Virus genome (UHGV): UHGV-0289455
Direction: 5' to 3' (one strand)
Length of the DNA: 35,338 bases
Source of the DNA: a virus
Part shown: piece after piece, positions 1 through 35,338 of the stretch
Numbering within the stretch: position 1 is the first letter of the stretch
Layout: the number at the start of each line of letters is the position of its first letter
Position numbers and translations under genes: made by a program
The notes under the pieces: generated by a model
Told to the model about the DNA's origin: nothing
Seen by the model: the letters and a program-made list of their open reading frames with translations, nothing else
Databases searched by the model: none

Positions 1-231
1 TCCTTTATATTCAATGCATTAAGTTTGTTTTTGAGTGGTTTTGCCGTTTAAGGTAACGACGTTATAGATCCTATCAAAATCAATCAATTCCATTCTGGTT
101 TTGGAGAAAGATTTTTCGAGAGCTTCGGTCTTTAACTAAAACTGATTGCGTATAATCCCAATACCCCTCCCCGACTATCTGAATGGTCGGGGAGGCACTT
201 CAAGCACAAAATATCATCCCTGCGCCGTTGA

Positions 232-498
232 TTACTCTGCAGGTGAAGTCGGCCACTCAATATCAGGTGCAGTTGATGTATCAACACGATTCAACAATAC
301 CCGATATTTATTCCATGCCTCCAGCAACGATCTTTCTTCCTCCGTTGCGATTTCCAGATCTACAGCATCCTGCAGTGGCGCAATATACTCACTGAATTCC
401 TGGATGTAGAACTGTGTGGTGACGGTCTTCCAGCCATTCGGCTCCTGCTGTATCGAAGCATACCAGGCTATTTCAATATCGCTATGCTGCGGCAGCAT
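232..498 (-). pseudogene. tfa: tail fiber assembly protein (Tfa) C-terminal fragment; 5' half missing
   Basis: Translation ...[47 protein letters not shown] matches the C-terminus of lambda Tfa as I recall it. The ATG at 496-498 is immediately preceded by an in-frame TAA, so no N-terminal half exists. Confidence 0.6.
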
Positions 499-554
499 TT
501 AACCCCTTGTAATTCATCGCCATAATTGATTTAATTCATAAATAAAACTATAAC

Positions 555-1223
555 ATGGTGAAATTAATGAAAAAAAACACAGATGATGGGGCTAAAATTT
601 ACACACCACTTACCCTAAAGCTTTATGACTGGTGGGTTTTGGGAGTATCAAATCGGCTTGCATGGGGATGTCCTACAAAGGAACACCTTCTTCCACACTT
701 TCTGGAACATTTAGGTAACAACCATCTGGATATTGGTGTTGGAACTGGGTTTTACCTTACTCACGTACCTGAGAGTAGTCTGATATCTTTAATGGATTTG
801 AACGAAGCTAGCCTGAACGCGGCATCTACAAGGGCAGGGGAATCAAAAATTAAACATAAAATTAGCCATGATGTTTTTGAACCTTATCCCGCGGCGTTAC
901 ATGGTCAATTTGATTCCATTTCCATGTTTTACCTTCTTCACTGCCTGCCTGGAAATATATCTACAAAAAGCTGTGTAATACGCAATGCGGCGCAGGCCTT
1001 AACTGACGATGGAACTCTATACGGAGCCACAATTCTTGGCGATGGAGTTGTGCACAATAGCTTCGGTCAAAAACTGATGCGCATTTACAATCAGAAAGGC
1101 ATCTTTTCAAACACAAAAGATTCCGAAGAAGGCTTAACACATATACTCTCAGAGCATTTCGAGAATGTTAAAACCAAGGTTCAAGGTACTGTAGTAATGT
1201 TTTCCGCTTCAGGGAAAAAATAG
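555..1223 (+). CDS. class I SAM-dependent methyltransferase (orphan cargo gene)
   Basis: 222-aa ORF with a glycine-rich SAM-binding motif (HLDIGVGTGFYL); no DPPY/NPPY motif seen, so probably not an N6-adenine DNA methyltransferase. GC looks lower than the flanking phage genes. The arrangement (tfa remnant, methyltransferase, tfa remnant) resembles tfaD-ybcY-tfaX of K-12 DLP12 from memory. Confidence 0.55.
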   Translation: MVKLMKKNTDDGAKIYTPLTLKLYDWWVLGVSNRLAWGCPTKEHLLPHFLEHLGNNHLDIGVGTGFYLTHVPESSLISLMDLNEASLNAASTRAGESKIKHKISHDVFEPYPAALHGQFDSISMFYLLHCLPGNISTKSCVIRNAAQALTDDGTLYGATILGDGVVHNSFGQKLMRIYNQKGIFSNTKDSEEGLTHILSEHFENVKTKVQGTVVMFSASGKK

Positions 1224-1224
1224 C

Positions 1225-1262
1225 ATCCAACCGCAGCACGTTCTTGCTTAAGACGTGCTGCG
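1225..1262. terminator. perfect 11-bp inverted repeat hairpin just after the methyltransferase stop
   Basis: ccgcagcacgt / acgtgctgcgg with an 11-nt loop. There is no clean U-tract on the plus side and a delayed T-run on the minus side, so its role (terminator vs recombination/RNA element) is uncertain. Confidence 0.35.
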
Positions 1263-1277
1263 GCATAATCCCAATGA

Positions 1278-1406
1278 TTACTCCCTGACAGGGTTCGTAG
1301 GCCACTCAATATCAGGTGCAGTTGATGTATCAACACGGTTCAGCAACACCCTGCATGCCTTCCATGCCGCCAGCAATGATGTTTCCTCCTTCGTTGCATA
1401 TACTGC
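1278..1406 (-). pseudogene. tfa: second tail fiber assembly (Tfa) 3' remnant, about 42 codons, no start codon
   Basis: Minus-strand frame reads [42 protein letters not shown]-stop, bounded upstream by an in-frame TGA. About 40 nt (roughly 1303-1340) are near-identical at DNA level to 272-309. Confidence 0.45.
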
Positions 1407-1415
1407 TCACCTTTT

Positions 1416-1709
1416 TCACCCACGATTAACCAACAGCCAGACCAGCAGACACGCCACCACCGGCACAGCAAAATCCATCAGGCTTGCCACATCCCATGCA
1501 CGTGGATCAAAACCGCCCCACCACGGCATGTTAATCCGCTTGCCATGCCCGAACATTTCAATCCAGCGATATTCTGCCTGGGTGTGTTCACGCGCAATGA
1601 AGAACGTACAACCGGCTATCGCCCCGTAAGCCCAGTTTCCGGTAAAAAGACCAGCCAGTACCTGCACCGCCACGGCACAAAGCGCATGAAGTATCGACGT
1701 GATATCCAT
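1416..1709 (-). CDS. small hydrophobic membrane protein, function unknown
   Basis: 97-aa ORF with 2-3 predicted hydrophobic helices. Good Shine-Dalgarno (GGGGAG) 4-5 nt upstream of the ATG; sits 9 nt after the preceding ORF. Confidence 0.5.
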   Translation of the reverse strand: MDITSILHALCAVAVQVLAGLFTGNWAYGAIAGCTFFIAREHTQAEYRWIEMFGHGKRINMPWWGGFDPRAWDVASLMDFAVPVVACLLVWLLVNRG

Positions 1710-1718
1710 CTGCTCCCC

Positions 1719-1997
1719 TTAAAACCACTCCCTTAGCGGGCGCTCTGGTGTAACCACCCACTCACGGAACACGGATTCATCAAAGCCATCGTCAAGAAGA
1801 CGAATATTAACAAAGTACCCTTCGTCTCGCGTGTATTCAGGCTCCCCGTCAGCAGAAACACCTGACTCACTGAACGTAAAACCAATCTCATCAACCAGAA
1901 CGGCATTCTGCAGCTCTTCGTCCTCTTCCCAGTTAAGTTTCCTGAGAAATGCCCTGAAATCTGCTTTATCACTGAAACGCAACGTGAAATCTCTCAC
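1719..1997 (-). CDS. hypothetical protein translationally coupled to side tail fiber (possible fibre chaperone/accessory)
   Basis: 92-aa acidic ORF whose start overlaps the stf stop (ATGA-type overlap at 1994-1997). No recognisable Tfa motif. Confidence 0.4.
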   Translation of the reverse strand: MRDFTLRFSDKADFRAFLRKLNWEEDEELQNAVLVDEIGFTFSESGVSADGEPEYTRDEGYFVNIRLLDDGFDESVFREWVVTPERPLREWF

Positions 1998-4057
1998 TCC
2001 ACAACCTCCCCAAGCTGCGCATCTGTTAGCTCTTTATGCCAGAGACGAAAATTCCTCACATGCCCAAATAAATGGCGTAATCCTGCTGTAGTTTGTCCAC
2101 CAATGCGAATGGTTGCTGTACTCCGGATATATTCCCATTTGGTTTTAGTTTCGCTGCTTAACTTACCGTTACTGACTACACATGTGGACCGTTCGGACTT
2201 TACCCGCATACCAATAAGCATTTTTTCCAGCCCGGCATTTTCATTTATTCGTCGGTCTGAACCACCTATATCACAATACGGAAAACCGTCGTACCCACCT
2301 GATGAACCAAACCCCATTACGATCCCCGCATCTGCCTGATGCCGGTATGTGTCAAAAACACGCGGTGCTGCATTTGGCGTTTTATACCAGTTCTTATGTA
2401 CCTCACAAAGAACCGTAAAAGGAAGATTATAAAGGTTATTCTTGATTGGGACTGTCACCATATCGCTTGCCCGCGTTGCCGGTGCCGTCCCCGTAACAAT
2501 AAAAGATGATGCGCCTGTACCAGCCTCAATCTGTGGAGTGGTTACATCGAGATAATCCCCTGATGTAACCATCTGCCCTGTATCCGGAGAATACTGGACA
2601 AAACCACCAACCGTATTTTCTGTTGTATCTGCTTTTAATGTAGCCTCAAAAAATATCCAGCCAGTTGCATCATCCTTAACAGACCTTGCTGTAACACGGC
2701 TTGTCTGACCTGTCTTGCTAATTATGCGGGTGGTAAGGTTCAGGTTTGCTGCTCCTATTGATGTCCTTACCTCCCCATCATAATGTTCAAATAAAATACG
2801 AACGGCGATATTATCAACTTCACTTTTTACCCGACAGGATATAGTTACATGCTTTTCGTCCCCTGAAGTATCAACCCCTCCGGTACTCGAATACAGTCCG
2901 ATAATGGTATGCGCTTTACTTGTACCAACAATCGAATCCTGTACGACAAACCGACCATAATTAAACCCGAAACTATCTGTGCCTGTTTCTGTAACGTCCA
3001 GTGAAGTTGACTTATTCCACTTCGAAGGGTCTGTACTGTTCTGGAAGAAGTTCGTTCTTTGTCCCTCAATAAGCAGGCCATCACACTCAAATCGCGGCTC
3101 ATTAATTTCCGCCGTTTTCAGTTCGCCAGATTTGTTGATATATGTTGCCGTTGATGCGCGACTGAAATTAACCTGTTTATCACTGGCAACCTGAACCACA
3201 TTATCACCAATCTTCACTTTTTTATAACCCGGAGAATAGCCCGTAATCATATCCAGCGAATCATTAAAGGGTATCCACACATCCGGCAGCGGCTGTAAAA
3301 CATATCTGTACGGCTCTGCTGTCTGGTTTGCGTATTCTCTGGCAGCATCTTCACTTGCTTTTGCTGCCGTCTGGCTTGCTGCCGATGCTTTCGCCGAGTT
3401 CGCCGCCGCTGTTTCGCTCACCTTTGCGTTGGCTTCACTGTCTTTGGCATTCGTCTCACTGGTTTTCGCTGCCGTCTGGCTGGATTTTGCGTTTTTTTCG
3501 CTGGCCTTTGTGGCTGTCTCGCTATTTTTCGCGCTGGTTTCTGATTTTTTGGCTGCTGTCGCGGAGTTTGCCGATGCAGTCTGCGAGGCCGCTGCCGCCT
3601 GTGCGCTGTTAGCTGCATTCGTTTCTGAGGTTTTCGCCGCATTCTTCGATGAGGCTGCTGCCGTTTCGGATTTCTTTGCCGCCGCTGCACTCTGTGATGA
3701 CGCTCCGGCATGACGTGCCACTTCATTCACCATCAGCTCAAAACGGCGCAGTGCCTCCGGACGAACATCATCCTCCGTCATGGCGCCGAGAAAATCATTC
3801 AGCGTACCTGGTCTGGAACCTTCATAGACGGTAATGGTCCCGGCATGTGAAGGCGGAAAATCTTCAACCAGCAGGGTGACGCTGTACTGGCCATACTCAA
3901 CATCCATGCTGTAACGCCCGGCTTCATCCGGATTTTCAGAGGCCACCGTGTTCACCACCACCGTGCTGCTGGTCCGTCTGGCCTTCAGCACAATGGTGCA
4001 GTTCTGTACTGGTTTTCCTGTGCCATCTTTAAGCACGCCAGAAATTTTTACTGTCAT
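1994..4057 (-). CDS. stf: side tail fiber protein Stf, chimeric: lambda-like N-terminus, Ala/Ser/Thr-rich repeats, LamG/concanavalin-like C-terminal domain
   Basis: N-terminus MTVKISGVLKDGTGKPVQNCTI...SHAGTITVYEGSRPGTLNDFL matches lambda Stf as recalled. The C-terminal 350 aa diverge and end in an ...FRLWHKELTDAQL motif typical of laminin-G-like jelly-roll domains. Confidence 0.85.
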   Translation of the reverse strand: MTVKISGVLKDGTGKPVQNCTIVLKARRTSSTVVVNTVASENPDEAGRYSMDVEYGQYSVTLLVEDFPPSHAGTITVYEGSRPGTLNDFLGAMTEDDVRPEALRRFELMVNEVARHAGASSQSAAAAKKSETAAASSKNAAKTSETNAANSAQAAAASQTASANSATAAKKSETSAKNSETATKASEKNAKSSQTAAKTSETNAKDSEANAKVSETAAANSAKASAASQTAAKASEDAAREYANQTAEPYRYVLQPLPDVWIPFNDSLDMITGYSPGYKKVKIGDNVVQVASDKQVNFSRASTATYINKSGELKTAEINEPRFECDGLLIEGQRTNFFQNSTDPSKWNKSTSLDVTETGTDSFGFNYGRFVVQDSIVGTSKAHTIIGLYSSTGGVDTSGDEKHVTISCRVKSEVDNIAVRILFEHYDGEVRTSIGAANLNLTTRIISKTGQTSRVTARSVKDDATGWIFFEATLKADTTENTVGGFVQYSPDTGQMVTSGDYLDVTTPQIEAGTGASSFIVTGTAPATRASDMVTVPIKNNLYNLPFTVLCEVHKNWYKTPNAAPRVFDTYRHQADAGIVMGFGSSGGYDGFPYCDIGGSDRRINENAGLEKMLIGMRVKSERSTCVVSNGKLSSETKTKWEYIRSTATIRIGGQTTAGLRHLFGHVRNFRLWHKELTDAQLGEVVE
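3330..3720 (-). repeat. low-complexity coding repeats inside stf (KxSETxA-type)
   Basis: Translation shows reiterated AAKTSETNA / AKNSETATKASEKNAK units. The long ORFs in other frames here (3418-3726 minus, 3429-3713 plus) are frame shadows. Confidence 0.6.
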
Positions 4058-4071
4058 ACTTTTCCACCAAT

Positions 4072-4102
4072 AAAAAAAGCCCGCAGCAGTGACGCCACGG
4101 GC
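4072..4102 (-). terminator. rho-independent terminator between lom and stf
   Basis: On the minus strand a GCCCG/CGGGC stem is followed by TTTTTTT, then the stf Shine-Dalgarno (GGTGGA) and ATG. Confidence 0.5.
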
Positions 4103-4208
4103 TTCAGGACAGTGTAACTTTACGTTTCCTCAAACGCAGTTCACCCCATAAGGCGGATGAACCTGCGTATCATAACAATATTTACAGAAGATAAATCGGC
4201 GTCTGTTG

Positions 4209-4737
4209 TCAGAAACGGTATCCGATACCAACAATAAATGCATCCGTTCGCCAGTCGCCACTACCGGAACCTTCATAAGCAATATCAATGGTCACGGATT
4301 CGGTCGGGTTAAACTGCACGCCAGCTCCCCACGCCAGAGACGTGTTGCTGTGGCGATCGTCATCACTTCCGGTCAGCACATCGTGCGTTTTCCCCTTGTT
4401 GTCAGTTACGCGGAGATAATCCCCGGAGAACGTCGACACACGGCTGTAAGCCACACCTGCCATCGCATAAGCACTGAACCATTCATTCACGCGCACAGAC
4501 GGCCCCGCCATTACGCTGAACCAGCGGTTACGCACGGAATCTTCATGCCAGCGTGTCCGTAAACTCATAACGGTATTTCACGTTAATCCCGTTCAGATCA
4601 TCGCTGCCAGGCATATCAGTATGGGTCTGAAGATACCCGGCGCTTAGTGTGGACTGATGCTCTGCTGCGCTCGCTGGCGTACCAGCGGCAACCAGCCAGA
4701 CTACTGCGGACAGAATAACAGCACATAATTTACGCAT
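4209..4737 (-). pseudogene. lom: lom outer-membrane protein, disrupted (internal deletion/frameshift)
   Basis: Two overlapping ORFs in different frames: 4543-4737 (signal peptide plus ...GINVKYRYEFTDTLA-stop) and 4209-4568 (...VMAGP...AYAMAGVA...IDIAYEGSGSGDWRTD...GIGYRF). Together they cover lambda Lom with a stretch of roughly 15 aa missing at the junction near 4545-4580. Confidence 0.6.
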
Positions 4738-4761
4738 AATTACCTCTCGCTTTTCTGCAAT

Positions 4762-4785
4762 AAAAAAGGCGCCATTTCTGGCGCC
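4762..4785 (-). terminator. rho-independent terminator downstream of J
   Basis: GGCGCCA/TGGCGCC stem followed on the minus strand by TTTTTT, 20 nt after the J stop and before the lom Shine-Dalgarno. Confidence 0.5.
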
Positions 4786-4804
4786 CGTATTGGGGTTATA
4801 AAAT

Positions 4805-7800
4805 TCAGCTAATCGTGATGCCTGCAGTGGCTTTCTTCATCACAACAACCAGCAAATCGCTGATACTTGCTGTGGGATACCAGCCATTTACCCACCATGC
4901 TGATACAGAAAACTCCAGCGTCATGTGGCCGCGACCAGCAGGCATATCAATAACACCACTGTAAACCAGCGTATTATCCATCGCGGTACGGTTATAAATT
5001 TCAGCACCGTTTTTCTTCACTATCAGGCGGCATGACGAATAAGTATCGCTGTTCTCCCGCTCATGTCTGGCACCGCTGAAAGCCACCGCCGGAATAACAA
5101 TCTGCCGGTTAAACGGCTGATCGTCATAAACCCTGACGGTAATGGTTCCTGATGGCCAACGCTTCGGTGCACGGGAGTCACGAGGGAAAGCCTTACCCAC
5201 TGTTTTAACGAGATCGCCTTCAATCTGGTTTGCAGACAGTTTCCCTCTGATGACACAGTTCTCGTTAATGGTGACATTATTGAGCGTGCCGGTATTCGCC
5301 GTGATGGCTCCACTGATATCCGCATTGCGGGCTGTCAGCCTGCCATCCGGCGTCAGGGAAAACGTCGGAGGATTGCCGGATGACGTGATGCTCACCGCAA
5401 ACAGTCGCTTCAGGAACACGTCGTTCATGAACAGCTGATTCCCCTGCGCCACAAACAGCGGCGTGGTGTTGCCGTTCTCCGGGGTAATCATCGCAATGCG
5501 ATCGGCCTGCAGCAGAATGTTACTCAGGGTCTGACCATCAACATCCTCAATCCCCACGCCAATCCCGGCCACATAGGGAATACCGTTTTTTGTTTTCTGC
5601 ACCTTCAGCATATACATGGCATTCAGCTCATTGCGCGTGTCTGACTGAACCCGCTGGATTTGCTGTATGGTCACGGCCTGGTCACCCAGTTTTTTATCCG
5701 TGGTCGAGGTAATTTCACTCCCTTTTTTATCCACGTACTGGCGGACCTGTGCTATCTGTCGGGCGTTTTCTGACTGCCCCTGGCTGACAGTCTGTGAGAT
5801 TTCACTGCTAACCCGGTCCACTTTCTGGCTCATCTGCGCGATGGCCAGTGTCTGGTCCTCATTCTTTTTCGCAACCAGCTGCGTGAGGCTGTTTTCCGCC
5901 TCCCCGATTTTCCGGGTCACTTCTGCGATATCCGTGTCCATCCGCTGACGGATGTCTTCTTCCAGTTGCGTGACCTCCGTACGCAGCGCTGAAGCATCAA
6001 TGCGCTCTTTCAGTGCCTGACCCAGAAGCGTCTCATCTATCAGCCCCCGGAAAATTTCCAGATACCCTTCACCATCATTGCTGGGCTGCCCGCTGGCTTC
6101 CACAAAAGCAGATTTTCCCACCAGGTTGACGCTTCGCACGTAAAACCAGAAATCCGTCCCCGGCTTAATCCGGCTCCCCTGGACAGTCCACTGACTGCCG
6201 GACCCCAGATAACGGGCAGATTTTTCCACCTGTGCCGTGTTCGTGATGCGTTTTTCTGAGAACCAGAATTCAAACTGTATCGTCGGATCATACACCGCAA
6301 GACGCGGGACCGCCGTTATCTGAAAATACCCCGGCGTCAGCTCAATGGTGGCGGGTTTTGCAGGTGCGTTAATCCGGAAGGTGGTGGTGGCAGGTTCACC
6401 CTGCTGGCCATAACTGTTTATCGCCCGCACCGTCAGGGTGTATTCCCCCAGTGGCAGGCCACTGAAACGGTGCTCCGTGTCTGCGGTGATGGCGGTGGTC
6501 ACCAGTCTGGCATCCGTTCCCTTACCACTGGTCAGGCGCAGACTGAAGCGCACGCCCTTCACCACCCGCGGCGTGTCCCATTTAGCCTGCGCCAGATACT
6601 GGCCGTCAGCTGCGCTCACCTCCACCGTCAGGTGCTGTACTGCCGGTGGGATGACGCTGTTCAGGGAGCCTGACTGCGGCTCAAAGCGGGCACCGTTATC
6701 CACGATGGCTTCTTTTTCCGGTACGTGCTGCACCGCCGTGATGGCAAAGGTGCCGTCCGTGTTTTCCCGGATGGAGACACAGCGGAACAGGCGACGGCGC
6801 AGTGACGGCAGGGAGAGTCCCCACACACCGTATGTCTCCACACCATCCGGCAGGGTGCTGACCTGTATCCGGTCAGGCGCGGGGTGTGCGGTGATGGCCA
6901 CGCTCGCCGGCTTACCGCTGCCGTTAATCAGATTAACAGTGGCCGTGCCGGTCTCCGGCAGTGTCACCTCCCGGTCCAGCGTCAGGATACGGCTGGCGGC
7001 ATCGATGGACAGGACACGTCCGCCGGTCATGGTCCCGGCATAGTCGTTATCACAGATTTCAATGATGTCACCGGGTGTGTGCCGCAGCCCCTGAGACCCG
7101 AGCGTGAAATCCACCGTCTGCGTTTCCAGCAGTTCGGTCTTTATCACCCACAGCCCGGCACGGTGGGCCTGACCGCGGCTGGTACAGCCGAACGCGTCCA
7201 TCTTCAGCAGGTTGCGTCCGTAGCGCAGTATGGCTTCCGGGTCTTCCACCAGTTCCGTGGAGGTCTGCCAGCCGTTCTGCGGGTCGGTGTAATTCACCTC
7301 CACCGCCGTGTGCCGGTCCTTCAGGGCACTGAAGCTGTAGCGGAACCCCACGCCGTTATCATCCACCACCACATCGCTGTTGGTGTACGGCCACACCACA
7401 TCCGACGGGCGGTCCTGAACGAACGTCAGCGTCTGACCGTTCCATACCGGCATACAGCGCATCGCAGAGCAGAAATCACTGAGAACGTCCCACGCCTTAC
7501 GCTGTTGTGCCAGGTACGCATTAAAGGTCATCCGCGGCTCGGTCCCCCCGAAACCATCCGGGACCGTCTGGTCGCAGTACTGCCCGATGGCATACAGCGC
7601 CCACTTGTCCACATCCGCCGCCCCCAGACGTTTTCCCATGCCGTAGCGCGGGTGAGTCAGCATGTCCCACAGGCACCAGGCCGGGTTGTTGCTGTATGCC
7701 GGTTTCAGACTGCCGTCCCAGATACCACTGTACGTGCGTTTTTCCGGGTCATAGTTTGACGGCACCTGGATGATGCGACCGCGGATATGGTAGTTCACCG

Positions 7801-8497
7801 TCATCTGCTGGCCGCCGAACTGCTCCGCATCCACCTGCAGCCCCACAATGGCCGTGTTCGGGTAGCACTGTTTCACATCGATGATTTCGGTGTATGACGA
7901 CCACAGCGTCTTATTCTGCAGCTGGTCCGTGGTGCTGTCCGCCGTCTCCCTGACCATCCGGATGTTAAAGGGCCGGGGAGGCAGATTATCCAGAATCACC
8001 GAGGCCAGGAACTGTGAGGTGGTCTTGCCGTTAATGGTGACGTCCTTTTCCGTCACCCAGCGGCCATTACGCTGTAACTGAATCAGAATCCGGACAGAGG
8101 AAGGATTACGGTCGCCCCTTGACGTGGTCTGCACCAGTGACTGCACCCCGAAGGTAACCCGCAGGCGGTCAATGTTCGCGGACGTAATGGTGCGCGTCAC
8201 CGGTTTTGCCTTCGTCACTTCCACGCCCAGTCCGGTTTCAGCTCCGGAGGACTCAAAGCCTTCCGGTGGTGTCTGCTCCTGCTCCCCGGCACGCCAGACC
8301 GCGGTCACACCGTGTATCACGGGATTACCGTCCGTGTCCGTCAGCGGGGTTTTGTTCACCAGGATACTCTGCAGTCCCTTCACCGGACCTTCTATCGGTC
8401 CCTCACCAATCGCATCAATCACACTCATCATCTGCGTGGATTTGAGATTATCCTTCGCCTCACGAGGCGTGTGTGCCTTACCGCCACCTTTTCCCAT
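4805..8497 (-). CDS. J: central tail fiber / host specificity protein J
   Basis: 1230 aa. The C-terminus ...[25 protein letters not shown]...[77 protein letters not shown] is near-identical to the lambda J receptor-binding end as I recall it. Confidence 0.95.
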
Positions 8498-8587
8498 ACA
8501 GCCTTCCCCTGAATAAATTAACCGCCACTTGCCATTCCGTACAGAAGTCGGATATCCTTCGCCCGAAAAGCATGAAACACATTTCTG

Positions 8588-8636
8588 CCATGCTAAAGAG
8601 AAACCCCGGTATCAGCAGATACCGGGGTTTTCTTTC
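8588..8636. terminator. strong hairpin with T-rich flanks on both strands (bidirectional terminator) in the I-J intergenic island
   Basis: Perfect 10-bp stem ccccggtatc/gataccgggg with a 4-nt loop; TTTTCTTTC follows on plus, TTTCTCTTT on minus. Confidence 0.5.
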
Positions 8637-8702
8637 ATGCCCACCGATAATCCTGTTGGTTAAAACCGGTAATGGCATAAAAATTCTGAATATCTTCACA
8701 TT

Positions 8703-8730
8703 TTCACAAAATCCCTGTGGCACTTATAAT
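8703..8730 (+). promoter_or_regulatory. sigma70-like promoter (TTCACA, 16-bp spacer, TATAAT) reading away from J
   Basis: -35 at 8703-8708 (5/6 to TTGACA) and a perfect -10 TATAAT at 8725-8730. Confidence 0.4.
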
Positions 8731-8736
8731 TTCTCT

Positions 8737-8828
8737 GCGTTAATTTTTTTTGTCGTGACATAAGAATAATTATCTATAGTTGATCTTCGTAACGCTCCCG
8801 CAGCTCCGCAACTCTGCGGGATTTTTTT
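8737..8828 (+). ncRNA. candidate small RNA (about 90 nt) between tail genes J and I
   Basis: Predicted start just downstream of the promoter above; ends at the 8797-8828 terminator. No ATG-initiated ORF inside. Confidence 0.3.
8797..8828 (+). terminator. rho-independent terminator on the plus strand, convergent with the end of gene I
   Basis: Stem cccgcag/ctgcggg with a 10-nt loop followed by TTTTTTT; the T-tract abuts the gene I stop codon at 8836-8838. Confidence 0.5.
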
Positions 8829-8835
8829 ATTCTTT

Positions 8836-9516
8836 TTACCCCTGCCGCCCGATAACCACGACCTTTCCGCCCCCGCCTTCATCACGGGTGCTGATGTCCT
8901 GGGATATACGGCGGGAGCCAACCAGCATTTCCCCGTAAGGCACCGGCATCGGGTTCCCCTGGGCAATCATGTTATCCAGCGAGGAAAAGTACGTGTTCTG
9001 TCTGCCGTTATCCGTTACGCGGTAATCCGGTGTTTTTGCCTTCGGGGCCAGCATCTGTGCCACACCGCCCAGTATCATGCTGGCCCCCAGTGAAAACAGC
9101 ATCGTGGTGGCAGAAAAACCACCGGCTGCCAGGGCTGAACCCCATAACGCCATCGAGGCACCGGCCGTGAAGAAAGAGCCCACGATGGCTGCCGCCCCCA
9201 GCACAATCTGCAGTCCGCCCTTTCCGGCTCCGGCCAGTCGCGGCACAATGTGGATGACCGTTCCCTCACCCAGCTGTTCGTGAAGACGGGCGTACACCGC
9301 CTCCGGTGCCGTGTCATCACCGGCAATACGTATCTGGTACCAGCCTTCGTTCATCTGACGGCGAAAGCCCGGCACCTGTAACGACAGGGCACGGATGGCT
9401 TCCGCTGCCGTGTTCACATACAGGCTGAGGCGGCGGCCAAATCGTTGCAAATCCCCGTGAAGGCAGATGCGTGCCAGTGGCGGTGACGCCAGACAGAATG
9501 CGTTCGTCGTTGCCAT
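8836..9516 (-). CDS. I: tail tip assembly protein I
   Basis: 226 aa; ...ARICLHGDLQRFGRR...VIHIVPRLAGAGKGG...NTYFSSLDNMIAQGN resembles lambda gpI. Confidence 0.9.
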   Translation of the reverse strand: MATTNAFCLASPPLARICLHGDLQRFGRRLSLYVNTAAEAIRALSLQVPGFRRQMNEGWYQIRIAGDDTAPEAVYARLHEQLGEGTVIHIVPRLAGAGKGGLQIVLGAAAIVGSFFTAGASMALWGSALAAGGFSATTMLFSLGASMILGGVAQMLAPKAKTPDYRVTDNGRQNTYFSSLDNMIAQGNPMPVPYGEMLVGSRRISQDISTRDEGGGGKVVVIGRQG

Positions 9517-10157
9517 TTTTCGGAATACCTCTCCCGTTTACTCAGTTGTTCAGGCAGATGGTGAAGCAGCTCACCGTTGCCGCAGTAAATGGCGGCATGG
9601 TTCGGTACCGAAGCACCAAAGCAGCACAGCAGAATATCGCCCGCCTGTGCAGAGGACAGGGGCACCCGGTAAAAGCCGGTGACCGCCATATTGTCCAGGT
9701 AAAGGTTCTGACCGTTGCGCCACCAGTCATCCTCGCGATGAAAATCCGGCATTTCAGTCCCCGCCAGATGGTATGCATCCCGGAACAGGGTGTAACAGTC
9801 CGTCACCCCGTGCTCAAAGCGCCGTCCCGTCAGGTGCGGCACGCAGCGGAATTTGTGAATGTCACCCCGGCAGACCAGCCACCAGGGCAGTGCGCTCTTT
9901 ATCTGCAGCCGCCGGTCCGCCTCGCTCAGCCAGGGCAGACCACCGGGATGACTGTGGACCAGCGCCACAATCTCCCCCTGCATCTCTGCCCGCAGCCAGT
10001 CTTCCGGTGCGATACGAAAATACGCCTCCGGCTCTGCAGAAATATTCACACAAGGGATATACCACTCCCCCTCCGGCGTGCTTATCACGAAGCCGCACGC
10101 CTCCGCAGGCGCACACCGCCGGGCATGCGCCAGAATCGCTGATTCAGTCTGTGTCAT
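9414..10157 (-). CDS. K: tail tip assembly protein K (JAB/MPN plus NlpC/P60-like)
   Basis: The tracked ORF extends to 10418, but the lambda-like start MTQTESAILAHARRCAP... is the ATG at 10155-10157, just after the L stop. HSHPGG (JAB) motif present. Confidence 0.85.
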   Translation of the reverse strand: MTQTESAILAHARRCAPAEACGFVISTPEGEWYIPCVNISAEPEAYFRIAPEDWLRAEMQGEIVALVHSHPGGLPWLSEADRRLQIKSALPWWLVCRGDIHKFRCVPHLTGRRFEHGVTDCYTLFRDAYHLAGTEMPDFHREDDWWRNGQNLYLDNMAVTGFYRVPLSSAQAGDILLCCFGASVPNHAAIYCGNGELLHHLPEQLSKRERYSEKWQRRTHSVWRHRHWHASAFTGICNDLAAASACM

Positions 10158-10167
10158 AAACCGGGAT

Positions 10168-10866
10168 TTACTGCGAAAGTTTATTAATGGAAAGGAAACC
10201 GCCAAAATTGCCGACATTCCTGCGCAGTTCACACCCGCGCATGCACTTGCTGCATCTGTCCTTACGGATATCCGTGGTGGGTTTATCGAACTCATCCGCC
10301 ACAGCCTCGCCCGTGTAACCACACTCATCAGAGCGGTAGGTCCACATACAGGTGTTCGCCAGCATGATACGACCGGGAAACAGCGCCCCGTCCGTCTCGG
10401 TCGGTGTGGCCAGCACAAACGAGGCCGTCATGGCTGTCAGCTGCGACATCTGCTCCACCACCCAGCGGTCACTCAACTCCTGCTCCGGGTCCGCCGCCGG
10501 ATTGCCCGCAACGAAATTCACCGCATCCAGAAAACGGGCATACACCCGGCGGCGGACCACCGTGGCCCCCACCAGACTCTGCAGGTCCTCCGCCACCCCG
10601 GTGACAAGGCCAAACAGATTGGACACCGTCAGCGACGGGCGGGCACTGCTGCCCCGGCCGTTCATCTCAAAGCCGCTGCCGTCAATCGGGTATGCCTCAT
10701 ACTTACGCCCCTGCCAGGTGACCGGCTCCCCTTTTTCATTCAGCTCATTACAGAAAAAATACCGCTCACCGCCCTGTACCGTCAGGTCGATTTCCCAGAG
10801 TACCACCCGCGGTGACTGCTCTGATTTAACCGACTCGTTCAGACTTTCTTCGTGAATATCCTGCAT
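10168..10866 (-). CDS. L: minor tail protein L
   Basis: 232 aa, near-identical in pattern to lambda gpL (VVLWEIDLT...GGERYFFCNE...GRIMLANTC...FGGFLSINKLSQ). Confidence 0.92.
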   Translation of the reverse strand: MQDIHEESLNESVKSEQSPRVVLWEIDLTVQGGERYFFCNELNEKGEPVTWQGRKYEAYPIDGSGFEMNGRGSSARPSLTVSNLFGLVTGVAEDLQSLVGATVVRRRVYARFLDAVNFVAGNPAADPEQELSDRWVVEQMSQLTAMTASFVLATPTETDGALFPGRIMLANTCMWTYRSDECGYTGEAVADEFDKPTTDIRKDRCSKCMRGCELRRNVGNFGGFLSINKLSQ

Positions 10867-11195
10867 CAGTTCACCACCTGCTTAAACTCCGCGCTGAACT
10901 CAACGCGCAACATCCCGACCCGCGCAGACCACCCGGCACAGGTCACCTTTATCTGCCGGTATGCATAGGGTGGCTTCCACAAAAATGCCTTCCAGCCCCC
11001 GTGCTCTGCCAGGAACGCTTCCAGATGCCGGGCCTCCTCCCGGGTCACGGAAAGCGTCACCCTGTATGTTTTCAGGTCAGCATTCAGCCCTGCCGCCATA
11101 CGCTGTGAGTACCCGTCACCAAAACGCACTTCACGCACCGATGGCTGCGAGTTCACCTCCATATCCGGCTTCACTTTCCAGCGAAAGGTTTTCAT
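10866..11195 (-). CDS. M: minor tail protein M
   Basis: 109 aa, MKTFRWKVKP...VTCAGWSARVGMLRVEFSAEFKQVVN as in lambda gpM; overlaps L by ATGA. Confidence 0.92.
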   Translation of the reverse strand: MKTFRWKVKPDMEVNSQPSVREVRFGDGYSQRMAAGLNADLKTYRVTLSVTREEARHLEAFLAEHGGWKAFLWKPPYAYRQIKVTCAGWSARVGMLRVEFSAEFKQVVN

Positions 11196-13771
11196 CGACC
11201 GCTCCCTGATAACAGACCGCCATCACGCAACTGCAGCCGGAGTTCATCCTGTGCCCCCTTGCGGGCCATGTCATACACCGCCTTCATCAGCTGCGACCCC
11301 GCCTGTCCGTTGATACCGTCGTTCTGAATCACCACGTGATTGTTCTGATTAAAATTAATGCCTTCGGCCCGCCGCATCTGCGCCGGACTTCCGGCAGCAC
11401 CCACATACCCCCCTTCCGCATAGCCCCGCATCAGGCGGTACAGGTTCCCGACACCAATCCGGCTGGTTGCCTCCTTCGTGAAGACAAACTCCCCGCGGTG
11501 GACAATCCCCGCTGGCTCATATTTGCCACCGGTTCCCGTAAATCCCCCGGTCGCGAAATGGAAGTTCGCCGCCGCAGCCTGAATGGCTGTACCGCCTGAC
11601 GCTGATGCGCCGCCACCGGTAGCCCCGCCAATGGCGCTGCCGATACTCCCGACAATCCCCACCATTGCCTGCTTAAGCAGAATTTCTGTCATCATGGACA
11701 GCACGGAGCGGGTGAAGCTGCGCCAGTTCTGCTCACTGCCGGTCAGCATCGCCGCCATATTCTGCGCAATACCATCAAAGGTCTGCGTGGCAGCACTTTT
11801 AACCTGCGACATACTGTCCGTGGCACTCTCTTTCCACTCGCTCCAGCCGGACCTGAGGCCTGCCATCCAGTTCCCGCGAAGCAGGTCTTCAGCCGCCCAG
11901 GTCTTTTTCTGCTCTGACATGACGTTATTCAGCGCCAGAGGATTATCGCCATACTGTTCCTTCAGGCGCTGTTCTGTGGCTTCCCGTTCTGCCTGCCGGT
12001 CAGTCAGCCCCCGGCTTTTCGCATCAATGGCGGCCCGTTTTGCCCGTTGCTGCTGTGCGAATTTATCCGCCTGCTGCGCCAGCGCGTTCAGGCGCTCCTG
12101 ATACGTAACCTTGTCGCCAAGTGCAGCCAGCTGGCGTTTGTACTCCAGCGTCTCATCTTTATGCGCCAGCAGGGATTTCTCCTGTGCAGACAGCTGGCGA
12201 CGTTGCGCCGCCTCCTCCAGTACCGCGAACTGACTCTCCGCCTTCCACAAATCCCGGCGCTGCTGGCTGATTTTCTCATTTGCTCCGGCATGCTTCTCCA
12301 GCGTCCGGAGTTCAGCCTGAAGCGTCAGCAGGGCAGCATGAGCACTGTCTTCCTGACGATCGCCCGCAGACACCTTCACGCCGGACTGTTTCGGCTTTTT
12401 CAGCGTCGCTTCATAGTCCTTTTTCGCCGCCGCCATCAGCGTGTTGTAATCCGCCTGCAGGATTTTCCCGTCTTTCAGGGCCTTATTCAGCTCTTCCTGC
12501 CGGTCAGTATATTTCTCCAGTGGCGTCAGCAGACGCTCATACGCCTTCTGCGCCTCTCCGGTATACTTCAGCTGTGACGCCTCACGCTCAGCCCGGTCCC
12601 TTGCCGCCAGTTCACCGGCTTTTTCCATATCCGACTGCAGCGTGGCCGCTGCCAGACCCAGACGGGCATTTTCCCGGTCATCCCATGCCCCCTGAAGGTT
12701 CGCACGAAAAGAGGAGGTCTTTCCCCGGCGCTGGCTCCGGCTCTGGTACCACTGCCATTTTTTATCCGCCTCATCAAATGCCTTCTGCGCACTGGCGAGC
12801 ATATCCGCTGAGGATTCCGGACGACCGATATCCAGAATGGCATCCCACATCGATTTGAATGCCTTCCCTGTTTTATCCGCCCAGGTCTCCAGTGTTCCCA
12901 TGTTTTCTTTCAGGCGACGGGTCTGCTCATCAAAGCCTTTCGTGGCGATATCGTTCGCCGCCTGTAAGGCTCCGGCCTCGTCTCCGGAACGCTGCAGTTG
13001 TGCAACATACGCAATCTGCTCTGCCGTCACGTTACGAAACTGGCGCGCCATCGCCATCAGTCCCGACGTCGGGTCAGTGGTCAGCTTCCCGAAGGCTTCA
13101 GCGACTTTATCCACCTCCACACCGGATGCAGACGCAAAACGCGCGACACTCTGGTTGATGGCATCAAACTGTTCACCACCACGCACACCGGCATTCACCA
13201 GGGCTGCCAGTGACTCTCTCGCCTGGTTAAACGTCAGCCCTGCTGCCTGCCCGGCTCTTGAGAGAGTCAGCATACGATCGGCAGTCAGTCCGGACTGATT
13301 ACCGGAAAGAACCAGGGTTTTATTAAACGCTGAAAGCGTGGAATCTCCCTGGTACCAGGCGTACACCAGCGCACCTGTCGCCACCGCCAGCGAGGTGACC
13401 CCGACCATCGGCAGGGTGATCGCACCGGCAAGCCCCCTGAACATGGGGATCATCCCGCCGAAGGAGTCCTTCACCTGACCGCCCTGTTGCAGCAGGATCA
13501 GCCAGGGATTCTGACCACCGGCAAGCTGCGTGGCGATATCCGTAAACTGTGCGGGCAGGGTTCGCATGGCCGCTTTATACTGCCCGACGGAAATCCCGGC
13601 TTTTTGTGCAGCCAGCGCCTGGCGGCTCAGGCCCTGTTCAACAGCACTGGCGGTTTTTCTGGCGTCGGTATCCAGACCTGAAAAATGACGCCTTACCCGG
13701 CTCATCTGCTCATCGAAACGGACAGCATCCAGACTAAGGTCAATAACAAGATCACCAACCGGCTGGGACAT
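11192..13771 (-). CDS. H: tail tape measure protein H
   Basis: 859 aa (lambda gpH is about 853); Gly/Ala-rich C-terminus; position between T and M. Confidence 0.9.
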   Translation of the reverse strand: MSQPVGDLVIDLSLDAVRFDEQMSRVRRHFSGLDTDARKTASAVEQGLSRQALAAQKAGISVGQYKAAMRTLPAQFTDIATQLAGGQNPWLILLQQGGQVKDSFGGMIPMFRGLAGAITLPMVGVTSLAVATGALVYAWYQGDSTLSAFNKTLVLSGNQSGLTADRMLTLSRAGQAAGLTFNQARESLAALVNAGVRGGEQFDAINQSVARFASASGVEVDKVAEAFGKLTTDPTSGLMAMARQFRNVTAEQIAYVAQLQRSGDEAGALQAANDIATKGFDEQTRRLKENMGTLETWADKTGKAFKSMWDAILDIGRPESSADMLASAQKAFDEADKKWQWYQSRSQRRGKTSSFRANLQGAWDDRENARLGLAAATLQSDMEKAGELAARDRAEREASQLKYTGEAQKAYERLLTPLEKYTDRQEELNKALKDGKILQADYNTLMAAAKKDYEATLKKPKQSGVKVSAGDRQEDSAHAALLTLQAELRTLEKHAGANEKISQQRRDLWKAESQFAVLEEAAQRRQLSAQEKSLLAHKDETLEYKRQLAALGDKVTYQERLNALAQQADKFAQQQRAKRAAIDAKSRGLTDRQAEREATEQRLKEQYGDNPLALNNVMSEQKKTWAAEDLLRGNWMAGLRSGWSEWKESATDSMSQVKSAATQTFDGIAQNMAAMLTGSEQNWRSFTRSVLSMMTEILLKQAMVGIVGSIGSAIGGATGGGASASGGTAIQAAAANFHFATGGFTGTGGKYEPAGIVHRGEFVFTKEATSRIGVGNLYRLMRGYAEGGYVGAAGSPAQMRRAEGINFNQNNHVVIQNDGINGQAGSQLMKAVYDMARKGAQDELRLQLRDGGLLSGSGR

Positions 13772-14216
13772 ATCTCACACCTCCCGGAATCCCCGCTGAA
13801 GCCATCATTAATGCGGCATCATCCACCATGACATCCGCCACATCCGCAGACGATAAAATATCGCGCCCTCCGTCCCCACCGAACCGGACGCCTCCGGCAA
13901 GTCCTGCCGCTTTCTGCATCAGCATTTTGTCCTCATCCGGCCTCTCCACCTGCTCTTCCTCATGCCGGGGGACAAGCAGACTGAAATCAGAGGGATGCAT
14001 ATCCGGATCGCAAAAAAACAGGCTGAGTACAGCGTACGTCAGCCCGGAAAAATGCATATCCAGCTGGGTATCCTGAAAATAATGCGTGCGGTAAAAACGG
14101 TGCCAGTCGGCATATTCGGTGGATGTCATCCCGGCAAGCATGGCGCGCCAGTCGGGTCTCCCCATCTCACGCGCCAGTCTGAGGGCAAAGTTCAGCTCGC
14201 CGTCGAAGACTTTCCC
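13752..14216 (-). CDS. T: tail assembly chaperone T frame (expressed only as G-T fusion by -1 frameshift)
   Basis: The T reading frame is open from the slippery site at 14210-14216 to the stop at 13752, and overlaps the H start. Confidence 0.8.
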   Translation of the reverse strand, partial: GKVFDGELNFALRLAREMGRPDWRAMLAGMTSTEYADWHRFYRTHYFQDTQLDMHFSGLTYAVLSLFFCDPDMHPSDFSLLVPRHEEEQVERPDEDKMLMQKAAGLAGGVRFGGDGGRDILSSADVADVMVDDAALMMASAGIPGGVRYVPAGW

Positions 14217-14623
14217 GCAGAAAAATCATCATCAGTCAGCGTGTTATTTTTCGCCACTTCAGTAATATCAGTATCCGGACGAACAGCTTCGATCATCCCG
14301 GACAGGCACAACACCACGTCTTCCGCCCGGGCAATGGCATCGGCAGGCCAGGTAGTGAGCACTTCCTGCTCTATCTTCATCACGGCCTCATTCATTGACG
14401 GTGACTGCGTTTTCTGTGGATGGTTATGCCACAGGGACATCGCCACCAGAAACGCGCCGGTTCTGACGAGATCTTCCACACTTACCTGCAGGTTGCCGCT
14501 GGATTCTGCCTGTTCTGCACGCCGTTTCAGGAGGGCAAGATGCTCGATACGCTGCAGCGCAGACAATTCGGAAAGCGTGACAGACACACCGTTATATTCA
14601 AATTGTTCTGTTTTCAGAAACAT
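14192..14623 (-). CDS. G: tail assembly chaperone G
   Basis: 143 aa, MFLKTEQFEYNGVSVTLSELSALQRIEHLALLKRRAEQAE... as in lambda gpG. Confidence 0.9.
   Translation of the reverse strand: MFLKTEQFEYNGVSVTLSELSALQRIEHLALLKRRAEQAESSGNLQVSVEDLVRTGAFLVAMSLWHNHPQKTQSPSMNEAVMKIEQEVLTTWPADAIARAEDVVLCLSGMIEAVRPDTDITEVAKNNTLTDDDFSAGKSSTAS
14210..14216 (-). promoter_or_regulatory. programmed -1 ribosomal frameshift slippery heptamer G GGA AAG (G to G-T)
   Basis: Plus-strand ctttccc is GGGAAAG on the minus strand, in the G frame as G-GGA-AAG, 6 codons before the G stop; the -1 frame continues into T. Confidence 0.8.
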
Positions 14624-14636
14624 GTATTACCTCCGT

Positions 14637-15389
14637 TTACCCTGCAGCGCCCGCTTCAGTAACGGTGACTTCAGCCACTGCGGCGAACTGACCATTTCCG
14701 CTCACCACAGGGATCTGCACCTTACCTGTCGCCACGCCGTTTACCGTAATTGTCATATCTTTCACACTAATGGTGGCTTTCGACGGATCGGCGGAAACCG
14801 CTCTGAACGTCTTGTCGGTTGCACTTTCCGGCTCAAAAGAAACCGTCAGGGTGGTTGTTTTCCCTTTTGCCACCGTACCGGATGTCGGCGTCACCTTAAT
14901 CGCACTGACCGGCGTAATTTTGCTGCGTTCTTCCGCTACAGAAGGTTTACCCACGTTAGTGACTTTCACCGTGCGGGTGATCACTTCTTTCGCCGTCACG
15001 GCCTTACCGATACTGCTGACCCAGCCACGAAACACATCCACCGTGCCATTCGGAAAACGGATTTTATAGGCCCGGACATCGCCGCTTTCAAACCAGCCTA
15101 TAAGCCCTTTCTGGCCTTCCTCTCCCGGTTTCCAGGCCAGCGTAAAACTGGTATCACCTGCAGATTTCTGTCCCTGCCCGGTCGCGGTCCAGTCCGCGTC
15201 TTCATCATCCAGGTAGTTATCATCGTAGGATTCTGCCGTCATCTCGCCCGGCGTCAGATCCTTCACCTTAGCCAGTCGCTGCCAGTCATCGTCTGACAAC
15301 GGGTTTGCATAAGCATCACCCTTGCCGTTGTAAACCCACAGAGTGGTACCGGCACCTTTTACCGGCTCAAGGGGATTTGGTGTTGCCAT
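14637..15389 (-). CDS. V: major tail protein V (with C-terminal Ig-like domain)
   Basis: 250 aa, ...GAGTTLWVY...[32 protein letters not shown]...[38 protein letters not shown] matches lambda gpV. Confidence 0.93.
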
Positions 15390-15396
15390 ATCGTCC

Positions 15397-15792
15397 TCAC
15401 ATCTCGTATGTAATGGAATAAGTCAGATCTGCAGAACTCCATAACGCCATATCGTCATCACGACGATACTCATAGCCCTGCGTAACCATCGTGGTAATCA
15501 GTCCTGCCAGTGCCGGGATCGCGGTCATCGCCGGGTAAATCCGGCTTTCCATCCACTGATCAAGCTCTGAATCCGGTACCTGTGCCGGTAAAAACACCTC
15601 AATATGCAGCGTGGCCCGCCAGGTATCTGCATCCAGCTCTTCACCGGTATACTCTGCATCCGTCAGATAAACCGCGATCGCAGGAAAATCCTCTTCGTCA
15701 AAAACAACGGGGCGACCATCAAACAGCGTCGCCCCGTGTTCATGCTGCTCGAGTGCATCCAGCACTGCGGCACGAATGTCAGTGTGTTTCAT
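15397..15792 (-). CDS. U: tail terminator protein U
   Basis: 131 aa, [33 protein letters not shown]... as in lambda gpU. Confidence 0.92.
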
Positions 15793-16322
15793 CGTTTTAT
15801 TGCAATCCTCAGTTGTTGTTTCAGCGCGGATGCCAGTTCTTTAGGCAGGCGTTCACGCCGGATACGGTCAACATTCTCATCAAATGCCTGTTTCAGTGGG
15901 GCCGCCATCGGGATTTTCACCACATCAATGGGGTAACGGTTTTTCCCGGCCACACGCTGCATGACATGCCAGCGACCATTTTTTAATCGCTGAATAAATG
16001 CCCGCTGATACCGATGCTGACCGGCTTTAAGTATGCTGTTCGGGCGACGCCCCAGCATCCTGATCCCCAGCTTAATCACAGGGAGATCACCGCGGTTAAC
16101 GATAATTCTGGCATTCGGATTTCTGACCGTGGCCAGTTTCAGTCTGGACCGTTCCTTAACCAGTTTCCGGCGTACCTTTGTCTCCCGGGCAACCTGTGAT
16201 GAAGACTGATTAATCGCCGTTGTGGCCACGCGGTTAATCGTCATTGCTGAAGCCGCCGGAATGGCGTTTTTACGAACCCGGCTCAGATTGTCAATCGCCT
16301 GATCAAGCCCTTTTATCGCCAT
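15789..16322 (-). CDS. Z: tail completion protein Z
   Basis: 177 aa in the gpZ position, overlapping U by ATGA. Confidence 0.85.
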   Translation of the reverse strand: MAIKGLDQAIDNLSRVRKNAIPAASAMTINRVATTAINQSSSQVARETKVRRKLVKERSRLKLATVRNPNARIIVNRGDLPVIKLGIRMLGRRPNSILKAGQHRYQRAFIQRLKNGRWHVMQRVAGKNRYPIDVVKIPMAAPLKQAFDENVDRIRRERLPKELASALKQQLRIAIKR

Positions 16323-16337
16323 AATTTCACCCTGCGT

Positions 16338-16691
16338 TTATCGTCGCCGGTTAACTGCGGGTGGTTGACCACGGTTGAGCCAGAGATAACAGCTGCCCCC
16401 GTCATCCGGAGAAACACGATCCACCCAGAACATCTCGCCGTTAATGGTCAGCGTGTCACCACGCCGCACGGCACGCACCGTATCCGTCCGCACAAATAAT
16501 GACGGGCTGCTTCCTTCAATACGGACCCCGCCACCGGCAAAACCCAGCGACTCCGGATCGTCAAAAACCCCCTGAACTTCGCCGCCACGTTGTGCTCCGG
16601 AGGTGAACTGCGCACAGAGCCCCATCACTTCAACGATCGTACTGTCCACCCCGGCGAGGGCAGCATCAAAGGCATTCTGAAAATCACGCAT
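16338..16691 (-). CDS. FII: head-tail connector protein FII
   Basis: 117 aa, ...GVFDDPESLGFAGGGVRIEGSSPSLFVRTD...WVDRVSPDDGGSCYLWLNRGQPPAVNRRR matches lambda gpFII. Confidence 0.92.
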   Translation of the reverse strand: MRDFQNAFDAALAGVDSTIVEVMGLCAQFTSGAQRGGEVQGVFDDPESLGFAGGGVRIEGSSPSLFVRTDTVRAVRRGDTLTINGEMFWVDRVSPDDGGSCYLWLNRGQPPAVNRRR

Positions 16692-17067
16692 ATTCAGCCG
16701 TTCCGTGCTGTATCATGGCCGTTGCCAGTGATGATGGCACCAGAACACGCATACCCCGTAACGCCAGCTCAACGGGACGACCTGTCTCCGGGCAATACCC
16801 CATTACTTGCAGGCACTTCCGTCCCCGGACGGCTTTAACATCATCCGGAGCATCCGTGTTGTTCAACTGCTCACCATCGTCTGTGTGATTTTGATCAGCC
16901 CCGCTCTCATCAGAGTGCATAATGCCCTCCGGGGAAACAGCAAGCTCCTCTTCCCACTCAGACACACGTTGAGCAATATCCGCAGCACTCCCCGACATAT
17001 CCGCCTCGCGCCCCAGCAGGCCAGCCAGTTGACGAAGACGATTCAGATTTTCTTCTTTTGTTGCCAT
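16684..17067 (-). CDS. FI: DNA packaging protein FI
   Basis: Start placed at the ATG with an AGGAGG Shine-Dalgarno (MATKEENLNRLRQLAG...); the tracked ORF begins 11 codons earlier. Size and position match lambda FI. Confidence 0.8.
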   Translation of the reverse strand: MATKEENLNRLRQLAGLLGREADMSGSAADIAQRVSEWEEELAVSPEGIMHSDESGADQNHTDDGEQLNNTDAPDDVKAVRGRKCLQVMGYCPETGRPVELALRGMRVLVPSSLATAMIQHGTAEYA

Positions 17068-17081
17068 CTCAGCCTCCTGTG

Positions 17082-17109
17082 AAAAAAGACACGGGGGCAT
17101 TTCGCCCCC
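17082..17109 (-). terminator. rho-independent terminator immediately after major capsid gene E
   Basis: GGGGGC/GCCCCC stem followed on the minus strand by TCTTTTTT, 10 nt after the E stop. Confidence 0.5.
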
Positions 17110-17118
17110 ACTCCCGGA

Positions 17119-18147
17119 TTATTTCACCTGTACCACCACAAACTCATCCGGATCCGGCAGCACCATCAGCGGTGCGGACTGCGTCATGGTGAATTCACGG
17201 GCCGGATCGCCCACAGTCAGCCAGTGTTTCGGATAACGGGAAGAGGCCACCACACCTTCGGACAACGCCTGCGCATCCTGAATGGCACCATAGCAACGAA
17301 TGCCCTCTGCTGCCGTATTCCCCAGGACCAGTGTGCCCTCCGGCAGATAACGTTTTTCGGTACCGTCCTCTGCCACATAAGACGTTTTCGCCACCACAAT
17401 GGCCAGATCGCCGTAATACCCCTTGAAGGACACCACTGCGCCCAGATCTTTCACTGCCGTTTCGAGTTGTGAATTTGAGCCGCGACGGGTATCCAGTTTT
17501 TCGCGGAACAGCTTAAAGCCATTCAGCAGACGCCAGACCGTACCGTCCATAATGGCGATATTCACAAGGCCGCTGGCCTGATCGCAGTAGAGGTCAATAT
17601 CATGCGTCGGATCAAACGTATCACGGTCCTGCTCAGACCATTTTTTACCGTCAGCCTGCTCAATGTTATTTCCTTCAGAGCGCCCGAAATCCACCTCGAC
17701 AGTATCAAACTGATCCCCTTCCATGGTGTATTTGCCATACAGCACGGCATTCACCGCCTGCATTTCTTCCACCTGGACAATGGCGTGCTCTTCCTGTTTG
17801 AGGTTATCGGTAATGATACGCAGACGACGGTAGGCTGGGTCGTTCAGCTGAGCCGGATCTTCACCAGGAAGGCGCTCAACCGCCTGCTGGTAATTAAATT
17901 CGTGTTTGGGCTTGACGTAGCCCGGACGTAACACGCGGGTTTCACCACCGCGATGGCGAAGCACTTTTCCTTCAACGATCGGGGAGACATAGGCCGCCAC
18001 CGGCGTTTTTCCGGTAATTTTGTCCAGCATCACCTCTTCGGTGTGGAAATTCACCGTACGGCGGAAAAACAGCTCCAGAAACAGCGCACGGAATTTAACT
18101 TTTTGTTCGGTATAACCGAGTAACTGGCGGGTCGTAAACAATCCCAT
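17119..18147 (-). CDS. E: major capsid protein E
   Basis: 342 aa, ...YVSPIVEGKVLRHRGG...PGYVKPKHE...RRLRIITDNLKQEEHAIVQVEEMQAVNAVLYGKYTM...TRRGSNSQLETAVKDLG...DPDEFVVVQVK is lambda gpE-like over its full length. Confidence 0.95.
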   Translation of the reverse strand: MGLFTTRQLLGYTEQKVKFRALFLELFFRRTVNFHTEEVMLDKITGKTPVAAYVSPIVEGKVLRHRGGETRVLRPGYVKPKHEFNYQQAVERLPGEDPAQLNDPAYRRLRIITDNLKQEEHAIVQVEEMQAVNAVLYGKYTMEGDQFDTVEVDFGRSEGNNIEQADGKKWSEQDRDTFDPTHDIDLYCDQASGLVNIAIMDGTVWRLLNGFKLFREKLDTRRGSNSQLETAVKDLGAVVSFKGYYGDLAIVVAKTSYVAEDGTEKRYLPEGTLVLGNTAAEGIRCYGAIQDAQALSEGVVASSRYPKHWLTVGDPAREFTMTQSAPLMVLPDPDEFVVVQVK

Positions 18148-18175
18148 AAATCAGTTCCTTTCATTCAGAAATCAG

Positions 18176-18197
18176 TCAGGCCACCATGGTGGCCTGA
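18176..18197. promoter_or_regulatory. perfect 22-bp palindrome (hairpin) between D and E
   Basis: tcaggccaccatggtggcctga is its own reverse complement; it lies between the D stop and the E start. Confidence 0.4.
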
Positions 18198-18204
18198 TAA
18201 CGTG

Positions 18205-18552
18205 TTACGGCAGAGCCGCGTGACTCAGGGCTGTACCGGCAAAGGCATTTGCCTTTTTGTGTTCATCCACACTGTCAGGCCAGCGGATTGCCTCCGTCGC
18301 AAAGGTCCCCGACTTGTAATAGGTCAGCACCGTCTCTGTGCCTTCAAGCGGCAGTACCAGTATGCCAACCGCACTACCGGCTTTCTGTCCATCCCAGACA
18401 ACCAGTTTCCCGCTGGCTTCATCCAGCATCAGGGGCGTCAGTGCCGGTGTTGCCTGAGAAATCCCGCTGCTGCCTGTGGCGGTATGAGCCGGATCATTAC
18501 CGGCAAAAATACGTACTTCTGCACGTTGTTCAGTGATGGTTTTCGTTACCAT
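18205..18552 (-). CDS. D: head decoration protein D
   Basis: 115 aa, ...GNDPAHTATGSSG...TPLMLDEASGKLVVWDG...VGILVLPLEG...YKSGTF matches lambda gpD. Confidence 0.93.
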   Translation of the reverse strand: MVTKTITEQRAEVRIFAGNDPAHTATGSSGISQATPALTPLMLDEASGKLVVWDGQKAGSAVGILVLPLEGTETVLTYYKSGTFATEAIRWPDSVDEHKKANAFAGTALSHAALP

Positions 18553-18588
18553 ATTGTAAAAACCTCATATTGATGGTCAGCACTGACT

Positions 18589-20094
18589 TCATGGCATGGC
18601 CATGAGCATTTTCACGTCCGCATCACCGTCTGCTGACGTCTGTGACACGCCACCCCGCACCGCTGCCGGTGAATGATTCGCCATGAAATGTTCAAACAGG
18701 GCGGTTGTGGATGCAGAGACCGGTTCTGCTTTATCCGGCGATGAGGACAGAATGTCGCGGGCAGCCTCCACCGTCATTCCGGGAAACGCCGCCAGTTTTT
18801 CAGCCTGCGCCTCAGCCCCTTTTGCCTCATCCAGAGCCATGATCTGATCACGGAGTGAGGGTCCGGCATCCGCCAGTGGTGCAGCCGCCAGGATCGGGCG
18901 GGCTTTTTCCACCGTCATCTCCGGCATCGCCGCCAGCGTTGCCGCCAGTTGTTCACGACCTTTAGCCTCTTCACACGCCATAATGCGATCGGCTTCACTC
19001 TGCGTGGATGCCACCGGCTGCTGTGGTGCTGCCGCGGTCAGAATCGCCCGGGCCTGTTCAACGCTCATGCCCTGTTGTCCTGCCAGCATCGTGGCAAGGT
19101 GTTCACGTCCTTTCGCTTCCTGACACGTCAGGATCCCCATCACTCGCTGGTTCTCCTGCGCGGCAGCTTCCGTTGCAGTTAATTGCGGCATAGTGCCTCC
19201 TGTATCATGTGTGTTCAGCGCCGCAGCCATCACGCTGATGGCATCCGACGCATTGATTAATTCATCCGCCAGCCCGGCCTCAATGCCGGACTGACCTTCA
19301 AAAACGGCGGCCTCTGTTCCCGTGACTGCATCAACAGACAGACCGGTATACATCGCCACTTTTTCGGCAAACATCCGGCGCGCCGCATCAATCCGCTGCT
19401 GCATGTCCTGGCGAACCTCTTCCGGCAACGCTTCAAACTGATTGCCATCCACCTTGTGCGCCCCTGAGTAAATCAGCGTGATATCCACACCGGCCTGCGC
19501 CAGATGACCGGCATAGCTGACATGGCTCATCATCACGCCAATGGAGCCGATACGGGATGTCTGGGTAACCAGCCGTCGGGAGCAGGCCGACGCCAGCAGC
19601 ATGGCTGCAGAACAGGCCGTGTCATTGCACAGTGCCCAGACCGGCTTCTGCTGACGGAGTCGGTAAATCATGTCAGCACAGTCAAACGCACCGGCGGCCT
19701 GCCCGCCCGGACTGTCAATGTCCAGCAGTACACCCCGCACCTGGCTATCCGCCATTGCCTGCTGAAGACAGGCGACAATGCCGTCATAGCCTGTCATTCC
19801 GGAAAATGGCCGCATACCCCCCAGCCGGTGCACCAGCGTGCCTGTCACCGGCAGTACAGCAATACCGTTCACCACCCGGTAAACACGGGCCGGTCGTTTA
19901 CCTCCGGCCATGTACTCGTCCGTTTCAGCCAGCATTCCGGGAGCATCAAGCTGTACCTGCTGTTGTGGTACCGAAAGACTTGCTGCCCCCATCTCGCGCC
20001 CGAGCGCGCAAAAGAAAACCCGCGCATAGGCGGGCTCCAGAAGCAGCGGTTCATTGAATGCTGCTGCAATAATGTGTGAAAGATTACGTCTCAC
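18589..20094 (-). CDS. C: head maturation protease C (S49/ClpP-like), containing the in-frame scaffold (Nu3) region, with a triplicated C-terminal module
   Basis: 501 aa against about 439 in lambda gpC as I recall. The N-terminal two-thirds are lambda-C-like (NEPLLLEPAYARVFF..., TGSIGVMM...). The C-terminal third has three tandem 40-45-aa repeats of the motif EAKGRE..L...P.MTVE.AR.IL...P, which I remember as single-copy in lambda. Confidence 0.88.
   Translation of the reverse strand: MRRNLSHIIAAAFNEPLLLEPAYARVFFCALGREMGAASLSVPQQQVQLDAPGMLAETDEYMAGGKRPARVYRVVNGIAVLPVTGTLVHRLGGMRPFSGMTGYDGIVACLQQAMADSQVRGVLLDIDSPGGQAAGAFDCADMIYRLRQQKPVWALCNDTACSAAMLLASACSRRLVTQTSRIGSIGVMMSHVSYAGHLAQAGVDITLIYSGAHKVDGNQFEALPEEVRQDMQQRIDAARRMFAEKVAMYTGLSVDAVTGTEAAVFEGQSGIEAGLADELINASDAISVMAAALNTHDTGGTMPQLTATEAAAQENQRVMGILTCQEAKGREHLATMLAGQQGMSVEQARAILTAAAPQQPVASTQSEADRIMACEEAKGREQLAATLAAMPEMTVEKARPILAAAPLADAGPSLRDQIMALDEAKGAEAQAEKLAAFPGMTVEAARDILSSSPDKAEPVSASTTALFEHFMANHSPAAVRGGVSQTSADGDADVKMLMAMP
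18700..19150 (-). repeat. three imperfect tandem repeats (about 120-135 bp each) inside gene C
   Basis: Visible at protein level (CQEAKGREHLATMLAGQQGMSVEQARAILTAAAP / CEEAKGREQLAATLAAMPEMTVEKARPILAAAP / LDEAKGAEAQAEKLAAFPGMTVEAARDILSSSP) and as reiterated DNA segments. Confidence 0.7.
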
Positions 20095-21676
20095 GTGGTG
20101 TTGTCTCCTCTTCCGGCCTGCGACTCTCCGCTATCTGCTGCTGATACGCCTGCGCTATCCACACCGGACGTGAGAGTCCGGCTTTTTCCCGCTCTGCAGA
20201 TTCCCTGACCTGCTGGCGGAAAATGTCCTGATAATCCTCGCCCATCAGCGCCAGCTCTTTCTCATACGTGCTCAGTCCGGAATCAATACGCATCACCGAT
20301 TCCTGAACCTCCTTGAGCCCGTCAATGGCCATTCTTCCGGCACCAATCCACTCAGCCCGTGACCAGGCTGAACGCGCCTGATAAAAATCAAAACGTGCCC
20401 GTGGCGGACGAATAATCCCCCGAAGAAGTGCCTCTTCCAGCCAGCAGGAAAACATCTGCGTGGCCAGCCGGGACGCAATAAATTTTCGTCGTCCCATAAA
20501 ATAGCGCCACGACTCATTGGCGGAGGCGCGGGCACTTGAATAACTGACCTTCGAGTAATCACGGGACAACTGTTCGTAGGAAACACCAAGACCGGCGGCG
20601 ATATACCGCAGCAGCGCCTGTTCAAGCGCCGAAAATCCATTGTCTGAATCCTGCGCGGTCTGCAGTTTCAGATCATCACCAGGGAAAAGGTGCGGAATTT
20701 TGACACCGCCCAGCGTCACGTTATTCGTGTCATACCAGCTGGAGAACTTCTCCAGAATATTAATAAGCGGATTATCCTTCTGCCCCTGCGGCGCACCGGC
20801 GATATATTCAAAGGCCTTTTCGGTATCCAGTTCACTTTCAATTGTCGCTGCATACATCGCCTTGACAATGGCCGACTGAAGCTGTGTTGCCTGCAGGGAA
20901 TCGAGCATCTTCAGCCGTTCCATGACGCTGTAAAACTGGTTGGCCCCACGGGTCTGCCCGTCCTCCACCGGCTCGAAAATATGCAGCATGGCCGGACGCC
21001 CGGTGAGAAGTTCACGCGGGATCCGTTCCCATCGTCCACTCCCGGAGCGAGGAAAATCATCCTCACAGATATGGTACGCAACGGCACGACCATATCGATC
21101 GACCTCCACCCCGGCCCGCAGAAAACGGTTCCCGATACCATGTCCTGGCGTGTCCACCCGTTTCGGACTCACGGCTTTAAAACGCGTACGAAACAGTTGC
21201 GTGCTCTCCGTATCCCAGACCGGCTGCACAAAGATTTCGCCGTTAAACGCATGAACGCCCACACCTTCACGGATAAATTCCGTAAACGTGCGTTTCCCTT
21301 CCACGTCGATCTCACCAAACATCCCTTCTGCGTATTCTGACCAGGCCGCCTCCACCTCATCGACAAAACTTTTTGTCGCGGTCTCCCGCATCCCCAGCCA
21401 GCGCCAGTTCGGGCGGTAGCTGATAAGAAACATATGCCCGACAATGTGATCCTTATGCAGGGCCACCGCATTGGCCGCTATCCCGTTATTGCGCACCAGA
21501 TCATCTGCCCGGGCATTCCCCAGACGCAACGCGGGCAGCAGGGCCGCATCGGCACTCTGCGCCGGTGGCAACCACTCCGCCATTTGCCCGCCAAATCCTG
21601 CGCCGCCCCCGTTGTAGCTGAGGCTCTCCCGAAGCGGAACGCCGTTCACATCAATCAGGACAGGCGTTCGTTTCAT
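20084..21676 (-). CDS. B: portal protein B
   Basis: 530 aa, MKRTPVLIDVNGVPLRESLSYNGGGAGFGGQMAEWLPPAQSADAALLPALRLGNARADDLVRNNGIAANAV... essentially lambda gpB. Confidence 0.95.
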   Translation of the reverse strand: MKRTPVLIDVNGVPLRESLSYNGGGAGFGGQMAEWLPPAQSADAALLPALRLGNARADDLVRNNGIAANAVALHKDHIVGHMFLISYRPNWRWLGMRETATKSFVDEVEAAWSEYAEGMFGEIDVEGKRTFTEFIREGVGVHAFNGEIFVQPVWDTESTQLFRTRFKAVSPKRVDTPGHGIGNRFLRAGVEVDRYGRAVAYHICEDDFPRSGSGRWERIPRELLTGRPAMLHIFEPVEDGQTRGANQFYSVMERLKMLDSLQATQLQSAIVKAMYAATIESELDTEKAFEYIAGAPQGQKDNPLINILEKFSSWYDTNNVTLGGVKIPHLFPGDDLKLQTAQDSDNGFSALEQALLRYIAAGLGVSYEQLSRDYSKVSYSSARASANESWRYFMGRRKFIASRLATQMFSCWLEEALLRGIIRPPRARFDFYQARSAWSRAEWIGAGRMAIDGLKEVQESVMRIDSGLSTYEKELALMGEDYQDIFRQQVRESAEREKAGLSRPVWIAQAYQQQIAESRRPEEETTPRET

Positions 21677-21879
21677 AACCTCACTCCCAGCGGACGACGG
21701 CGACGGCGGGTTGTCCCCAGTACCGACTCAGCATCATTGATCGCACGGTTAAGCTCATCCAGAGAGGCCGCCGTATATTCAATTCTTCGTCCATCTTTCT
21801 GGACAGACACCACCCGTTTACCGGTTAATAAATCAAGGCGCGCCTGACGCAGCGCCTGCAGTTCAGCGACTGTAACCAT
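21673..21879 (-). CDS. W: head-tail joining protein W
   Basis: 68 aa, ...LLTGKRVVSVQKDGRRIEYTAASLDEL... matches lambda gpW. Confidence 0.9.
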   Translation of the reverse strand: MVTVAELQALRQARLDLLTGKRVVSVQKDGRRIEYTAASLDELNRAINDAESVLGTTRRRRRPLGVRL

Positions 21880-23791
21880 TCACTCCTCCGGACAGCTTCG
21901 CTGCCAGTTCTTTAAGGGTTGGCCGGGTCGTCTCTTCTTCCCGGGATTTTGCCAGTACAGCCAGATCAAGCTGCCAGCGTTGCACGGACACACGTAATGC
22001 CGCGTAGGCATACACCAGGCAGTCCAGCGCTTCGTTACGCCGCTTTTTGTTATCCCACAGCAGACGCATCTTTCCTTTTTCCCACTTCTCCACAAGCTCT
22101 TCCGCGACCAGTTGCTGCGCCTCTGTCTGCGAAAAAATCTCCGGATCATCAGGAAAACGGATGGCATACGACGTGGCTTCATCCGCAGGCGTGGGCTCGG
22201 CTTTCATACGGGCATAGAGAATTTCTTTTGCGGTGTCCGTCCCCACTTCACACAGATAAACGCCCCGCTGATTGCGGGTTTTCGGCATGGTGATCACCGG
22301 CTTGCCATAGACAGACGCGCCTTTTACCGGCAGCACACGGAAAACACCGTGTTTTTTTGACCTCTGGTAGACGATTTCACCATCGATCCCCCCGGTGTCC
22401 CAGCAGACACGGGAAATGGTCATTTCGGTGCCATCCGCATGGCGGTATTTTTTGTTGATCGCCGCATCCACACGTAACAGCGTCTCTTCCTCATCGGGAC
22501 GTCCCATAATGATGATTTTATCCACCAGAAAGGCTTCCTCTCCCGGAGCCCATCCCCAGACATACATCTCAAAACGGTTTCGCTGCGAGTCAATGCCCGC
22601 CGTCAGATAAACCACCCGGGCTGGCACCGCCGCCGTGTAATGCACGACCTTATCCATCAGTACCTGGTGATCGAGTTTTTCGCCCACGGCCTCTTCCCAG
22701 GTCTCGCCCAGCGTGGTGTTCACAAAGGTTTTCAGGCCGTTGGGATCTTTCAGTGCATCCAGCCAGTCATAGACTATCTGTACCCAGGTGGTGAACGGAC
22801 TGTACGCCGTCCAGATATGGAACGTGATGGAGCGCGGCGGCGGAATTTCATTATCCGCGGCGCTGAAAAACGTCAGACCGTCACGGGTCCACATCCACGT
22901 GTTTTCACAGATCCACCGCCCGTTGCTCTGGTCAAGCTCAGACTGATGGATCACGCAGCCATGATGTTCACAGAGGTAGAAAACGCTTTCGGGGCTGTCC
23001 TTCTCCCATTTAAGGCCAAAAGGCGTGGATTCATCGCCAAATTTCAGATACTGCTCCTCCCCACAGTGTGGGCAGGGCACATAAAAACGCATGAAATGCG
23101 CCGACTCGTTGGCCGCTTTTTCGATCTGGCAGGTGCCTTTGATTTTAGGCGTCGAGCCGCGAATGGATTTGGGCCATACAGAGCCCTCAATACGTTTATC
23201 CCCAAGCAGGGTTGGCGAACCCTCTTTTTCGACATCCGGTTCGAACGAGGAAAGTTCGTCATAGCAGACCACGTCCACGGATTTTTCACGGTAGTTTTTG
23301 GCGGCAGCGCCGCCCAGGCACCAGAAGCCCACACCCGATGAAAAGCGTTTCAGCGTGAGAGTATTGTCACGATGTTTACGCCCCAGCCATGGAGAAAGGT
23401 CTTTCAGACATGGCACATCCCGAATCGTCGCCTCCACGTGAGACTTCATAAAATCTTCAGCGGCAGAATCCGTGGGCTGAAAAAGCAGACTGTTTCGGGA
23501 TTTATGCTCAATAAAATACCCGACCACCCCCAGCAACATCTTTGTATAGCCAACACGGGCAGATTTAATCAGATTAACAGTCCGGATCTGATCATTCCCC
23601 ATGCTGTTCATGATGGCGATCTGGAACGGCAGCGTTTTCCATTCTCCCTCACCATATGAAGATTCTTTAGGCAGATAATAATTTTGATCAGCCCATTCAA
23701 CTGGCGTCACCGGCAATGCCCTTATCAGGGGCTGTAATGCTGTTGTGACAGCACTCATCATATTATTCAGTTGTTGCTCTGATATATTCAT
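21863..23791 (-). CDS. A: terminase large subunit A
   Basis: Start placed at MNISEQQL (ATG 23789-23791), the lambda-like N-terminus; ...VEWADQNYYLPKESSYGEGEWKTLPFQIAIMNSMG... and the rest are lambda gpA-like. The tracked ORF is 19 codons longer. Confidence 0.93.
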   Translation of the reverse strand: MNISEQQLNNMMSAVTTALQPLIRALPVTPVEWADQNYYLPKESSYGEGEWKTLPFQIAIMNSMGNDQIRTVNLIKSARVGYTKMLLGVVGYFIEHKSRNSLLFQPTDSAAEDFMKSHVEATIRDVPCLKDLSPWLGRKHRDNTLTLKRFSSGVGFWCLGGAAAKNYREKSVDVVCYDELSSFEPDVEKEGSPTLLGDKRIEGSVWPKSIRGSTPKIKGTCQIEKAANESAHFMRFYVPCPHCGEEQYLKFGDESTPFGLKWEKDSPESVFYLCEHHGCVIHQSELDQSNGRWICENTWMWTRDGLTFFSAADNEIPPPRSITFHIWTAYSPFTTWVQIVYDWLDALKDPNGLKTFVNTTLGETWEEAVGEKLDHQVLMDKVVHYTAAVPARVVYLTAGIDSQRNRFEMYVWGWAPGEEAFLVDKIIIMGRPDEEETLLRVDAAINKKYRHADGTEMTISRVCWDTGGIDGEIVYQRSKKHGVFRVLPVKGASVYGKPVITMPKTRNQRGVYLCEVGTDTAKEILYARMKAEPTPADEATSYAIRFPDDPEIFSQTEAQQLVAEELVEKWEKGKMRLLWDNKKRRNEALDCLVYAYAALRVSVQRWQLDLAVLAKSREEETTRPTLKELAAKLSGGVNGYSR

Positions 23792-24272
23792 CGAGTAAAT
23801 CCGGTAATTTATCCCCCGCCCGCGCACACTGATTTGCCCCCTTCGCAATAAGGGTTTTCAGATGGTCAAGATGGCGCGGTGTTAAATCAGGAAACTGTCG
23901 CTGCATGGATAAAGGGATGGAATCAAGCGTACTGGATAACGCCATTGCCAGCTTGCTGAGGGCAAAAATACAGAACCCGGTATCAATAAGTTTTCCTTTT
24001 GACACCTCATTTTTTAACTGCTGTGTAACAGCCTGTTCTGCTGTCAGTTCCCATCTGGCAATAAGCAATTTCTCCTCATAGTCGTCTTCGCTATCGCCAT
24101 CAGGCACATCGTTTTTACTTCTTCTCAGATACGATATGTAAAAATCGCGCCAGGCATCCAGATCCAGTTGCCCTCGCTTATTCGATATCGGGGCACCCGG
24201 CAATTTCTGCAATCTGCGAAGCTGGCGATCGGTCAGACTTAAATGCCTGGCAACTTCAGTCTGCGTAGCCAC
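23763..24272 (-). CDS. nu1: terminase small subunit (Nu1-like) with divergent N-terminal HTH domain
   Basis: The C-terminal half (FCIFALSKLAMALSSTLDSIPLSMQRQFPDLTPRHLDHLK...LPDLLDEYI) matches lambda Nu1; the N-terminal DNA-binding part (TQTEVARHLSLTDRQLRRL) does not. Overlaps the A start as in lambda. Confidence 0.85.
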   Translation of the reverse strand: MATQTEVARHLSLTDRQLRRLQKLPGAPISNKRGQLDLDAWRDFYISYLRRSKNDVPDGDSEDDYEEKLLIARWELTAEQAVTQQLKNEVSKGKLIDTGFCIFALSKLAMALSSTLDSIPLSMQRQFPDLTPRHLDHLKTLIAKGANQCARAGDKLPDLLDEYIRATTE

Positions 24273-24467
24273 TCCTCACCTCGCAAAAACTCTCACCTCA
24301 CAATCACAACAAAACCGGTCATGTCCGGCTTACATGTCTATTTTTTGCGCATGTCCGGTTCATGGAAAGCATGTTTTTATATTTTTCATATGGTTAACTT
24401 GCAGAGAAACCGGACATGGATCCCGGAAAATTTTCATAAATAGTGAAAATCCGCGAGGTCGCCGCCC
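24273..24467 (-). other. cos: cos region: cosN (12-nt cohesive end GGGCGGCGACCT on the minus strand at 24456-24467) and cosB with three CATGTCCGG repeats
   Basis: The reverse complement of 24421-24467 reads GGGCGGCGACCTCGCGGATTTTCACTATTTATGAAAATTTTCCGG, nearly the lambda left end. Repeats catgtccgg occur near 24323 and 24352, with the inverse ccggacatg near 24410. Confidence 0.85.
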
Positions 24468-24615
24468 CGTAACCTGTTGGATCGACGGAAAGGACCCGAA
24501 AACGAGAATAATTATCACTTACAGCAAGAATCGAATCTGATCTATTATGGTGCTTGCTATTATGTGCCGGCACAAGTGCGTCGTTTACCGTCATTTCACA
24601 CAGAGGCATCATCAA

Positions 24616-24867
24616 ATGAAAATCAGAAATATTCTCGCTATCTCCCTTGCAACATCATCCTTCAGTTGCCTGGCATTTAAATCCTCGCCCAATGTGCTAC
24701 CAGGACCAACGAATCAACTAACTGCGGTAGAAAGTAAAATTATCGGACATTTTTATGCCCCACACAGTGCATTACCCGGAACAACCATCACAGGGACATG
24801 TGACGCCTCCCCCGTCCCGGGATGCACCTGTCCGTTTTGTACTATGCTGCGTAGCCAAAACCGATAA
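24616..24867 (+). CDS. small secreted cysteine-rich protein (moron next to cos)
   Basis: 83-aa ORF with an N-terminal signal-peptide-like segment (MKIRNILAISLATSSFSCLA) and a C-x7-C-x-C-x2-C cluster; opposite strand to the late operon (the orientation bor takes in lambda). No similarity to Bor noticed. Confidence 0.4.
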   Translation: MKIRNILAISLATSSFSCLAFKSSPNVLPGPTNQLTAVESKIIGHFYAPHSALPGTTITGTCDASPVPGCTCPFCTMLRSQNR

Positions 24868-24928
24868 CATCCGCATTTACCTGGTATTACATGATGAGTT
24901 CACGCAGCGACTGATAGAGGAAGGAAAG

Positions 24929-25108
24929 ATGGTTAGTAAAAGCAAGGCGCATTGCCGCCGCATGCTGCAGGCATTGCAACAGACGAGAGCAGGTATTTTT
25001 GACCAGTTGGAAAACTGCCAGCATACTTTGCCCGAGTATATCGCCATCTCATCGGAAACCAGTGCAACTCTTATTCATCGGGTTCCACCAGAGAAAAAGA
25101 AGAAATGA
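24929..25108 (+). CDS. small hypothetical protein (59 aa)
   Basis: ATG preceded by an AGGAAGGA Shine-Dalgarno; followed by a hairpin terminator at 25112-25145. Confidence 0.35.
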   Translation: MVSKSKAHCRRMLQALQQTRAGIFDQLENCQHTLPEYIAISSETSATLIHRVPPEKKKK

Positions 25109-25111
25109 ACA

Positions 25112-25145
25112 GTGAGGCGTTGTGTGGCATACAACGCCTTCTTCC
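25112..25145. terminator. bidirectional rho-independent terminator between convergent genes
   Basis: Stem aggcgttgt/acaacgcct with T-rich runs on both sides. Confidence 0.45.
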
Positions 25146-25230
25146 ATCATTCCTCGTCAGCCATGACAAAAATATAACCGCTGGCTCTTTCATTTTTCTC
25201 CTGCGTCCAGCCCCTCTCTACCTGGAAGCA

Positions 25231-25557
25231 TCAAGGACGTGACGGCGTAAAGATAAATTGTCTCTTCACTCCCTGACAGGGGCGATTCTTTTCAAATCGC
25301 CATTTCGCCATGGCCTTCACCACTTCATCACGAAACAAATTATGAGGCTCTGAGCGGAGAAAAACGATCCGTGTCACAGTCCCATCAGCACCAATATCGA
25401 ACTTAACCTCAACCAGCCCCTTGATATAATTTGCTGCAGCATATTCCGGATATCGTGGATACACCGTCACTAATTGCCGGGGCTCATCAGCTTTTTGCTG
25501 CGAGCATCCCACTGCCAGGACAGATAACAGAAAAAGTAGTAAAAGGCGTCTTTTCAT
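25231..25557 (-). CDS. small lipoprotein consisting of a TonB C-terminal-like domain
   Basis: Start taken at MKRRLLLLFLLSVLAVGCSQQ (lipobox-like AVG-C). The rest (YPRYPEYAAANYIKGLVEVKFDIGADGTVTRIVFLRSEPHNLFRDEVVKAMAKWRFE) aligns by eye with the C-terminal domain of E. coli TonB. Confidence 0.6.
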   Translation of the reverse strand: MKRRLLLLFLLSVLAVGCSQQKADEPRQLVTVYPRYPEYAAANYIKGLVEVKFDIGADGTVTRIVFLRSEPHNLFRDEVVKAMAKWRFEKNRPCQGVKRQFIFTPSRP

Positions 25558-25867
25558 TTTTATTCCTACGGGTCTTATTCTGACAATATATCCTGTGTTC
25601 CAGACTGCCACATCACCACATCCTGTGCCATTATCTGACTCACATTACATACATCGCATCGGGATACAGTAGTAGCACTTTCTGTAATACAGCTTCCTGT
25701 TTCTTCCACCATCGCACCGGGATAAACCCGCGAATCATTAACGCGGTAAAAACCCGGTGTGCATCGTTTTTAATTATCCCCGCACACTCGCGCAGAGGAG
25801 TCTCCCTGTCGGGCTGCGGTCTCTGTTAATGAGGGAATATAGCGACGATACGGCGCATCAACAAAAC

Positions 25868-26341
25868 TTATTTCAGGCACTGAGTGCGGATATAGTCCTG
25901 TGCCCCTTCCAGTTGCTTGTGCATCGTCATCAGCCGCTCTCTGAGGGTGAAATAATCCCGTGTAACGGTGTCTGCCAGTTGGGGGCCGGTTGCATTATCC
26001 ACGCCGGAGGTGGTGGGGGCTTCACGCACGGAGCCTGGACAGGTGGCGTTGATCCGCAGGCGCTTACGACCAGCGGCAACGTCAGCGCGAAGAGTTTCAT
26101 TTTCAGCTCTCGCATCGGCTAATTCCCTCGAGTATTTTGCATCGAGCGCAGCAACATCGCGCTGGCGCACCTGCATATCAGTAATGGTTGCGTTCGCCAG
26201 CTTCAGTTCACTGGCTTTGTTATCGCGCTGCGCTTTGTAGGTAATCGCGTTATCACGGTAATGGTCTGTTGCCATCCACAGCGCACCACAGGCCACCAGC
26301 AGAATAACGATAAACGCGGAAAGCATTCGGTTTATGTTCAC
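25868..26341 (-). CDS. Rz: i-spanin Rz
   Basis: 157 aa, N-terminal TM then ...[59 protein letters not shown]...[24 protein letters not shown] matches lambda Rz. Confidence 0.92.
25930..26115 (-). CDS. Rz1: o-spanin Rz1 (lipoprotein, embedded in Rz in the +1 frame)
   Basis: [22 protein letters not shown]...[30 protein letters not shown] matches lambda Rz1. Confidence 0.9.
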
Positions 26342-26469
26342 CCCAGCAACCCCGACGAAGACAACATCATCCAGGCCATGGAAAGAAAAAGAGCAACCAG
26401 CATTAGTGAAAATGAAATGCCGACAATTACACAGAGGATCTTCGCCAGCGTTATGAGTTTGTCTGACAT
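26338..26469 (-). CDS. 43-aa single-pass membrane protein between R and Rz
   Basis: ATG preceded by a strong Shine-Dalgarno (AGGGAGGA, 6-nt spacer); stop overlaps the Rz start. One hydrophobic helix ([26 protein letters not shown]). Confidence 0.45.
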
Positions 26470-26483
26470 GCTTAATCCTCCCT

Positions 26484-26666
26484 TCACGATTTCAACGCAA
26501 TGACCAGTTTTGCCAGCCCATACAGCATCGGGGACACAGCAACACCGACCGCCACCCACTTAATGGCAAAAGCCAGTGCTCTGCTGATGTCATCAGTTAC
26601 AGGCGCTTTCAGTTCAAGGCCATTTTTCATAGTCAACCTCAACAGAATTCGTTTACACTTCGCCAT
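26484..26666 (-). CDS. 60-aa protein with C-terminal hydrophobic helix between R and Rz
   Basis: ATG at 26664-26666 preceded by GGGAG; [60 protein letters not shown]. Confidence 0.4.
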
Positions 26667-26822
26667 GTTCTCCCTTGCCTTACTCAAGGTCAGAAACACA
26701 AAACCTCGCTTGGTGCCAACAAACGGGTTTTTTACTTTTATTCACTTACGTTTCGCCAGTTCGCAGGATTTCGTGTTATCCGCCCGCGTGGCCATTCCTC
26801 ATTTTTCAGCAAAATATTCTGC

Positions 26823-27356
26823 TTATCTGTCGATACCCCAGCACGCCAGCGCGCTCTCCTGGTCACGACGGGATACCTGACCGTAACAGTTGTTTGAACG
26901 AATACGGCAGTCTCTGCCACCGTCCTTAATCCACCAGCGAATCGCTTCGCAGGCACCTTTTCGATCACCAGCATTAATTCGTCTGTAAAACGTCGACGGG
27001 AAACACTTACCGGGACCAATGTTGTACGGACAGAATGACGCGATCCCCGCTTTCTGGGGTTCGGTCAGCGGCACTCTGATGTTTTTCTCCACCCACGCCA
27101 GCGCTTTATCACGCTCAATGGCGTTAACCTGGTCGCATTTTTCCTTCGACAACTTCATGCCCGGAACGACAGGTTTGCCATCCACCATGATGGCACCACG
27201 GCAGATGGTCCAGATACCTGCACCATCACGGTATGCCGTGGTGTGGTTGCCTTCCTTTTCATCCAGAAACTGGTCGAGAATGTCAGGCGCAGGCGCACCA
27301 GCGGCAATCAGCGCCAGAACGGCAGCCGACAGGCCGTATTTGATTTTGGTGTTCAT
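26823..27356 (-). CDS. R: SAR endolysin (phage-21 R-like lysozyme with N-terminal signal-arrest-release segment)
   Basis: 177 aa; N-terminal weakly hydrophobic Ala/Gly-rich segment (YGLSAAVLALIAAGAPAP), then a lysozyme-like E...D...GIWT.C.G pattern. Confidence 0.8.
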   Translation of the reverse strand: MNTKIKYGLSAAVLALIAAGAPAPDILDQFLDEKEGNHTTAYRDGAGIWTICRGAIMVDGKPVVPGMKLSKEKCDQVNAIERDKALAWVEKNIRVPLTEPQKAGIASFCPYNIGPGKCFPSTFYRRINAGDRKGACEAIRWWIKDGGRDCRIRSNNCYGQVSRRDQESALACWGIDR

Positions 27357-27392
27357 GGATATATTAAATATTCAGCCGCTGTCCCTGGCCCA

Positions 27393-28283
27393 CTAAATAC
27401 GCACTTTAAGATAAGTCAGCCCCGGATGAAGCCAGTAAGCCGGCACTTTTTTAAAGGGTGGAGTATTAAAATCACGAAGAAGAGCCTCCCGCACAATTGC
27501 ATCCTTATCAGCACCACTGGCCAGCGCTTCAATCTCAGCGGCTACCTGAAGATATCCCATGCAACGGCCAACGCGCTTCATCAGCCCCTGCTTTTTATTG
27601 TTCTTCAGGTAATCAATGGCAAATTCAATGAGCTCCTCACTGTGCTGGTGCGATGGAGGTGTTACTTTCCCATTTTCTGAGATGGTTATTTTCCCAGCAT
27701 CACCGGATACAACAAAGGATGGCCGGTTACACTCCCATTCCGGGTCACTGAAATTATCATTATGAATACTGAAACACTCTGCGAGATTTCTGCTCATCAC
27801 TTTCCGACAATAATCGTCAAACGCAGCAAACTGCTTTTCATCGCCAGAAGGCACCAATATCGACCATTTCTTATTCAGCTCAACGACGTAGCTCTCCAGT
27901 TTTTCAATACGTGATTCAACATCATCTTTTTCTGACCGCAGTGTTGACGGCGGCATCTTCAGAGAACAAGTAATTCTTCCCGGTAGCTTTCCTTTGTAGG
28001 TTATCAACACATCCTGCGCCTCTAAAATTACGGGGCGCTTTTCCGGCAACGGTTCGTTCCATTCACATAACCCGGCAGCAACATCCATGAAAAACTGCTT
28101 CGCCTGCTTTTTCGCCTCAGCTTCGTAAAACTCCAGCGTGGCACCTTCAGTACGGTCAAGACTAATCGCCACATCTGGCAACAACAGCGACGCTTGCCCG
28201 TCACCTTCCGACTTCACAGTAACAGTAACCTTATCCCCGTAATTATTTATCCCCTTAACAACCAGTTCATATTTTTTATTCAT
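27393..28283 (-). CDS. 296-aa soluble protein of unknown function inserted between holin and endolysin
   Basis: ATG at 28281-28283, 4 nt after the holin stop, with a GGGGAGAG Shine-Dalgarno inside the holin 3' end. No signal peptide, TM segment or motif I recognise; GC appears lower than in neighbouring genes. Confidence 0.6.
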   Translation of the reverse strand: MNKKYELVVKGINNYGDKVTVTVKSEGDGQASLLLPDVAISLDRTEGATLEFYEAEAKKQAKQFFMDVAAGLCEWNEPLPEKRPVILEAQDVLITYKGKLPGRITCSLKMPPSTLRSEKDDVESRIEKLESYVVELNKKWSILVPSGDEKQFAAFDDYCRKVMSRNLAECFSIHNDNFSDPEWECNRPSFVVSGDAGKITISENGKVTPPSHQHSEELIEFAIDYLKNNKKQGLMKRVGRCMGYLQVAAEIEALASGADKDAIVREALLRDFNTPPFKKVPAYWLHPGLTYLKVRI

Positions 28284-28287
28284 CACT

Positions 28288-28503
28288 TTACTCTCCCCGC
28301 GCCGCCTTACGCCGGTCCTCTTTGATTTTGAAATACAGGTTAGTCAGGTACGTCAGCAGCCCAAACAGCAGACTCCCCAGCACGCCTATTGCCGCCCACT
28401 GAGACGGGGAAACCCTGTCCAGCAACTGCAGGAACCAGTAGCCCGTTCCCACCGCTGACGTGGTGTATGACACACCTGTTGTGATTTTTTCCATCTGGTA
28501 CAT
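28288..28503 (-). CDS. S: pinholin S (phage-21 S-like, dual-start motif M-Y-Q-M)
   Basis: [71 protein letters not shown] matches S21 as recalled (71 aa). GGGAGA Shine-Dalgarno upstream. Confidence 0.85.
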
Positions 28504-28579
28504 ACCCCGTCTCCCGTTATCCGGAAGCTCACAACAATATAAAGACCACCGGCACACACCGATGGTCCCTTGCGCAGGC

Positions 28580-28825
28580 TTACATCATCATGTCGCTGTC
28601 AGGTGTGGGTTCACCGCCATCTGAAGCACTCCCGTCACCCGCGATACCTTCCGGCTCCGGAACCGCTGGTACGCCCAGCAGCTCATCCAGAATGGCATCC
28701 ACTTCTGCATCAAGACGCGACTCAAGGTTCTGGCGGAGTTTCTGTTTCAGTGCGCTCAGGACTTCTTCAGAGCGCAGGACTTCCTTCACTGCCTCAGCAG
28801 TGACCAGGGATGTGATTTCTGACAT
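28580..28825 (-). CDS. 81-aa acidic hypothetical protein upstream of the holin
   Basis: Internal ATG of the tracked 139-aa ORF chosen (MSEITSLV...); very acidic C-terminus; weak ribosome-binding site. Confidence 0.35.
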
Positions 28826-28862
28826 GGGATTTTCTCGTTGAAAGGTGTTGTCAAGAAAGTGA

Positions 28863-29045
28863 CTACGGAATGAGCGGATCTTCGGGTTTGCTTCCGGCTG
28901 ACTGACTGGCGCTGATTCTCTCAGCGGCCCTTTTATCAATCTGCCTGCGCCAGAAATCGCGCACTGCCCTGTACCCACCCGAAAGAAGATACATAACACA
29001 GACTGCCATACAGAAGTACAGCATTACCTGATGAATAAATGTCAT
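28863..29045 (-). CDS. 60-aa small membrane protein
   Basis: ATG start, one hydrophobic helix (VMLYFCMAVCVMYLLSGG) then a basic tail; weak ribosome-binding site. Confidence 0.3.
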   Translation of the reverse strand: MTFIHQVMLYFCMAVCVMYLLSGGYRAVRDFWRRQIDKRAAERISASQSAGSKPEDPLIP

Positions 29046-29063
29046 AATTTCTTACCGTTATGG

Positions 29064-29180
29064 TTGACAATGAGAACTGTTTTCATTTAGAAATGATTGA
29101 TGTCGAAAACATCTTTTCTTTACATTCTCCATTGGGATTACCTCCGCCAGCTTCCATTCCTGCCGCTGGCGGCTTTTTTT
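29064..29180 (+). ncRNA. candidate opposite-strand transcription unit (TTGACA -35, weak -10, terminator) in the nanS-p 3' intergenic region
   Basis: Perfect TTGACA at 29064-29069; a 7-bp stem (cgccagc/gctggcg) plus TTTTTTT at 29145-29180 on the plus strand. No convincing ORF. Confidence 0.2.
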
Positions 29181-29181
29181 A

Positions 29182-31158
29182 TCATGCCGCGATGTCCGCG
29201 TTGTTCACTTCCACCTTCACACTGTCAATCAGCAGCGTATATGTCGCCGCCTTTGATATGCCTGTCAGTTGCAGTTTGTCCGCCGCCCCTGATGCCGGAG
29301 ATTTCACCAGTGTGAACGGCGTCCCCCGTTTCTCATCCAGTACCGGCGTCACCTGAATGCTGTTGTTTCCGGCAAACTCAAAAGCCAGTGTGTGCCATCC
29401 GTTATCAAAGACCCCGAACGTTTCCAGCTTCGCATTCGGCTTCTTGTGGTGCATCGCGTTCAGGTTCGTCGCATCCGTCTGCAGAAAGAAGGACATCAGC
29501 ATGTCGTTGCCTTCCTCTGCCAGCGTCACTCCCTCCGGCAGGGACGACAACTGCCAGTAAATGCCCAGGGCAAACTGATTCGGCACCAGTGAACCCGGCA
29601 ACTTAAACCGTACGCTCACACGTCCCCCCTTCTTCAGTAACTCCACTCCCTGTCCGGCTGCATCATGCTCCAGAAACCAGATGTGGTTTTCCGGTTTATT
29701 CAGTTGCAGGGCCTTACCTCCCGTAGCCCCCGCATCACTGACCACCGCTTCAGCAATGTTTTTGTTAACATTGTCTCCGCTCGCCGGTTTGTGATAATAG
29801 CGCCAGCCCTGTGATGCCAGGTCTTCGCCGGACGCCAGCAGACTCATCAGGGTTCGGTTACTGACCGGGGCTTCCGGCTCTCTCTCCGTACCTTCACCGG
29901 AAGGTCCGGTGGGCTTCACCGTATCAGGCTGTTTTCCGGTAATGAATTCAGCGTTTCTCCCGGCATGCACAAGAATCGCCGTTGCCAGACGGTCGGAAAT
30001 AATCCCACGACGTGCCCATGATCCAAAATGCGTTTTACGGTCAGCCGTCGTCCAGGTTTTGGCGTCCGTTCGACCACCGGCTCCGTAATACCCAATATCC
30101 GCAACATCCGGATCTTCTGACGGCTCGTTGGTACCCACATTTCGCCCGTTTTCATCCGTCATAAACGGCACAAAGAAGATTTTTTTTGCGGATTTCGTCT
30201 TGTATGCACCATACACCGCATCGTATTGCGAAGAATAAGTCTGCTTCCAGTAGTAGGTCGTGTCGCCACAAATCCAGGGAACCGATGACGGAGAGCCCCC
30301 GAGACACTGACCTCCGAATTCCGACAGGTCAGAACGATATTTTTCCACCATGGAATCAAACAGCCCCGGCTGGGTGGCGTATGCACCCTGTTTCAAATCA
30401 AACTCGCCCTGCATCCAGACCACTGCAAGCAGAATATTTTTAGGGTTGGCCTTCAGTGCGGCCTGAGTACGGGTAAGCAGGTCCTTGTACAGTGGCTTAT
30501 CTACACCCCAGCGTGCCGAGGTCTCGCTTGCGCCGGTGGATTCGCTGAAGGTACCTTCATCGCCCGCCAAAAATGCAGAACCACCACGGCAGCACGGAAC
30601 CAGAAGAATACCGGCATTCGCCGGAATAAACGGCAACAATTTCTTCGCGATATGTAATCCCTGCCCCACGCATCCATACTGAGCTGCACTGGCTTTCGGG
30701 TGTGAAAACTTACTCAAATCCTGAACATCATGCAGGCAGTGGTCCGCAGGAATAATGTCATTGTAGTTACAGAACGCACCACCCGGCGTGACAGTGCTGC
30801 GACGCGCCAGCTGTTTAATACGCGGGTCCGGACGGTCATATGTCTCCGGCAGCGGAAGCCCTTCACCATACGCCATACCGTTTGACTGCCCGGCCAGGGC
30901 AACAACAAAGTAATACTCCGGGTTGCTGGTGGTGCTGATAACTGCGCCTTCTCCATCCGACGGCTTCACCACCACAGGTGTGGTGACATCACCTTCCGCC
31001 GCAATGGCCTGCATCAGGGTATAAGGCGTGATGGCCACCGGACTGCCAAATGGCTGCCACCCCTCCTTCAGTTTTTGTGTCAGTCGTTTCGCAAGGTCTG
31101 ACGGCGATGCCGCCCTGACAACATCATAGTGTTTAAATGCCATGGTTCTTTCCACCAT
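29182..31158 (-). CDS. nanS-p: prophage-encoded sialate O-acetylesterase NanS-p (DUF1737 N-domain, SGNH/SASA esterase domain, C-terminal carbohydrate-binding region)
   Basis: 658 aa. N-terminus MAFKHYDVVRAASPSDLAKRLTQKLKEGWQPFGSPVA is the DUF1737 signature, followed by VVALAGQSNGMAYGEG (SGNH GQSN motif). Sits between the Q/tRNA region and the holin, as in Stx-phage-like prophages. Confidence 0.85.
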   Translation of the reverse strand: MVERTMAFKHYDVVRAASPSDLAKRLTQKLKEGWQPFGSPVAITPYTLMQAIAAEGDVTTPVVVKPSDGEGAVISTTSNPEYYFVVALAGQSNGMAYGEGLPLPETYDRPDPRIKQLARRSTVTPGGAFCNYNDIIPADHCLHDVQDLSKFSHPKASAAQYGCVGQGLHIAKKLLPFIPANAGILLVPCCRGGSAFLAGDEGTFSESTGASETSARWGVDKPLYKDLLTRTQAALKANPKNILLAVVWMQGEFDLKQGAYATQPGLFDSMVEKYRSDLSEFGGQCLGGSPSSVPWICGDTTYYWKQTYSSQYDAVYGAYKTKSAKKIFFVPFMTDENGRNVGTNEPSEDPDVADIGYYGAGGRTDAKTWTTADRKTHFGSWARRGIISDRLATAILVHAGRNAEFITGKQPDTVKPTGPSGEGTEREPEAPVSNRTLMSLLASGEDLASQGWRYYHKPASGDNVNKNIAEAVVSDAGATGGKALQLNKPENHIWFLEHDAAGQGVELLKKGGRVSVRFKLPGSLVPNQFALGIYWQLSSLPEGVTLAEEGNDMLMSFFLQTDATNLNAMHHKKPNAKLETFGVFDNGWHTLAFEFAGNNSIQVTPVLDEKRGTPFTLVKSPASGAADKLQLTGISKAATYTLLIDSVKVEVNNADIAA

Positions 31159-31403
31159 CTGAAAAATAATTCTTTAAAATACCTGACATGTAATACAGAA
31201 AAAACACAAAACCATACCTTAAATAAAAACCTCATCATCAAGCAGATATGCATGGATAAACTACAAGACGAGATATAAACCACCCTGCATTTAAATAAAC
31301 AATAAACAACATCAGAAAAATAATTCTGCTCTATGGTTTACATTCAAAAATATCATTTATACTTTTCAGAACATCACCAGCAAGACATAAACAAGGAGAC
31401 TAA

Positions 31404-31739
31404 ATGAAGTGGATTGTGATTGATACAGTTATCCAACCATCATGCGGAATATCTTTTTCAGTCATATGGAGTAAAATAAAATTAATAATCTGGTATCAAT
31501 CGGATGCTTTCTTACCTCCTGAAAGTATATTTACACTGACTCACACAGGTATCATGCTCAATAACAAAGTGCTACCTGTAACCATTTACAACGTAGCACC
31601 ATTCAATAAAACATTCTGGAATTTAATCAAAAACAGCCAGGAATGTCCTACAAATACAGATAACGTATTGAATGAATGCTTTAATAACCGTTGCACTCTG
31701 CAAATATGTCCTTATGGACTAAAACAACAAAGTCCATAA
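31404..31739 (+). CDS. hypothetical protein encoded on an AT-rich moron, opposite to the late operon
   Basis: 111-aa ORF with a canonical AAGGAG Shine-Dalgarno 7 nt upstream; the surrounding segment (about 31160-31760) is conspicuously AT-rich; GC-rich hairpin at 31781-31803 downstream. Cysteine-rich C-terminal part. Confidence 0.5.
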
Positions 31740-32186
31740 GGAGTTTACTCACATCTGACAAAATCAATATAAACAGCCCCTCCGGAGAGGGGCTGGAGAG
31801 TGGCGCTATGTGCCATTGCATGGTGCCGGGTGCCTCCCGGTGAATTCAGTACCAGCACCTGAATCCGCGATTATCCCATATACCTACTCGCTGATTGCCC
31901 CTCCGCACAGGGGGATTCACCATGCCAGTTTCTTTTAACAAACTCCCCGCAAACCAGACAACAGTCAACCGCCTGAATTGTGAAGTATTTAAAAATTTCT
32001 CCCGCTAACTGATACCCGGCTAACAGTCTGGCGTTTTCTTTTTCAGCAACGGGAAAGCAACAACCACCACACCCGCCACCAGCACACCGTCAGCCAGCAC
32101 TGACATTATCCGGCTGCTGCAATGCCACTCACAAAAACAGTAAGCAATCACTTTTTACCGTAACAAGTGATAATCCAGATATGTAT

Positions 32187-32540
32187 CTACCCCAGATGAG
32201 TAATCCGAAGTTCATCCATACCACAGGTACTGGCTATTCTGTTGTACTCCTGAACAAGAGCAAATAATTCTGAATTAGCAACCATGAACTCATCGCAAAC
32301 CCTCTGTATAGCATCACTATTCAGAATAATAACGTCTCTTCCCGAAAGACGATCAGGAGTACAGAACAAAACTGTCAAACGGCTGAAGGCCTTTGCTCGT
32401 CCTGCATTGACTATATCAATACGCTGCCTAAGGATGAAACACCCCGACGCCTCATCAATATTCACTCTACCCACACCATATGAATGATAAATATTTAATG
32501 CTGAAAAAACCATTAGACCGTATAACAAACACTCAATCAA
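32187..32540 (-). CDS. hypothetical protein in the stx-equivalent slot (weak call)
   Basis: 117-aa ORF starting with TTG (first ATG at codon 10), no convincing Shine-Dalgarno; low GC. Confidence 0.25.
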   Translation of the reverse strand: MIECLLYGLMVFSALNIYHSYGVGRVNIDEASGCFILRQRIDIVNAGRAKAFSRLTVLFCTPDRLSGRDVIILNSDAIQRVCDEFMVANSELFALVQEYNRIASTCGMDELRITHLG

Positions 32541-32653
32541 TACTTAACAGAACTTTTATTTTTGACAAACATAAAATATTTTCAACAATATCCTGAGCCA
32601 GGTATATTTCAGTATAAGGCTCTGCCGGAAGGAATCTGGAAGAATGAATATAG

Positions 32654-32727
32654 CGCGCTGTACTGGATTCGAACCAGTGACCGATTGCTTAGAAGGCAAT
32701 TGCTCTGTCCGGCTGAGCTAACAACGC
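32654..32727 (-). tRNA. tRNA-Arg (anticodon UCU)
   Basis: Minus strand GCGTTGTTAGCTCAGCCGGACAGAGCAATTGCCTTCTAAGCAATCGGTCACTGGTTCGAATCCAGTACAGCGCG: cloverleaf with a GTTCGAATC T-loop and a TCT anticodon loop; CCA not encoded. Confidence 0.85.
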
Positions 32728-32827
32728 TGAATACCGATAATGGACCGCCATCGGGGACCCGCCCCCGCACCAACAACCCTGTTATCGTGTCGTCTGCTCT
32801 TCCTGATAAGCTAATGGCGGTTTGTGA

Positions 32828-32903
32828 TGGTGGCCCTTGCTGGATTTGAACCAGCGACCTGGCGATTATGAGTCGCTCGCTCTCACCACTGAGCTAAAGG
32901 GCC
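32828..32903 (-). tRNA. tRNA with CAU anticodon (tRNA-Ile2/Met type, ileZ-like of Stx-phage tRNA clusters)
   Basis: Minus strand GGCCCTTTAGCTCAGTGGTGAGAGCGAGCGACTCATAATCGCCAGGTCGCTGGTTCAAATCCAGCAAGGGCCACCA, with encoded CCA; resembles E. coli ileX as recalled. Confidence 0.85.
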
Positions 32904-32942
32904 GGGAGCAGAATAATAACGGTCCGTAATTAATTCCGCAAT

Positions 32943-32964
32943 AAAAAACCCGCTCGGCGGCGGG
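32943..32964 (-). terminator. tR'-like rho-independent terminator downstream of pR'
   Basis: Minus strand: stem cccgc/gcggg followed by TTTTTTATT. Confidence 0.6.
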
Positions 32965-33013
32965 TTGTAGAAACTCTTCTAACGTCAGGCATAAAAAGCC
33001 CATTGTTATGACG

Positions 33014-33041
33014 AATTTACCACAGATTCCGGAAAAATCAA
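33014..33041 (-). promoter_or_regulatory. late promoter pR' (TTGATT, 16-bp spacer, TAAATT) immediately after Q
   Basis: Minus strand ...TTGATTtttccggaatctgtggTAAATT...; lambda pR' has TTGACT/TAAATT as I recall. Lies 0-30 nt downstream of the Q stop. Confidence 0.6.
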
Positions 33042-33046
33042 CCTTG

Positions 33047-33868
33047 TTACCTAGTTACCTTTTTTAACTGCCGCTCAGCCCATGCTTCTTCAATATCAAA
33101 CCGGGTCACCAGCGCATCATAGAATTTCTTAACTGTTTTTTCCCATGACGCGCGTGTTATCTGGTTTGTCACCTCGCATATAGCATTAAATGCCTCCGTT
33201 GATGGTAGTCTTTCATAGCCACGACCACCACAACGCTGGCAGTCTCTGATAACAGGCATACCACGTTTTACCGACTCTTCACGATGAATGGCGACACCAC
33301 GCCCACGGCAATCCTTACAGGCGGTGGAAACCTCACCCTTTCCGCCACACTCCGGACAGGCAACTTTTACCACCTCCCTGACTTTTTTCCATTCTTCCCA
33401 GTAAGACGAATACACACCTTTCGTACACTTTGCCCATACCGGCGGCTTACCATCCGGATACTGGACCTTGTTTGTAAAAACTACGCTTTCAATAAATTTT
33501 TCCCCATAGCAACAAGGGCACTGCTTTTTACTCGCTGCGCTGCGGGCATAATCCTCAAAAGCGTACGAAGCCATAATGCGCATCACTACCGGTTTTATTT
33601 CTGCCGGAAGTTTTCTCAACGCCGCCACACGATCGCACCGACTGAGTGCATAATCTGCCAGTAATTCTGTTGCCCGCGCCCTGTCATTCATACTGATGCC
33701 CATTTTCCCCAGGAACGCAGAAAAACCCATCTCAGCCCGATTCTGTGTCATGCCCTGCGCGGCCATCACATCAGTGATACTCAGCGCATCTTTTGACGTT
33801 GAGGCCGATGCATCGGTCAGGCCAGGGGATTTTGGGGAGTAGTATTTCGGTAAATCTTCCAGTTTCAT
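33047..33868 (-). CDS. Q: late antiterminator Q (zinc-finger Q family, QuuQ-like)
   Basis: 273 aa with four CxxC pairs (CPCC, CPEC...CKDC, CQRC); located immediately upstream of pR' and the tRNAs. Confidence 0.7.
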   Translation of the reverse strand: MKLEDLPKYYSPKSPGLTDASASTSKDALSITDVMAAQGMTQNRAEMGFSAFLGKMGISMNDRARATELLADYALSRCDRVAALRKLPAEIKPVVMRIMASYAFEDYARSAASKKQCPCCYGEKFIESVVFTNKVQYPDGKPPVWAKCTKGVYSSYWEEWKKVREVVKVACPECGGKGEVSTACKDCRGRGVAIHREESVKRGMPVIRDCQRCGGRGYERLPSTEAFNAICEVTNQITRASWEKTVKKFYDALVTRFDIEEAWAERQLKKVTR

Positions 33869-33882
33869 TTTTTGACCTGCTC

Positions 33883-34245
33883 TTAATGCATTATGGGGTA
33901 AATCTTCACCCCCAGACGTCCACCAGATACTGGCTGACCACGAACGATATTGATTTCATCAAACTGCTCATCGTCCATTAACACTCCCGCATGCGTCAGC
34001 GCATCCAGCGGTGCTTTCAGGATATTGTCCAGGTCGCGACGACGCTTATCCGGTGGCTCTGCAATCACCTTTATCGCCAGCCTTCCGGACAGGTTTAATT
34101 TCAGCCGCTGCTGGCGAACAATTAGCGCCACATCACGGCGATAACGCTTTCCGGCCTCCGAGATGAAATACGTATTGCCATGACGTCGCCAGTAGGTATT
34201 CACCGTCGGCGGGTAAGGCAAAACAAATTCTATGCGTTCAGTCAT
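33883..34245 (-). CDS. rusA: Holliday junction resolvase RusA
   Basis: 120 aa, VLPYPPTVNTYWRR...DKRRRDLDNILKAPLDAL motif typical of RusA. Confidence 0.85.
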   Translation of the reverse strand: MTERIEFVLPYPPTVNTYWRRHGNTYFISEAGKRYRRDVALIVRQQRLKLNLSGRLAIKVIAEPPDKRRRDLDNILKAPLDALTHAGVLMDDEQFDEINIVRGQPVSGGRLGVKIYPIMH

Positions 34246-35304
34246 TCATGCTTTCCACTTCAGGACACCCGAATTTCTCGCGTGCATTAAAAAACGAATC
34301 AGCAACAACAGCTGGCTGCCGTGTTTTTCTTCAAAATCTTTTACCCCGGCGTGCAGTTCGTTATGACATTTACGGCACAGCGGAATAACAAACAAATCAT
34401 CAGCCTTTGTTCCCATACCTCCCAGGCCATGATCAATGATGTGATGCGGATCATCTGCCTGATTACCGCACGTCATGCATTTCTGCGTTTTTACCCAGCG
34501 CGTGTATACAGGCATCTCTTCCCGTTGTGGTTTCTGGCGCTGGAGATACTGAGCCGGAGACTCCGGATCAACGGCGATGCTTACTAACGTCTTTTCCTGG
34601 AGTGGGGGCTGTTGCTGGTGGACGTGAAGTGGCAGCGCAATATTTTTTGTGCGCTGCTTCAGTATGCTGGTGGCAGTCTGTTCTCCCGGTACGATGTCAC
34701 TCTCACGGTATACGGAGCGGATTTTTTCCACCGGTAATCCCAGTGAACGACACAATACAGACTCCGGAAGCGCATCAGCCACCTGATTGCAGACCGCCCA
34801 CCAGGATAATTCGGCCAGCGATAACTCCCTCTCCTGCGTACCGCTGATTGCGTGACGGATGACGTCAATCATCCATGCTGACAAGTTTTGGTGAGCAAGT
34901 TGCTCAAGTGATTCTGAGGTCTGGTCACACAACTGGTTGTCGCAGTGCCAGCACAACACCATTGCGCCGGTACCATAACGGTGAATGACGGTTTCACTGT
35001 GGTGATAATCACCGTGTGGCCACTGGCAGGATTTAATATGGCGCAACAGCCAGTCAGACAGTGCACCAGCGCCGCCAGCAGCACGAATCACACGCTCATT
35101 GCTGAAAAATGGCAGTAATGATTTATCCTCCGCCAGCGGCTGGCGAACGGCAGGGACGACTCCGGATGGCAGGCCGCACATGCTTTTCGGTTCCGGCTCC
35201 ACCAGCACTCGAGGATTATGAAATATCTGTATGGATTCACGGCCCGGCTTAAGGACCACCAGCCCAAGCTCAGGCACCAGAACAGGTCTAAGTAATACCC
35301 GCAC
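34246..35304 (-). CDS. nin-region protein with C-terminal HNH-like Cys/His motif (DUF968/YdfU-like); start uncertain
   Basis: 352-aa ORF beginning at a GTG near the window edge. The C-terminus has CMTCGNQADDPHHIIDH...LCRKCHNELH. Stop abuts the rusA start. Confidence 0.5.
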   Translation of the reverse strand: MRVLLRPVLVPELGLVVLKPGRESIQIFHNPRVLVEPEPKSMCGLPSGVVPAVRQPLAEDKSLLPFFSNERVIRAAGGAGALSDWLLRHIKSCQWPHGDYHHSETVIHRYGTGAMVLCWHCDNQLCDQTSESLEQLAHQNLSAWMIDVIRHAISGTQERELSLAELSWWAVCNQVADALPESVLCRSLGLPVEKIRSVYRESDIVPGEQTATSILKQRTKNIALPLHVHQQQPPLQEKTLVSIAVDPESPAQYLQRQKPQREEMPVYTRWVKTQKCMTCGNQADDPHHIIDHGLGGMGTKADDLFVIPLCRKCHNELHAGVKDFEEKHGSQLLLLIRFLMHARNSGVLKWKA

Positions 35305-35338
35305 GTTACCTCCAGATCCGTTGCTGGAAAGTGCGGGA

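What the first reader, a model, noticed from the sequence alone, without database searches (positions are those of the whole stretch)
146..1406. Methyltransferase cargo gene flanked by directly repeated tfa 3' ends and hairpins
Two remnants of tail-fibre-assembly genes, both on the minus strand (232-498 and about 1278-1406), share a near-identical segment of about 40 nt plus the C-terminal peptide [18 protein letters not shown], and bracket a lower-GC SAM-dependent methyltransferase on the opposite strand. Each remnant is followed by a strong inverted repeat (164-198; 1225-1262) and an ATTGGGATTA decamer. This looks like a cargo cassette captured by recombination between tfa copies, the same kind of arrangement I recall for tfaD-ybcY-tfaX in DLP12. 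The methyltransferase lacks obvious DNA-methyltransferase motifs, so its substrate is open.
Basis: partly seen in the sequence, partly recalled or inferred. Interest (0 to 1): 0.5.

Follow-up and report, generated by a model that had tools for sequence, protein, structure and literature searches.

The report
DLP12-type ybcY methyltransferase moron between tfa ends
This is the intact version of the well-known tfaD–ybcY–tfaX module of E. coli lambdoid prophages: a small methyltransferase gene of unknown substrate, sitting between two leftover ends of tail-fibre-chaperone genes that act as recombination joints. It is real but ordinary.

Summary
Two minus-strand tfa 3' ends (232-498 and 1278-1397) share 101 nt at 85% identity, with a 38-nt exact core. 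They bracket an intact, low-GC class I SAM methyltransferase on the plus strand. Each tfa end is followed by a stable hairpin and the 11-mer ATTGGGATTAT.

It is not new. The methyltransferase segment occurs in 3838 of 5426 complete E. coli genomes and in active lambdoid phages (ev243, 2G7b, PhiR26_1).

In about 25 relatives the bracket is a 227-nt direct repeat (hairpin, 11-mer, tfa 3' end) on both sides. That fits capture or duplication by homologous recombination in the conserved Tfa C-terminal coding segment. Homology breakpoints across 88 loci cluster at 248-274, 1263 and 1351-1409.

In this window the right copy is the scar of a later tail-fibre swap. The left copy's distal end, with its different hairpin, came from a third swap that joined a potB-specific att end.

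The methyltransferase is under purifying selection (dN/dS about 0.1) and intact in 91 of 94 loci. Its closest structural matches are small-molecule methyltransferases, not DNA methyltransferases. It has stand-alone chromosomal homologues across Gammaproteobacteria. Its substrate remains unknown.

The parts
152..162 (-). 11-mer ATTGGGATTAT (minus strand), left copy. It lies after the left hairpin.
   Evidence: It occurs only twice in the window, with none expected by chance. In relatives the 11-mer directly follows the tfa stop (TAA-TC-ATTGGGATTAT) in more than 90 loci.
166..195 (-). Left hairpin, a terminator-like stem-loop downstream of tfa'.
   Evidence: Arms are 13 nt at 92% complementarity. 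Energy is -24.2 kcal/mol, z = -4.98. There is no T-tract. The segment 140-232 is single-copy in 932 genomes, so it is not a dispersed repeat. The same sequence follows a full-length tfaR in strain Trh52.
232..498 (-). tfa' (TfaX-like), an 88-aa ORF. At the protein level residues ~36-88 match the conserved Tfa C-terminal domain and the first ~35 residues are non-Tfa; at the DNA level homology to tfa extends to about window 405, codon ~31.
   Evidence: Pfam Caudo_TAP matches profile positions 75-131 of 131. PHROG 2341 matches 88/88. PGAP annotates it as a partial pseudogene. Across 93 loci, 71 keep 86-110 aa and 22 are truncated, with four different C-terminal tails.
248..348 (.). Direct repeat, left copy (tfa 3' coding segment).
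   Evidence: In 72 of 88 loci the homology to relatives ends at 248-252 or 274.
499..554 (.). AT-rich (25% GC) divergent intergenic region holding promoter-like sites for the methyltransferase.
   Evidence: The consensus scan finds TTAACC-16-CATAAT at 499-526 on the plus strand. TTGATT-17-TATAAC at 526-554 is the ybcY promoter listed for K-12 by genomic SELEX, with an H-NS flag (PMC3946193).
555..1223 (+). YbcY-type class I SAM-dependent methyltransferase. The ORF is 222 aa from ATG 555; the likely real start is ATG 567, giving 218 aa.
   Evidence: It matches Pfam Methyltransf_12/23/25/11 and PHROG 2132. The AlphaFold2 model has pLDDT 90.4. The gene is intact in 91 of 94 loci, with dN/dS of 0.07-0.10.
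1231..1263 (.). Right hairpin. It lies between the convergent methyltransferase gene and the late (tail) operon and is a conserved end-of-late-operon stem-loop of lambdoid phages.
   Evidence: Arms are a perfect 11 nt. Energies are -23.9 kcal/mol (plus strand) and -28.6 kcal/mol (minus strand). The same hairpin lies between tfa and sib/attP in HK97 and after the alpha/beta hydrolase gene in Trh52. In 25 relatives the homology ends exactly at 1263 and the next bases are TTT....
1265..1275 (-). 11-mer ATTGGGATTAT, right copy, 2 nt after the tfa stop codon.
1278..1397 (-). tfa 3' remnant: 39 codons plus the stop as annotated, with no start codon. It includes the right copy of the direct repeat (1297-1397).
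   Evidence: Pfam Caudo_TAP matches profile positions 95-130 of 131. PGAP annotates it as a pseudogene. The equivalent gene is a full-length 194-aa tfa in 25 relatives and a remnant in 41.
1398..4057 (-). Replacement tail-fibre module: a 97-aa ORF (1416-1709), a 92-aa ORF (1719-1997) and a 687-aa fibre (1994-4057). It is joined to the tfa remnant at 1397/1398.
   Evidence: The fibre hits Pfam phage_tail_N, and the two small ORFs match only PHROGs of unknown function. The same junction is present in phage ev243 (98.6% identity over 274-4084). Homology to phages with a classical stf-tfa pair stops at 1397.

Best explanation
Identity. The region is the right-arm ('b-region') end of a lambdoid prophage inserted in the 3' end of potB. 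It carries the DLP12-type tfa–ybcY–tfa' module.

The cargo gene. YbcY is a moron: a stand-alone small methyltransferase gene of chromosomal gammaproteobacterial ancestry. It has its own sigma-70 promoter region and reads convergently into the hairpin that ends the phage late operon. It is therefore most likely expressed from the prophage (inferred). During lytic growth it would be run over antisense by anti-terminated late transcription (inferred).

The enzyme. It is a functional class I SAM-dependent methyltransferase of the small-molecule or lipid type, not a DNA methyltransferase. Its substrate is unknown.

The flanks. The flanking tfa pieces are not functional parts of a cassette. They are the conserved Tfa C-terminal-domain coding segment, which is similar enough among otherwise different tail-fibre modules (about 85-90% over 100-230 nt) to serve as a homologous-recombination joint.

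Proposed history (inferred):
1. One recombination event, either a Campbell-type single crossover or unequal exchange, placed the methyltransferase between a full tfa and a 5'-truncated duplicate, tfa'.
2. A swap at 1397/1398 replaced stf plus the tfa 5' part with a different fibre module.
3. A swap at about 251-274 replaced the hydrolase–ompT–att end seen in ev243 with a short potB-specific end.

tfa' is decaying.
For: Identity:
- 100% identical to E. coli prophages at potB/potC. PGAP annotates partial tfa, class I methyltransferase, partial tfa, then tail fibre, lom and J.
- 96.4% identical over window 252-1397 to DLP12 tfaD–ybcY–tfaX.
- Present in 3838 of 5426 complete E. coli genomes and in active phages, where the order is stf, full tfa, ybcY, tfa', hydrolase, ompT, int.

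Moron features:
- GC of 41% for the gene and 25% for the upstream spacer, against 53% for the window.
- Promoter-like sites, and SELEX-mapped constitutive RpoD binding with an H-NS flag in the K-12 ybcY/tfaX spacer.
- Stable hairpin 8 nt after the stop codon, followed directly by T-runs in 25 relatives.
- Dispensable: phage Ayreon lacks window 529-1187 but keeps both flanks.

Chromosomal ancestry:
- 72 homologues at 50-75% identity in Enterobacterales, Pasteurellaceae, Pseudomonas and Xanthomonadales have no tfa flanks.
- They have no conserved neighbour across genera.
- Their GC matches the host in Pseudomonas, Erwinia, Yersinia and Proteus.

Functional enzyme:
- Intact in 91 of 94 phage-clade loci; dN/dS 0.07-0.10.
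- Motif I DIGVGTG and the acidic residues D81 and D106 are invariant.

Recombination joints:
- 227-nt flanking direct repeats at 88.5% identity in L049-type loci.
- Breakpoints cluster at 248-252 (53 loci), 274 (19), 1263 (25), 1351 (12) and 1395-1409 (31).
- tfa' has four different C-terminal tails.
- The Tfa N-domain is variable and the C-domain conserved (PMC9608196, citing North et al. 2019).
- Lambda recombining with Rac and Qin in stf–tfa homology has been shown experimentally (PMC3945230).

tfa' decay: 22 of 93 copies are truncated, against 3 of 94 for the methyltransferase.
Against: - No experiment here shows transcription, enzyme activity or a phenotype.
- The simple terminator scan found no T-tailed terminator in 1-2400. 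In this window the hairpin is followed by CATAATCCC on the methyltransferase strand.
- The two promoter candidates disagree, and the SELEX-derived -10 would place the transcription start inside the annotated ORF.
- Clustering of BLAST HSP ends marks where similarity stops. It does not prove that crossovers happened there.
- The order of events, and Campbell-type versus unequal exchange, cannot be resolved.
- tfa' keeps an ATG, a good Shine-Dalgarno sequence (AAGGGG) and at least 86 codons in 76% of loci. A residual function is therefore not excluded.
Confidence: 0.8

Rival explanations
1. tfa' is not a scar but a functional mini-chaperone. In this view the Tfa C-terminal trimerisation domain on a new 35-residue N-terminus is expressed from read-through late transcripts. 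It helps fibres such as the 687-aa one in this window, which has no full Tfa.
For: The ORF has an ATG start and an AAGGGG Shine-Dalgarno sequence. Full-length PHROG 2341 is a family of 88-aa proteins. 71 of 93 loci keep 86-110 codons. The fibre module in the window has no Caudo_TAP protein of its own.
Against: 24% of copies are truncated at 11-68 codons, and about 20% have the Tfa C-terminus replaced by unrelated sequence after VDTS. K-12 tfaX is truncated. tfa' is present whether or not the phage has a full tfa. PGAP calls it a pseudogene.
Confidence: 0.12
2. The methyltransferase is a DNA or RNA modification enzyme, either an orphan anti-restriction methylase or part of a defence system, rather than a small-molecule enzyme.
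Against: The sequence has no (D/N/S)PP(Y/F/W) or PCQ motif. At 218 aa there is no room for a target-recognition domain. The top structural and profile matches are PmtA, JHAMT, PEAMT, SgvM and other natural-product methyltransferases. No partner genes are conserved, and homologues are stand-alone chromosomal genes. The PADLOC hit is far below significance.
Confidence: 0.08
3. The two tfa pieces are what is left of an invertible tail-fibre switching segment (Gin/Pin/Cin type) that trapped a foreign gene.
For: Some relatives carry a Pin-type serine invertase and a full tfa next to the methyltransferase block (L065). Such segments do contain two tfa genes.
Against: Here the two tfa ends are direct repeats, not inverted ones. 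No invertase is annotated anywhere in this prophage. No gix/hix-like core lies in the flanks. The 227-nt repeat in relatives includes the downstream hairpin, which is not part of invertible segments.
Confidence: 0.02

Closest known systems
tfaD–ybcY–tfaX of the cryptic prophage DLP12 (E. coli K-12 MG1655, b0561-b0563)
   Same: The genes, order and orientation are the same, as are the hairpin and 11-mer after the upstream tfa. Identity is 96.4% over window 252-1397 and about 99% across ybcY.
   Different: In K-12, ybcY is a pseudogene (2-bp deletion at the start), tfaX is cut to 61 aa by a stop codon, and tfaD is full length. Here ybcY is intact, tfa' is 88 aa with a canonical Tfa C-terminus, and the upstream tfa is reduced to 40 codons. 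In K-12 the module is followed by appY and ompT. Here the att site follows directly.
Lambdoid phages ev243 and 2G7b (Nesevirus) and PhiR26_1
   Same: ev243 is 98.6% identical over window 274-4084, including the 1397/1398 junction to the same fibre module. PhiR26_1 shows the presumed parental layout: stf, full tfa, ybcY, tfa'.
   Different: To the left of position 274 these phages continue with a 101-aa tfa', an alpha/beta hydrolase, ompT, attP and int. The window instead has a canonical tfa end, a different hairpin and a potB att core.
Morons and cargo loci downstream of lambdoid tail-fibre genes (Hendrix/Juhala moron concept; 'exchangeable effector loci' of O157 prophages; both cited from my own knowledge)
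   Same: The gene is an independently transcribed, compositionally distinct, dispensable gene in the b-region next to stf/tfa. The same slot holds cdtABC, ipaH-like LRR effectors, Mn-catalase with DUF892, a hydrolase or ompT in relatives.
   Different: The cargo is a metabolic-type methyltransferase rather than a toxin or effector. It is bracketed by a duplicated tfa end.
Small-molecule and lipid class I methyltransferases (bacterial PmtA, insect JHAMT, PEAMT, SgvM, MM_2633)
   Same: The Rossmann-like class I fold, the SAM motifs and a size of about 200-270 aa. These are the best structural and profile matches.

Membership tests
DLP12-type tfa–ybcY–tfa' module | Nucleotide-level homology to K-12 b0561-b0563 across the methyltransferase and both flanks | tested here: met
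   96.4% identity over 1146 nt, and near-identity across ybcY in the alignment.
DLP12-type tfa–ybcY–tfa' module | Order and orientation: tfa (late strand), methyltransferase (opposite strand), truncated tfa (late strand), at the tail-fibre end of a lambdoid prophage | tested here: met
   Annotation of the identical E. coli record and of DLP12.
Moron (independently transcribed extra gene in a phage genome) | Own promoter | tested here: inconclusive
   There are two consensus-level candidates (window 526-554). RpoD SELEX binding has been reported in the K-12 spacer. No transcript data were examined.
Moron (independently transcribed extra gene in a phage genome) | Own terminator | tested here: inconclusive
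   A strong hairpin starts 8 nt after the stop codon. It has no T-tract in this window. T-runs follow it in 25 relatives.
Moron (independently transcribed extra gene in a phage genome) | Base composition different from neighbouring phage genes; dispensable or absent in related phages | tested here: met
   41% GC against 53% for the window. The gene is deleted in phage Ayreon. HK97 has tfa, the hairpin and attP with no cargo.
Moron (independently transcribed extra gene in a phage genome) | Expressed from the repressed prophage | not testable with these tools
   Needs RNA-seq or a reporter in a lysogen.
Class I (Rossmann-fold) SAM-dependent methyltransferase | Motif I GxGxG, an acidic residue at the end of beta-2, and a seven-strand fold | tested here: met
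DNA methyltransferase (N6A/N4C or C5) | Catalytic (D/N/S)PP(Y/F/W) or PCQ/ENV motifs plus a target-recognition domain | tested here: not met
Tail fibre assembly protein (Pfam Caudo_TAP PF02413) | Both domains present: the variable N-terminal fibre-binding domain and the conserved C-terminal domain | tested here: not met
   Only profile positions 75-131 (left copy) and 95-130 (right copy) of 131 are matched. The domain roles are taken from PMC9608196 and North et al. 2019.
Invertible tail-fibre segment (Gin/Pin/Cin/Min) | Inverted tfa/fibre-tip copies, a serine invertase and 26-bp crossover sites | tested here: not met
   The copies are direct. No invertase is annotated in the prophage. No crossover-site core flanks the block.
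Phosphatidylethanolamine N-methyltransferase (PmtA) | Specific similarity to PmtA beyond the shared fold; phosphatidylcholine-forming activity | tested here: inconclusive

The most novel reading that the evidence does not exclude
YbcY could be a lysogenic-conversion enzyme with a specific, selectable chemistry. Examples would be methylating a membrane lipid head-group (PmtA-like) or detoxifying a small-molecule toxin or antibiotic. That would explain why an intact copy is kept under purifying selection in most E. coli prophage remnants, even where the rest of the phage has decayed. A weaker variant is that tfa' acts as a universal Tfa C-domain helper.
Probability: 0.12. Interest if true: 0.45.

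Novelty: already known. Interest (0 to 1): 0.15.

Why it matters
As a structure it adds little. The module is annotated in K-12 and sits in about 71% of complete E. coli genomes.

Two things have modest value.

1. It gives a clean, quantified example of a short conserved coding segment, the Tfa C-terminal domain plus the late-operon hairpin, acting as a recombination joint. Around that joint, tail-fibre modules, cargo genes and att/int ends are shuffled: three junctions lie within 1.2 kb in this window, and the same slot holds cdt, ipaH-like, catalase or hydrolase cargo elsewhere.

2. YbcY is among the most widespread prophage-borne enzymes of E. coli with no known substrate. It is intact and under purifying selection almost everywhere except K-12, the strain in which most genetics was done. 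That may be why it has never been characterised.

Tried and rejected
- Literature on ybcY, tfaX and tfaD. The only mentions are a SELEX promoter table, a no-phenotype remark and ompT context descriptions. The tfaX/tfaD search was swamped by unrelated acronyms. No paper on tfa-flanked cargo turned up.
- Guilt by association. No neighbour is conserved across genera among 72 chromosomal homologues. There is synteny only within Pseudomonas.
- Left hairpin as a mobile or dispersed element (a 65-nt 'insertion' between TAATC and the 11-mer). Rejected: it is single-copy and always follows tfa.
- Hairpins as canonical intrinsic terminators. The scan found none.
- Invertible-segment origin. Rejected on orientation and on the absence of an invertase and crossover sites.
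- Compensatory changes in hairpin variants. Only a bulge and mismatch variants were seen by eye. This was not pursued.
Full report
**1. What is in the sequence**

Window 1-2400 holds these features, from left to right:
- a hairpin at 166-195;
- an 88-aa ORF on the minus strand at 232-498;
- a 56-nt AT-rich spacer;
- a 222-aa ORF on the plus strand at 555-1223;
- a second hairpin at 1231-1263;
- a 40-codon open frame on the minus strand at 1278-1397 with no start codon;
- two small minus-strand ORFs (97 and 92 aa) and a 687-aa tail-fibre gene.

The repeat finder gives a 101-nt direct repeat, 248-348 versus 1297-1397, at 85% identity. Pairwise blastn gives E = 5e-31. The exact core is 38 nt.

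Both minus-strand frames match only the C-terminal part of Pfam Caudo_TAP. The plus-strand ORF matches Methyltransf_12/23/25/11.

Both hairpins fold about 5 standard deviations better than shuffles. The 11-mer ATAATCCCAAT occurs twice in 35 kb, with none expected by chance. The methyltransferase gene is 40.8% GC and the spacer 25%, against 52.8% for the window.

The two ends are not mirror images. On the late strand the right end reads stop, 11-mer, hairpin, while the left end reads stop, a different hairpin, 11-mer.

**2. Where it comes from**

The window is 100% identical to E. coli chromosomes in which a lambdoid prophage lies between potB and potC. The 14-nt att core TGAATAAGAAGGTG lies 19-32 nt before window position 1 and again just before potC. 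The prophage supplies a new potB C-terminus. The finding is therefore the whole 'b-region' of this prophage: about 1.4 kb between the tail-fibre module and the att site.

**3. It is the DLP12 module**

K-12 DLP12 is annotated tfaD, ybcY (pseudogene, opposite strand), tfaX, appY, ompT.
- The window aligns to it at 96.4% over 252-1397 and is almost identical across ybcY.
- K-12 differs by a 2-bp deletion at the start of ybcY and a stop codon in tfaX.
- The methyltransferase segment (window 500-1264) is found in 3838 of 5426 complete E. coli genomes, always at 95% identity or more.
- Active phages also carry it. PhiR26_1 has stf, a full 194-aa tfa, ybcY, tfa', hydrolase and ompT.
- ev243 is 98.6% identical to window 274-4084.

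**4. The flanks are recombination joints**

I fetched 80 viral contigs, plus genome loci, that carry the gene.
- Flanks: in the phage clade (95% protein identity or more), 45 of 60 viral loci with both flanks available have a Tfa C-domain on both sides. 14 have it only on the left and 1 only on the right. None of 72 chromosomal homologues at 50-75% identity has any.
- Breakpoints: the ends of the BLAST match that contains the gene cluster tightly. On the left they fall at 248-252 (53 loci) and 274 (19). On the right they fall at 1263 (25), 1351 (12), 1395-1398 (27) and 1409 (4).
- Longer repeat in relatives: in about 25 loci (for example L049) the flanking repeat is 227 nt at 88.5% identity. 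It comprises hairpin, 11-mer, stop codon and about 170 nt of tfa on both sides.
- Interpretation: this is the layout expected if a single homologous crossover, or an unequal exchange, inserted the gene next to a tfa. It leaves one full tfa and one 5'-truncated copy.
- Right copy: it is full length in 25 loci and a remnant in 41.
- Left copy (tfa'): it has four different C-terminal tails and is truncated in 22 of 93 loci. The methyltransferase is disrupted in only 3 of 94.

For this window I infer three joints:
1. The original duplication.
2. A swap at 1397/1398 that brought in a fibre module without a Tfa. This junction is shared with ev243.
3. A swap at 251-274 that attached a canonical tfa end, another hairpin and a potB att end. 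That same left-hand sequence follows a full-length tfaR and precedes cdtABC in strain Trh52.

Two published results make this plausible:
- Tfa proteins have a variable fibre-binding N-domain and a conserved C-domain (PMC9608196, citing North et al. 2019).
- Lambda has been shown experimentally to recombine with the Rac and Qin prophages through stf–tfa homology of 88-96% (PMC3945230).

BLAST end-points show where similarity stops. They do not prove where crossovers occurred. The order and type of events are inference.

**5. The hairpins**

The right hairpin is not specific to the cassette.
- It lies between tfa and sib/attP in HK97, and in other lambdoid phages without the methyltransferase.
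- It follows the hydrolase gene in Trh52.
- It is best read as the stem-loop at the end of the late operon, shared by convergent cargo genes.
- In 25 relatives it is followed directly by TTT... on the methyltransferase strand. In this window it is not, and the simple scan calls no terminator.

The left hairpin segment is single-copy in 932 genomes and always follows tfa. The idea that it is a small mobile element was dropped.

**6. The methyltransferase**

- Start codon: homologues start at M5, and a GGTGA Shine-Dalgarno sequence precedes ATG 567.
- Conserved residues: motif I (DIGVGTG), D81, H105-D106, H129-C130 and an N-terminal YDWWVL...SN...W.C motif are invariant.
- Selection: dN/dS is 0.074 within the phage clade and 0.096 against the Citrobacter homologue.
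- Structure: the AlphaFold2 model is confident (pLDDT 90.4), but its neighbours are a flat list of small-molecule and lipid methyltransferases. They include PmtA, JHAMT, PEAMT, SgvM, MM_2633 and Coq5, with TM about 0.6, Z no higher than 18.7 and identity no higher than 21%.
- Not a DNA methyltransferase: there is no DNA-methyltransferase motif and no room for a target-recognition domain. PADLOC finds nothing meaningful.
- Chromosomal homologues: they are monocistronic, with no conserved partner across genera. Their GC matches the host in Pseudomonas, Erwinia, Yersinia and Proteus. The phage gene was therefore most likely captured from a chromosome.
- Promoter evidence: a K-12 genomic SELEX study lists divergent constitutive sigma-70 promoters and H-NS in the ybcY/tfaX spacer (PMC3946193). 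The listed ybcY hexamers are at window 526-554, and the consensus scan prefers 499-526.

Taken together, this is a moron encoding an active small-molecule-type methyltransferase. I infer that it is expressed from the prophage and overridden by antisense late transcription during lytic growth. The substrate remains open.

**7. Verdict**

The features are real, and the DLP12 parallel is exact. 'Cargo between recombining tfa ends' is a fair description once the separate histories of the two ends are recognised. It is an already known, very common module. The remaining open question is what YbcY methylates.

Noticed in passing
just left of window 1 (L003 704-717 and about 47272-47285): The prophage is integrated in the 3' end of potB. 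A 14-nt core, TGAATAAGAAGGTG, is repeated at both ends. The phage supplies a replacement potB C-terminus (...LNKKVSELDD*) that ends exactly at window position 0.
   Followed up: partly
window 1416-1709, 1719-1997 and 1994-4057 (minus strand): The 687-aa tail fibre (phage_tail_N) has no Caudo_TAP chaperone. It is followed by 92-aa and 97-aa ORFs that match only PHROGs of unknown function. The 97-aa one looks like a membrane protein. What assembles this fibre is unclear.
   Followed up: partly
window 1168-1305 (minus strand): A 45-aa ORF spanning the hairpin is annotated in RefSeq as 'hypothetical protein' or even 'nucleocapsid protein'. It is almost certainly a spurious call over the terminator.
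   Followed up: no
L019 3371-3706 (phage Ayreon): Window 529-1187 (the promoter -10 region through most of ybcY) is cleanly deleted, while tfa', the last 36 nt of ybcY, the hairpin and the tfa end remain. This is a natural ybcY knockout in an active phage.
   Followed up: yes
L032 5428-7380; L104 4985-7966; L016 1562-3662; L065 3147-4410: The same slot carries other cargo in relatives. L032 has two DUF892 proteins plus a Mn-catalase between the hairpin and the tfa remnant. L104 has an IS-disrupted ipaH-like T3SS LRR effector. L016 has cdtABC. L065 has a Pin-type invertase with a full tfa.
   Followed up: partly
L102 and L111: Contigs binned as a Bacillus sp. MAG and a Planococcaceae MAG carry the E. 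coli phage ybcY block at 100% identity. This is most likely contamination of the bins.
   Followed up: no
window about 4209-4737: The lom (Ail/Lom family) gene next to the fibre is annotated as frameshifted in the identical RefSeq record.
   Followed up: no
window 401-480, as seen in L017: In one relative PGAP calls a frameshifted DinI-family fragment on the plus strand over the 5' part of tfa'. L104 has an intact 82-aa DinI-like gene just beyond tfa'. The non-Tfa N-terminus of tfa' may overlie older cargo remnants.
   Followed up: no

What the first reader, a model, noticed from the sequence alone, without database searches (positions are those of the whole stretch)
1416..4057. Chimeric side tail fibre with LamG-like tip and non-canonical downstream partners
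Stf has a lambda-type N-terminus but a different C-terminal receptor-binding region ending in a laminin-G-like motif. Instead of an intact Tfa chaperone it is followed by a translationally coupled 92-aa acidic ORF and a 97-aa membrane protein (each with its own ribosome-binding site), then only a Tfa remnant. This suggests a swapped host-range module that uses a different helper, and the membrane protein could be an exclusion factor linked to the same receptor.
Basis: partly seen in the sequence, partly recalled or inferred. Interest (0 to 1): 0.45.

Follow-up and report, generated by a model that had tools for sequence, protein, structure and literature searches.

The report
Mosaic side tail fibre module
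A lambda-like prophage of E. coli carries a side tail fibre whose outer two-thirds is a sugar-binding-type module shared with many unrelated phages; the module always comes with a small uncharacterised partner gene and is followed here by a conserved small membrane-protein gene. This makes the locus a common, natural host-range cassette whose two helper genes have never been studied.

Summary
Stf (1994-4057, minus strand) has a lambda-type N-terminus (PF08400, E 1e-67). Its C-terminal ~430 residues are 35-65% identical to lateral fibres of T5-like, T1-like, Dhillonvirus, Seuratvirus and rV5-like phages. That region contains a domain homologous to the RcGTA head-spike fibre, followed by a sub-threshold LamG-like end.

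The 92-aa acidic ORF starts on the Stf stop codon (GTGA). Its homologues follow this fibre type in 80 of 80 viral contigs and in virulent phages that have no Tfa. Its divergence tracks the fibre C-terminus, not the distal fibre present in sister phages. It belongs to a small phage-only family with no Pfam match and no structural neighbour. It is most likely the cognate partner of the lectin-like module, as assembly helper, cap or adaptor.

The 97-aa membrane protein belongs to a larger family with an invariant loop. It sits at the end of receptor-binding-protein loci of temperate phages whatever the fibre or spike type, and also occurs as a lone chromosomal gene. It is therefore not tied to one receptor.

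Two Tfa C-terminal remnants flank a methyltransferase gene. Fibre mosaicism of this kind is ordinary; the two accessory families are uncharacterised.

The parts
1994..4057 (-). stf: mosaic side tail fibre gene, 687 aa, intact
   Evidence: ORF. PHROG phrog_1419 'tail protein', 1175 bits. RefSeq WP_023143421 'prophage tail fiber N-terminal domain-containing protein'. 98.4% identical to the fibre of isolated phage ev243.
3665..4057 (-). Stf residues 1-131: lambda-type N-terminal tail-attachment domain
   Evidence: PF08400 E 1.3e-67. Residues 1-94 match lambda Stf chain 9e7m_Ta, E 2.4e-47.
3308..3739 (-). Stf residues ~107-250: Ala/Ser/Thr-rich repetitive shaft. The junction between the lambda-type part and the widely shared module lies here, around residues 110-170.
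   Evidence: The translation shows AKxSETxAxxS-like repeats and there is a strong AT skew. BLAST to fibres of virulent phages begins at residues 127-169.
2423..3166 (-). Stf residues ~298-545: beta-rich domain homologous to the RcGTA head-spike fibre (Rcc01080). Probable glycan-binding, specificity-determining part.
   Evidence: NCBIfam NF048003 GTA_spike_fiber, 68.6 bits against a cutoff of 36. PDB 6tb9 Rcc01080: E 0.0056 with the single sequence and 5.5e-16 with the profile. This is the most variable block in alignment A3.
1997..2422 (-). Stf residues ~546-687: conserved C-terminal LamG/galectin-like end (…IRIGGQTTAGLRHLFGHVRNFRLWHKELTDAQLGEVVE)
   Evidence: PF13385 sub-threshold at residues 630-681, and in 8 of 8 homologues. 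53-79% identical across sipho- and myoviruses over the last 150 aa, 26% in SA126VB. The homologous IrisVonRoten Gp22 is described with a C-terminal galectin-like domain (PMC11990801).
1719..1997 (-). 92-aa acidic protein (pI 4.25), translationally coupled to stf. Belongs to phrog_1361 / pVOG VOG7707. Proposed cognate partner of the lectin-like fibre module.
   Evidence: GTGA start/stop overlap and Shine-Dalgarno sequence. phrog_1361 E 2.5e-39, with no Pfam, NCBIfam or PADLOC match. AF2 pLDDT 87.6. Linked to the fibre in 80 of 80 loci. Its identity tracks the fibre C-terminus, r about 0.8.
1416..1709 (-). 97-aa small membrane protein (phrog_1443; one UniRef name 'Ybl63') with the invariant loop AREHTQAEYRWI…G.GKR.NMPWWGGFD
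   Evidence: phrog_1443 E 6e-58 and no Pfam, NCBIfam or PADLOC match. 571 clusters of homologues. AF2 pLDDT 94 with three helices. Conservation and charge profile.
1278..1397 (-). Tfa C-terminal remnant directly downstream of the 97-aa gene
   Evidence: Translation …[36 protein letters not shown]. RefSeq pseudogene 'tail fiber assembly protein, missing N-terminus'.
555..1223 (+). Class I SAM-dependent methyltransferase gene, inserted in opposite orientation between the two Tfa remnants
   Evidence: Several Pfam methyltransferase domains. phrog_2132. RefSeq annotation.
232..498 (-). Second Tfa C-terminal remnant (88-aa ORF; RefSeq pseudogene 232-405). Together with 1297-1397 it forms a 101-nt direct repeat (248-348), 85% identical.
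   Evidence: PF02413 Caudo_TAP E 3.9e-25, profile positions 75-131 of 131 only. Direct repeat D1.
4209..4737 (-). lom pseudogene (frameshifted), bracketed by terminator-like hairpins at 4076-4105 and 4767-4786, immediately upstream of stf
   Evidence: PF06316 is split over two ORFs. RefSeq annotates it as 'frameshifted'. Terminator scan.

Best explanation
The locus is a natural host-range cassette recombined into a lambdoid prophage.

**Stf.** The fibre keeps the lambda-type N-terminus that plugs into the tail. From roughly residue 120 onward it is replaced by a module that circulates among temperate and virulent sipho- and myoviruses. The module has three parts:
- an Ala/Ser-rich shaft;
- a beta-rich domain homologous to the capsule-binding head-spike fibre of RcGTA;
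- a conserved LamG/galectin-like end.

The homology is shown. It is inferred that this lectin-like end binds a surface glycan (O-antigen or capsule), and that it does not need the Tfa-type tip chaperone of lambda.

**92-aa protein.** It is made by translational coupling from the same message, and it is the dedicated partner of the lectin-like module. Shown: invariable linkage, coupling, co-divergence, and conservation with a stand-alone lectin-like protein in Comamonas prophages. Inferred: it binds the C-terminal module, either to help it fold or to cap it. In sister phages that encode a second fibre directly after it, it possibly also contributes to the docking site for that fibre. This prophage encodes no such distal fibre, so here the lectin-like end is itself the receptor-binding tip.

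**97-aa protein.** It is a separate, portable accessory gene of temperate phages that sits at the 3' end of receptor-binding-protein operons of any type. Its distribution is shown. It is inferred to act in the inner membrane through its invariant charged/aromatic loop on a generic target, for example blocking entry by superinfecting phage or altering envelope glycan synthesis. It is not inferred to act on the specific receptor of this fibre.

**Tfa fragments.** These are scars of the fibre/chaperone pair that the cassette displaced. They were later split by a methyltransferase gene insertion.
For: Mosaic structure: PF08400 N-terminus. The C-terminal 435 aa are 35-65% identical to fibres of 2G7b, IrisVonRoten Gp22, tuinn, rolling, nimi, PhiR11 and SA126VB.

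Lectin-like nature: NF048003 above its cutoff. PDB 6tb9 Rcc01080 at E 5.5e-16 with the profile. Tagged Rcc01080 binds encapsulated cells more strongly than capsule-less cells (PMC10218006 and PMC7296036). PF13385 sub-threshold in 8 of 8 homologues. A galectin-like domain has been described for Gp22.

Tfa independence: neither Pfam S74 nor Tfa is found in Stf or the 92-aa protein. Virulent phages and PhiR49_2 carry the module with no tfa gene.

Partner status of the 92-aa protein:
- GTGA overlap.
- The small gene is present in 80 of 80 IMG/VR loci, starting at the fibre stop.
- 195 phage records hold a homologue. In the records listed that carry annotation, a tail-fibre gene usually overlaps the match.
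- The family is almost entirely stand-alone proteins of 85-125 aa, with only 99 representatives in 1.84 billion proteins.
- Pairwise identity correlates with the fibre C-terminus, r about 0.8.
- PhiR11 and 2G7b share a 75%-identical distal fibre but have small proteins only 36% identical.
- dN/dS is about 0.41 in modules without a distal fibre and about 0.40 in modules with one.
- A homologous small protein follows a stand-alone lectin-like protein in Comamonas (hhalign 91.8%, E 7e-7).

The 97-aa protein as a portable gene of receptor-binding loci:
- 88-100% identical behind different fibre modules.
- Found behind P22-type tailspikes next to int, and beside an OafA acetylase.
- Found behind a Tfa in phiHAP-1 and behind a 720-aa ORF with a spike-like N-terminus in Leclercia (the reading of that ORF is mine, it was not scanned).
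- Lone copies occur in Silvania and Aeromonas chromosomes.
- Absent from the virulent phages that carry the fibre and small gene.
Against: - No physical interaction was tested. A complex could not be predicted with the tools available.
- In every virulent siphovirus examined, a second fibre gene follows the small gene at about 10 nt, with a conserved N-terminal motif (M.T.T.IPxDIxxL). This fits an adaptor role at least as well.
- Side tail fibres are dispensable for lambda growth in the laboratory (my own knowledge). The viability of ev243 and PhiR49_2 therefore does not prove that the fibre without a distal partner works.
- dN/dS of about 0.4 indicates only moderate constraint.
- For the 97-aa gene, the triad lectin protein / small protein / membrane protein recurs with overlapping stops and starts in Comamonas. 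This could mean a real functional tie to this fibre type.
- No promoter-like site precedes the 97-aa gene. In 2G7b-type loci it lies just after a terminator hairpin. This suggests late, antiterminated expression rather than expression in the lysogen.
Confidence: 0.6

Rival explanations
1. The 92-aa protein is a structural adaptor, a 'knee' or docking piece. It sits on the LamG-like end of a proximal fibre and holds the conserved N-terminal peptide of a distal, receptor-binding fibre. In this prophage the distal fibre gene has been lost, and the small gene is a functionless or half-functional leftover.
For: A distal fibre gene starts 9-13 nt after the small gene in 2G7b, PhiR11, IrisVonRoten, fp01, SA126VB, tuinn, rolling and L089. 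Most share the motif M.T.T.IPxDIxxL, and several carry a Peptidase_S74 self-chaperone, so they need no external helper. The BASEL paper models Gp24 of IrisVonRoten as attached to the proximal fibre Gp22. In the window, the 97-aa gene occupies exactly the slot of the distal fibre gene.
Against: The small protein co-varies with the proximal fibre, not with the distal fibre: PhiR11 and 2G7b have distal fibres 75% identical and small proteins 36% identical. About 55 of 80 IMG/VR loci, plus ev243, PhiR49_2 and PhiR40_1, keep the small gene without any distal fibre. dN/dS is the same as in loci that have a distal fibre (0.41 against 0.40). Comamonas prophages pair it with a stand-alone lectin-like protein, and no distal fibre gene lies between the small gene and the 97-aa gene there. 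The rV5-like phage nimi has no motif-bearing gene after it.
Confidence: 0.25
2. The 97-aa membrane protein is a superinfection-exclusion factor matched to the receptor recognised by this Stf, comparable to Cor or Llp with FhuA.
For: It lies directly after the host-recognition genes, where cognate exclusion genes are known to sit in other siphoviruses (BASEL paper text; an annotated exclusion gene lies beside the J locus of phage rolling). It is confined mostly to temperate phages. The lectin/small/membrane triad is conserved in Comamonas.
Against: Nearly the same protein follows different fibre modules, unrelated P22-type tailspikes and Tfa-dependent fibres. It is predicted to be an inner-membrane helical protein with no signal peptide or lipobox, so it is unlike Cor or Llp (the lipoprotein nature of Cor and Llp is my own knowledge). 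A fibre of this type is expected to bind an outer-surface glycan. No PADLOC or PHROG functional match.
Confidence: 0.1
3. The 97-aa protein acts late in the lytic cycle as a membrane factor, for example a holin/antiholin-like lysis-timing protein or a block on re-infection of the producing cell. On this reading it is not a lysogen-expressed conversion gene.
For: It is co-oriented with, and 9 nt behind, late structural genes, with no promoter-like site. In 2G7b-type loci it is separated from the fibre genes only by a terminator hairpin, which antiterminated late transcripts would read through. In Comamonas-type prophages it directly precedes ORFs that I read as holin, endolysin and spanin genes from their sequences. 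It is small, has 2-3 transmembrane helices, and many homologues have basic C-termini.
Against: The window has its own class II holin, lysozyme and lysis-protein genes 25 kb away. The extreme conservation of a 34-residue loop is atypical for holins. Lone chromosomal copies that persist after prophage decay suggest a benefit to the cell. No PHROG lysis annotation.
Confidence: 0.1

Closest known systems
Lambda (Ur-lambda) Stf with its Tfa chaperone
   Same: The N-terminal 131 residues belong to the same family (PF08400) and are about 88% identical over the solved part. The position after J and lom is the same. Remnants of tfa lie downstream.
   Different: The whole distal part is unrelated. There is no intact tfa. 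A non-homologous 92-aa gene follows instead (no PF02413 match).
Lateral fibre locus of T5-like phage IrisVonRoten (Bas32): Gp22 proximal fibre with galectin-like end, gp23, Gp24 T-shaped distal fibre (PMC11990801)
   Same: Stf residues 127-686 are 54% identical to Gp22. The 92-aa protein is 45% identical to gp23. The start/stop overlap is the same.
   Different: IrisVonRoten has a T5-type N-terminus and a distal receptor-binding fibre (Gp24) after gp23. The window has no distal fibre and instead has a membrane-protein gene. The paper does not discuss gp23 as a separate gene product.
RcGTA head-spike fibre Rcc01080 (PDB 6tb9; binds capsular polysaccharide)
   Same: Stf residues ~298-545 are homologous to it (NF048003 above its cutoff; profile E 5.5e-16). 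Its predicted structure is lectin-like and beta-rich.
   Different: Rcc01080 is a single-copy head decoration anchored by an N-terminal peptide. It is not the end of a tail fibre. No small-partner gene is mentioned in the two RcGTA papers read, and I did not examine its locus.
Alteromonas phage V22/A5 tail fibres with stand-alone downstream chaperones acting as transient caps (PMC10579305)
   Same: A small cognate gene lies directly after the fibre gene. The pair moves as a module between unrelated phage families. Dependence on the helper may vary.
Branched lateral fibres of DT57C (LtfA/LtfB; PMC4728585, PMC10713586)
   Same: The concept is shared with sister loci of this module: a proximal fibre carrying a second fibre.
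   Different: LtfA and LtfB both end in S74 self-cleaving chaperone domains. No small intervening gene came up in the passages retrieved from those papers, and I did not examine the DT57C locus. No sequence relationship to the C-terminus studied here was seen.
Accessory genes beside receptor-binding genes of temperate phages: cor (phi80/N15), llp (T5), fun/Z (P2, between G and FI), gtrABC/oac (P22-like, between tailspike and int). Recalled from my own knowledge, except where the BASEL text is cited.
   Same: The 97-aa gene occupies these same slots: after stf in lambdoids, between tailspike and int in Lederbergvirus phages, and between the Tfa and sheath genes in phiHAP-1.
   Different: It has no sequence match to any library family. 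It is a small helical membrane protein with an invariant polar/aromatic loop. Its function is unknown.

Membership tests
Lambda-type side tail fibre (Pfam PF08400 phage_tail_N) | N-terminal tail-attachment domain scoring above the Pfam gathering score | tested here: met
   226.4 bits against a cutoff of 26.6, residues 1-131. Match to lambda Stf in PDB 9e7m.
Lambda-type side tail fibre (Stf/Tfa system) | Intact downstream Tfa (PF02413) acting as tip chaperone | tested here: not met
   Only two C-terminal fragments are present, covering profile positions 75-131. The 92-aa protein has no PF02413 match.
GTA head-spike fibre domain (NCBIfam NF048003) | Score above the curated cutoff | tested here: met
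   68.6 bits against a cutoff of 36, residues 329-530. Profile hit to Rcc01080 at E 5.5e-16.
Laminin_G_3 / concanavalin A-like lectin (PF13385) | Score above the Pfam gathering score, or a jelly-roll fold in a structure model | tested here: inconclusive
   17.7 bits against a cutoff of 27.6, covering only the last third of the profile. The same match appears in 8 of 8 homologues (best E 3.5e-5). No structure model of the Stf C-terminus was made. A published model of the homologue shows a galectin-like domain.
Fibres with a C-terminal S74 intramolecular chaperone (T5 pb1, K1F, DT57C Ltf) | Peptidase_S74 domain (PF13884) at the C-terminus | tested here: not met
   Absent from Stf. Present in the distal fibres of sister loci.
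phrog_1361 / pVOG VOG7707 (small protein following LamG-ended fibres) | Full-length profile match and position directly after the fibre gene | tested here: met
   E 2.5e-39 over positions 1-92 of 92. VOG7707 labels appear on the homologues in tuinn, nimi and rolling. Junction conserved in 80 of 80 loci.
Known tail-fibre chaperone folds (Tfa; IMC-like stand-alone chaperones) | Sequence or fold similarity of the 92-aa protein to these | tested here: not met
phrog_1443 (97-aa membrane protein family) | Full-length profile match | tested here: met
   E 6e-58 over positions 1-96 of 97. 571 homologous clusters.
Known anti-phage defence or exclusion proteins (PADLOC-DB; annotated PHROGs) | Profile match for the 97-aa or the 92-aa protein | tested here: not met
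   No PADLOC match at E <= 1. Both PHROG families are labelled 'unknown function'.
Holins | Small membrane protein in a lysis cassette that triggers lysis | tested here: inconclusive
   Size and helices are compatible. It lies next to putative lysis genes only in Comamonas-type prophages. The window's own holin is at 28288-28503. Function is not testable here.

The most novel reading that the evidence does not exclude
The lectin-like fibre end, the small acidic protein and the membrane protein form an ancient functional triad of temperate phages, conserved from E. coli lambdoids to Comamonas prophages. The small protein would be a new class of fibre-tip partner. It would also create a universal socket for interchangeable distal fibres, which carry the conserved N-terminal peptide M.T.T.IPxDIxxL in sipho- and myoviruses. 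The membrane protein, through its invariant loop, would protect the producing or lysogenic cell by acting on the glycan pathway or on the entry route that such fibres exploit.
Probability: 0.15. Interest if true: 0.65.

Novelty: new variant of a known kind. Interest (0 to 1): 0.4.

Why it matters
Side and lateral tail fibres decide which strains a phage or a phage-derived delivery particle can reach, and engineered lambda Stf chimeras are already in use (PMC11338833).

- **The module.** It is a ready-made, naturally portable, Tfa-independent fibre end found in at least five phage groups. Knowing what its obligatory 92-aa partner does (folding helper, cap or socket for a second fibre) would tell engineers which genes must travel together.
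- **The 97-aa protein.** It belongs to a widespread, strongly conserved prophage membrane-protein family in Enterobacteria, Aeromonas and Comamonadaceae, and it has no known function. If it is an exclusion or envelope-modifying factor, it would affect phage susceptibility in many clinical E. coli lineages.

Neither point is established here. Fibre mosaicism itself is ordinary.

Tried and rejected
- **Large proteins hit by the 92-aa profile** (P0168 with PKD repeats, P0183 with TPR/CHAT, P0213 a repetitive fibre). These are low-complexity or repeat artefacts, not fusions.
- **DT57C LtfA/LtfB as a model.** Rejected because both use S74 domains and show no sequence relationship to this C-terminus.
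- **rV5 virion proteomics as evidence that the small protein is in virions.** Not usable, because the rV5 fibre the paper describes (gp41) ends in an S74-type domain, not this module.
- **The search for related loci with the diverse alignment A1.** It failed because no conserved stretch was found. I used the fibre C-terminus as the query instead.
- **PADLOC, Pfam and NCBIfam.** They gave nothing for either small protein.
- **Literature searches.** Searches for 'Ybl63', LamG/concanavalin-type fibres in lambdoid phages, and chimeric Stf helpers found no study of either small gene.
- **dN/dS for the Stf C-terminus.** Discarded because indels between alleles break the ungapped codon comparison.
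- **First motif scan for distal fibres.** My first regex was too strict and missed the distal fibres in rolling and L089. The rescan corrected this, and a relaxed rescan of the window still found none.
- **Structure of the Stf C-terminus.** Not predicted.

Full report
**Context.** The window is the late region of a lambdoid prophage. It is 100% identical to E. coli NMBU-W13E19 (NZ_CP043406) directly downstream of potB, and the same 4.8 kb is 100% identical in at least ten complete genomes. On the minus strand the order is:
- J (4805-8497);
- a frameshifted lom (4209-4737);
- stf (1994-4057);
- a 92-aa ORF (1719-1997);
- a 97-aa ORF (1416-1709);
- a Tfa C-terminal fragment (1278-1397);
- a plus-strand SAM methyltransferase gene (555-1223);
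- a second Tfa C-terminal fragment (232-498).

**Checking the observation.**
- Stf residues 1-131 are a lambda-type N-terminal domain (PF08400, E 1.3e-67). Residues 1-94 align at about 88% identity with lambda Stf in PDB 9e7m.
- The stf stop and the 92-aa start overlap as GTGA, with GGGGAGG 7 nt upstream. The 97-aa ATG follows the 92-aa stop by 9 nt, behind AAGGGGAG.
- The 92-aa protein is acidic (pI 4.25).
- The 97-aa protein is predicted as three long helices (AF2 pLDDT 94), with two strongly hydrophobic segments and one weaker one.
- Both Tfa fragments cover only the C-terminal end of the family profile (positions 75-131 of 131; translation). They lie on 101-nt direct repeats, 85% identical, on either side of the methyltransferase gene.
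- The description is therefore correct, except that there are two Tfa remnants rather than one.

**The fibre.**
- From about residue 127-170 onward, Stf is 50-61% identical to fibres of other phages by BLAST. These are the lambdoid phages 2G7b and PhiR11, the T5-like IrisVonRoten (Gp22), the T1-like tuinn and the Dhillonvirus rolling. It is 41% identical to an rV5-like myovirus fibre (nimi) and 32% identical to a Seuratvirus fibre (SA126VB).
- In global alignment, the last 435 residues are 35-65% identical to these fibres.
- Residues ~298-545 match the NCBIfam domain 'GTA_spike_fiber' above its cutoff. They also match the RcGTA head-spike fibre Rcc01080 in the PDB, at E 0.0056 with the single sequence and 5.5e-16 with a profile of eight homologues.
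- Rcc01080 is a lectin-like, beta-rich protein. A fluorescently tagged version binds encapsulated R. capsulatus cells more strongly than capsule-less cells (PMC7296036, PMC10218006).
- The final ~140 residues are the most conserved part of the module. They are 53-79% identical across morphotypes, apart from 26% in SA126VB.
- This end gives a sub-threshold match to the end of Laminin_G_3 in all eight homologues.
- The second BASEL paper models the homologous IrisVonRoten Gp22 as a proximal fibre with a galectin-like domain protruding from its C-terminus.
- No S74 intramolecular chaperone domain is present in Stf.

**The 92-aa protein.**
- It belongs to phrog_1361 (unknown function) and pVOG VOG7707. 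It has no Pfam, NCBIfam, PADLOC or PDB sequence match (VOG labels).
- An exhaustive HMMER search of 1.84 billion representative proteins found only 99 relatives. Almost all are stand-alone proteins of 85-125 aa. The three long hits are repeat artefacts.

Its genomic behaviour is the informative part:
- tblastn finds homologues in 195 phage records. In the records listed that carry annotation, a tail-fibre gene usually overlaps the match.
- All 80 IMG/VR loci recovered with the last 151 residues of Stf have the small gene starting at the fibre stop.
- Across eight phages, its pairwise identity correlates with that of the fibre C-terminus (r about 0.8). It evolves faster than the fibre.
- Comamonas-type prophages have a stand-alone 390-430-aa protein that matches the Stf C-terminal profile (E 1e-10 to 3e-16). 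A homologous small protein follows it with an overlapping stop and start (hhalign 91.8%, E 7e-7).
- The partner of the small protein is therefore the lectin-like module itself.

**A complication: distal fibres.**
- In many sister loci a second fibre gene begins 9-13 nt after the small gene. This is seen in 2G7b, PhiR11, IrisVonRoten Gp24, fp01, SA126VB, tuinn, rolling and L089.
- Most of these distal fibres share the N-terminal motif M.T.T.IPxDIxxL; fp01 is an exception. Several carry Peptidase_S74, and one (L089) is followed by an ORF that I read as a Tfa from its sequence.
- The BASEL authors place Gp24 on the end of Gp22. The small protein could therefore be a docking adaptor.

Evidence against a purely adaptor role:
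- PhiR11 and 2G7b have distal fibres 75% identical with almost the same N-terminus. Their small proteins are only 36% identical, which follows their proximal fibres (49-55%).
- The window-type module has no distal fibre. The same holds for 45 IMG/VR loci, ev243, PhiR49_2 and PhiR40_1, and for a second type of 10 loci that appears to end its prophage.
- No motif-bearing ORF exists anywhere in the window.
- The small gene shows the same moderate constraint with and without a distal fibre: dN/dS 0.40 and 0.41.

I therefore favour 'cognate partner of the lectin-like end (helper or cap), possibly also part of a socket'. The pure adaptor reading remains the main rival. Because side tail fibres are dispensable for lambda in the laboratory (my own knowledge), the viability of ev243 and PhiR49_2 does not prove that the fibre without a distal partner is functional.

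**The 97-aa protein.**
- It belongs to phrog_1443 (unknown function), and one UniRef entry calls it 'Ybl63'. No paper in the library mentions that name.
- The family has 571 clusters in Escherichia, Shigella, Salmonella, Enterobacter, Leclercia, Aeromonas and Comamonas. None has a Pfam domain.
- A 34-residue loop between the second and third helices is almost invariant: AREHTQAEYRWI…G.GKR.NMPWWGGFD. It carries most of the K/R residues, so the positive-inside rule places it in the cytoplasm. The basic C-termini of many homologues leave the topology open.

Its distribution differs from that of the small protein:
- It is absent from the virulent phages that carry the fibre/small-gene pair.
- It is 88-100% identical behind both types of lambdoid module, with and without a distal fibre.
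- It is 76-81% identical in P22-like phages, between the tailspike gene and int. In one of these it lies near an OafA O-acetylase gene.
- It follows the Tfa gene and precedes the sheath gene in Halomonas phage phiHAP-1. By my own knowledge, this is the slot that fun/Z occupies in P2.
- It follows a 720-aa ORF with a spike-like N-terminus in Leclercia, and fibre plus putative Tfa genes in a Comamonas-like genome (these readings are mine, from ORF sequences).
- It occurs as a lone gene in Silvania, between ORFs that I read as ttcA and an ompN-like porin, and also in Aeromonas.
- This is the pattern of a portable accessory gene of temperate phages attached to receptor-binding loci in general, not to one receptor.

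Some points argue for caution:
- The lectin/small/membrane triad with overlapping stops and starts recurs in Comamonas.
- No promoter-like site precedes the gene.
- In 2G7b-type loci it sits immediately after a terminator hairpin. This hints at late, antiterminated expression.
- In Comamonas-type prophages it abuts ORFs that I read as a lysis cassette.
- Fold search gave only generic helical bundles.

**Mechanism, as far as it can be stated.**
- *Shown:* mosaic architecture; homology of the distal part to a capsule-binding lectin-like protein; absence of Tfa and S74; strict linkage, translational coupling and co-divergence of the small gene; receptor-module-independent distribution of the membrane-protein gene.
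- *Inferred:* the fibre binds a surface glycan through its GTA-like/LamG-like end; the small protein binds that end; the membrane protein acts on a generic inner-membrane target; the Tfa fragments are scars of a displaced Stf/Tfa pair, later split by the methyltransferase insertion.

**Comparison with what is known, and novelty.**
- Tail-fibre mosaicism and module exchange between unrelated phages are well documented (for example PMC10579305, PMC8594841).
- The closest described locus is Gp22-gp23-Gp24 of IrisVonRoten, where the middle gene is not discussed as a separate gene product.
- The closest functional analogy for a small downstream helper is the Alteromonas V22/A5 chaperone 'cap'. That protein has an S74-like helical fold, unlike the 92-aa model.
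- The locus is thus a new variant of a known kind: a fibre with a cognate downstream partner and an adjacent accessory gene, whose two small families are widespread but uncharacterised.
- Interest is moderate. It is practical value for fibre engineering and a candidate prophage membrane function, not a surprise in principle.

Noticed in passing
window 555-1223 (+), with repeats at 248-348 and 1297-1397: A class I SAM-dependent methyltransferase gene lies in opposite orientation between two Tfa C-terminal fragments that form 101-nt direct repeats (85% identical). The same tfa'-methyltransferase-tfa' arrangement appears in many isolated lambdoid phages (ev243, 2G7b, PhiR26_1 and others). PhiR49_2 lacks the methyltransferase gene.
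   Followed up: partly
window 4209-4737 (-), 4076-4105 and 4767-4786: lom is frameshifted in this prophage, and terminator-like hairpins bracket it on both sides. The downstream hairpin ends only about 20 nt before the stf start.
   Followed up: no
L004:4292-5329, L005:5289-7013, L006:4292-4792, L008:~3766 onward, L009:4283-5323, L011:4278-6038, L089 (frame 2, just after position 3948): Distal fibre genes that follow the small gene share the N-terminal peptide M.T.T.IPxDIxxL in lambdoid, T5-like, T1-like, Dhillonvirus and Seuratvirus phages, although their bodies differ (S74-type, T-shaped, or followed by a putative Tfa). This may be a universal docking peptide. In phage rolling the gene is not annotated.
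   Followed up: partly
L102:3551-5294, L103:3297-5294, L106 and L110 (Comamonas and a 'Pantoea sp. 18069' assembly): A stand-alone lectin-like protein of 390-430 aa, a small-protein homologue (95-188 aa, some with a C-terminal extension) and a 97-aa homologue are chained by overlapping stops and starts. ORFs that I read as holin, endolysin and spanin genes follow.
   Followed up: partly
L101:4998-5336 (Silvania hatchlandensis) and L100 (Aeromonas molluscorum): Lone copies of the 97-aa family lie in what look like non-phage or decayed-prophage surroundings. In Silvania the copy sits between ORFs that I read as ttcA and an ompN-like porin, the region where Rac is integrated in E. coli K-12 (my own knowledge). 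This suggests the gene is retained after prophage decay.
   Followed up: no
L004:5330-5368 and L009:5324-5365: In loci that have a distal fibre, a GC-rich hairpin followed by a T-run (GGGGxCGAGCGCCCC GTTTTATT) lies between the distal fibre stop and the 97-aa start. The membrane-protein gene therefore sits just behind an intrinsic-terminator-like site.
   Followed up: no
window 25231-25557, 29182-31143, 31404-31739, 32654-32903: The rest of the late region carries a small 'TonB family protein' gene between the terminase and lysis genes, a SASA-family carbohydrate esterase gene, an IraM anti-adapter gene, and tRNA-Arg and tRNA-Ile genes. I recognise these as typical accessory cargo of Stx-phage-like late regions (my own knowledge).
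   Followed up: no

What the first reader, a model, noticed from the sequence alone, without database searches (positions are those of the whole stretch)
8588..8837. Promoter- and terminator-bracketed island between tail genes I and J: candidate small RNA
As I recall, lambda I and J are adjacent. Here about 340 bp intervene, containing a perfect 10-bp-stem bidirectional terminator (8604-8636), a near-consensus plus-strand promoter (TTCACA, 16 bp, TATAAT) and a second plus-strand terminator whose T-tract overlaps the gene I stop. Together they predict a roughly 90-nt non-coding transcript made against the direction of the late operon, so potentially expressed from the prophage. Prophage sRNAs that sponge host sRNAs are known in pathogenic E. 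coli; whether this is one cannot be told from sequence.
Basis: seen in the sequence. Interest (0 to 1): 0.55.

Follow-up and report, generated by a model that had tools for sequence, protein, structure and literature searches.

The report
PasB-family prophage small RNA gene

Summary
The I-J spacer is 338 bp (8498-8835), against 60 bp in lambda. It holds a plus-strand promoter (TTCACA-16-TATAAT), a terminator with a U7 tail ending at 8828, and a strong hairpin at 8604-8627.

The promoter-to-terminator unit (about 8674-8835) is not new. It sits at the same place and in the same orientation as PasB of EPEC E2348/69, an 83-nt Hfq-dependent sRNA with 37 RIL-seq partners, none of them sRNAs. It very probably also matches EcOnc22/23/24 of EHEC Sakai (about 85 nt, destabilised without Hfq).

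A covariance model built from 14 other alleles, without this one, hits 8737-8828(+) end to end (86 bits, E 6e-15).

The window allele is only 70% identical to published PasB, with a longest shared word of 15 nt. The 2026 PasB survey (blastn, word size 28) would therefore have missed it. It keeps the promoter, an (ARN)3 motif, the AUCUUC block proposed as seed, and the terminator. It has lost a UCC block that is invariant in the other alleles.

Modules of this family occur in 1855 of 5426 complete E. coli genomes. The hairpin belongs to a separate mosaic segment. The function of the family is unknown, and the sponge idea is not supported.

The parts
4805..8497 (-). Tail tip / host specificity gene J (context; lower boundary of the spacer)
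   Evidence: ORF of 1230 aa. Annotated gpJ in the identical ABU 83972 prophage.
8498..8603 (-). J leader, part of the mosaic 'PPompW-type' spacer segment 8498-8673. Not part of the conserved sRNA unit.
   Evidence: This segment is shared with prophages that carry a different sRNA allele and is absent from most other family members.
8604..8627 (.). Perfect 10-bp hairpin (loop AGCA) flanked by an A-run (8595-8603) and a T-run (8628-8636). Terminator-like on both strands. Probably the positional equivalent of the resident I-J spacer hairpin.
   Evidence: Folds at -25.6/-26.4 kcal/mol, z = -7.4. Lambda's 60-bp spacer has a hairpin plus T-run on the late strand. Other alleles carry a non-homologous hairpin at the same place, followed by a U-run on the late strand, with one compensatory C-G to T-A change.
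8680..8700 (+). Conserved AT-rich upstream zone with a CRP-like dyad TCTGA-N6-TCACA (8685-8700). A low-confidence idea.
   Evidence: The half-sites are invariant across alleles while the central bases vary. A one-mismatch match is not significant on its own: 3 found against 1.34 expected in the window.
8703..8730 (+). Sigma-70 promoter: -35 TTCACA (8703-8708), 16-bp spacer, -10 TATAAT (8725-8730)
   Evidence: 11 of 12 matches. The -35 block TCTTCACATTT is invariant in the 8 alleles of alignment A2 and differs by one base in a ninth, E. coli M1. The -10 hexamer keeps A2 and T6 in all of them.
8737..8828 (+). Predicted PasB-family sRNA, 92 nt. The 5' end is uncertain between 8737 (7 nt after the -10) and about 8751 (the equivalent of the coverage-based 5' end of EPEC PasB).
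   Evidence: A covariance model built without this allele hits 8737-8828 end to end at 86.2 bits, E 6e-15. It is 70% identical to the 83-nt PasB. The fold is -21 kcal/mol, z = -2.4.
8762..8770 (+). [quoted passage not shown]
   Evidence: An (ARN)>=3 run lies at the same relative place in 6 of 7 alleles scanned. The role of ARN motifs is taken from PMC4104026 and is an inference here.
8780..8790 (+). UUGAUCUUCGU. The AUCUUC core (8783-8788) is conserved just upstream of the terminator and is the likely seed.
   Evidence: ATCTT is invariant in 14 other alleles. [quoted passage not shown] In the window allele's predicted fold it is partly paired.
8797..8828 (+). Rho-independent terminator: CCCGCAG / CTGCGGG stem, 10-nt loop, then A and U7 (the Hfq proximal-face module)
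   Evidence: All 7 stem pairs are conserved without covariation in 14 alleles.
8836..9417 (-). Tail assembly gene I (context; upper boundary). Stop codon at 8836-8838.
   Evidence: ORF 8836..9516. RefSeq annotates a 582-bp gene in the identical prophage.

Best explanation
Window 8674-8835 is a self-contained sRNA gene of the PasB / EcOnc22-24 family. It sits as a 'moron' between the stop codon of tail gene I and the hairpin that precedes J, and is transcribed against the late operon.

A sigma-70 promoter (8703-8730) should fire in the lysogen and give a 78-92-nt RNA ending in the U7 tail at 8828. By analogy with its relatives, this RNA is stabilised by Hfq through the terminator U-tail and the (ARN)3 motif. 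It would act in trans on mRNAs by base pairing, most likely through the conserved AUCUUC block upstream of the terminator.

Shown here: homology, position, and intact promoter and terminator. Shown only for relatives: expression, Hfq dependence and mRNA partners. Inferred: the seed, and expression in this strain. The targets and physiological role are unknown for the whole family.
For: - Position. EPEC PasB (NC_011601.1, 1466343..1466261, minus strand) lies between the tail assembly gene and gpJ, antisense to them. Every phage or genome relative I fetched whose flanks are annotated lies next to the tail assembly gene, antisense, and between it and J wherever J is still there.
- Sequence. The promoter, the GCGTTA start region, an A-rich run, ATCTTC and the terminator align across 8 and then 14 alleles. 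The model R1, built without the window allele, hits 8737-8828(+) at 86.2 bits, E 6e-15. The next hit has E 0.08.
- Experiments on relatives. PasB was confirmed on Northern blots, shows Hfq-dependent stability, and is higher in the non-activating condition. It has 37 unique RIL-seq partners: 30 CDS or 5'UTR and 0 sRNA. It is RNA2 in 99-100% of chimeras.
- EHEC. EcOnc22 is about 85 nt and destabilised in the hfq deletion strain. The Hfq-CRAC peaks for EcOnc22, 23 and 24 lie on the plus strand of the I-J spacers of Sp15, Sp14 and Sp11. After the +137..146 coordinate shift measured at AgvB1, the peaks fall on the sRNA body.
- Not coding. Alleles differ by indels of 1, 2, 5, 6 and 8 nt.
- Absent from lambda's 60-bp spacer.
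Against: - There are no expression data for this allele or strain.
- It is only 70% identical to published PasB.
- It has lost the UCC(N)U block that is invariant in the other 14 alleles.
- Its predicted fold partly buries AUCUUC. Its targets, and even its activity, may therefore differ.
- The terminator stem shows no covariation, so the structure rests on conservation and folding energy alone.
- No target motif was reported for PasB, and its seed is only proposed.
- The EcOnc22 link depends on a coordinate offset measured about 1 Mb away.
- There is no Rfam family for it.
Confidence: 0.8

Rival explanations
1. A cis-antisense regulator. The RNA is perfectly complementary to the I-J spacer of the late polycistronic mRNA. 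Its main job would be to pair with that mRNA, from its own prophage or from a related superinfecting or induced phage, and so alter processing, stability or J expression. This could coexist with a trans-acting role.
For: The gene lies next to I and antisense to the tail operon in every copy fetched, and between I and J wherever J is present. EHEC genomes carry up to 11 copies. The body stays next to I even where J and the promoter were replaced by sodC.
Against: The fixed position may simply reflect inheritance by recombination through the flanking tail genes. The late operon is silent in lysogens, where the sRNA is seen. EPEC PasB has 34 partners that are CDS, 5'UTR, 3'UTR or intergenic regions, and less than 2% of its chimeric fragments involve accessory-genome partners. 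The J ribosome-binding site is more than 230 nt from the paired region in this window.
Confidence: 0.15
2. An anti-sRNA or sponge, like AgvB and AsxR, that sequesters a core-genome sRNA.
For: Prophage anti-sRNAs exist in EHEC and carry ARN motifs in a variable 5' part with a conserved 3' part (PMC4104026). This family also has a variable middle and a conserved 3' end.
Against: EPEC PasB has 0 sRNA partners among 37 and behaves as RNA2, the sRNA position, in 99-100% of chimeras. Neither the AgvB (RF02702) nor the AsxR model matches, even at E <= 10, although AgvB is found readily in Sakai. The location is different (tail operon, not the site downstream of PR') and so is the length (78-92 nt against 51-60 nt).
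Confidence: 0.05
3. There is no functional RNA. The island is spacer DNA whose hairpins merely terminate or stabilise tail-gene transcripts, or it encodes a small protein.
For: PhiR12_5 carries an annotated 32-aa hypothetical ORF across the module. Mechanical ORFs cross the island. The hairpin at 8604-8627 does look like a late-strand terminator.
Against: The promoter and terminator are conserved as a unit in 1855 genomes. Homologues give discrete Hfq-dependent RNAs. Indels that are not multiples of three rule out a conserved reading frame. On the late strand, the complement of the sRNA terminator is not followed by a U-run.
Confidence: 0.05

Closest known systems
PasB (pathogenicity-associated sRNA B) of EPEC O127:H6 E2348/69, prophage PP6 (Pearl Mizrahi et al. 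2021, PMC8550237; surveyed by Zhu, Shabalina and Storz 2026, bioRxiv 10.64898/2026.05.13.724894)
   Same: It lies in the same spacer (I to J) with the same antisense orientation. The -35 block, the -10 TATAAT, the GCGTTA start region, the A-rich ARN run, the UUGAUCUUC block, the CCCGCAG/CTGCGGG stem and the U7 tail are all shared. The Northern probe for PasB matches the window terminator apart from the loop.
   Different: It is 70% identical over the sRNA, and the longest shared word is 15 nt. The middle block differs: AAGAAUAAUUAUCUAUAG in the window against AACAAAAACAACUCCUUCACA in PasB. The terminator loop also differs. The upstream hairpin and J-leader segment are of another type, and the spacer is 338 bp against 240 bp. 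It falls outside the 'few nucleotide differences' reported for PasB variants.
EcOnc22 / EcOnc23 / EcOnc24 of EHEC O157:H7 Sakai prophages Sp15, Sp14 and Sp11 (Tree et al. 2014, PMC4104026, Table S2)
   Same: They are plus-strand Hfq-CRAC peaks in I-J spacers, about 85 nt, destabilised without Hfq. The spacers hold a module with the same architecture, 76% identical to the window sRNA.
   Different: The 5' and middle parts differ, and the -10 is AATAAT. The identification rests on a coordinate shift between record versions that I measured only at AgvB1. The papers I could search do not link EcOnc22-24 to PasB.
AgvB / AsxR anti-sRNAs of Stx and related prophages (Rfam RF02702, RF02703)
   Same: They are prophage-borne, Hfq-binding short RNAs with their own promoter and terminator, an ARN motif, and allelic variation upstream of a conserved 3' end.
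   Different: There is no sequence or model match. The locus differs (downstream of PR', not the tail operon). They are shorter (51-60 nt). They act on sRNAs, whereas EPEC PasB pairs with mRNAs.

Membership tests
PasB / EcOnc22-24 family of I-J spacer sRNAs | Gene lies between tail assembly gene I and tail tip gene J of a lambdoid prophage, antisense to them | tested here: met
   Window: I 8836..(-), J ..8497(-), sRNA on the plus strand. PasB lies in the same arrangement.
PasB / EcOnc22-24 family of I-J spacer sRNAs | Sequence and structure profile of the family recognises the candidate | tested here: met
   Model R1, built from 14 alleles without the window allele, gives 86.2 bits, E 6e-15, model positions 1-97 of 97, at 8737-8828(+).
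PasB / EcOnc22-24 family of I-J spacer sRNAs | Own sigma-70 promoter with the conserved TCTTCACATTT -35 block | tested here: met
PasB / EcOnc22-24 family of I-J spacer sRNAs | [quoted passage not shown] | tested here: met
   No covariation was seen because all 7 pairs are invariant.
PasB / EcOnc22-24 family of I-J spacer sRNAs | Conserved single-stranded block just upstream of the terminator (the proposed seed) | tested here: inconclusive
   The AUCUUC sequence is present, but it is partly paired in the window allele's minimum-energy fold. The seed itself has not been validated experimentally.
PasB / EcOnc22-24 family of I-J spacer sRNAs | Near-identity to E2348/69 PasB as used in the 2026 survey (blastn word size 28, query cover above 75%) | tested here: not met
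   70% identity and a longest shared word of 15 nt. The survey method is described. This is a criterion of that survey's search, not of homology.
PasB / EcOnc22-24 family of I-J spacer sRNAs | Expressed as a discrete RNA of about 83-85 nt whose level depends on Hfq | not testable with these tools
   Shown only for the EPEC and EHEC alleles.
AgvB/AsxR anti-sRNAs | Match to Rfam RF02702 or RF02703 | tested here: not met
   No hit at the gathering score or at E <= 10. As a positive control, AgvB was found in Sakai at 96.5 bits.
AgvB/AsxR anti-sRNAs | Located in the moron site downstream of PR', convergent with a second sRNA | tested here: not met
   The candidate lies in the tail operon.
AgvB/AsxR anti-sRNAs | Pairs with and antagonises a core-genome sRNA | not testable with these tools
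   For the EPEC homologue, RIL-seq lists 0 sRNA partners among 37. There are no data for this allele.

The most novel reading that the evidence does not exclude
The I-J spacer sRNA may be a much larger, polymorphic family than described. It occurs in about a third of complete E. coli genomes, at up to 11 copies per genome, sometimes as tandem arrays, and it joins PasB with EcOnc22-24. Its alleles keep the promoter, the AUCUUC block and the terminator but swap the middle block.

Under this reading, the window allele has lost the otherwise invariant UCC(N)U block and so has a different target set in extraintestinal strains. The RNA might also act in cis on the I-J junction of late mRNA of its own or related phages, under cAMP-CRP control through the conserved TCTGA-N6-TCACA dyad.
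Probability: 0.15. Interest if true: 0.5.

Novelty: new member of a known kind. Interest (0 to 1): 0.3.

Why it matters
The window adds no new kind of element. It does give three modest points.

- A validated prophage sRNA family is far more widespread than reported. It is in 34% of complete E. coli genomes here, including ABU 83972 and CFT073-type extraintestinal strains. The 2026 survey found any Pas sRNA in 12.4% of E. coli genomes, because it searched only for near-identical copies.
- PasB of EPEC and EcOnc22-24 of EHEC appear to be one family. I did not find this stated in the papers I could search.
- The family has no Rfam model and is never annotated in RefSeq. A covariance model like R1 would fill that gap, and the allelic series (conserved AUCUUC, variable middle) offers a natural experiment for finding the seed and targets.

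The function remains unknown.

Tried and rejected
- Rfam. Nothing in the island reached the gathering score. At E <= 10 only terminator-driven noise appeared, such as SSRC34_2 and STnc310, all far below their thresholds.
- Public collection scans.
  - Promoter pattern on IMG/VR viral contigs (12 hits) and on JGI metagenome contigs (112 hits): all were chance matches with no module downstream.
  - 3'-module pattern on 185,579 species-representative genomes: only two Escherichia albertii contigs were real. This agrees with the reported restriction to Escherichia and Shigella.
- Covariation. None was available in the terminator; all 7 pairs are invariant. No 5' structure is shared between alleles.
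- Small-protein reading. Rejected because of frame-breaking indels.
- PasA and PasC. Their probe sequences do not occur in the window at up to 3 mismatches.
- CRP site. The match is not significant on its own, so I kept it only as an idea.
- PasB targets. I could not extract the individual PasB target list from the RIL-seq tables within the look-up cap, so I could not test complementarity to AUCUUC.
- Minus-strand promoter. The consensus scan found none in the island, so I could not say what the hairpin at 8604-8627 terminates.

Full report
**1. What is in the sequence**

The window is a lambdoid prophage with its tail genes on the minus strand. J is 4805..8497 and I ends at 8836, which leaves a 338-bp spacer at 8498-8835. 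The window is identical to a prophage of E. coli ABU 83972 that lies next to the foc/sfa-iro island. RefSeq gives the same gene limits there and annotates nothing in the spacer.

The plus strand carries these features:
- A promoter: TTCACA (8703-8708), 16-bp spacer, TATAAT (8725-8730), 11 of 12 matches.
- A terminator: CCCGCAG (8797-8803) pairs with CTGCGGG (8814-8820), followed by A and U7 ending at 8828.
- A perfect 10-bp hairpin at 8604-8627, flanked by an A-run and a T-run, with z = -7.4 on either strand.

One correction is needed. The U7 tract stops 8 nt short of the I stop codon, and only a second T-run overlaps the stop.

**2. What it is**

PasB was discovered by RIL-seq in EPEC E2348/69. 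It is listed at NC_011601.1 1466343..1466261 on the minus strand, 83 nt, in prophage PP6. Its Northern probe is AATCCCGCAGTGATCGCGGAGCT (PMC8550237 Table S6). The reverse complement of that probe is the window's terminator apart from the loop.

In the E2348/69 record, PasB lies between the tail assembly gene and gpJ and is antisense to both. The two spacers align from the AT-rich zone upstream of the -35 through to the U-tract. Every relative I fetched from phage and E. coli records whose flanks are annotated lies next to the tail assembly gene, antisense, and between it and J wherever J is still present.

As a formal test I built a covariance model from 14 distinct alleles, leaving out the window allele and its one-base-shorter twin from strain JNEC-KY173. 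With filters off, across the whole window on both strands, it hits 8737-8828(+) end to end at 86.2 bits, E 6e-15. The next hit has E 0.08.

**3. Experimental standing of the family**

For PasB in EPEC:
- It was confirmed on Northern blots, shows Hfq-dependent stability, and is higher in the non-activating condition.
- It has 37 unique RIL-seq partners: 30 CDS or 5'UTR, 4 3'UTR or intergenic, and 0 sRNA.
- It is the second RNA in 99-100% of chimeras, which is the signature of a canonical mRNA-targeting sRNA.
- Its function has not been elucidated.

For EHEC Sakai, Table S2 of Tree et al. 2014 lists three related entries:
- EcOnc22 in Sp15: about 85 nt on Northern blot, destabilised without Hfq.
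- EcOnc23 in Sp14 and EcOnc24 in Sp11, given as its homologues.

Their Hfq-CRAC peaks are on the plus strand of the I-J spacers of these three prophages. The table uses the older Sakai record. At AgvB1, the shift from the old record to the current one is +137 to +146. That shift places the EcOnc22 peak at about 2902851-2902920, inside the module's predicted RNA at about 2902838-2902926. I therefore regard EcOnc22-24 as members of the same family, with the caveat that the offset was measured about 1 Mb away. The papers I could search do not make this link.

**4. How this allele differs**

The window RNA compares with other alleles as follows:

| Compared with | Identity |
|---|---|
| Published PasB (83 nt) | 70% (longest shared word 15 nt) |
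| EcOnc22 type | 76% |
| CFT073 allele | 83% |
| An O111 allele | 90% |

The 2026 survey of Pas sRNAs used blastn with word size 28 and required more than 75% query cover. It reports only 'a few nucleotide differences' among PasB variants. This allele would not have been found by that search.

Across alleles, the following are conserved:
- The -35 block TTCTGAA(N3)TCTTCACATTT.
- A -10 hexamer that keeps A2 and T6.
- GCGTTA at the predicted start, followed by a U-run.
- An (ARN)3-5 run, AAGAAUAAU in the window at 8762-8770.
- (A/G)AUCUU just upstream of the terminator, at 8783-8788 in the window.
- The terminator itself.

[quoted passage not shown] The window allele has lost a UCC(N)U block that is invariant in the other 14 alleles. 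Its predicted fold also partly pairs AUCUUC. Its target range may therefore differ.

The terminator stem shows no covariation, and no 5' structure is shared between alleles. Indels of 1, 2, 5, 6 and 8 nt between alleles exclude a conserved reading frame.

**5. Distribution**

- The 162-bp module matches 5902 places in 1855 of 5426 complete E. coli genomes, with up to 11 per genome.
- The exact window allele (99% or more) is in 28 records.
- The E2348/69-type spacer is in 1106 genomes.
- In the phage collection it occurs in 125 records, mostly Stx-converting phages.
- Among one genome per species for 185,579 species, the strict 3' module was found only in Escherichia albertii.
- Scans of the viral and metagenome collections gave only chance matches.

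**6. The rest of the island**

Only about 8674-8835 is shared by the whole family (query positions 177-338). The segment 8498-8673, which includes the hairpin, is a separate mosaic piece. PPompW-type prophages combine it with the canonical PasB body.

Other alleles carry a non-homologous hairpin at the same place (ACAGGCACCC-CGGA-GGGTGCCTGT). On the late strand it is followed by a U-run, and it shows one compensatory C-G to T-A change. Lambda's 60-bp spacer also has a hairpin plus T-run on the late strand, and the family model finds nothing in lambda.

My reading is that the sRNA module is a moron inserted between the I stop codon and a resident I-J hairpin. What that hairpin does is unexplained. 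The consensus scan found no minus-strand promoter in the island.

**7. Mechanism and rivals**

The best-supported reading is an Hfq-dependent, trans-acting sRNA made from its own promoter in the lysogen. The steps shown here are homology, position, and intact signals. The steps shown only in relatives are expression, Hfq dependence and mRNA partners. The seed, and expression in this strain, are inferred.

- The cis-antisense rival cannot be excluded. The RNA is fully complementary to the I-J part of the late mRNA, and the gene lies next to I and antisense in every copy fetched. No data bear on it.
- The sponge idea is disfavoured by the RIL-seq partner classes and by the lack of any AgvB or AsxR match.
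- A conserved dyad TCTGA-N6-TCACA at 8685-8700, with variable central bases across alleles, resembles a CRP site. This would fit PasB being higher in the non-activating condition (I believe that is LB, against glucose-containing DMEM for the activating one, but I did not check the growth media in the paper). However, the match is not significant alone, and by my arithmetic its centre lies about 44.5 bp upstream of the predicted start at 8737, not at the canonical class II position of -41.5. It stays an idea.

**8. Verdict**

The element is a new, divergent and unannotated member of a known, experimentally validated sRNA family whose function is still open.

Noticed in passing
window 31765-31954 (-): Full-length match to Rfam STnc100 (132 bits). 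The 2026 preprint relates STnc100 structurally to PasD, so this prophage carries at least two known sRNA families.
   Followed up: partly
window 32654-32727 and 32831-32903 (-): Two prophage-borne tRNA genes (68 and 72.5 bits).
   Followed up: no
window 29065-29180 (+): A TTGACA box followed about 75 nt later by a strong terminator (CCGCCAGC...GCTGGCGG plus T7). It lies between the SASA esterase and DUF1378/holin genes, antisense to both. This is the position where PasA, PasC and AgvB-type sRNAs sit in other prophages. The family model R1 gives only a weak hit there (19 bits), there is no Rfam hit, and the PasA and PasC probe sequences are absent. It is a possible further sRNA gene.
   Followed up: partly
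L167 (E. coli CB6837, NZ_OZ392453.1) 464-554, 697-783, 913-1007: Three tandem modules with the same promoter architecture. The first is EcOnc22-type (98.5 bits). The third is divergent with a changed seed region (47.9 bits). The second has a different body and a different terminator stem, CTCCCGT/ACGGGAG (17.8 bits). The sequence after the first and third modules is closely similar, which is consistent with tandem duplication.
   Followed up: partly
L169 (E. coli Z1323CEC0002) 406-502 and L043 (E. albertii) 1782-1872: The sRNA body and terminator are intact (79-85 bits), but in L169 J and the family promoter are replaced by a sodC gene and its terminator hairpin on the same strand. L043 shares that upstream sequence and hairpin. 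The sRNA is either orphaned or now read from sodC.
   Followed up: partly
L157, L158, L159 (Sakai Sp15, Sp14, Sp11 I-J spacers): EcOnc22, EcOnc23 and EcOnc24 of Tree et al. 2014 map to these spacers and appear to be the same family as PasB. I did not find this equivalence stated in the papers I could search.
   Followed up: yes
window 8604-8627; L172 (lambda) 1262-1285; the spacers of L003-L007, L157 and others: Every I-J spacer examined, including lambda's 60-bp one, has a stable hairpin followed by a U-run on the late strand just upstream of J. There are three non-homologous sequence types and one compensatory pair change. Its role, whether attenuation before J or a 3' end stabiliser, is unexplained.
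   Followed up: partly
window about 17436-20020 (L170 28939-31523): RefSeq marks the portal gene of this prophage as frameshifted in ABU 83972, so the prophage is probably defective while the sRNA module stays intact.
   Followed up: no

Follow-up and report, generated by a model that had tools for sequence, protein, structure and literature searches.

Phage lambda encodes its prohead protease and its scaffold as a nested pair. The protease, gpC (439 aa; NC_001416, gene C at 4418–5737), is of the S49 type and co-terminal with the scaffold gpNu3; Nu3–Nu3, Nu3–C, Nu3–B and Nu3–E interactions have been published, and the model in which C becomes fused to E has been called controversial (PMC3224144). 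The corresponding pair in phage 21 consists of gene 5, whose product gp5 is the head-tail preconnector, and the nested gene 6, whose product gp6 is the scaffold. In the GenBank record 'Bacteriophage 21 head gene operon' (M81255.1), gene 6 is preceded by its own putative ribosome-binding site (RBS) and contains three repeat_region features, the 'Tri1 box', 'Tri box' and 'Tri3 box', each noted as 'function unknown; putative'. A later complete genome of phage 21 (OL657228.1) names the two products 'capsid protease/scaffolding protein' and 'scaffolding protein'.

We analysed a 35,338-nucleotide (nt) stretch of DNA from a virus (UHGV-0289455), hereafter the window, which as a whole is the late region of a lambdoid prophage, comprising Q, lysis, terminase, head, tail, J and tail fibre genes. 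The reading frame at 18589–20094 is, with high probability, the phage-21-type form of the nested lambda C/Nu3 genes, carried by a lambdoid E. coli prophage, with the three-module scaffold region shared with phage 21. This assignment is based on an S49 domain, on gene order and on identity with phage 21 gp5, the gene that carries the annotated gene 6 and Tri boxes. The gene, its protease domain and its neighbours are as follows.

18589..20094, minus strand: prohead protease/scaffold gene, an open reading frame of 1506 nt encoding 501 aa; homologue of lambda C and phage 21 gene 5
19216..19659, minus strand: core of the S49 (SppA-like) peptidase domain, aa 146–293 (Pfam PF01343)
20084..21676, minus strand: portal gene (gpB type), directly upstream and overlapping the start of the protease gene; Phage_portal_2 in homologous loci, and annotated in NZ_CP032201
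18205..18552, minus strand: head decoration gene (gpD or phage 21 shp type), directly downstream; 93.9% identity with phage 21 Shp
17119..18147, minus strand: major capsid gene (gpE or phage 21 gp7 type); 94.7% identity with phage 21 gp7 and 62% with lambda gpE

The 501-aa protein matches the Pfam family Peptidase_S49 at 1.6e-35 (122.8 bits, against a cut-off of 24.9), and end to end it matches PHROG 53, head maturation protease, at 1.8e-226. SppA structures (PDB 3rst/4kwb) match aa 77–289 with E of about 1e-16, and in this alignment Ser162 falls opposite the serine of the SppA 'AASGG' stretch, which we take to be the SppA nucleophile. The head genes, all on the minus strand, are arranged as portal, C, D and E, an arrangement also found in homologous loci and annotated records. 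Together with the place of the gene between the portal and the decoration and capsid genes, these matches bear out its identification as a lambda gpC homologue in a preliminary description of this DNA. The gene is 94.6% identical to phage 21 gp5 and 99.6% identical to its counterpart in phage PhiR12_2_star. The hosts listed in phage records with protease genes 98–99.6% identical to it are E. coli C or K-12, suggesting that the 21-type gene belongs to viable phages. Naming varies among records: NZ_CP032201 (annotated by PGAP; gene at L074:19001–20506) labels the protein only 'S49 family peptidase' and carries no annotation of the nested scaffold gene, and in some phage records the whole protease gene is named 'head-tail preconnector protein Nu3'.

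The nested scaffold gene begins at an internal start codon with a well-placed Shine-Dalgarno (SD) sequence.

19196..19201, minus strand: SD sequence AGGAGG of the nested scaffold gene, read directly; a putative RBS is annotated in phage 21, and the element is present in lambda
18589..19191, minus strand: nested in-frame scaffold gene (200 aa) corresponding to lambda Nu3 and phage 21 gene 6, with ATG at 19191 and an SD sequence; co-terminal with the protease gene, with homologous coding sequences in M81255.1 and OL657228.1

On the coding strand the scaffold start reads ACAGGAGGCACTATG, that is, AGGAGG, a spacer of 4 nt and an in-frame ATG at 19191, which make up the strongest internal SD and start pair in the protease gene. 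From these signals, the 200-aa scaffold, which holds all three modules described below, is predicted to be made separately from the internal ATG. The overlap between the repeat region and a Nu3-type frame proposed in the preliminary description is thus confirmed, as the predicted start at 19191 with its AGGAGG matches the start of phage 21 gene 6. At the homologous position of lambda (NC_001416 5332–5344, opposite window 19189–19201), the sequence likewise reads AGGAGG, 4 nt and ATG, at 5342; translation from this ATG, the exact counterpart of the starts at 19191 and of phage 21 gene 6, would yield a scaffold of 131 aa. In RefSeq, lambda nu3 starts at 5132 (201 aa), with a GGGAG 14 nt upstream as its only SD-like sequence.

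Three similar modules and a non-repeated tail make up most of the C-terminal region.

19021..19152, minus strand: module R1, aa 315–358, the lambda-type copy with the RVMGIL..EAKGRE form; covers the phage 21 'Tri1 box' (19021–19124)
18871..19002, minus strand: module R2, aa 365–408; covers most of the phage 21 'Tri box' (18874–18984)
18730..18861, minus strand: module R3, aa 412–455; covers the phage 21 'Tri3 box' (18730–18843)
18592..18729, minus strand: non-repeated C-terminal tail, aa 456–501 (46 aa), delimited by alignment with lambda; one predicted helix, ending in ...KMLMAMP

In a BLOSUM62 self-comparison of the protein, R1–R3 are in register, each about 44 aa long, with periods of 50 and 47 aa. 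Their pairwise local scores are 99, 98 and 69, compared with 21–23 ± 4 for shuffled sequences (z = 12–17), and none of 2000 shuffles approached the real values. The three tandem copies that had been noticed in the last third of the gpC homologue are therefore real, and the motif quoted for them, EAKGRE..L...P.MTVE.AR.IL, matches what is present. The range first assigned to the repeat, 18589–19150, needs correction: the modules do lie there, but 18589–18729 is the non-repeated tail with the stop codon, and R1 begins at 19152. Identity between the copies in DNA is just 50–61%, and neither Tandem Repeats Finder nor a seed-based repeat finder reported an array at the modules, so the repeat is a protein-level feature and not a DNA repeat. 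That the module descends from the helix-turn at the C-terminal end of the S49 domain (AEKVAMYTGLSVDA compared with AEKLAAFPGMTVEA) was considered and found unsupported: z was 4.4 against one module only, there was no similarity to the other two, and the HMM score was negative.

Lambda gpC carries a single module, at aa 358–401, and both alignment and a module search found it there only, in agreement with the statement in the preliminary description that the module is single-copy in lambda. The two proteins share an S49 protease, a co-terminal nested scaffold, gene order, one homologous module and an SD sequence and ATG at the homologous position, with a global identity of 46.5%. Lambda differs in having one module, a 36-aa linker rich in Thr, Ser, Ala and Gln upstream of it, and a shorter, different tail; the ...KMLMAMP end is placed opposite lambda ...LNTPV in the alignment, with proline as the sole invariant column. 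The extra length of about 60 aa claimed for the protein was accurate (501 against 439 aa), and the gap of 62 aa corresponds to two extra modules with their linkers plus a longer C-terminal tail, minus the lambda-only 36-aa linker. A candidate decayed second module in the lambda tail was rejected, as its local score of 28 was reached by 784 of 2000 shuffles.

With phage 21 the agreement is nearly complete. Both consist of a 501-aa protein and a nested 200-aa protein, with an internal RBS and start, three modules at the same positions, and portal, Shp/D and gp7/E genes as neighbours. Because the two genes align without gaps, the boxes of M81255.1 (5542–5645, 5682–5792 and 5823–5936) can be placed directly on the window, at 19021–19124, 18874–18984 and 18730–18843; they fall within R1–R3 except for the first 6 nt at R2. 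The triplication is thus already known: the phage 21 record has carried its annotation since 1993, and three modules are the usual state of the gene in its phage-21 form; the novelty implied in the preliminary description does not stand. This prior description consists of the feature table of M81255.1. The two genes differ by allelic differences only, mostly at the end of the third module, which reads ARDILSSSPDK in the window and ARAVLAAGSGK in phage 21. Relative to phage 21, synonymous divergence is higher in the modules (dS 0.26) than in the protease part (dS 0.057), and this, with the third-module end, suggests a mosaic joint within the gene.

The preliminary description also raised the possibility of an assembly artefact, in which the second or third copy would have arisen as an assembler's expansion or collapse of a repeat. 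We exclude this reading, to which we give a vanishingly small probability. With the copies so diverged in DNA, without a long exact repeat and without any array found by Tandem Repeats Finder, an assembler has no near-identical DNA to mis-join. Of 5426 complete E. coli genomes, 1866 (about a third) matched at least 80% of the length of the gene, and one of these, from strain AR_0086, carries it with 100% identity; a 74-nt probe for the middle of R2 found this part intact at 2844 places in 1807 genomes. Among phages, the full protein occurs in 18 records at 85–99.6% identity, and the three-module stretch is ungapped in all 20 records with the scaffold region, which are independently sequenced and include the Sanger record of 1993. 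The sole doubtful case is a four-module variant of 551 aa (P0108), which has N at both junction-equivalent positions. As to the searches themselves, the 200-aa scaffold used as a query gave mostly fragments, and the full-length query was needed; small stand-alone module proteins were found on contigs of 0.9–1.4 kb.

The triplication is of long standing, widespread and preserved in the protein sequence. The nearest relatives of each window module are the same-position modules of phage 21; the next nearest for R2 and R3 are the same-position modules of Salmonella Gifsy-1 (STM2605), and R1 has 73% identity with the first Gifsy-1 module. These position-by-position matches indicate that the triplication is older than the phage 21 and Gifsy-1 lineages. 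STM2605 has three modules in the same order and 65.5% overall identity; it differs in its shorter linkers, its different and slightly longer tail and its other host genus. The end of module 3 in the window is closer to Gifsy-1 than to phage 21. Among species-representative genomes with a gpC homologue, one module occurs in 25, two in 1 (Buttiauxella) and three in 5 (E. coli, Shigella, E. albertii, Trabulsiella and Providencia). Of the cluster representatives (50% identity, at least 105 aa) in which the module occurs, 76 have one copy, 3 two and 5 three. The module is also the sole part of the scaffold region held in common with lambda and with most of the 116 clusters that a search of 1.8 billion representative proteins gave.

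Selection on the modules was assessed against Gifsy-1, with dN/dS values of 0.10 for the modules, 0.13 for the protease domain and 0.45 for the linkers and tail, all approximate because dS is near saturation. All three copies appear to be maintained by protein-level selection. The same comparison bears on a reading of the repeat as a DNA or RNA element, such as a set of regulator sites or a structured RNA, instead of a protein feature. OL657228.1 does mark two 'transcription factor CII' binding sites within gene 6, but these reflect nothing more than agreement with a short, degenerate consensus, the similarity between modules lies in the amino acids with synonymous sites near saturation between lineages, and no Rfam family matches at the modules; we consider a nucleic-acid element very improbable. 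The two CII sites (L002:2409–2422 and 2643–2656) were annotated purely by the pattern ttgynnnnnnttgy and are probably chance matches; the second maps inside module 2, around window 18939–18952.

An AlphaFold2 model of the 200-aa scaffold, built on a shallow alignment of 20 sequences, shows one short helix followed by two helices in each module, with pLDDT of about 80–85. The linkers have pLDDT below 65, the pTM is 0.29, and a tail helix lies at residues 160–172 of the scaffold, the rest of the tail being modelled with low confidence. The model reads as beads on a string, with the modules as independent small helical units on flexible linkers. A Foldseek search of the PDB with this model gave no fold match at E ≤ 0.001 (best E 2.3, probability 0.04), and a phmmer search of the PDB with the scaffold part gave nothing below E 1.8.

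Elsewhere, phage P2 gpO and herpesvirus UL26/UL26.5 are nested or fused protease–scaffold systems, and the P22 scaffolding protein has a C-terminal helix-turn-helix domain that binds the coat. The principle in these systems is that the protease enters the procapsid by way of a scaffold domain, either shared or fused, and that small C-terminal helical units touch the coat; their protease families differ from the S49 type. To our knowledge, a tandemly triplicated unit is not known in P2 gpO, UL26/UL26.5 or the P22 scaffold. The Foldseek and phmmer comparisons with the PDB did not show similarity of the modules to a helix-turn-helix coat-binding domain of the P22 type, although a functional analogy is possible.

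The module is the sole segment of the scaffold conserved among lambda and the 21 and Gifsy types and is constrained like the catalytic domain, which makes it the best candidate for the essential contacts of the scaffold. We propose, tentatively and with a probability that is even at best, that it acts as a multivalent interaction unit of the scaffold and of the targeting tail of the protease. Each module would be an autonomous helical unit on flexible linkers of Pro, Ala and Gln, and would serve as the conserved interaction unit of Nu3-type scaffolds, through self-association, binding to the major capsid protein or portal, or both; the published partners of lambda Nu3 provide the candidates (PMC3224144). 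The 21-type scaffold would then be trivalent and the lambda scaffold monovalent, and the three units may tether the protease inside the assembling prohead until the scaffold is degraded by the protease.

Degradation of the scaffold also suggests another role, in which the repeats would multiply the recognition or cleavage sites of the protease, making removal of the scaffold efficient ahead of DNA packaging. Lambda gpC degrades both the scaffold and itself (PMC12617516, PMC3224144), and the repeats and linkers fall in the degraded part. Cleavage sites are, however, usually short and placed in exposed linkers, whereas here the helical core is conserved and the linkers are variable, and lambda manages with a single copy; we regard multiplied cleavage sites as unlikely.

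Close relatives in bacterial genomes provide a series of in-frame alleles with 2, about 2.5 and 4 modules. A 482-aa allele lacks 57 nt of module 2, lost between two CTGGCGGC octamers; a 451-aa allele has a 150-nt deletion that creates a hybrid of modules 1 and 2, with GCCCG at the junction; and a 452-aa allele has a 147-nt deletion with CACCGCAG at the junction. The 551-aa allele mentioned above would have four modules through a 150-nt duplication, and is doubtful because of the N at both junction-equivalent positions of its record. Microhomologies at the junctions of these deletion and duplication alleles are 5–8 nt long. The 482-aa allele is widespread, with 3592 blocks in the index, and occurs with an intact-looking head module; a junction probe placed it in up to 70 complete genomes, a count that is probably sound but is taken as an upper estimate because joining of the probe halves also occurred in the phage collection. 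The corresponding junction-probe counts for the 451- and 452-aa alleles in complete genomes were confounded and set aside, as the 451 probe also aligns at 91% to intact R2 and the halves of the 452 probe were joined across the intact gene. No deletion or duplication allele was found in the phage collection. A distant E. coli lineage (P0024) has four modules, of which modules 2–4 are 79–87% alike, a pattern that points to amplification or homogenization within that lineage.

The existence of alleles with 2, about 2.5 and 4 modules, some of them in intact-looking head modules, indicates that three copies may not be strictly required. The extra modules might be tolerated padding, in which unequal or microhomology-driven recombination has enlarged a flexible region where only length, or nothing, matters. 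The beads-on-a-string model, the microhomologies at the natural in-frame deletions and duplication, the spread of the 482-aa allele and the sufficiency of one module for lambda are all consistent with this. Against it, module dN/dS equals that of the catalytic domain and lies far under that of the linkers, three position-matched modules have been retained across genera, the deletion alleles are without any phage record in the collection, and the 452-aa allele examined comes from an O157:H7 prophage with a truncated capsid gene. On balance we find padding doubtful, and retain the module as an interaction unit as the preferred reading.

A more speculative extension of the interaction-unit reading, to which we assign a similarly low probability, is that the number of Tri modules sets the valency of the scaffold and can evolve. 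An effect of copy number on the stoichiometry of the scaffold or of processing, suggested in the preliminary description, is likewise conjectural. In-frame deletions and duplications arising through microhomology would yield alleles with 1, 2, about 2.5, 3 and 4 modules, and the number of modules would alter the binding of capsid protein by the scaffold and by the tail-tethered protease, tuning assembly fidelity or protease dosage. If this is true, the allele series in E. coli prophages is a ready-made experiment on how Nu3-type scaffolds work.

As a discovery the triplication carries little weight, having been annotated since the early 1990s in what is among the commonest of E. coli prophage head genes; only the natural allele series and the constraint measurements are mildly new. 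The series from one to four modules, combined with the strong constraint on each module, offers a cheap route to finding what the core of lambda-type scaffolds binds.

Elsewhere in the window, the late regulatory region (29182–33868, minus strand) is Stx-phage-like, but without a toxin-sized open reading frame. Strain AR_0086, whose C gene is identical to that of the window, is yet annotated differently from Q to lysis, with a DNA methyltransferase gene and no esterase-like gene. The features of this region in the window are:

33047–33868, minus strand: antiterminator Q
32828–32903, minus strand: tRNA-Met(cat)
32653–32727, minus strand: tRNA-Arg(tct)
31765–31954, minus strand: match to the STnc100 small RNA, 132 bits
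29182–31158, minus strand: DUF1737/SASA/DUF6645 esterase-like gene

Several homologues met in the searches have unusual origins. Phage D2 joins a lambda-type N-terminus of about 100 aa to a 21-type remainder. Lambda-type C genes (54% identity with the query over the same residues) occur on short or very low-coverage contigs (coverage about 0.6–1) of unrelated taxa, among them Neobacillus, Kitasatospora, Shewanella, Leeuwenhoekiella, Oceanobacillus and an Akkermansia metagenome-assembled genome, and most likely reflect contamination of these assemblies with lambda DNA. A Gifsy-type three-module scaffold (P0238) shows systematic changes of Ala to Val, Pro to Leu and Arg to Cys or Trp; C-to-T converted (bisulfite-like) reads would produce this pattern, and it is not a real divergent homologue.

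Follow-up and report, generated by a model that had tools for sequence, protein, structure and literature searches.

The 35-kb window (the whole stretch of DNA analysed, 35,338 nucleotides) contains the cos site of a lambdoid prophage that resembles phage 21 and is of a kind common in E. coli. The late genes occupy the minus strand of the window, and cos is read on the same strand, with phage bp 1 corresponding to window position 24467. An Rfam scan of 23700–25900 yields no match. The cos site and the adjoining terminase genes comprise the following features:

24491..24497, minus strand: cosQ heptamer GGGTCCT, the same as the annotated cosQ of phage 21 (OL657228 42902–42908)
24456..24467, minus strand: cosN 12-nt cohesive end GGGCGGCGACCT, read directly, the same in lambda and phage 21 (phage bp 1–12)
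24404..24419, minus strand: predicted R3-type TerS site CCATGTCCGGTTTCTC, an exact repeat with the core at 24410–24418 (phage bp 50–58)
24384..24396, minus strand: candidate I1-like IHF site TAACCATATGAAA, in the invariant, AT-rich block separating R3 from R2
24347..24362, plus strand: predicted R2-type site, inverted relative to R3, with the core CATGTCCGG at 24350–24358 (phage bp 110–118)
24311..24333, both strands: R1 region, in which an exact CATGTCCGG on the plus strand (24320–24328) overlaps the 1-mismatch copy CATGACCGG on the minus strand (24315–24323)
23763..24272, minus strand: Nu1/TerS, 169 aa, GTG start; residues 1–55 form a distinct predicted helix-turn-helix-wing domain and residues ~59–169 the conventional Nu1 C-terminal part
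23609..23788, minus strand: first 60 codons of gpA, the diverged part of the terminase large subunit gene (whole gene 21863–23788)

The initial annotation described this region as a lambda-type cos with a cosN that is essentially lambda's. The cosN assignment is confirmed by the identical 12-mer, and phage bp 1–48 differ from lambda at only about 4 positions. Thus, the lambda type of cos is borne out, but the parent is not lambda: the flanks show 93–99% identity to phage 21 (OL657228), and by these comparisons the parental background is phage 21 and the element is no lambda derivative. The nucleotide identity to phage 21 amounts to 97.6% over bp 1–41, vanishes over bp 42–758, is 92.9% from bp 759 on, and reaches 98.7% in the right arm (98.7–99.6% for the right arm including the small gene encoding an 83-aa protein described below); the window also contains an exact match to the final 60 bp of the right end of phage 21. 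The ~717 bp without a nucleotide match, phage bp 42–758, encompass cosB and Nu1 and reach ~26 codons into A. This cos/TerS type is found in 1186 of the 5426 complete E. coli genomes, with O157:H7 among the carriers.

A Pfam search with the TerS sequence identifies Phage_Nu1 (PF07471) over residues 49–150 only, corresponding to model positions 62–163 (E 1e-18; 67.9 bits, the curated cut-off being 30); phrog_57 matches over the full length. A BLASTP comparison with the TerS of phage 21 and N15 produces alignments only from residue ~59 on, with 40–43% identity; for gp1 of phage 21, residues 64–166 are aligned, with a C-domain identity of 40%, and the N-domain is left unaligned. Because both the Pfam and the BLASTP alignments begin only past the N-terminus, the N-terminal, presumably DNA-binding domain is different, as had been proposed. 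An AF2 single-sequence model of the domain (pLDDT ~80) predicts helices at residues 4–10, 15–22 and 38–54, with a loop before the last one, and a Foldseek comparison of the TerS model with PDB structures gives no significant match, the best hits being MerR-type wHTH regulators (E 0.38). The same N-domain is detected, with 45–58% identity, in the TerS of the phages phiARM81ld, LPPA33 and 705R4, and this type of DNA-binding domain is represented in Aeromonas, Pseudomonas and E. coli phages. The gpA protein is 93% identical to gp2 of phage 21 overall, with the identity reduced over the first ~60 residues (7/21, 11/20 and 14/20 for the three leading 20-aa blocks, and 15–20/20 in each block after them), and the nucleotide similarity to phage 21 is back at phage bp 759.

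The exact CATGTCCGG sequence occurs three times in the 35-kb window, at 24320 (plus), 24350 (plus) and 24410 (minus), and all three copies are in cosB, at the R1, R2 and R3 positions (R2 of phage 21 is at bp 107–122). The initial count of three repeats, two direct and one inverted, holds for the exact copies, but the 1-mismatch copy brings the R-like copies in cosB to four, and the conserved R1 copy is oriented like R2, in contrast to the scheme of lambda and phage 21. The candidate IHF site at bp 72–84 matches the position of I1 in lambda and phage 21 (bp 74–86) and, in a hand comparison, agrees with YAANNNNTTGATW at 7 of 9 positions, which makes it equal in quality to lambda's I1. The complex cosB layout is therefore present, namely R3 (minus), R2 (plus) and R1 (plus), with an IHF-type site between R3 and R2. 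Across five E. coli cosB variants, one of which has a different cohesive end, the R3, R2 and plus-strand R1 copies and the AT-rich block are invariant and the spacers vary; in STEC409, the minus-strand R1 copy has degenerated. At the R3 position or close to it, phiARM81ld, LPPA33 and 705R4 contain CATTTCCGGTTCC, TTTCCGGTTCC and ATTTCCGGTTCC, respectively, and the core ATnTCCGGTT is common to the window and these three phages, which share the TerS DNA-binding domain family. The N15/Monarch specificity was considered for the window and rejected, the N15/Monarch R3 being GAGGTTGTTGTT.

Taken together, the comparisons of TerS and of the repeats support the packaging-specificity swap suggested initially, except that the exchanged cassette is wider and includes all of Nu1 and ~26 codons of A. 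A recognition-module swap, i.e., a non-lambda TerS N-domain together with matching novel R-type repeats, is well supported by these sequence data. A cassette extending from phage bp ~42 to ~758, with cosB, the whole of Nu1 and ~26 codons of the start of gpA, has been exchanged, next to a cosQ, a cosN and ~41 initial bp that are those of phage 21 and lambda. In the mechanism that we infer, the cassette TerS would bind the CATGTCCGGTT sites (R3, the inverted R2 and R1) via its different winged-helix-type N-domain, and, with an IHF-type bend in the DNA separating R3 from R2, gpA would be positioned to nick cosN. Because the distinct TerS domain is predicted to bind the CATGTCCGGTT sites, the phage would package only DNA with this type of cosB. 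It would then represent a fourth lambda-like recognition class, beside those of lambda, 21 and N15, the only lambda-like packaging specificities documented in a review of the subject (PMC4669245).

The R core is one inserted C away from that of phage 21, so that cross-recognition may occur. In the extreme case, there would be no new specificity at all: the CATGTCCGG sites would be drifted phage 21 R sites, and both TerS would cross-recognize both cosB. This alternative is compatible with the CATGTC..GG pattern that is common to these R cores and to R1 and R2 of phage 21, with the same R3-I1-R2-R1 layout in phage 21 cosB, and with the phage 21-like nature of the remainder of the phage, but we consider it improbable. 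The DNA-binding domains of the two TerS cannot be aligned; Nu1 and the start of A have been exchanged along with cosB, as would be expected of a specificity module; and distant phages with the same TerS domain retain TCCGGTT, not TGTCGG. Furthermore, the motif is shifted by 3 bp: the phage 21-type site CrTGTCGG at bp 53–60 is absent, and the similar CATGTCCGG, with one extra C, is found instead at bp 50–58, closer to cosN, whereas in lambda, according to published work cited in PMC4669245, shifts by more than 1–2 bp are detrimental.

If the fourth-class interpretation is correct, this recognition class would be present in about one fifth of the complete E. coli genomes, including O157:H7, and would be common to Aeromonas and Pseudomonas phages. 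Packaging specificity determines which helper phage mobilizes which prophages, satellites and defective elements, and a common further class in the prophage pools of E. coli, O157:H7 included, would alter the predictions on cross-packaging and on hijacking by PICI. The new class would also add a third or fourth natural case in which to compare how a wHTH domain and its R site co-evolve.

Beyond cosQ, the window contains a second group of features:

24498..24522, no strand assigned: Fur-box-like operator, GAAAACGAGAATAATTATC (15/19) with an overlapping GAGAATAATTATCACTTAC (14/19), abutting cosQ, 118 nt upstream of the gene for the 83-aa protein
24616..24867, plus strand: predicted gene for an 83-aa exported Cys-rich protein, directly beyond cosQ, directed away from cos and against late transcription
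24616–24675, plus strand: predicted signal peptide, residues 1–20, cleavage at CLA|F
24799–24840, plus strand: Cys cluster C62-x7-C70-x-C72-x2-C75
24929..25108, plus strand: putative 59-aa ORF (PGAP WP_000253883.1, phrog_4843)
25114..25140, plus strand: stem-loop directly after the stop codon of the 59-aa ORF, a probable terminator of the plus-strand unit
25231..25557, minus strand: neighboring lipoprotein gene with a TonB C-terminal domain (PF03544, E 7e-13), identical to its homolog LF82_160

Homologs of the 83-aa protein form 89 clusters from at least 10 genera of Enterobacterales, with ~30–72% identity (25% at the lowest) and a conserved length, a wider family that the initial annotation had not anticipated. 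The residues A20 and F21, which make up the A|F cleavage site, and C62, C70, C72 and C75 are invariant, and the predicted mature form is ~63 aa long with these four Cys. The substitutions relative to four orthologs are in excess at third codon positions (e.g., 21/15/43), and judging from these sequence features the ORF is a real gene, even if it is annotated neither in the phage 21 record, nor in LF82, nor by PGAP. The block is present in 1224 of the 5426 complete E. coli genomes (~23%), including ST131, APEC and NC101 strains, at 95% identity or higher (mostly at least 99%), a divergence too low for selection tests. Sequence and profile searches of Pfam, NCBIfam, PHROGs and the PDB detect no match for the family (Pfam, for none of 24 members), and an AF2 model from the family alignment, with a pLDDT of 47, allows no fold to be inferred. 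A search for related loci with one of the family alignments returned 5 loci only. A lipoprotein anchored through Cys18 was considered and rejected: distant members carry Ala instead of Cys, and A-x-A|F, which is invariant, is a site of the signal peptidase I type. The motif P-x-P-G-C-x-C-P-x-C-T-x-L-R is also encountered, repeated as a module, in unrelated long proteins.

Accordingly, the part of the initial annotation that postulated a secreted protein with a Cys cluster, unrelated to Bor, is upheld by the invariant cleavage site and Cys residues, by the lack of a Pfam match to Bor (PF06291) and by the lack of a lipobox. The equivalence with bor in position and orientation is only rough, given that the bor gene of phage 21 lies further upstream; the window itself has no bor. 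Conservation does not extend to the two-gene unit: the 59-aa ORF is confined to the near-identical block, is decayed in the Klebsiella copy and is missing from the second (allele-2) type of prophage. The supposed bidirectional terminator is in part correct, in that the hairpin is strong, with a folding energy of −19.4 kcal/mol (z −4.2) on the plus strand and −16.8 kcal/mol (z −3.1) on the minus strand, but the T-rich tail (TTCTTCC) is modest and present on the plus strand only, and a consensus terminator scan does not call the hairpin at 25114–25140. In the phage 21 record (OL657228), CPT_21_74 and CPT_21_75 are annotated on the late strand of this segment and the 83-aa ORF is not. That this record is right and the small ORFs are annotation noise is highly implausible: at least 10 genera have preserved both the length and the residues of the 83-aa ORF, with synonymous-biased divergence, whereas the late-strand ORFs at 24877–25047 and 25071–25193 (the latter is CPT_21_74) have no PHROG match and were rejected as the coding reading. 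For the 59-aa ORF taken alone, which has no relatives outside the near-identical block, the chances of its being noise are about even.

To assess the regulation of the 83-aa gene, Zur and Fur consensus strings from the literature were used rather than a curated matrix. Against the Fur string, the 15/19 match at 24498–24516 is the single best in the 35-kb window, and the probability of at least 15/19 in the shuffled 250-nt upstream region is ~0.002. A second cos-linked prophage allele has AATGATAATAATTATC at the same place, which matches 15/16 of the Fur core. The best match of the window copy to the Zur consensus is 10/17; among the chromosomal homologs, the Zur consensus is matched at 13/17 or better (13–15/17) upstream of 8 of the 16 loci, compared to a shuffle expectation of 1.4% per locus. 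The link to Zur holds for the family and not for this copy. The zinc-related genomic contexts of the homologs include folE2, dksA-like, cobW and fur-family genes in Pantoea, thrS-, pyrC- and hemB-like paralogs in Superficieibacter, a ZnuA-type cluster in Dryocola, and cobW and fur-family genes on Klebsiella plasmids. The latter copy is accompanied by a decayed cos remnant, so that a phage fragment must have brought it there, and its CobW/Fur neighborhood has to be weighed cautiously. Several of the horizontally acquired copies (Salmonella islands, Rahnella) possess neither a Zur nor a Fur box and are located beside bor, traT or an omptin gene. A convincing sigma-70 promoter was not found for the 83-aa gene; a hand-picked candidate (CTTACA, 19 nt, TATTAT) is weak and was dropped. 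With respect to the neighboring lipoprotein gene, LF82_160 is recorded at 8-fold above the prophage background in LF82 lysogens, in a dataset whose annotation does not extend to the small ORFs (PMC9928086).

By their contexts and operator-like motifs, the relatives look like zinc- or iron-starvation genes. The chromosomal ancestors of the 83-aa gene would be under Zur repression and switched on by zinc starvation, and the phage copies would have swapped Zur for a Fur-type operator, so that lysogens would produce the protein when iron is limiting. Once in the periplasm, the product would be either a thiol-based metal-binding protein or a disulfide-knotted envelope protein of use in a metal-starved host. 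Cys ligands are unusual in periplasmic zinc proteins, which counts against the metal-binding role. A Zur- or Fur-controlled periplasmic protein would be a new component of nutritional immunity as well as a case of phage rewiring of a host metal-starvation gene, and ~23% of the sequenced E. coli, ExPEC lineages included, would gain an envelope function induced by metal limitation.

A possible, if less favored, interpretation is that the protein binds no metal and is instead a factor with structural disulfides that acts in host interaction or envelope defense (of the serum, antimicrobial-peptide or enzyme-inhibitor type), metal starvation being simply the cue for residence in a host; PliG, a Zur-regulated lysozyme inhibitor, is a precedent. 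Since the periplasm is oxidizing, two disulfides are the simplest state of the four Cys. In addition, the Salmonella salamae copy adjoins bor and an omptin gene, the S. enterica copy lies beside traT, a Phytobacter chromosomal copy with a Zur box is adjacent to pagP, and ST131, APEC and NC101 strains are among the E. coli carriers of the block. On the other hand, there is no similarity to known inhibitor or resistance proteins, and several members belong to zinc-sparing or zinc-uptake clusters rather than to virulence islands. It is considerably less probable that the gene encodes a pre-pro-peptide, with a signal, a pro-region and a C-terminal Cys-rich toxin, bacteriocin or signaling peptide of ~25 aa, as in the precursors of heat-stable enterotoxins. 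The layout, in which a signal peptide and a moderately conserved middle part precede the most conserved, Cys-rich C-terminus, and the modular recurrence of the Cys motif in long proteins would be compatible with such a precursor. Nevertheless, none of the Pfam families, including enterotoxins and bacteriocins, matches any alignment member (for the heat-stable enterotoxin, none of 24 members), and the four Cys are spaced differently from the six-Cys ST pattern. The putative pro-part contains a conserved E-S-x-I-x3-F-Y motif and no evident processing site, and the gene is not linked to any export or immunity gene.

We therefore retain, as the best explanation of the locus as a whole, a swapped packaging cassette combined with a metal-regulated gene for an exported Cys-rich protein, and judge the two parts jointly to be somewhat probable. 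The more far-reaching combination, in which TerS wHTH and ATnTCCGGTT define a fourth recognition class and, at the same time, the four-Cys proteins are a new Zur-response family captured by phages and rewired to Fur, is tentative and, for the present, should be regarded as rather doubtful.

Among the known systems, phage 21 (OL657228, M81255) is the closest, sharing with the window the cohesive end, cosQ, bp 1–41 and the R3-I1-R2-R1 order upstream of the TerS gene. It differs in the R sites (CrTGTCGG instead of CATGTCCGG, which starts 3 bp closer to cosN), in the orientation of R1, whose conserved copy here has that of R2, in the TerS, with an unalignable N-domain and a 40% identical C-domain, and in the first ~60 aa of gpA. 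With lambda, the window shares cosN, cosQ, a tripartite cosB with an IHF-type site, the PF07471 C-domain and the gpA family, but the R sequence (CGTTTCC in lambda) and the TerS DNA-binding domain (a wHTH in lambda's Nu1) are distinct. N15/Monarch is likewise a lambda-like class with its own TerS N-domain; its C-domain is 43% identical to that of the window's TerS, but it has an unrelated R sequence, and the N-domains cannot be aligned. Of the distant relatives, phiARM81ld and 705R4 have a cosB that is short like that of N15 and whose single R region immediately precedes the TerS start. An alternative wHTH recognition module is known from PICI, where Rpp (PDB 6hlk) diverts a lambda-type terminase to an R3 of another sequence, next to a conserved cosN (PMC9026076). 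However, Rpp is a satellite protein, whereas the alternative domain in the window belongs to a complete TerS whose gene is followed by those for gpA and the head; Rpp has no sequence match to this TerS and ranks 34th in the Foldseek search (E 2.6).

The proteins of the 83-aa family resemble ZinT and PliG in being small, Sec-exported and encoded behind a Zur-type box or in a zinc-starvation cluster, their regulation being predicted from motifs. ZinT and PliG are His/Asp-based accessory periplasmic proteins of the Zur regulon. The 83-aa family, which has no sequence similarity to either, is Cys-based. In its setting, the gene resembles the bor and lom morons of lambda, i.e., small genes for exported proteins that are located between the lysis genes and cos, are read against the direction of late transcription and have a hairpin downstream; unlike those, however, the 83-aa family does not consist of lipoproteins, is not Bor-like and is also represented on bacterial chromosomes, behind Zur-type operators.

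The window carries a lambdoid prophage with late genes on the minus strand. From 24480, this strand reads ...ACG, then GGGCGGCGACCT, then CGCGG..., with phage bp 1 (the cohesive end's initial base) at 24467 and bp 12 at 24456. The 12-mer GGGCGGCGACCT and most of bp 1-48 are the same in lambda and phage 21, so that the cosN is, as the initial annotation held, essentially that of lambda; across the nick, 60 bp are identical to the phage 21 right end. The relevant features are:

21863-23788, minus strand: gpA, the large terminase subunit, downstream of Nu1
downstream of gpA, minus strand: W, then the portal gene
23763-24272, minus strand: Nu1 (TerS, the small terminase subunit), 169 aa, GTG start
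24491-24497, minus strand: cosQ, GGGTCCT, inside the 60 bp identical to phage 21, where cosQ is annotated
24929-25108, plus strand: 59-aa ORF with a good Shine-Dalgarno sequence, called by PGAP and matching phrog_4843

A megablast search shows 99.2-99.6% identity of 24421-25145 to phage 21, ev017, Perceval and PhiR57_1; below 24421, the matches switch to another phage set, the PhiR12 series (92%). In blastn comparisons with the phage 21 left end, bp 1-41 are 97.6% identical, bp 42-758 have no nucleotide match, and from bp 759 onward, inside gene A, identity is 92.9%. The gpA protein is 93% identical to its phage 21 counterpart overall, with only 7/21, 11/20 and 14/20 identical residues in the first three 20-residue blocks. 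Given the unmatched segment and the return of similarity inside A, the exchange took in cosB, the entire Nu1 gene and the beginning of A. In lambda/21 hybrids from the Feiss laboratory, packaging reportedly needs a match of the R sites (the TerS sites in cosB), of TerS, and of the N-terminal part of gpA to which TerS binds. Judged from these alignments, the element derives from phage 21, its cosB-Nu1-A(N) cassette having been exchanged for one of a widespread, uncharacterized recognition type.

Repeat and pattern searches over the 35,338 bp identify exact copies of CATGTCCGG at 24320 (+), 24350 (+) and 24410 (-) and no others, in agreement with the three repeats, two direct and one inverted, described initially; a fourth copy with one mismatch is located at 24315-24323 (-). 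The cores occupy bp 50-58, 110-118 and 140-148, compared with the annotated R3 (50-65), R2 (107-122), R1 (150-166) and IHF site I1 (74-86) of phage 21. Between R3 and R2 of the window, at bp 72-84, TAACCATATGAAA fits the IHF consensus as well as the I1 of lambda does in a hand comparison, and is a candidate IHF site. Across 5 E. coli variants with the same type of cosB, the spacers differ, while R3, R2, the plus strand copy of R1 and the AT-rich I1 block do not change. The variant in a STEC409 prophage (L038, 1361-1620) has the cohesive end GGGCGGCAGACG instead of GGGCGGCGACCT, with R3, R2, R1 and the I1 block unchanged, which shows independent variation of cosN and cosB. The fourth, minus strand copy is degraded in STEC409 and the plus strand copy is invariant, so that the conserved R1 has the orientation of R2, unlike R1 of lambda and phage 21. 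The E. coli prophages with a second allele of the 83-aa gene (L042-L044) have one mismatch in R1 and one in R2.

The Pfam Phage_Nu1 profile spans only residues 49-150 of TerS, and BLASTP alignments with gp1 of phage 21 and N15 start only at residue ~59, which bears out the proposal of a different N-terminal domain. A tblastn search with residues 1-77 identifies PhiR12 phages at 99% and, at 45-58% identity, TerS of Aeromonas phage phiARM81ld and its relatives, Pseudomonas phages LPPA33 and Y8, and E. coli phage 705R4. The corresponding sites, at the R3 position or close to it, are:

window: CATGTCCGGTTTC, from bp 50, at the R3 position
phiARM81ld: CATTTCCGGTTCCGGTT, from bp 52, at or near the R3 position
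705R4: ATTTCCGGTTCCGGT, immediately upstream of its TerS gene
LPPA33: TTTCCGGTTCCGGTT, immediately upstream of its TerS gene

These four sites share the core ATnTCCGGTT, whereas the R3-position sequences are CGTTTCCGTT in lambda, CGTGTCGGTA in phage 21 and GAGGTTGTTGTT in N15. The register of the alignment is validated by bases 56 and 59, which fit the published lambda/21 discriminating positions. On sequence comparison, the TerS domain and its site co-vary across phages. The packaging-specificity swap suggested initially is supported by this co-variation and by the exchange of cosB, Nu1 and the A start, with the correction that the parent is phage 21, not lambda. A single-sequence AF2 model of TerS (pLDDT ~80) contains helices 4-10 and 15-22, a loop and helix 38-54; a Foldseek search with it gives no significant hit, MerR-type wHTH proteins heading the list and Rpp (6hlk) at rank 34. 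Among 5426 complete E. coli genomes, 1186 carry this cosB and Nu1 N-domain type; O157:H7 is one of the carriers and has two copies.

The plus strand 83-aa ORF is missing from the annotations of the phage 21 record, LF82/Perceval and PGAP; OL657228 (phage 21) instead has two hypothetical late-strand ORFs, CPT_21_74 and CPT_21_75 (window 24842-25193, minus strand; 2707-3058 of the phage 21 locus L001). No PHROG match was found for these late-strand ORFs as read from the window. For the 83-aa ORF, the first homology search identified relatives of equal length (54-72% identity) in Salmonella, Klebsiella and Citrobacter, an exhaustive profile search 31 representative clusters, and a second profile search 89 clusters, with all attached organism names from Enterobacterales and with Serratia, Pantoea, Rahnella, Phytobacter, Superficieibacter and Dryocola added; a scan of genome contigs yielded a Buttiauxella homologue. 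Compared with 4 orthologues, the ORF differs at about 21-26 first, 10-15 second and 43-53 third codon positions, with 26-33 synonymous codon changes. Seven columns are invariant in 24 diverse members (A20, F21, C62, G69, C70, C72 and C75), A20/F21 forming an A-x-A|F signal-peptidase I site; G60, P66, L78, R79 and a central E-S-x-I-x3-F-Y motif are also well conserved. This conservation indicates a real gene with a product predicted to be an exported four-cysteine protein, as the initial reading of a secreted Cys-rich peptide anticipated. A lipoprotein was considered and rejected given that Cys18 is replaced by Ala in distant members. Searches of Pfam, NCBIfam, PHROGs and PDB gave no match to the family, and its AF2 model is uninformative. 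In some database versions (P0003 and P0006), ~12 residues (PEQPSQGHV-TPP) come from the overlapping +1 frame before the original frame resumes, and Cys62 is lost; such versions represent compensated frameshift alleles or else errors of sequencing. In long, Asn-rich, eukaryote-like proteins (P0046 and P0048), P-[IL]-P-G-C-N-C-P-K-C-T-x-L-R-N, the motif of the conserved C-terminus of the 83-aa family, is repeated 4-5 times in tandem.

The 59-aa candidate coding ORF is seen only in the near-identical block, so that the supposed two-gene moron is reduced to one conserved gene, not a pair. In the Klebsiella copy, only the start of this ORF is recognizable. In the second-allele prophages, its place after the 83-aa allele is taken by another small, lipoprotein-like ORF (VKYFALISALLLSAC...) and the DUF3950/ylcI gene. 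Both strands form a strong hairpin at 25114-25140, with a T-rich tail on the plus strand only; the consensus terminator scan does not call this hairpin. It most simply terminates the plus strand unit, and the bidirectional terminator is supported only as to the hairpin itself. At >=95% identity, 1224 of the 5426 complete E. coli genomes have the block 24470-25230, ST131 EC958, ATCC 25922, NC101 and APEC strains among them.

Next to this block, between Rz and cos on the late strand, 25231-25557 (-) encodes a lipoprotein made up of the TonB C-terminal domain (PF03544). An identical homologue, LF82_160 ("TonB fragment"), is given as expressed 8-fold above the prophage background in LF82 lysogens (PMC9928086), and accordingly the gene behaves as a moron; the PHROGs label "Rz-like spanin" for this family looks like a mislabel. 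Compared with phage 21, bor is absent (25558-25867), the 98.7% identity runs as far as 25857, and identity in the Rz region is just 84%.

The genomic contexts of the 83-aa family are:

Pantoea: on one side dksA-like, folE2, a hexapeptide-repeat gene (presumably of the gamma-carbonic-anhydrase type) and a thrS paralogue; on the other cobW, a fur-family gene and a cysS paralogue
Superficieibacter: preceded by a thrS paralogue, a pyrC-like amidohydrolase gene and a hemB-like (ALAD) gene
Dryocola: flanked by an ABC system of the FecCD type and by a ZnuA/ABC-3 system
Serratia: in divergent orientation to an SBP_bac_5 ABC transporter
Klebsiella IncF plasmids: next to cobW and a fur-family gene
S. 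salamae: next to bor and an omptin gene
S. enterica: next to traT
Phytobacter: next to pagP

A 64%-identical copy is present on 65 Klebsiella plasmids, mostly large and conjugative (the one examined is IncF), adjoining genes for a cobW-family GTPase and a fur-family repressor (L007, 3800-4320; L041). What survives of cos beside the Klebsiella copy is decayed (about 70% identity over cosN and cosQ), so this copy came from a phage. We scanned 250 nt upstream of the homologue in 16 loci with ATGTTATAWTATAACAT, which we take to be the gamma-proteobacterial Zur consensus. Phytobacter and Buttiauxella noackiae score 15/17; two Serratia species and Superficieibacter score 14/17; Citrobacter, B. warmboldiae and Dryocola score 13/17; and Pantoea scores 12/17. 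Shuffled upstream regions reach >=13 in 1.4%, >=14 in 0.15% and >=15 in 0.04% of trials. The sites are mostly unique inside their 5.6-8.3-kb loci, and none of such score was found upstream of phage, plasmid or island copies. In the window, GAAAACGAGAATAATTATC at 24498-24516 abuts cosQ and is the top match of the whole window to the Fur consensus (15/19; shuffle P ~0.002). The second allele, 72% identical, occupies the same cos-adjacent spot in prophages with the 169-aa TerS type (L042-L044, 3135-4340) and has the near-perfect Fur-like site AATGATAATAATTATC (15/16 of the Fur core). From these sites we infer that chromosomal members may be controlled by Zur and cos-linked copies by Fur; the family appears to be tied to metal-starvation regulators.

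Lambda, 21 and N15 are the only documented specificities in the 2015 Feiss paper (PMC4669245), and no description of an ATnTCCGGTT-type class was found in the later literature. The TerS and cosB of the window likely represent a distinct packaging-recognition class. In kind, both components are familiar: the cassette is a lambda-like cos specificity module and the 83-aa gene is a cos-proximal moron.

What the first reader, a model, noticed from the sequence alone, without database searches (positions are those of the whole stretch)
25231..25557. Stand-alone TonB C-terminal-domain lipoprotein next to cos: possible receptor-blocking exclusion factor
A roughly 108-aa product with a lipoprotein signal (LAVG-C, Ser at +2) whose entire mature part aligns with the TonB C-terminal domain (YP..A.A..I.G.V.VKFD...DG.V...N.F..EV..AM..WR.E). 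It lies between Rz/Rz1 and cos, a classic moron position. A lipid-anchored free TonB C-domain could occupy TonB boxes of TonB-dependent receptors and act as a decoy, analogous in logic to Cor/Llp-type exclusion lipoproteins that block FhuA. This role is my inference.
Basis: partly seen in the sequence, partly recalled or inferred. Interest (0 to 1): 0.7.

Follow-up and report, generated by a model that had tools for sequence, protein, structure and literature searches.

The report
Prophage lipoprotein mimicking TonB's C-terminal domain
A small prophage gene found in about 30% of complete E. coli genomes encodes an outer-membrane-anchored copy of only the receptor-binding end of the energy transducer TonB; it is switched on in lysogens and most likely acts as an unpowered competitor of TonB, but no one has tested this.

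Summary
Window 25557..25231 (minus strand) encodes a 108-aa prelipoprotein. Its mature part aligns without gaps to E. coli TonB 151-230 and models onto receptor-bound TonB at about 1 Å. It has no membrane anchor and no proline-rich rod, so ExbBD cannot energise it.

The gene is already annotated. It is 100% identical to phage 21 gp73 ("TonB C-terminal domain protein") and to Perceval "TonB fragment". It occurs in 1617 of 5426 complete E. coli genomes and is under purifying selection (dN/dS 0.12). Published RNA-seq for the identical allele, with an identical upstream region, shows transcription in lysogens while the flanking late genes are silent. It is therefore an expressed moron.

New here:
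- It belongs to a wider Enterobacterales family of roughly 105-135-aa lipobox+TonB_C proteins. These are chromosomal, and they are also found in four unrelated phage types, always between the lysis genes and the small terminase gene.
- Most homologues have a strong Fur box just upstream. This allele lacks one, because of a 13-nt gap relative to the sister allele.

The decoy/exclusion idea is plausible, since exported TonB periplasmic fragments are dominant-negative. It remains untested, and no paper on its function was found. Interest is moderate to high.

The parts
25231..25557 (-). CDS of the 108-aa TonB_C lipoprotein (stop codon included)
   Evidence: ORF. It is 100% identical to phage 21 CPT_21_73, Perceval PERCE_65 and RefSeq WP_000830178.1. 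dN/dS is 0.12 against the 72% allele.
25504..25557 (-). Lipoprotein signal peptide (residues 1-17) and lipobox Cys18 (codon 25506-25504); Ser19 at +2
   Evidence: It matches the PROSITE-like lipoprotein rule. Cys is invariant in 30 family members. The +2 residue is S, A, T or V and never D. Processing and outer-membrane sorting are inferred.
25249..25488 (-). TonB C-terminal domain (residues 24-103, equivalent to E. coli TonB 151-230), including the beta3 strand that pairs with TonB boxes in TonB
   Evidence: Sequence matches. AF2 and Foldseek give rmsd 0.9-1.1 Å to 2grx_C, 2gsk_B and 1u07.
25577..25585 (-). Candidate extended -10 promoter element TGTCAGAAT (TGTTAGAAT in the 72% allele and in one 100%-allele contig)
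   Evidence: It lies in the one longer conserved block (ATTGTyAGAATAAGAC), besides the ribosome-binding site and start codon, in the otherwise diverged proximal upstream region. Autonomous transcription of the identical region in lysogens requires a promoter nearby. It was not found by the consensus scan, which requires a -35 hexamer. This is an inference.
25564..25567 (-). Shine-Dalgarno AGGA, 6 nt before the ATG
   Evidence: Read from the sequence. Conserved as GGAAT in both alleles.
25665..25857 (-). Conserved non-coding lambdoid element directly downstream of Rz. It forms the upstream boundary of the cassette.
   Evidence: About 90% identical to JLK-2012, although the adjacent gene is saturated at synonymous sites. 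Found in 432 phage records, including lambda 47258-47364. No Rfam family matched, and the fold z-score was -1.3.
25115..25139 (.). GC-rich hairpin (AGGCGTTGT / ACAACGCCT) between the convergent TonB_C gene and ORF 24929-25108; possible bidirectional terminator
   Evidence: Read from the sequence. Not reported by the terminator scan because the T tract is weak. This is an inference.
25868..26341 (-). Rz i-spanin (Rz1 o-spanin embedded at 25930-26115); upstream neighbour and end of the lysis cassette
   Evidence: PF03245, E=2e-47. ORFs listed.
24456..24467 (-). cosN (GGGCGGCGACCT), the cohesive-end site
   Evidence: Alignment to both ends of the phage 21 genome.

Best explanation
The gene makes a prelipoprotein. 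After lipidation at Cys18 and Lol sorting (Ser at +2), the mature protein should sit in the inner leaflet of the outer membrane. A tether of roughly 8-10 residues would carry a complete TonB C-terminal domain. The protein has no N-terminal transmembrane helix and no proline-rich rod, so the ExbB-ExbD motor cannot energise it.

It is transcribed on its own in lysogens. The most likely mechanism is that its exposed beta3 edge pairs by strand addition with TonB boxes. These are the TonB boxes of TonB-dependent transporters and of incoming group-B colicins. The tethered domain would then compete with host TonB at the place where TonB must act. The expected result is reduced TonB-dependent entry of phages, colicins and microcins, and to some extent of nutrients. 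That would be a lysogenic-conversion or exclusion function.

Shown here: sequence, fold, family, purifying selection, lysogen transcription (from the literature), and Fur boxes upstream of homologues. Inferred: lipidation and outer-membrane location, TonB-box binding, and all phenotypes.
For: Domain and fold:
- TonB_C matches well above cutoffs.
- Gapless alignment to TonB 151-230.
- Model superposes on receptor-bound TonB at 0.9-1.1 Å.
- By the n+127 mapping, the YP motif and aromatic core are kept: Y36/P37, F53, G59, F75, W86, F88 and F103 correspond to TonB Y163/P164, F180, G186, F202, W213, Y215 and F230.

Cannot transduce energy:
- Only 108 aa, with a lipoprotein signal peptide in place of the TonB anchor.
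- TonB equivalog scores are 45-69 bits against cutoffs of 265-448.

Lipoprotein character: the lipobox is conserved across the family and no member has Asp at +2.

A real, selected gene:
- dN/dS is 0.12 overall and 0.085 in the core.
- Present in 1617 of 5426 complete E. coli genomes.

Expressed in lysogens: PERCE_65 is 8-fold above prophage background, while its neighbours Rz and terS are silent (PMC9928086). The protein and the 120-nt upstream region are identical to the window.

Link to the iron/TonB regulon: strong Fur boxes (14-17 of 19) lie 20-70 nt upstream in 10 of 13 homologous loci. The control rate is 1 of 105 other upstream regions in the same loci.

Precedent: the TonB periplasmic domain exported to the periplasm, and truncations 103-239 and 122-239, inhibit the TonB system. 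Overexpressing cells cannot transport 55Fe-ferrichrome (bioRxiv 10.1101/2020.01.05.895219).

Precedent for the logic: Llp and Cor are outer-membrane lipoproteins that act on the periplasmic face of FhuA.

Conserved position: the gene lies between the lysis genes and terS, co-oriented with them, in four unrelated phage types.
Against: - No binding or phenotype data exist for any family member. Literature searches found none.
- TonB residues reported to contact transporters are not conserved. Q160 becomes Y33 (L in the sister allele) and R166 becomes Y39.
- Constitutive expression in about 30% of E. coli genomes, including siderophore-dependent pathogens such as LF82, is hard to reconcile with strong general inhibition of TonB.
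- Chromosomal homologues are predicted to be co-induced with iron-uptake genes by Fur derepression. That fits a protein working with the TonB system at least as well as one working against it.
- PADLOC has no match.
- In the LF82 data the gene does not respond to macrophage conditions (log2FC 0.26).
Confidence: 0.42

Rival explanations
1. Accessory or regulatory component of the host TonB/iron regulon, not an exclusion factor. The outer-membrane-tethered TonB_C domain would engage transporters, or their N-terminal signalling extensions, to tune, gate or stabilise them during iron starvation. Phages would carry it as an iron-related fitness gene, as Perceval carries sitABCD.
For: - Most homologues are single chromosomal genes outside prophages.
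- They have strong Fur boxes upstream.
- Perceval carries this gene together with the sitABCD iron/manganese import morons.
Against: - No way is known for an unenergised TonB C-terminal domain to promote transport.
- Exported TonB fragments inhibit transport.
- The window allele has lost the Fur box and does not respond to macrophage conditions.
Confidence: 0.2
2. It binds host TonB itself. Its free beta3 edge would heterodimerise with the TonB C-terminal domain, as in the strand-paired TonB dimers, and sequester TonB at the outer membrane. The physiological outcome is the same but the target differs.
For: - The best structural match is 1u07, a dimeric crystal form of the TonB 92-residue fragment.
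- The protein ends at the position equivalent to TonB 235, so it lacks the last residues of TonB.
- That TonB C-terminal domains dimerise through beta3 is my recollection of the literature, not a result tested here.
Against: - In the bound complexes 2gsk and 2grx the same edge takes the TonB box, and the model fits those equally well.
- There is no direct evidence for heterodimers.
Confidence: 0.1
3. Envelope-stabilising lipoprotein. The TonB_C domain would bind peptidoglycan or another periplasmic component and tether the outer membrane. This would be a Bor-like or Pal-like fitness factor unrelated to TonB boxes.
For: - It occupies the same slot where lambda and phage 21 carry the outer-membrane lipoprotein Bor.
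- Reports that the TonB C-terminal domain binds peptidoglycan are my recollection, not tested here.
Against: - Fur boxes upstream of homologues point to iron and TonB biology.
- The closest sequence relatives are genuine enterobacterial TonB domains.
Confidence: 0.07
4. Lysis accessory or spanin, as implied by the PHROG label 'Rz-like spanin' and by its position after Rz.
For: - phrog_1267 is labelled 'Rz-like spanin', E=5e-43.
- It is a lipoprotein, lies next to the lysis cassette and is co-oriented with the late genes.
Against: - A complete Rz/Rz1 pair is already present.
- The protein is a globular TonB_C domain, not a short proline-rich o-spanin, and has no C-terminal transmembrane segment as a unimolecular spanin would.
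- It is transcribed in lysogens while S, R and Rz are silent.
- Most relatives are chromosomal.
Confidence: 0.03

Closest known systems
E. coli TonB C-terminal domain (PDB 1u07, 2gsk chain B, 2grx chain C)
   Same: About 40% identical without gaps over TonB 151-230. Same fold at about 1 Å. The YP motif, the aromatic core and the beta3 strand are retained.
   Different: No transmembrane anchor or SHLS motif, and no proline-rich spacer. A lipoprotein signal takes their place. It stops at the position equivalent to TonB 235. Q160 and R166 are replaced by Y33 and Y39. It scores far below the TonB equivalog cutoffs.
Engineered periplasmic TonB fragments (signal peptide fused to TonB 33-239, 103-239 or 122-239)
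   Same: A TonB C-terminal domain delivered to the periplasm without connection to ExbBD. The engineered versions are dominant-negative for ferrichrome transport.
   Different: The engineered fragments are soluble, overexpressed and artificial. This protein is natural, shorter, lipid-anchored (predicted at the outer membrane) and expressed at a moderate level.
Cor (phi80, N15, HK022) and Llp (T5) superinfection-exclusion lipoproteins
   Same: Small phage-encoded outer-membrane inner-leaflet lipoproteins that act on the periplasmic face of a TonB-dependent transporter. Cor is expressed from prophages.
   Different: The fold is unrelated. Foldseek finds only TonB domains and nothing in the viral library. 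Cor and Llp are specific for FhuA and work allosterically. This protein would target the generic TonB box.
Lambda Bor and other morons between the lysis genes and cos
   Same: Same genomic slot. An outer-membrane lipoprotein transcribed in the lysogen.
   Different: Bor is on the opposite strand and belongs to the Iss family. In LF82, bor is induced strongly in macrophages whereas this gene is not.
Chromosomal lipobox+TonB_C proteins of Klebsiella, Raoultella, Serratia, Erwinia, Pantoea and Rahnella (all annotated only as 'TonB family protein')
   Same: Same architecture and length, with an invariant lipobox Cys. They share the S-x-P-x-H-L-F-D and K-W-R-F-E motifs and are 31-44% identical overall (up to 49% over the domain). 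A neighbour-joining tree groups the E. coli prophage alleles with the Klebsiella/Raoultella set.
   Different: Most are chromosomal and preceded by a strong Fur box. The window allele is prophage-borne and lacks one. The tree was not bootstrapped, and distances to true TonB domains are similar (40-44%).

Membership tests
TonB_C domain (Pfam PF03544 / TIGR01352) | Profile score above the curated cutoff | tested here: met
   PF03544 scores 49.2 bits against 24.6. TIGR01352 scores 47.4 against 27.1. All 30 family members match.
TonB_C domain (Pfam PF03544 / TIGR01352) | Fold of two helices and a three-stranded sheet that superposes on solved TonB C-terminal domains | tested here: met
   AF2 pLDDT is 95-98 in the domain. 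Foldseek gives 1u07_A at E=1.7e-8 and rmsd 1.1 Å, 2gsk_B at TM 0.93, and 2grx_C at rmsd 0.9 Å.
TonB energy transducer (NCBIfam NF008080-NF008084) | N-terminal transmembrane anchor that couples to ExbB/ExbD | tested here: not met
   The N-terminus is a cleavable lipoprotein signal peptide. The equivalog scores are 45-69 bits against cutoffs of 265-448, and only the C-terminal part of each profile is matched.
TonB energy transducer (NCBIfam NF008080-NF008084) | Proline-rich periplasm-spanning spacer | tested here: not met
   Only 5-8 residues separate Cys18 from the start of the aligned TonB_C domain at residue 24-26, 15 from the PxYP motif.
Bacterial outer-membrane lipoprotein | Lipobox with an invariant Cys after a basic and hydrophobic signal; no Asp at +2 | tested here: met
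   29 of 30 family members pass the PROSITE-like rule. The +2 residue is S, A, T or V. Cys is invariant.
Bacterial outer-membrane lipoprotein | Actual acylation, Lsp cleavage and Lol-dependent outer-membrane localisation | not testable with these tools
   Needs globomycin or palmitate labelling and membrane fractionation.
Moron (autonomously expressed prophage accessory gene) | Transcribed in the lysogen independently of the flanking late genes | tested here: met
   From the literature on the identical allele. PERCE_65 has log2 fpkm 5.0-6.6, against 2.3-3.7 for Rz and 2.3-4.3 for terS, and is 8-fold above background (PMC9928086). The upstream 120 nt is identical.
Moron (autonomously expressed prophage accessory gene) | Own promoter and terminator | tested here: inconclusive
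   The consensus scan finds no sigma-70 promoter on this strand. A conserved extended -10 candidate lies at 25577-25585 and a hairpin at 25115-25139. Neither has been verified.
Cor/Llp exclusion lipoproteins | Llp/Cor fold | tested here: not met
   All significant PDB matches are TonB C-terminal domains; the weaker tail of the list is TolA domains and chance hits, with no Llp or Cor entry. There is no hit with E<=0.001 in the viral structure library.
Cor/Llp exclusion lipoproteins | Blocks infection through a TonB-dependent transporter | not testable with these tools
   Needs plating assays with T1, phi80, T5 and H8 on cells expressing the gene.
Spanin (PHROG phrog_1267 label) | Either an o-spanin partner of an i-spanin, or a unimolecular spanin with a C-terminal transmembrane segment | tested here: not met
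   A separate Rz/Rz1 pair is present. The protein is a globular TonB_C domain with no C-terminal hydrophobic segment. Most relatives are chromosomal.
Fur regulon | Fur box (GATAATGATAATCATTATC) overlapping the promoter | tested here: not met
   The best match for the window allele is 11 of 19, at -185, which is background level. The 72% allele has 13 of 19 at -35. Homologues have 14-17 of 19 at -19 to -70 in 10 of 13 loci, against 1 of 105 control regions. Binding by Fur was not tested.

The most novel reading that the evidence does not exclude
Enterobacterales carry a previously unrecognised family of Fur-controlled, outer-membrane-tethered TonB C-terminal-domain paralogues. These would act as built-in competitive inhibitors, or 'shields', of the TonB system. 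They would be induced together with the transporters to blunt entry of TonB-dependent phages, colicins and siderophore-microcins. Temperate phages of at least four types have captured the gene into the slot between lysis and terminase. The common E. coli allele has lost its Fur operator and so provides constitutive, broad exclusion. This would be a mechanism distinct from the receptor-specific Cor/Llp lipoproteins.
Probability: 0.28. Interest if true: 0.8.

Novelty: new variant of a known kind. Interest (0 to 1): 0.6.

Why it matters
TonB-dependent transporters are the entry route for many phages, group-B colicins, siderophore-microcins and siderophore-antibiotic conjugates such as cefiderocol-type 'Trojan horses'. 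A natural, lipid-anchored TonB mimic in about 30% of E. coli genomes could shift sensitivity to all of these. It could also shift iron acquisition, with consequences for phage therapy, bacteriocin-based competition in the gut and drug uptake. It would be the first natural protein inhibitor of the TonB-TonB-box contact, and a generic rather than receptor-specific exclusion strategy. The experiments needed are simple. Even if the decoy idea fails, a predicted Fur-regulated lipoprotein family with no known function is a worthwhile target.

Tried and rejected
- Nine literature searches found no functional study of this protein. The only direct data are its listing as an expressed moron in LF82.
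- PADLOC gave no match.
- The sigma-70 consensus scan found no promoter on the gene's strand in the 310-bp gap.
- Rfam on 24200-26000 gave only a chance miRNA hit.
- The conserved upstream element does not fold unusually well, z = -1.3.
- The first AF2 run, with 6 close sequences, was poor (pLDDT 61). It was replaced by a run with 30 sequences.
It was rerun with the narrower A5.
- The receptor specificity of the prophage's J protein could not be assigned. Its C-terminus matches long-tailed Stx and ECOR phages with no named receptor, so a link between the phage's own receptor and this gene could not be tested.
- The spanin reading (PHROG label) was rejected.
- The 'dead TonB fragment' reading was rejected on dN/dS and lipobox conservation.
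- Complex prediction with TonB-box peptides was not possible, because only window or database sequences may be submitted.

Full report
**What is there**

Window 25557..25231 on the minus strand is a 108-aa ORF:

MKRRLLLLFLLSVLAVGCSQQKADEPRQLVTVYPRYPEYAAANYIKGLVEVKFDIGADGTVTRIVFLRSEPHNLFRDEVVKAMAKWRFEKNRPCQGVKRQFIFTPSRP

An AGGA ribosome-binding site precedes the ATG. The N-terminus is a lipoprotein signal: basic MKRR, a hydrophobic core, the lipobox A-V-G-C18, and Ser at +2. It passes a PROSITE-type lipoprotein rule.

Residues 24-103 align without a gap to E. coli TonB residues 151-230, as present in the solved structures 1u07, 2gsk and 2grx (E about 1e-14). Pfam TonB_C and TIGR01352 are both well above their curated cutoffs. 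An AlphaFold2 model built on a 30-sequence family alignment is confident, with pLDDT 95-98 across the domain. It superposes on TonB from the BtuB:TonB complex at 1.1 Å (TM 0.93) and on TonB from the FhuA:TonB complex at 0.9 Å.

Using the mapping 'residue n = TonB n+127', the YP motif and the aromatic core are retained: Y36/P37, F53, G59, F75, W86, F88 and F103. So is the beta3 strand, which in TonB pairs with the TonB box (quotes this for FhuA). Two reported contact residues differ: Q160 is Y33 and R166 is Y39.

The protein ends at the position equivalent to TonB 235. It has no TonB transmembrane anchor and no proline-rich rod. The TonB equivalog models score only 45-69 bits against cutoffs of 265-448. 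It is therefore a TonB C-terminal domain that cannot be coupled to ExbB-ExbD.

**Genomic setting**

The window is an E. coli lambdoid prophage, identical over the 2.1-kb query (24300-26400) to several RefSeq chromosomes. The order on the minus strand is:
- lysozyme (26823-27356)
- Rz/Rz1 (25868-26341 and 25930-26115)
- a 310-bp gap
- this gene
- two small opposite-strand ORFs
- cosN (24456-24467)
- Nu1 and A

**Already annotated, and common**

The protein is 100% identical to:
- phage 21 CPT_21_73, 'TonB C-terminal domain protein'
- ev017, 'partial tonB-like membrane protein encoded within prophage CP-933N'
- Perceval PERCE_65, 'TonB fragment'
- RefSeq WP_000830178.1, 'TonB family protein'

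The gene is present in 1617 of 5426 complete E. coli genomes. Of these, 1202 have at least 99% identity and about 390 carry a roughly 73% nucleotide allele.

The two alleles are saturated at synonymous sites (dS about 1.5) but have dN/dS 0.12 overall and 0.085 in the domain core. The lipobox is conserved. This is a selected gene, not a dead fragment of tonB.

**Expression**

Misson et al. 2023 (PMC9928086) list Perceval LF82_160 'TonB fragment' among the morons of E. coli LF82, at 8-fold above prophage background in LB. Their table gives log2 fpkm 5.0-6.6 in all ten samples. The flanking genes are much lower: Rz at 2.3-3.7 and the small terminase subunit at 2.3-4.3. There is no significant change between macrophage and LB conditions (log2FC 0.26), while the neighbouring bor rises by 7 log2 units.

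The 1391-bp block from window 25857 to 24468 is 98.6% identical to Perceval, and the 120 nt upstream of the ATG are identical. This evidence therefore transfers to the window: the gene has its own promoter and is on in lysogens.

A strict -35/-10 scan finds no promoter. Apart from the ribosome-binding site and start codon, the one longer conserved block in the diverged proximal upstream region is ATTGTyAGAATAAGAC. It reads as an extended -10 element, TGTCAGAAT at 25585-25577 (TGTTAGAAT in the sister allele). That assignment is an inference.

**A wider family, and a link to iron**

A profile search of 1.84 billion representatives, followed by further searches, found short proteins (roughly 105-135 aa) with the same architecture. 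They occur in Klebsiella, Raoultella, Serratia, Erwinia, Pantoea, Rahnella and a Salmonella-labelled genome. The lipobox Cys is invariant in 30 aligned members, and none has Asp at +2. NCBIfam has no dedicated model for them.

Most are single chromosomal genes in unrelated, non-phage neighbourhoods. There is also a phage subset in which the position is always the same: after the lysis genes, before the small terminase gene, and co-oriented with the late genes. The four phage types are:
- phage 21 and Perceval (lambda-type cos)
- JLK-2012 and Stx1a phages (HNH/terS type)
- Klebsiella phage ST13-OXA48phi12.4
- a Serratia prophage with the order Mom, holin, lysozyme, DUF2570, TonB_C, terS, portal

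In 10 of 13 homologous loci a 14-17 of 19 match to the Fur box consensus lies 20-70 nt upstream of the true start codon. This includes the Serratia prophage copy (16 of 19). Pantoea agglomerans adds another case (16 of 19), where the annotated N-terminal extension simply translates the Fur box.

In the same loci, only 1 of 105 upstream regions of other ORFs reaches 14 of 19. Almost every site scoring 15 or more in about 190 kb lies directly in front of a family gene.

The 72% E. coli allele has a weaker site (13 of 19). It is a palindrome, AGAATAAG-A-CTTATTCT, that overlaps the candidate -10. The window allele has a 13-nt gap that removes half of this palindrome, and it has no Fur-like site above background. 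That fits its flat expression in LF82.

Fur binding has not been tested. The pattern nevertheless ties the family to the iron/TonB regulon.

**Mechanism**

The best-supported reading is an outer-membrane-tethered, unpowered TonB mimic. Lipidation and Lol sorting (inferred) would place the domain on a tether of about 8-10 residues under the outer membrane. That is where TonB boxes emerge. Its free beta3 edge could take a TonB box by strand addition, as TonB does in 2gsk and 2grx. Without energy input, that engagement is non-productive and competes with TonB.

The precedent is experimental. TonB periplasmic fragments (33-239, 103-239, 122-239) exported to the periplasm inhibit the TonB system, and overexpressing cells cannot transport 55Fe-ferrichrome. 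The logic resembles Cor and Llp, which are outer-membrane lipoproteins acting on the periplasmic face of FhuA. The fold is unrelated, however, and the viral structure library holds nothing similar.

Several points count against a strong, general block:
- the gene is expressed constitutively in about 30% of E. coli genomes
- chromosomal homologues would be co-induced with iron uptake
- Q160 and R166 are not conserved
- no phenotype has been reported

I put this explanation at about 0.4. The rivals are:
- a tuning or accessory role within the iron regulon (0.2)
- sequestration of TonB itself by heterodimerisation (0.1)
- an envelope-tethering or peptidoglycan-binding role (0.07)
- a lysis or spanin role (0.03), which I reject because a full Rz/Rz1 pair is present, the protein is globular with no C-terminal membrane segment, and it is transcribed while the lysis genes are silent

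**Relationship to TonB**

Over the domain, the window protein is 40-44% identical to genuine enterobacterial TonB domains and 42-49% identical to the Klebsiella/Raoultella lipoproteins. An unbootstrapped neighbour-joining tree places it with the latter. Whether phages took the gene from the chromosomal lipoprotein family or the reverse is not resolved.

**Verdict**

The moron status is supported by published transcriptomics. The decoy/exclusion function is plausible, has precedent and is easy to test, but is unproven.

The new findings here are the family-wide lipoprotein architecture, the recurrent phage slot, the predicted Fur control of homologues, and its loss in this allele.

Noticed in passing
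window 25665-25857 (minus strand), directly downstream of the Rz stop: A non-coding stretch of about 110-195 nt is about 90% conserved between phages whose adjacent TonB_C alleles are saturated at synonymous sites. It occurs in 432 phage records, including lambda at 47258-47364. There is no Rfam match and no unusual folding energy. It may be a recombination linker or a late-transcript element.
   Followed up: partly
window 24616-24867 (+): An 83-aa ORF on the strand opposite to the late genes. It has a Sec-type signal peptide (MKIRNILAISLATSSFSCLA|FK) and a Cys-rich C-terminus (TCDASPVPGCTCPFC). It matched no Pfam, NCBIfam, PHROG or PADLOC family. It is found only in the 7 phage records that carry the 100% TonB_C allele, and is not annotated in Perceval.
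   Followed up: partly
window 24929-25108 (+): A 59-aa ORF convergent with the TonB_C gene, matching phrog_4843 end to end (E=4e-47). RefSeq annotates it as WP_000253883.1. The phage 21 GenBank record instead annotates two different ORFs on the other strand in this region.
   Followed up: no
PHROG phrog_1267 (matched by window 25231-25557): This PHROG family is labelled 'Rz-like spanin', but the query it matches end to end is a TonB_C lipoprotein. The label is probably positional mis-annotation and will spread through PHROG-based annotation pipelines.
   Followed up: partly
L131:6001-6072, L129:3923-3955, proteins P0185 and P0042: Database start codons of several homologues are set too far upstream. 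The extra N-terminal residues (for example KYNDNVYQQKD) are a translation of the Fur box and promoter. The true start is the Met that begins the lipoprotein signal peptide.
   Followed up: yes
window about 25571 versus L128:2975-2990 (JLK-2012 allele): A 13-nt indel separates the two E. coli alleles. The 72% allele has a perfect 8-1-8 palindrome, AGAATAAG-A-CTTATTCT, overlapping the candidate -10, with 13 of 19 matches to the Fur consensus. The window allele retains only the left half.
   Followed up: partly
window 31404-31739 (+) and 29182-31158 (-): By coordinate offset from the identical RefSeq prophage (not aligned directly), ORF 31404-31739 corresponds to an IraM anti-adapter homologue on the opposite strand and ORF 29182-31158 to a SASA-family carbohydrate esterase upstream of the lysis genes. 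These are further likely accessory genes of this prophage.
   Followed up: no
Perceval prophage (OV696612.1), related to window 24468-25857: The prophage in which the identical TonB_C allele was shown to be expressed also carries the sitABCD iron/manganese importer as expressed morons. This hints at an iron-related accessory gene set. Whether the window's prophage carries sit was not checked.
   Followed up: no

Follow-up and report, generated by a model that had tools for sequence, protein, structure and literature searches.

The window analyzed here, a stretch of 35,338 nucleotides of the virus genome UHGV-0289455, contains the lysis cassette of an Escherichia coli lambdoid, Shiga toxin (Stx) phage-like prophage, in which the genes for Q, S, R, Rz, and the terminase share one strand (Table 1). 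Lysis by lambdoid phages is usually described in terms of three functions, namely, those of the holin, the endolysin, and the spanin, and in lambda and P21 R is directly followed by Rz. Consistent with this, rrrQ overlaps rzpQ in the Qin prophage of K-12, with nothing in between. Against this arrangement, the first-pass annotation had set a gap of about 480 bp holding two ORFs of 43 and 60 aa, each with a strong Shine-Dalgarno (SD) sequence and the downstream one translationally coupled to Rz, and all of these points were confirmed. The R-Rz gap measures 481 bp and contains ORF60 and ORF43, both on the minus strand; neither is present in K-12 Qin. The motif AAGGGAG (26670-26676) lies 3 nt 5′ of the ATG of ORF60, and AAGGGAGGA (26476-26484), which begins within the ORF60 stop codon, lies 6 nt 5′ of the ATG of ORF43. 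The TGA of ORF43 (26338-26340) overlaps a GTG at 26339-26341 in the form GTGA, an arrangement by which ribosomes ending ORF43 can restart on Rz. Read from this GTG, Rz begins with MNINRML and, in a comparison of junctions, aligns with the MNRVL N terminus of other Rz proteins, which makes the claim of coupling a sound one.

Table 1. Features of the lysis region and its surroundings in the window
Feature	Positions	Strand	Basis
Rz, i-spanin	25868-26341	-	Pfam Phage_lysis, E 2e-47
Rz1, o-spanin lipoprotein, embedded in Rz	25930-26115	-	Pfam Rz1, E 4.4e-20
ORF43, 43 aa, ATG start, predicted single-pass membrane peptide	26338-26469	-	ORF with SD; phrog_4906 match
ORF60, 60 aa, ATG start	26484-26666	-	ORF with SD; phrog_1115 match
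Terminator-like hairpin	26694-26733	-	A-tract 26728-26733, stem CCCGTTTG/CAAGCG(A)GG, then T-tract
R, SAR-type phage lysozyme (endolysin)	26823-27356	-	Pfam Phage_lysozyme, E 2.4e-24
S21-type class II (pin)holin, 71 aa	28288-28503	-	PHROG holin families, E 1.8e-40
Antiterminator Q, upstream, same strand as the ORFs	33047-33868	-	Pfam Antiterm, E 6.3e-55

Transcription of the interval

The location of Q upstream on the same strand places the two ORFs in the Q-dependent late operon. A terminator-like hairpin, listed by a scan at 26725-26707, precedes the ORF60 start by roughly 30 nt and constitutes the 5′ edge of a mobile ORF60-family module. Members of the ORF60 family always have such a hairpin close to their 5′ side; it is kept in seven different contexts, and 3 of its 10 pairs have changed in a compensatory manner. 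Two mismatches weaken the copy in the window, and in 933W the homology to the 3′ flank of R breaks off at its position. A crude consensus scan of the minus strand between 25100 and 28700 found no match to the sigma-70 consensus. Together, the upstream hairpin and the absence of a promoter consensus suggest that ORF60 and ORF43 are probably Q-dependent late genes, transcribed only by the Q-antiterminated polymerase along with S, R, and Rz.

The same observations, namely, the hairpin, the lack of a sigma-70 match, and the single strand running from Q to the terminase genes, taken with the absence of a PADLOC match for ORF60, ORF43, or the sister subfamily ORF50b (see below) at E values up to 1, would make an exclusion role expressed from the lysogen less likely. 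As for the traits of a moron, the crude scan found no promoter belonging to the ORFs, and the hairpin lies upstream, not downstream, of ORF60; with regard to expression in the lysogen, a homolog of ORF43 has a low RNA and Ribo-seq signal in an uninduced culture.

Conservation and properties of the two peptides

On comparative grounds, ORF60 and ORF43 are genuine conserved genes with intact frames. The first-pass annotation had named conservation across related lysis cassettes as a way to check them, and start and length are indeed kept in nearly all fetched copies: across several hundred loci, these are nearly all intact, at 60, 50, 43, or 49 codons. Synonymous change exceeds nonsynonymous change in both ORFs, with pairwise dN/dS values of 0.15-0.5 across the two (0.15-0.38 for ORF60 and 0.22-0.50 for ORF43) and Fisher p values down to 8e-7, the latter for ORF60 against Salmonella. 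ORF60 matches phrog_1115 over residues 1-60 (E 3.7e-42; related PHROGs 4493 and 3246) and ORF43 matches phrog_4906 over residues 1-43 (E 2.1e-23), all four PHROGs being labelled “unknown function.” The two ORFs are represented by 122 and 129 protein clusters, confined to Escherichia and Salmonella, and ORF60 homologs occur in both E. coli and Salmonella. Searching 1.84 billion cluster representatives by profile gave only 21 matches and no distant annotated relative, indicating a narrow family, and a profile-profile comparison gave a probability of 1% for the ORF60 and ORF43 families, indicating that the two are unrelated. Nothing usable came from scanning the two ORFs against Pfam, NCBIfam, and PADLOC, the sole match being that of DUF3930 to ORF43 (E 0.08, below the family cut-off), and a genome-contig profile search with the ORF60 alignment confirmed no locus.

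One antisense frame gives the same low dN/dS signal, since its third codon positions fall on those of the sense frame. Given this ambiguity, the strand was assigned by the conservation of SD and start, the fixed stop, and the orientation of the operon. It is scarcely credible that the ORFs are chance reading frames or that the real gene is instead a plus-strand ORF of 126 aa (26500-26880), even though the latter is open across ORF60 in several relatives and has a similarly low dN/dS (0.2-0.3). Its openness is explained by the composition of ORF60, which, apart from a single Tyr codon, is free of the Tyr, His, and Gln codons able to create antisense stops in that frame. Moreover, its ends vary between relatives (80, 108, 126, and 198 aa) and no SD is seen before its ATG, and on these three grounds it was rejected. 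In contrast, start, SD, length, and stop are preserved in the sense ORFs, which share the orientation of the operon, and a sense-strand Ribo-seq call exists for XECs191, a homolog of ORF43.

The first-pass annotation had also credited each ORF with one hydrophobic helix, which stands for ORF43 and fails, at least in strength, for ORF60. The best 19-mer of ORF43 is strongly hydrophobic (summed Hessa dG of −3.8), and alleles down to 67% identity, among which 12 of 43 positions are invariant, always keep this helix. The equivalent value for ORF60 is +4.0, near that of the SAR domain of R (+5.6), which forms a weakly hydrophobic segment at the R N terminus, and the weakness of its helix renders the label “membrane ORF” insecure. 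In ORF60, a basic N-terminal helix and a KNG..AP loop precede a long C-terminal helix of weak hydrophobicity, and the AF2 model comprises only helices 2-14 and 23-59 at moderate confidence (mean pLDDT 73). The net charge of ORF60 is +7, its single Cys is at position 4, and 2 residues extend beyond the C-terminal helix; ORF43 has a net charge of +1, one Cys inside the TMD, and approximately 7-10 residues after it.

With respect to established classes of lysis proteins, neither ORF has the N-terminal TMD followed by an ~100-aa coiled-coil periplasmic domain that characterizes i-spanins, neither matches Phage_lysis, DUF2514, or other spanin Pfam families, and neither has the lipobox of an o-spanin or u-spanin. 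No holin or antiholin family in Pfam, NCBIfam, or PHROGs matches either ORF at E values up to 1, and the holin of the cassette is a separate gene. The releasin domain DUF2730 likewise gave no match, and the ORFs, at 43 and 60 aa against 99 aa, differ from releasins in architecture. ORF60 fits the disruptin trait of a small, strongly cationic, helical protein, whereas ORF43 does not; as for a disruptin replacing the spanin, both Rz and Rz1 are intact in the window.

Shuffling of the modules and its readings

The insertion described in the first-pass annotation is not peculiar to this window: of 5426 complete E. coli genomes, 990 carry at least 80% of the 531-bp region. Judging from their arrangements, ORF60 and ORF43 are independent, separately mobile modules. 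The order R-ORF60-ORF43-Rz is found in 78 of the 80 fetched IMG/VR loci with ORF60, the other two lacking ORF43 or carrying an extra copy. The phages PhiR12_1 and PhiR5_2 likewise have both ORFs. In Salmonella, ORF60 occurs without ORF43 as R-ORF60-Rz, and in Stx phages the order is R-ant-ORF43-Rz, with ant filling the same R-Rz slot; the Stx type of ORF43 lies between ant and Rz in 80/80 loci, one of which ends before Rz. The 80 loci with the sister subfamily ORF50b have three unrelated types of endolysin, i.e., a SAR lysozyme (53), an M15 peptidase (13), or a GH108 enzyme (14), and ORF50b directly follows the endolysin in 79 of them, the remaining locus ending upstream. A literature search on small ORFs between R and Rz returned nothing useful, and a comparative genomics paper on Stx phages does not mention them. 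Elsewhere in the cassette, the S-R junction holds DUF1327 or YdfR.

The stop/start junctions to Rz or to lipo60, a 60-aa lipoprotein, are tight. The Stx-type ORF43-Rz junction reads TGA, 7 nt, ATG; ORF50b ends in TGG TGG TGA N ATG before both Rz and lipo60; and in one locus (L003), where the order is swapped or truncated, a truncated ORF60 core starts by a GTGA overlap with ORF43. Such junctions might be read as the mark of coupling leaders, i.e., short ORFs with a strong SD that load ribosomes onto Rz or lipo60, for which the SD is poor, while the leader peptides themselves are largely incidental. Leaders of this kind would become necessary once inserted DNA and a terminator had broken an ancestral R-Rz overlap, and R and Rz do overlap directly in Qin. 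Further, the window junction GGGGTGA contains the GTG start, with no obvious SD before the alternative ATG, and Rz follows ORF43 in every complete Stx-type locus. However, the peptides are evidently constrained, given the dN/dS below 0.5, the invariant positions of ORF43, and the strongly hydrophobic helix retained by each of its alleles. Moreover, 43-60 codons are more than a leader needs, and ORF60 of the window is not coupled to Rz, with ORF43 and its own strong SD coming next. We therefore consider it distinctly unlikely that the ORFs are simply leaders.

In 29 fetched loci (27 from the 80-locus IMG/VR scan), a GH108 or M15 gene is followed by ORF50b and then lipo60 with no Rz or Rz1 detected, spanin absence being judged only by similarity to Rz and lambda Rz/Rz1 and by a lipobox regex. 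Among the lipoprotein candidates of these loci, lipo60 alone recurs on the same strand. Nor did annotation or tblastn reveal an Rz or Rz1 in the complete phage phiSTEC1575-Stx2k; a literature search on its biology found no evidence on whether cells lyse normally. These cases raise the prospect, highly doubtful in our assessment, that ORF60 and ORF50b act on the outer membrane in the final rupture, in a disruptin-like fashion and with lipo60 in some phages, to back up or replace Rz/Rz1. The disruptin gp28 of phiKT is a predicted helical, membrane-associated, hydrophilic protein of 56 aa with a charge of +7 (bioRxiv 10.1101/515445), and ORF60, as compared by description, resembles it in size, charge, helicity, and membrane association. 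Yet gp28 lacks a hydrophobic membrane segment and comes from a phage without spanins, whereas ORF60 has a hydrophobic helix of 30 residues and is encoded beside Rz/Rz1. The family likewise lies beside intact Rz/Rz1 in most other loci, and lipo60 is also found downstream of Rz elsewhere. A two-component spanin made of an ORF60-type protein and lipo60 was rejected, as ORF60-type proteins have no periplasmic domain. An equally doubtful extension is that the endolysin-to-spanin slot encodes an unrecognized class of lysis peptides, in which ORF60/ORF50b, with or without lipo60, would breach the outer membrane and ORF43 would partner or regulate Rz. If so, ORF60/ORF50b would represent a membrane-anchored disruptin or a miniature two-part system in cassettes lacking Rz/Rz1, and ORF43, being present in essentially all Stx-type loci sampled, could influence the release of Shiga toxin.

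The modularity of the region might alternatively mark ORF60 and ORF43 as unrelated cargo, for instance, a small toxin, a blocker of injection or exclusion factor, or another accessory function, housed in permissive junctions of the late operon, in which case their adjacency to lysis genes would reflect tolerated recombination joints. The shuffling seen in Salmonella, Stx phages, and L003 fits this picture, as do the sharp 5′ boundary of the ORF60 module at the hairpin and the use of the same slot by ant and of the S-R junction by DUF1327 or YdfR. ORF60-core homologs are also found after tail-fibre (assembly) genes at prophage ends, far from the lysis genes and in one case as tandem paralogs, and one relative is coupled to a non-lysis gene. 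The occurrence of such homologs far from lysis genes speaks against a lysis role. On the other hand, ORF50b adjoins endolysins of three unrelated types in 79 of 80 loci, and there is no PADLOC match. Exclusion would require expression in the lysogen, which is not expected with a hairpin upstream and no promoter consensus. With regard to a type I toxin, which would need an antisense RNA with its own promoter, the Rfam scan of 25000-29200 returned no relevant family, and none in or near the ORFs at E values up to 1, and the consensus scan showed nothing promoter-like on the opposite strand close to either ORF. On balance, we regard the cargo explanation as unlikely.

A possible accessory role in lysis

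We favor, at a probability of roughly 45%, the reading that ORF60 and ORF43 are accessory lysis factors that tune the last steps of envelope disruption. Because lambda and K-12 Qin lyse or are organized without them, they are not core lysis genes; rather, they would adjust when or how efficiently the holin is triggered, the SAR endolysin is released, or the spanin acts. ORF43 would probably span the membrane once, N-in, with the N-terminal helix of Rz and the holin as its neighbors. ORF60 would probably associate with the inner membrane through its SAR-like, weakly hydrophobic C-terminal helix, with its basic N-terminal 30 residues probably staying in the cytoplasm.

Small inner-membrane proteins that set the timing of lysis are familiar from lysis cassettes in the form of the antiholins S21-71, lambda S107, P2 LysA, and P1 LydB. 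However, S107 and S21-71 are products of the holin gene itself, begun at alternative starts, and four TMDs are present in LysA, whereas neither ORF60 nor ORF43 matches a holin or antiholin family. The role proposed here would be closer to those of two unrelated small membrane proteins. Lcc6 of LambdaSo, a 65-aa single-TM protein that is neither holin nor spanin, is needed for lysis and has the holin as its level of action (bioRxiv 10.1101/2024.01.23.576932). It likewise belongs to a lambdoid phage with a pinholin/SAR-endolysin/Rz-Rz1 system but is encoded near xis, far from the lysis cassette. By description, its N-terminal TMD and 43-aa cytoplasmic tail are in the opposite order to the domains of ORF60, and ORF43 is almost without an extramembrane part. 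The second, the releasin gp25 of Mu (DUF2730), is a small membrane-tethered protein that helps the SAR domain leave the membrane (PMC9239132), and its gene is within a few genes of that for the SAR endolysin. It differs in its length of 99 aa, its N-out TMD, and its 73-aa acidic cytoplasmic domain, with neither ORF matching DUF2730, and the phage in the window has a pinholin of its own.

Mu gp25, LambdaSo Lcc6, and phiKT gp28 illustrate that further small proteins can be essential for lysis. In this light, ORF60 and ORF50b draw attention by following three unrelated types of endolysin and, in some phages, by accompanying a small lipoprotein where spanins are missing. Both ORFs are cheap, well-defined targets for standard lysis-complementation assays. 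Even if inert, they would still document a hot spot of small hydrophobic genes chained by stop/start coupling.

The interest of ORF43 lies in its being a conserved gene coupled to Rz mostly in Stx phages, whose lysis releases the toxin. It was found in 276 phage records, always at full length and mostly in Stx phages, including 933W, although the records of 933W and several other Stx phages leave it without annotation. Its direct homolog XECs191 (67% identity over 43 residues, compared via the identical BP-4795 sequence) was reported from E. coli O157:H7 Sakai as a new gene in an intergenic region with signals in both the transcriptome and the translatome, the Ribo-seq signal being low (12.6 RPKM, coverage 0.55, uninduced culture), and as a predicted inner-membrane protein with one TM helix (PMC5597208). 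It was given no function, and the main text is silent on XECs191 and prophages (PMC5597208; Hücker et al. 2017). The link of XECs191 to Rz and the lysis cassette is drawn here and is absent from that report. In the Sakai/Stx allele of ORF43, the canonical ATG is replaced by ATA, and the start is an ATG one codon or further upstream.

Two conserved genes between lysozyme and spanin

The lambdoid prophage in the window resembles Stx-type phages and carries all its late genes on the minus strand (see the table). The first-pass annotation had placed about 480 bp between R, the SAR-type lysozyme gene, and the spanin gene Rz, and in it two small ORFs of 60 and 43 aa, each with its own Shine-Dalgarno (SD) sequence and the downstream one coupled to Rz. 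The gap measures 481 bp, both ORFs (ORF60 and ORF43) were located on the minus strand within the late operon, and the coupling is borne out: the ORF43 stop TGA shares bases with a GTG (GTGA), which is the likely Rz start because the resulting MNINRML... can be aligned to the MNRVL... with which Rz begins in related cassettes. The ORF60 stop codon in turn contains the first bases of the ORF43 SD. All the facts of that annotation are thus confirmed.

Coordinates of the late-operon features and of related elements
Feature	Coordinates	Strand	Remarks
Antiterminator Q	33047-33868	-	
tRNA-Met, tRNA-Arg		-	next after Q in late-gene order
SASA-type esterase	29182-31158	-	
DUF826 gene		-	between esterase and holin
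S21-type holin (S)	28288-28503	-	71 aa
DUF1327 gene	27393-28286	-	297 aa; between S and R
Lysozyme R	26823-27356	-	
Hairpin	26694-26733	-	two weakening mismatches; 26725-26707 in a simple scan
ORF60	26484-26666	-	ATG start; AAGGGAG 3 nt ahead
ORF43	26338-26469	-	ATG start; AAGGGAGGA 6 nt ahead
Rz	25868-26341	-	
Rz1	25930-26115	-	embedded in Rz
TonB_C-domain lipoprotein	25231-25557	-	Pfam TonB_C, E 1.1e-12
Terminase Nu1 and A		-	last in listed late-gene order
ORF opposite ORF60	26500-26880	+	126 aa
ORF opposite ORF43	26261-26503	+	
Hairpin, relatives	L004 ~2490-2530		also L012, L013, L006, L008, L010
Tail-fibre ORF60-core homologs	L010 3805-4168; L008 4001-4201; L331 3501-3689		tandem paralogs in L010
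Cassettes without detectable Rz/Rz1	L154 2541-4331; phiSTEC1575-Stx2k 20829-22647		phiSTEC1575-Stx2k is L012/L329
933W ORF43 homolog	AF125520.1 27438-27566		= L014 2501-2629; unannotated

The further claim of one hydrophobic helix in each peptide is secure for ORF43, with a weaker helix in ORF60. ORF43 is a single-pass peptide with a short polar N-terminus (MSDK), a 7-10-residue Ser/Gly tail and 12 positions that are the same in all alleles down to 67% identity; the summed Hessa dG of its best 19-mer is -3.8, the Rz transmembrane segment being less hydrophobic at -2.35. The best 19-mer of ORF60 (net charge +7) scores +4.0, near the +5.6 of the R SAR domain, so its membrane insertion would be marginal or dynamic. 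An AlphaFold2 model from a 15-sequence alignment (mean pLDDT 73, ~85 within the long helix) predicts a helix at 2-14, a KNG..AP loop and a long helix at 23-59, one face of which, in our reading (A32, K36, A39, A43, P46, G50, K53, A57), carries small residues and two lysines. The two families are unrelated (hhalign probability 1%).

ORF60 matches phrog 1115 (E 3.7e-42) and ORF43 phrog 4906 (E 2.1e-23), both labelled 'unknown function'; Pfam, NCBIfam and PADLOC scans of the two found nothing, and neither can be placed in a characterised lysis or defence family. Among 5.8 billion proteins searched, 122 clusters match ORF60 (E. coli, E. marmotae and Salmonella) and 129 match ORF43 (E. coli only), every one named 'hypothetical'. 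The 531-bp region is covered to at least 80% in 990 of 5426 complete E. coli genomes, and RefSeq has two hypothetical proteins there. Length and start are retained in almost every copy among several hundred fetched loci, which include duplicates and many near-identical copies. Between divergent copies, Nei-Gojobori dN/dS is 0.15-0.38 for ORF60 (window versus Salmonella: 21.5 synonymous and 16.5 non-synonymous differences, Fisher p 8e-7) and 0.22-0.50 for ORF43 (p 2e-4 to 0.05).

The antisense frame in which third codon positions coincide with those of the sense frame has an equally low dN/dS, only because of that coincidence. Long plus-strand ORFs lie open opposite both genes and remain so in relatives; for the 126-aa ORF opposite ORF60, this is explained by ORF60 having a single Tyr codon and no His or Gln codons, the possible makers of antisense stops in that frame. 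The ends of the 126-aa ORF vary between relatives and no SD was seen before its ATG; coding is therefore assigned to the minus strand, and such antisense ORFs are a trap for overlapping-gene calls. Independent support for ORF43 comes from its 67% identical homolog XECs191 (Sakai 1945984-1946130). XECs191 was published on RNA-seq and RIBOseq evidence as a novel gene (PMC5597208 supplements), with 30.0 and 12.6 RPKM, respectively, and a coverage of 0.55 in LB, a low signal from uninduced cultures; one TM helix and a place in the inner membrane are predicted for its product (PMC5597208). Thus, ORF60 and ORF43 are real genes for conserved peptides, and that they are an artefact is scarcely credible. 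Their bare existence is not new, the sequences being in databases as hypothetical and one homolog flagged by Ribo-seq. In the Qin prophage of E. coli K-12, rrrQ overlaps rzpQ and the small ORFs are absent, which accounts for their absence from the K-12 small-protein literature.

Mobile families behind a shared hairpin

Both genes belong to mobile families and can occur apart: ORF60 stands without ORF43 in Salmonella prophages (R-ORF60-Rz), and ORF43 without ORF60 in the Stx phages BP-4795 and 933W and in 80 of 80 IMG/VR loci of that type (R-ant-ORF43-Rz). Full-length ORF43 homologs occur in 276 phage records; the 933W copy, directly before Rz, is unannotated, as are those of phi24B, Min27 and several other Stx-phage records. 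The ORF60 family is narrow (21 matches at E <=1e-3 among 1.84 billion cluster representatives). In its sister subfamily ORF50b (phrog_4493; for example, MRKYKRFFLRLSIMKGIEVETPASLDLTRAAAFAIRIVAIAVLVWAIRWW of phage GER2), the upstream gene in 80 IMG/VR loci encodes a SAR lysozyme in 53, where Rz normally follows, an M15 peptidase in 13 and a GH108 enzyme in 14.

The ORF60 family is not confined to lysis cassettes. Core homologs with different N-termini follow genes for tail fibres or their assembly in Salmonella prophages and one metagenome contig, and two RWW-ending small ORFs on one metagenomic contig are coupled to a gene unrelated to lysis. The tail-fibre contexts would suit unrelated cargo in a permissive junction, a reading we consider unlikely. 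In L332 (325-740), tandem small ORFs both end in AAIRWW, with the next gene close behind the second.

In E. coli WP3-W18-ESBL-07 (L003, 2600-3160), the R-Rz slot holds three consecutive small hydrophobic ORFs, in the order hairpin, ORF43, 40-aa ORF60 core, 28-aa ORF50b core and Rz; ~170 bp of extra sequence separates the hairpin from ORF43, the ORF60 core starts at a GTGA overlap with ORF43, and the ORF50b core ends TGATATG into Rz. Search matches (H40-H45) suggest a similar arrangement in ST131 and O104:H4 strains. The downstream junctions of ORF43 and ORF50b are tight everywhere: TGA, 7 nt, ATG between ORF43 and Rz in Stx-type phages, and TGG TGG TGA N ATG after ORF50b, into Rz or the 60-aa lipoprotein lipo60 alike. 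The conserved RWW-stop ending (TGG TGG TGA) may also serve in ribosome binding or as a signal for restart. These junctions could mean that the ORFs are leaders restoring translational coupling to Rz after an R-Rz overlap broke; the constraint on the peptide sequences speaks against this, and we hold it to be quite unlikely.

The 150-200 nt that precede ORF60-family genes were aligned for seven contexts (R, GH108, M15, GER2, Salmonella and two tail-fibre loci); they have just one element in common, an A-tract, GC-rich stem and T-tract 25-45 nt before the start codon, with compensatory changes at 3 of 10 pairs. This terminator-like hairpin is present whatever gene lies upstream, and it stands again before the ORF60-core genes of the tail-fibre loci L008 and L010. 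Homology of 933W to the R 3' flank ends exactly at the hairpin, which thus forms the 5' border of the small-ORF module, outside R. A terminator at the front of a gene instead of its end is unusual. A crude scan of the minus strand at 25100-28700 found no sigma-70 consensus; the ORFs are therefore presumably transcribed by Q-modified polymerase alone.

A possible accessory role in lysis

We tentatively propose, with a probability of about 0.45, that ORF60 and ORF43 serve lysis as accessory factors in the inner membrane, because the place behind the endolysin is the same with all three unrelated endolysin types, they seem to be expressed late only, and lysis was recently shown to need unrelated small membrane proteins, Mu gp25 (PMC9239132) and LambdaSo Lcc6 (bioRxiv 10.1101/2024.01.23.576932). 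They would then join the small accessory membrane proteins already known from phage lysis cassettes.

In the M15 and GH108 cassettes with ORF50b, Rz/Rz1 were undetectable, and the order is holin, holin, endolysin, ORF50b, lipo60. In 29 fetched loci of these types, no lipoprotein candidate other than lipo60 (phrog_7528, labelled function unknown) recurs on the same strand; in other loci lipo60 is found behind Rz as well. Neither annotation nor tblastn shows an Rz or Rz1 in phiSTEC1575-Stx2k, a complete phage. These are possibly spanin-less phages with a small cationic peptide and a mini-lipoprotein in the spanin slot. Such cassettes, and the likeness of ORF60 to the phiKT disruptin in size and charge, would accord with an outer-membrane role of the ORF60/ORF50b family, which we regard as very doubtful. 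As far as our searches show, the lipo60 cassettes without Rz/Rz1 are new, as are the ORF43-Rz link throughout the Stx-type phages, the ORF60/ORF50b family as defined here with the hairpin ahead of it, and the association of that family with three endolysin types.

Elsewhere in the late operon, the S-R junction, with its inserted DUF1327 gene, is also a variable slot, since relatives carry a shorter DUF1327 or YdfR there. The TonB_C lipoprotein occupies the bor position of lambda and 933W, and the label 'Rz-like spanin' given to its family (PHROG 1267) looks mistaken. Between Q with the tRNAs and the esterase (31159-33046, minus strand), no stx gene was apparent, and the sole ORF (117 aa, 32187-32540) lacks a Pfam match; BP-4795 has stx at the matching position.
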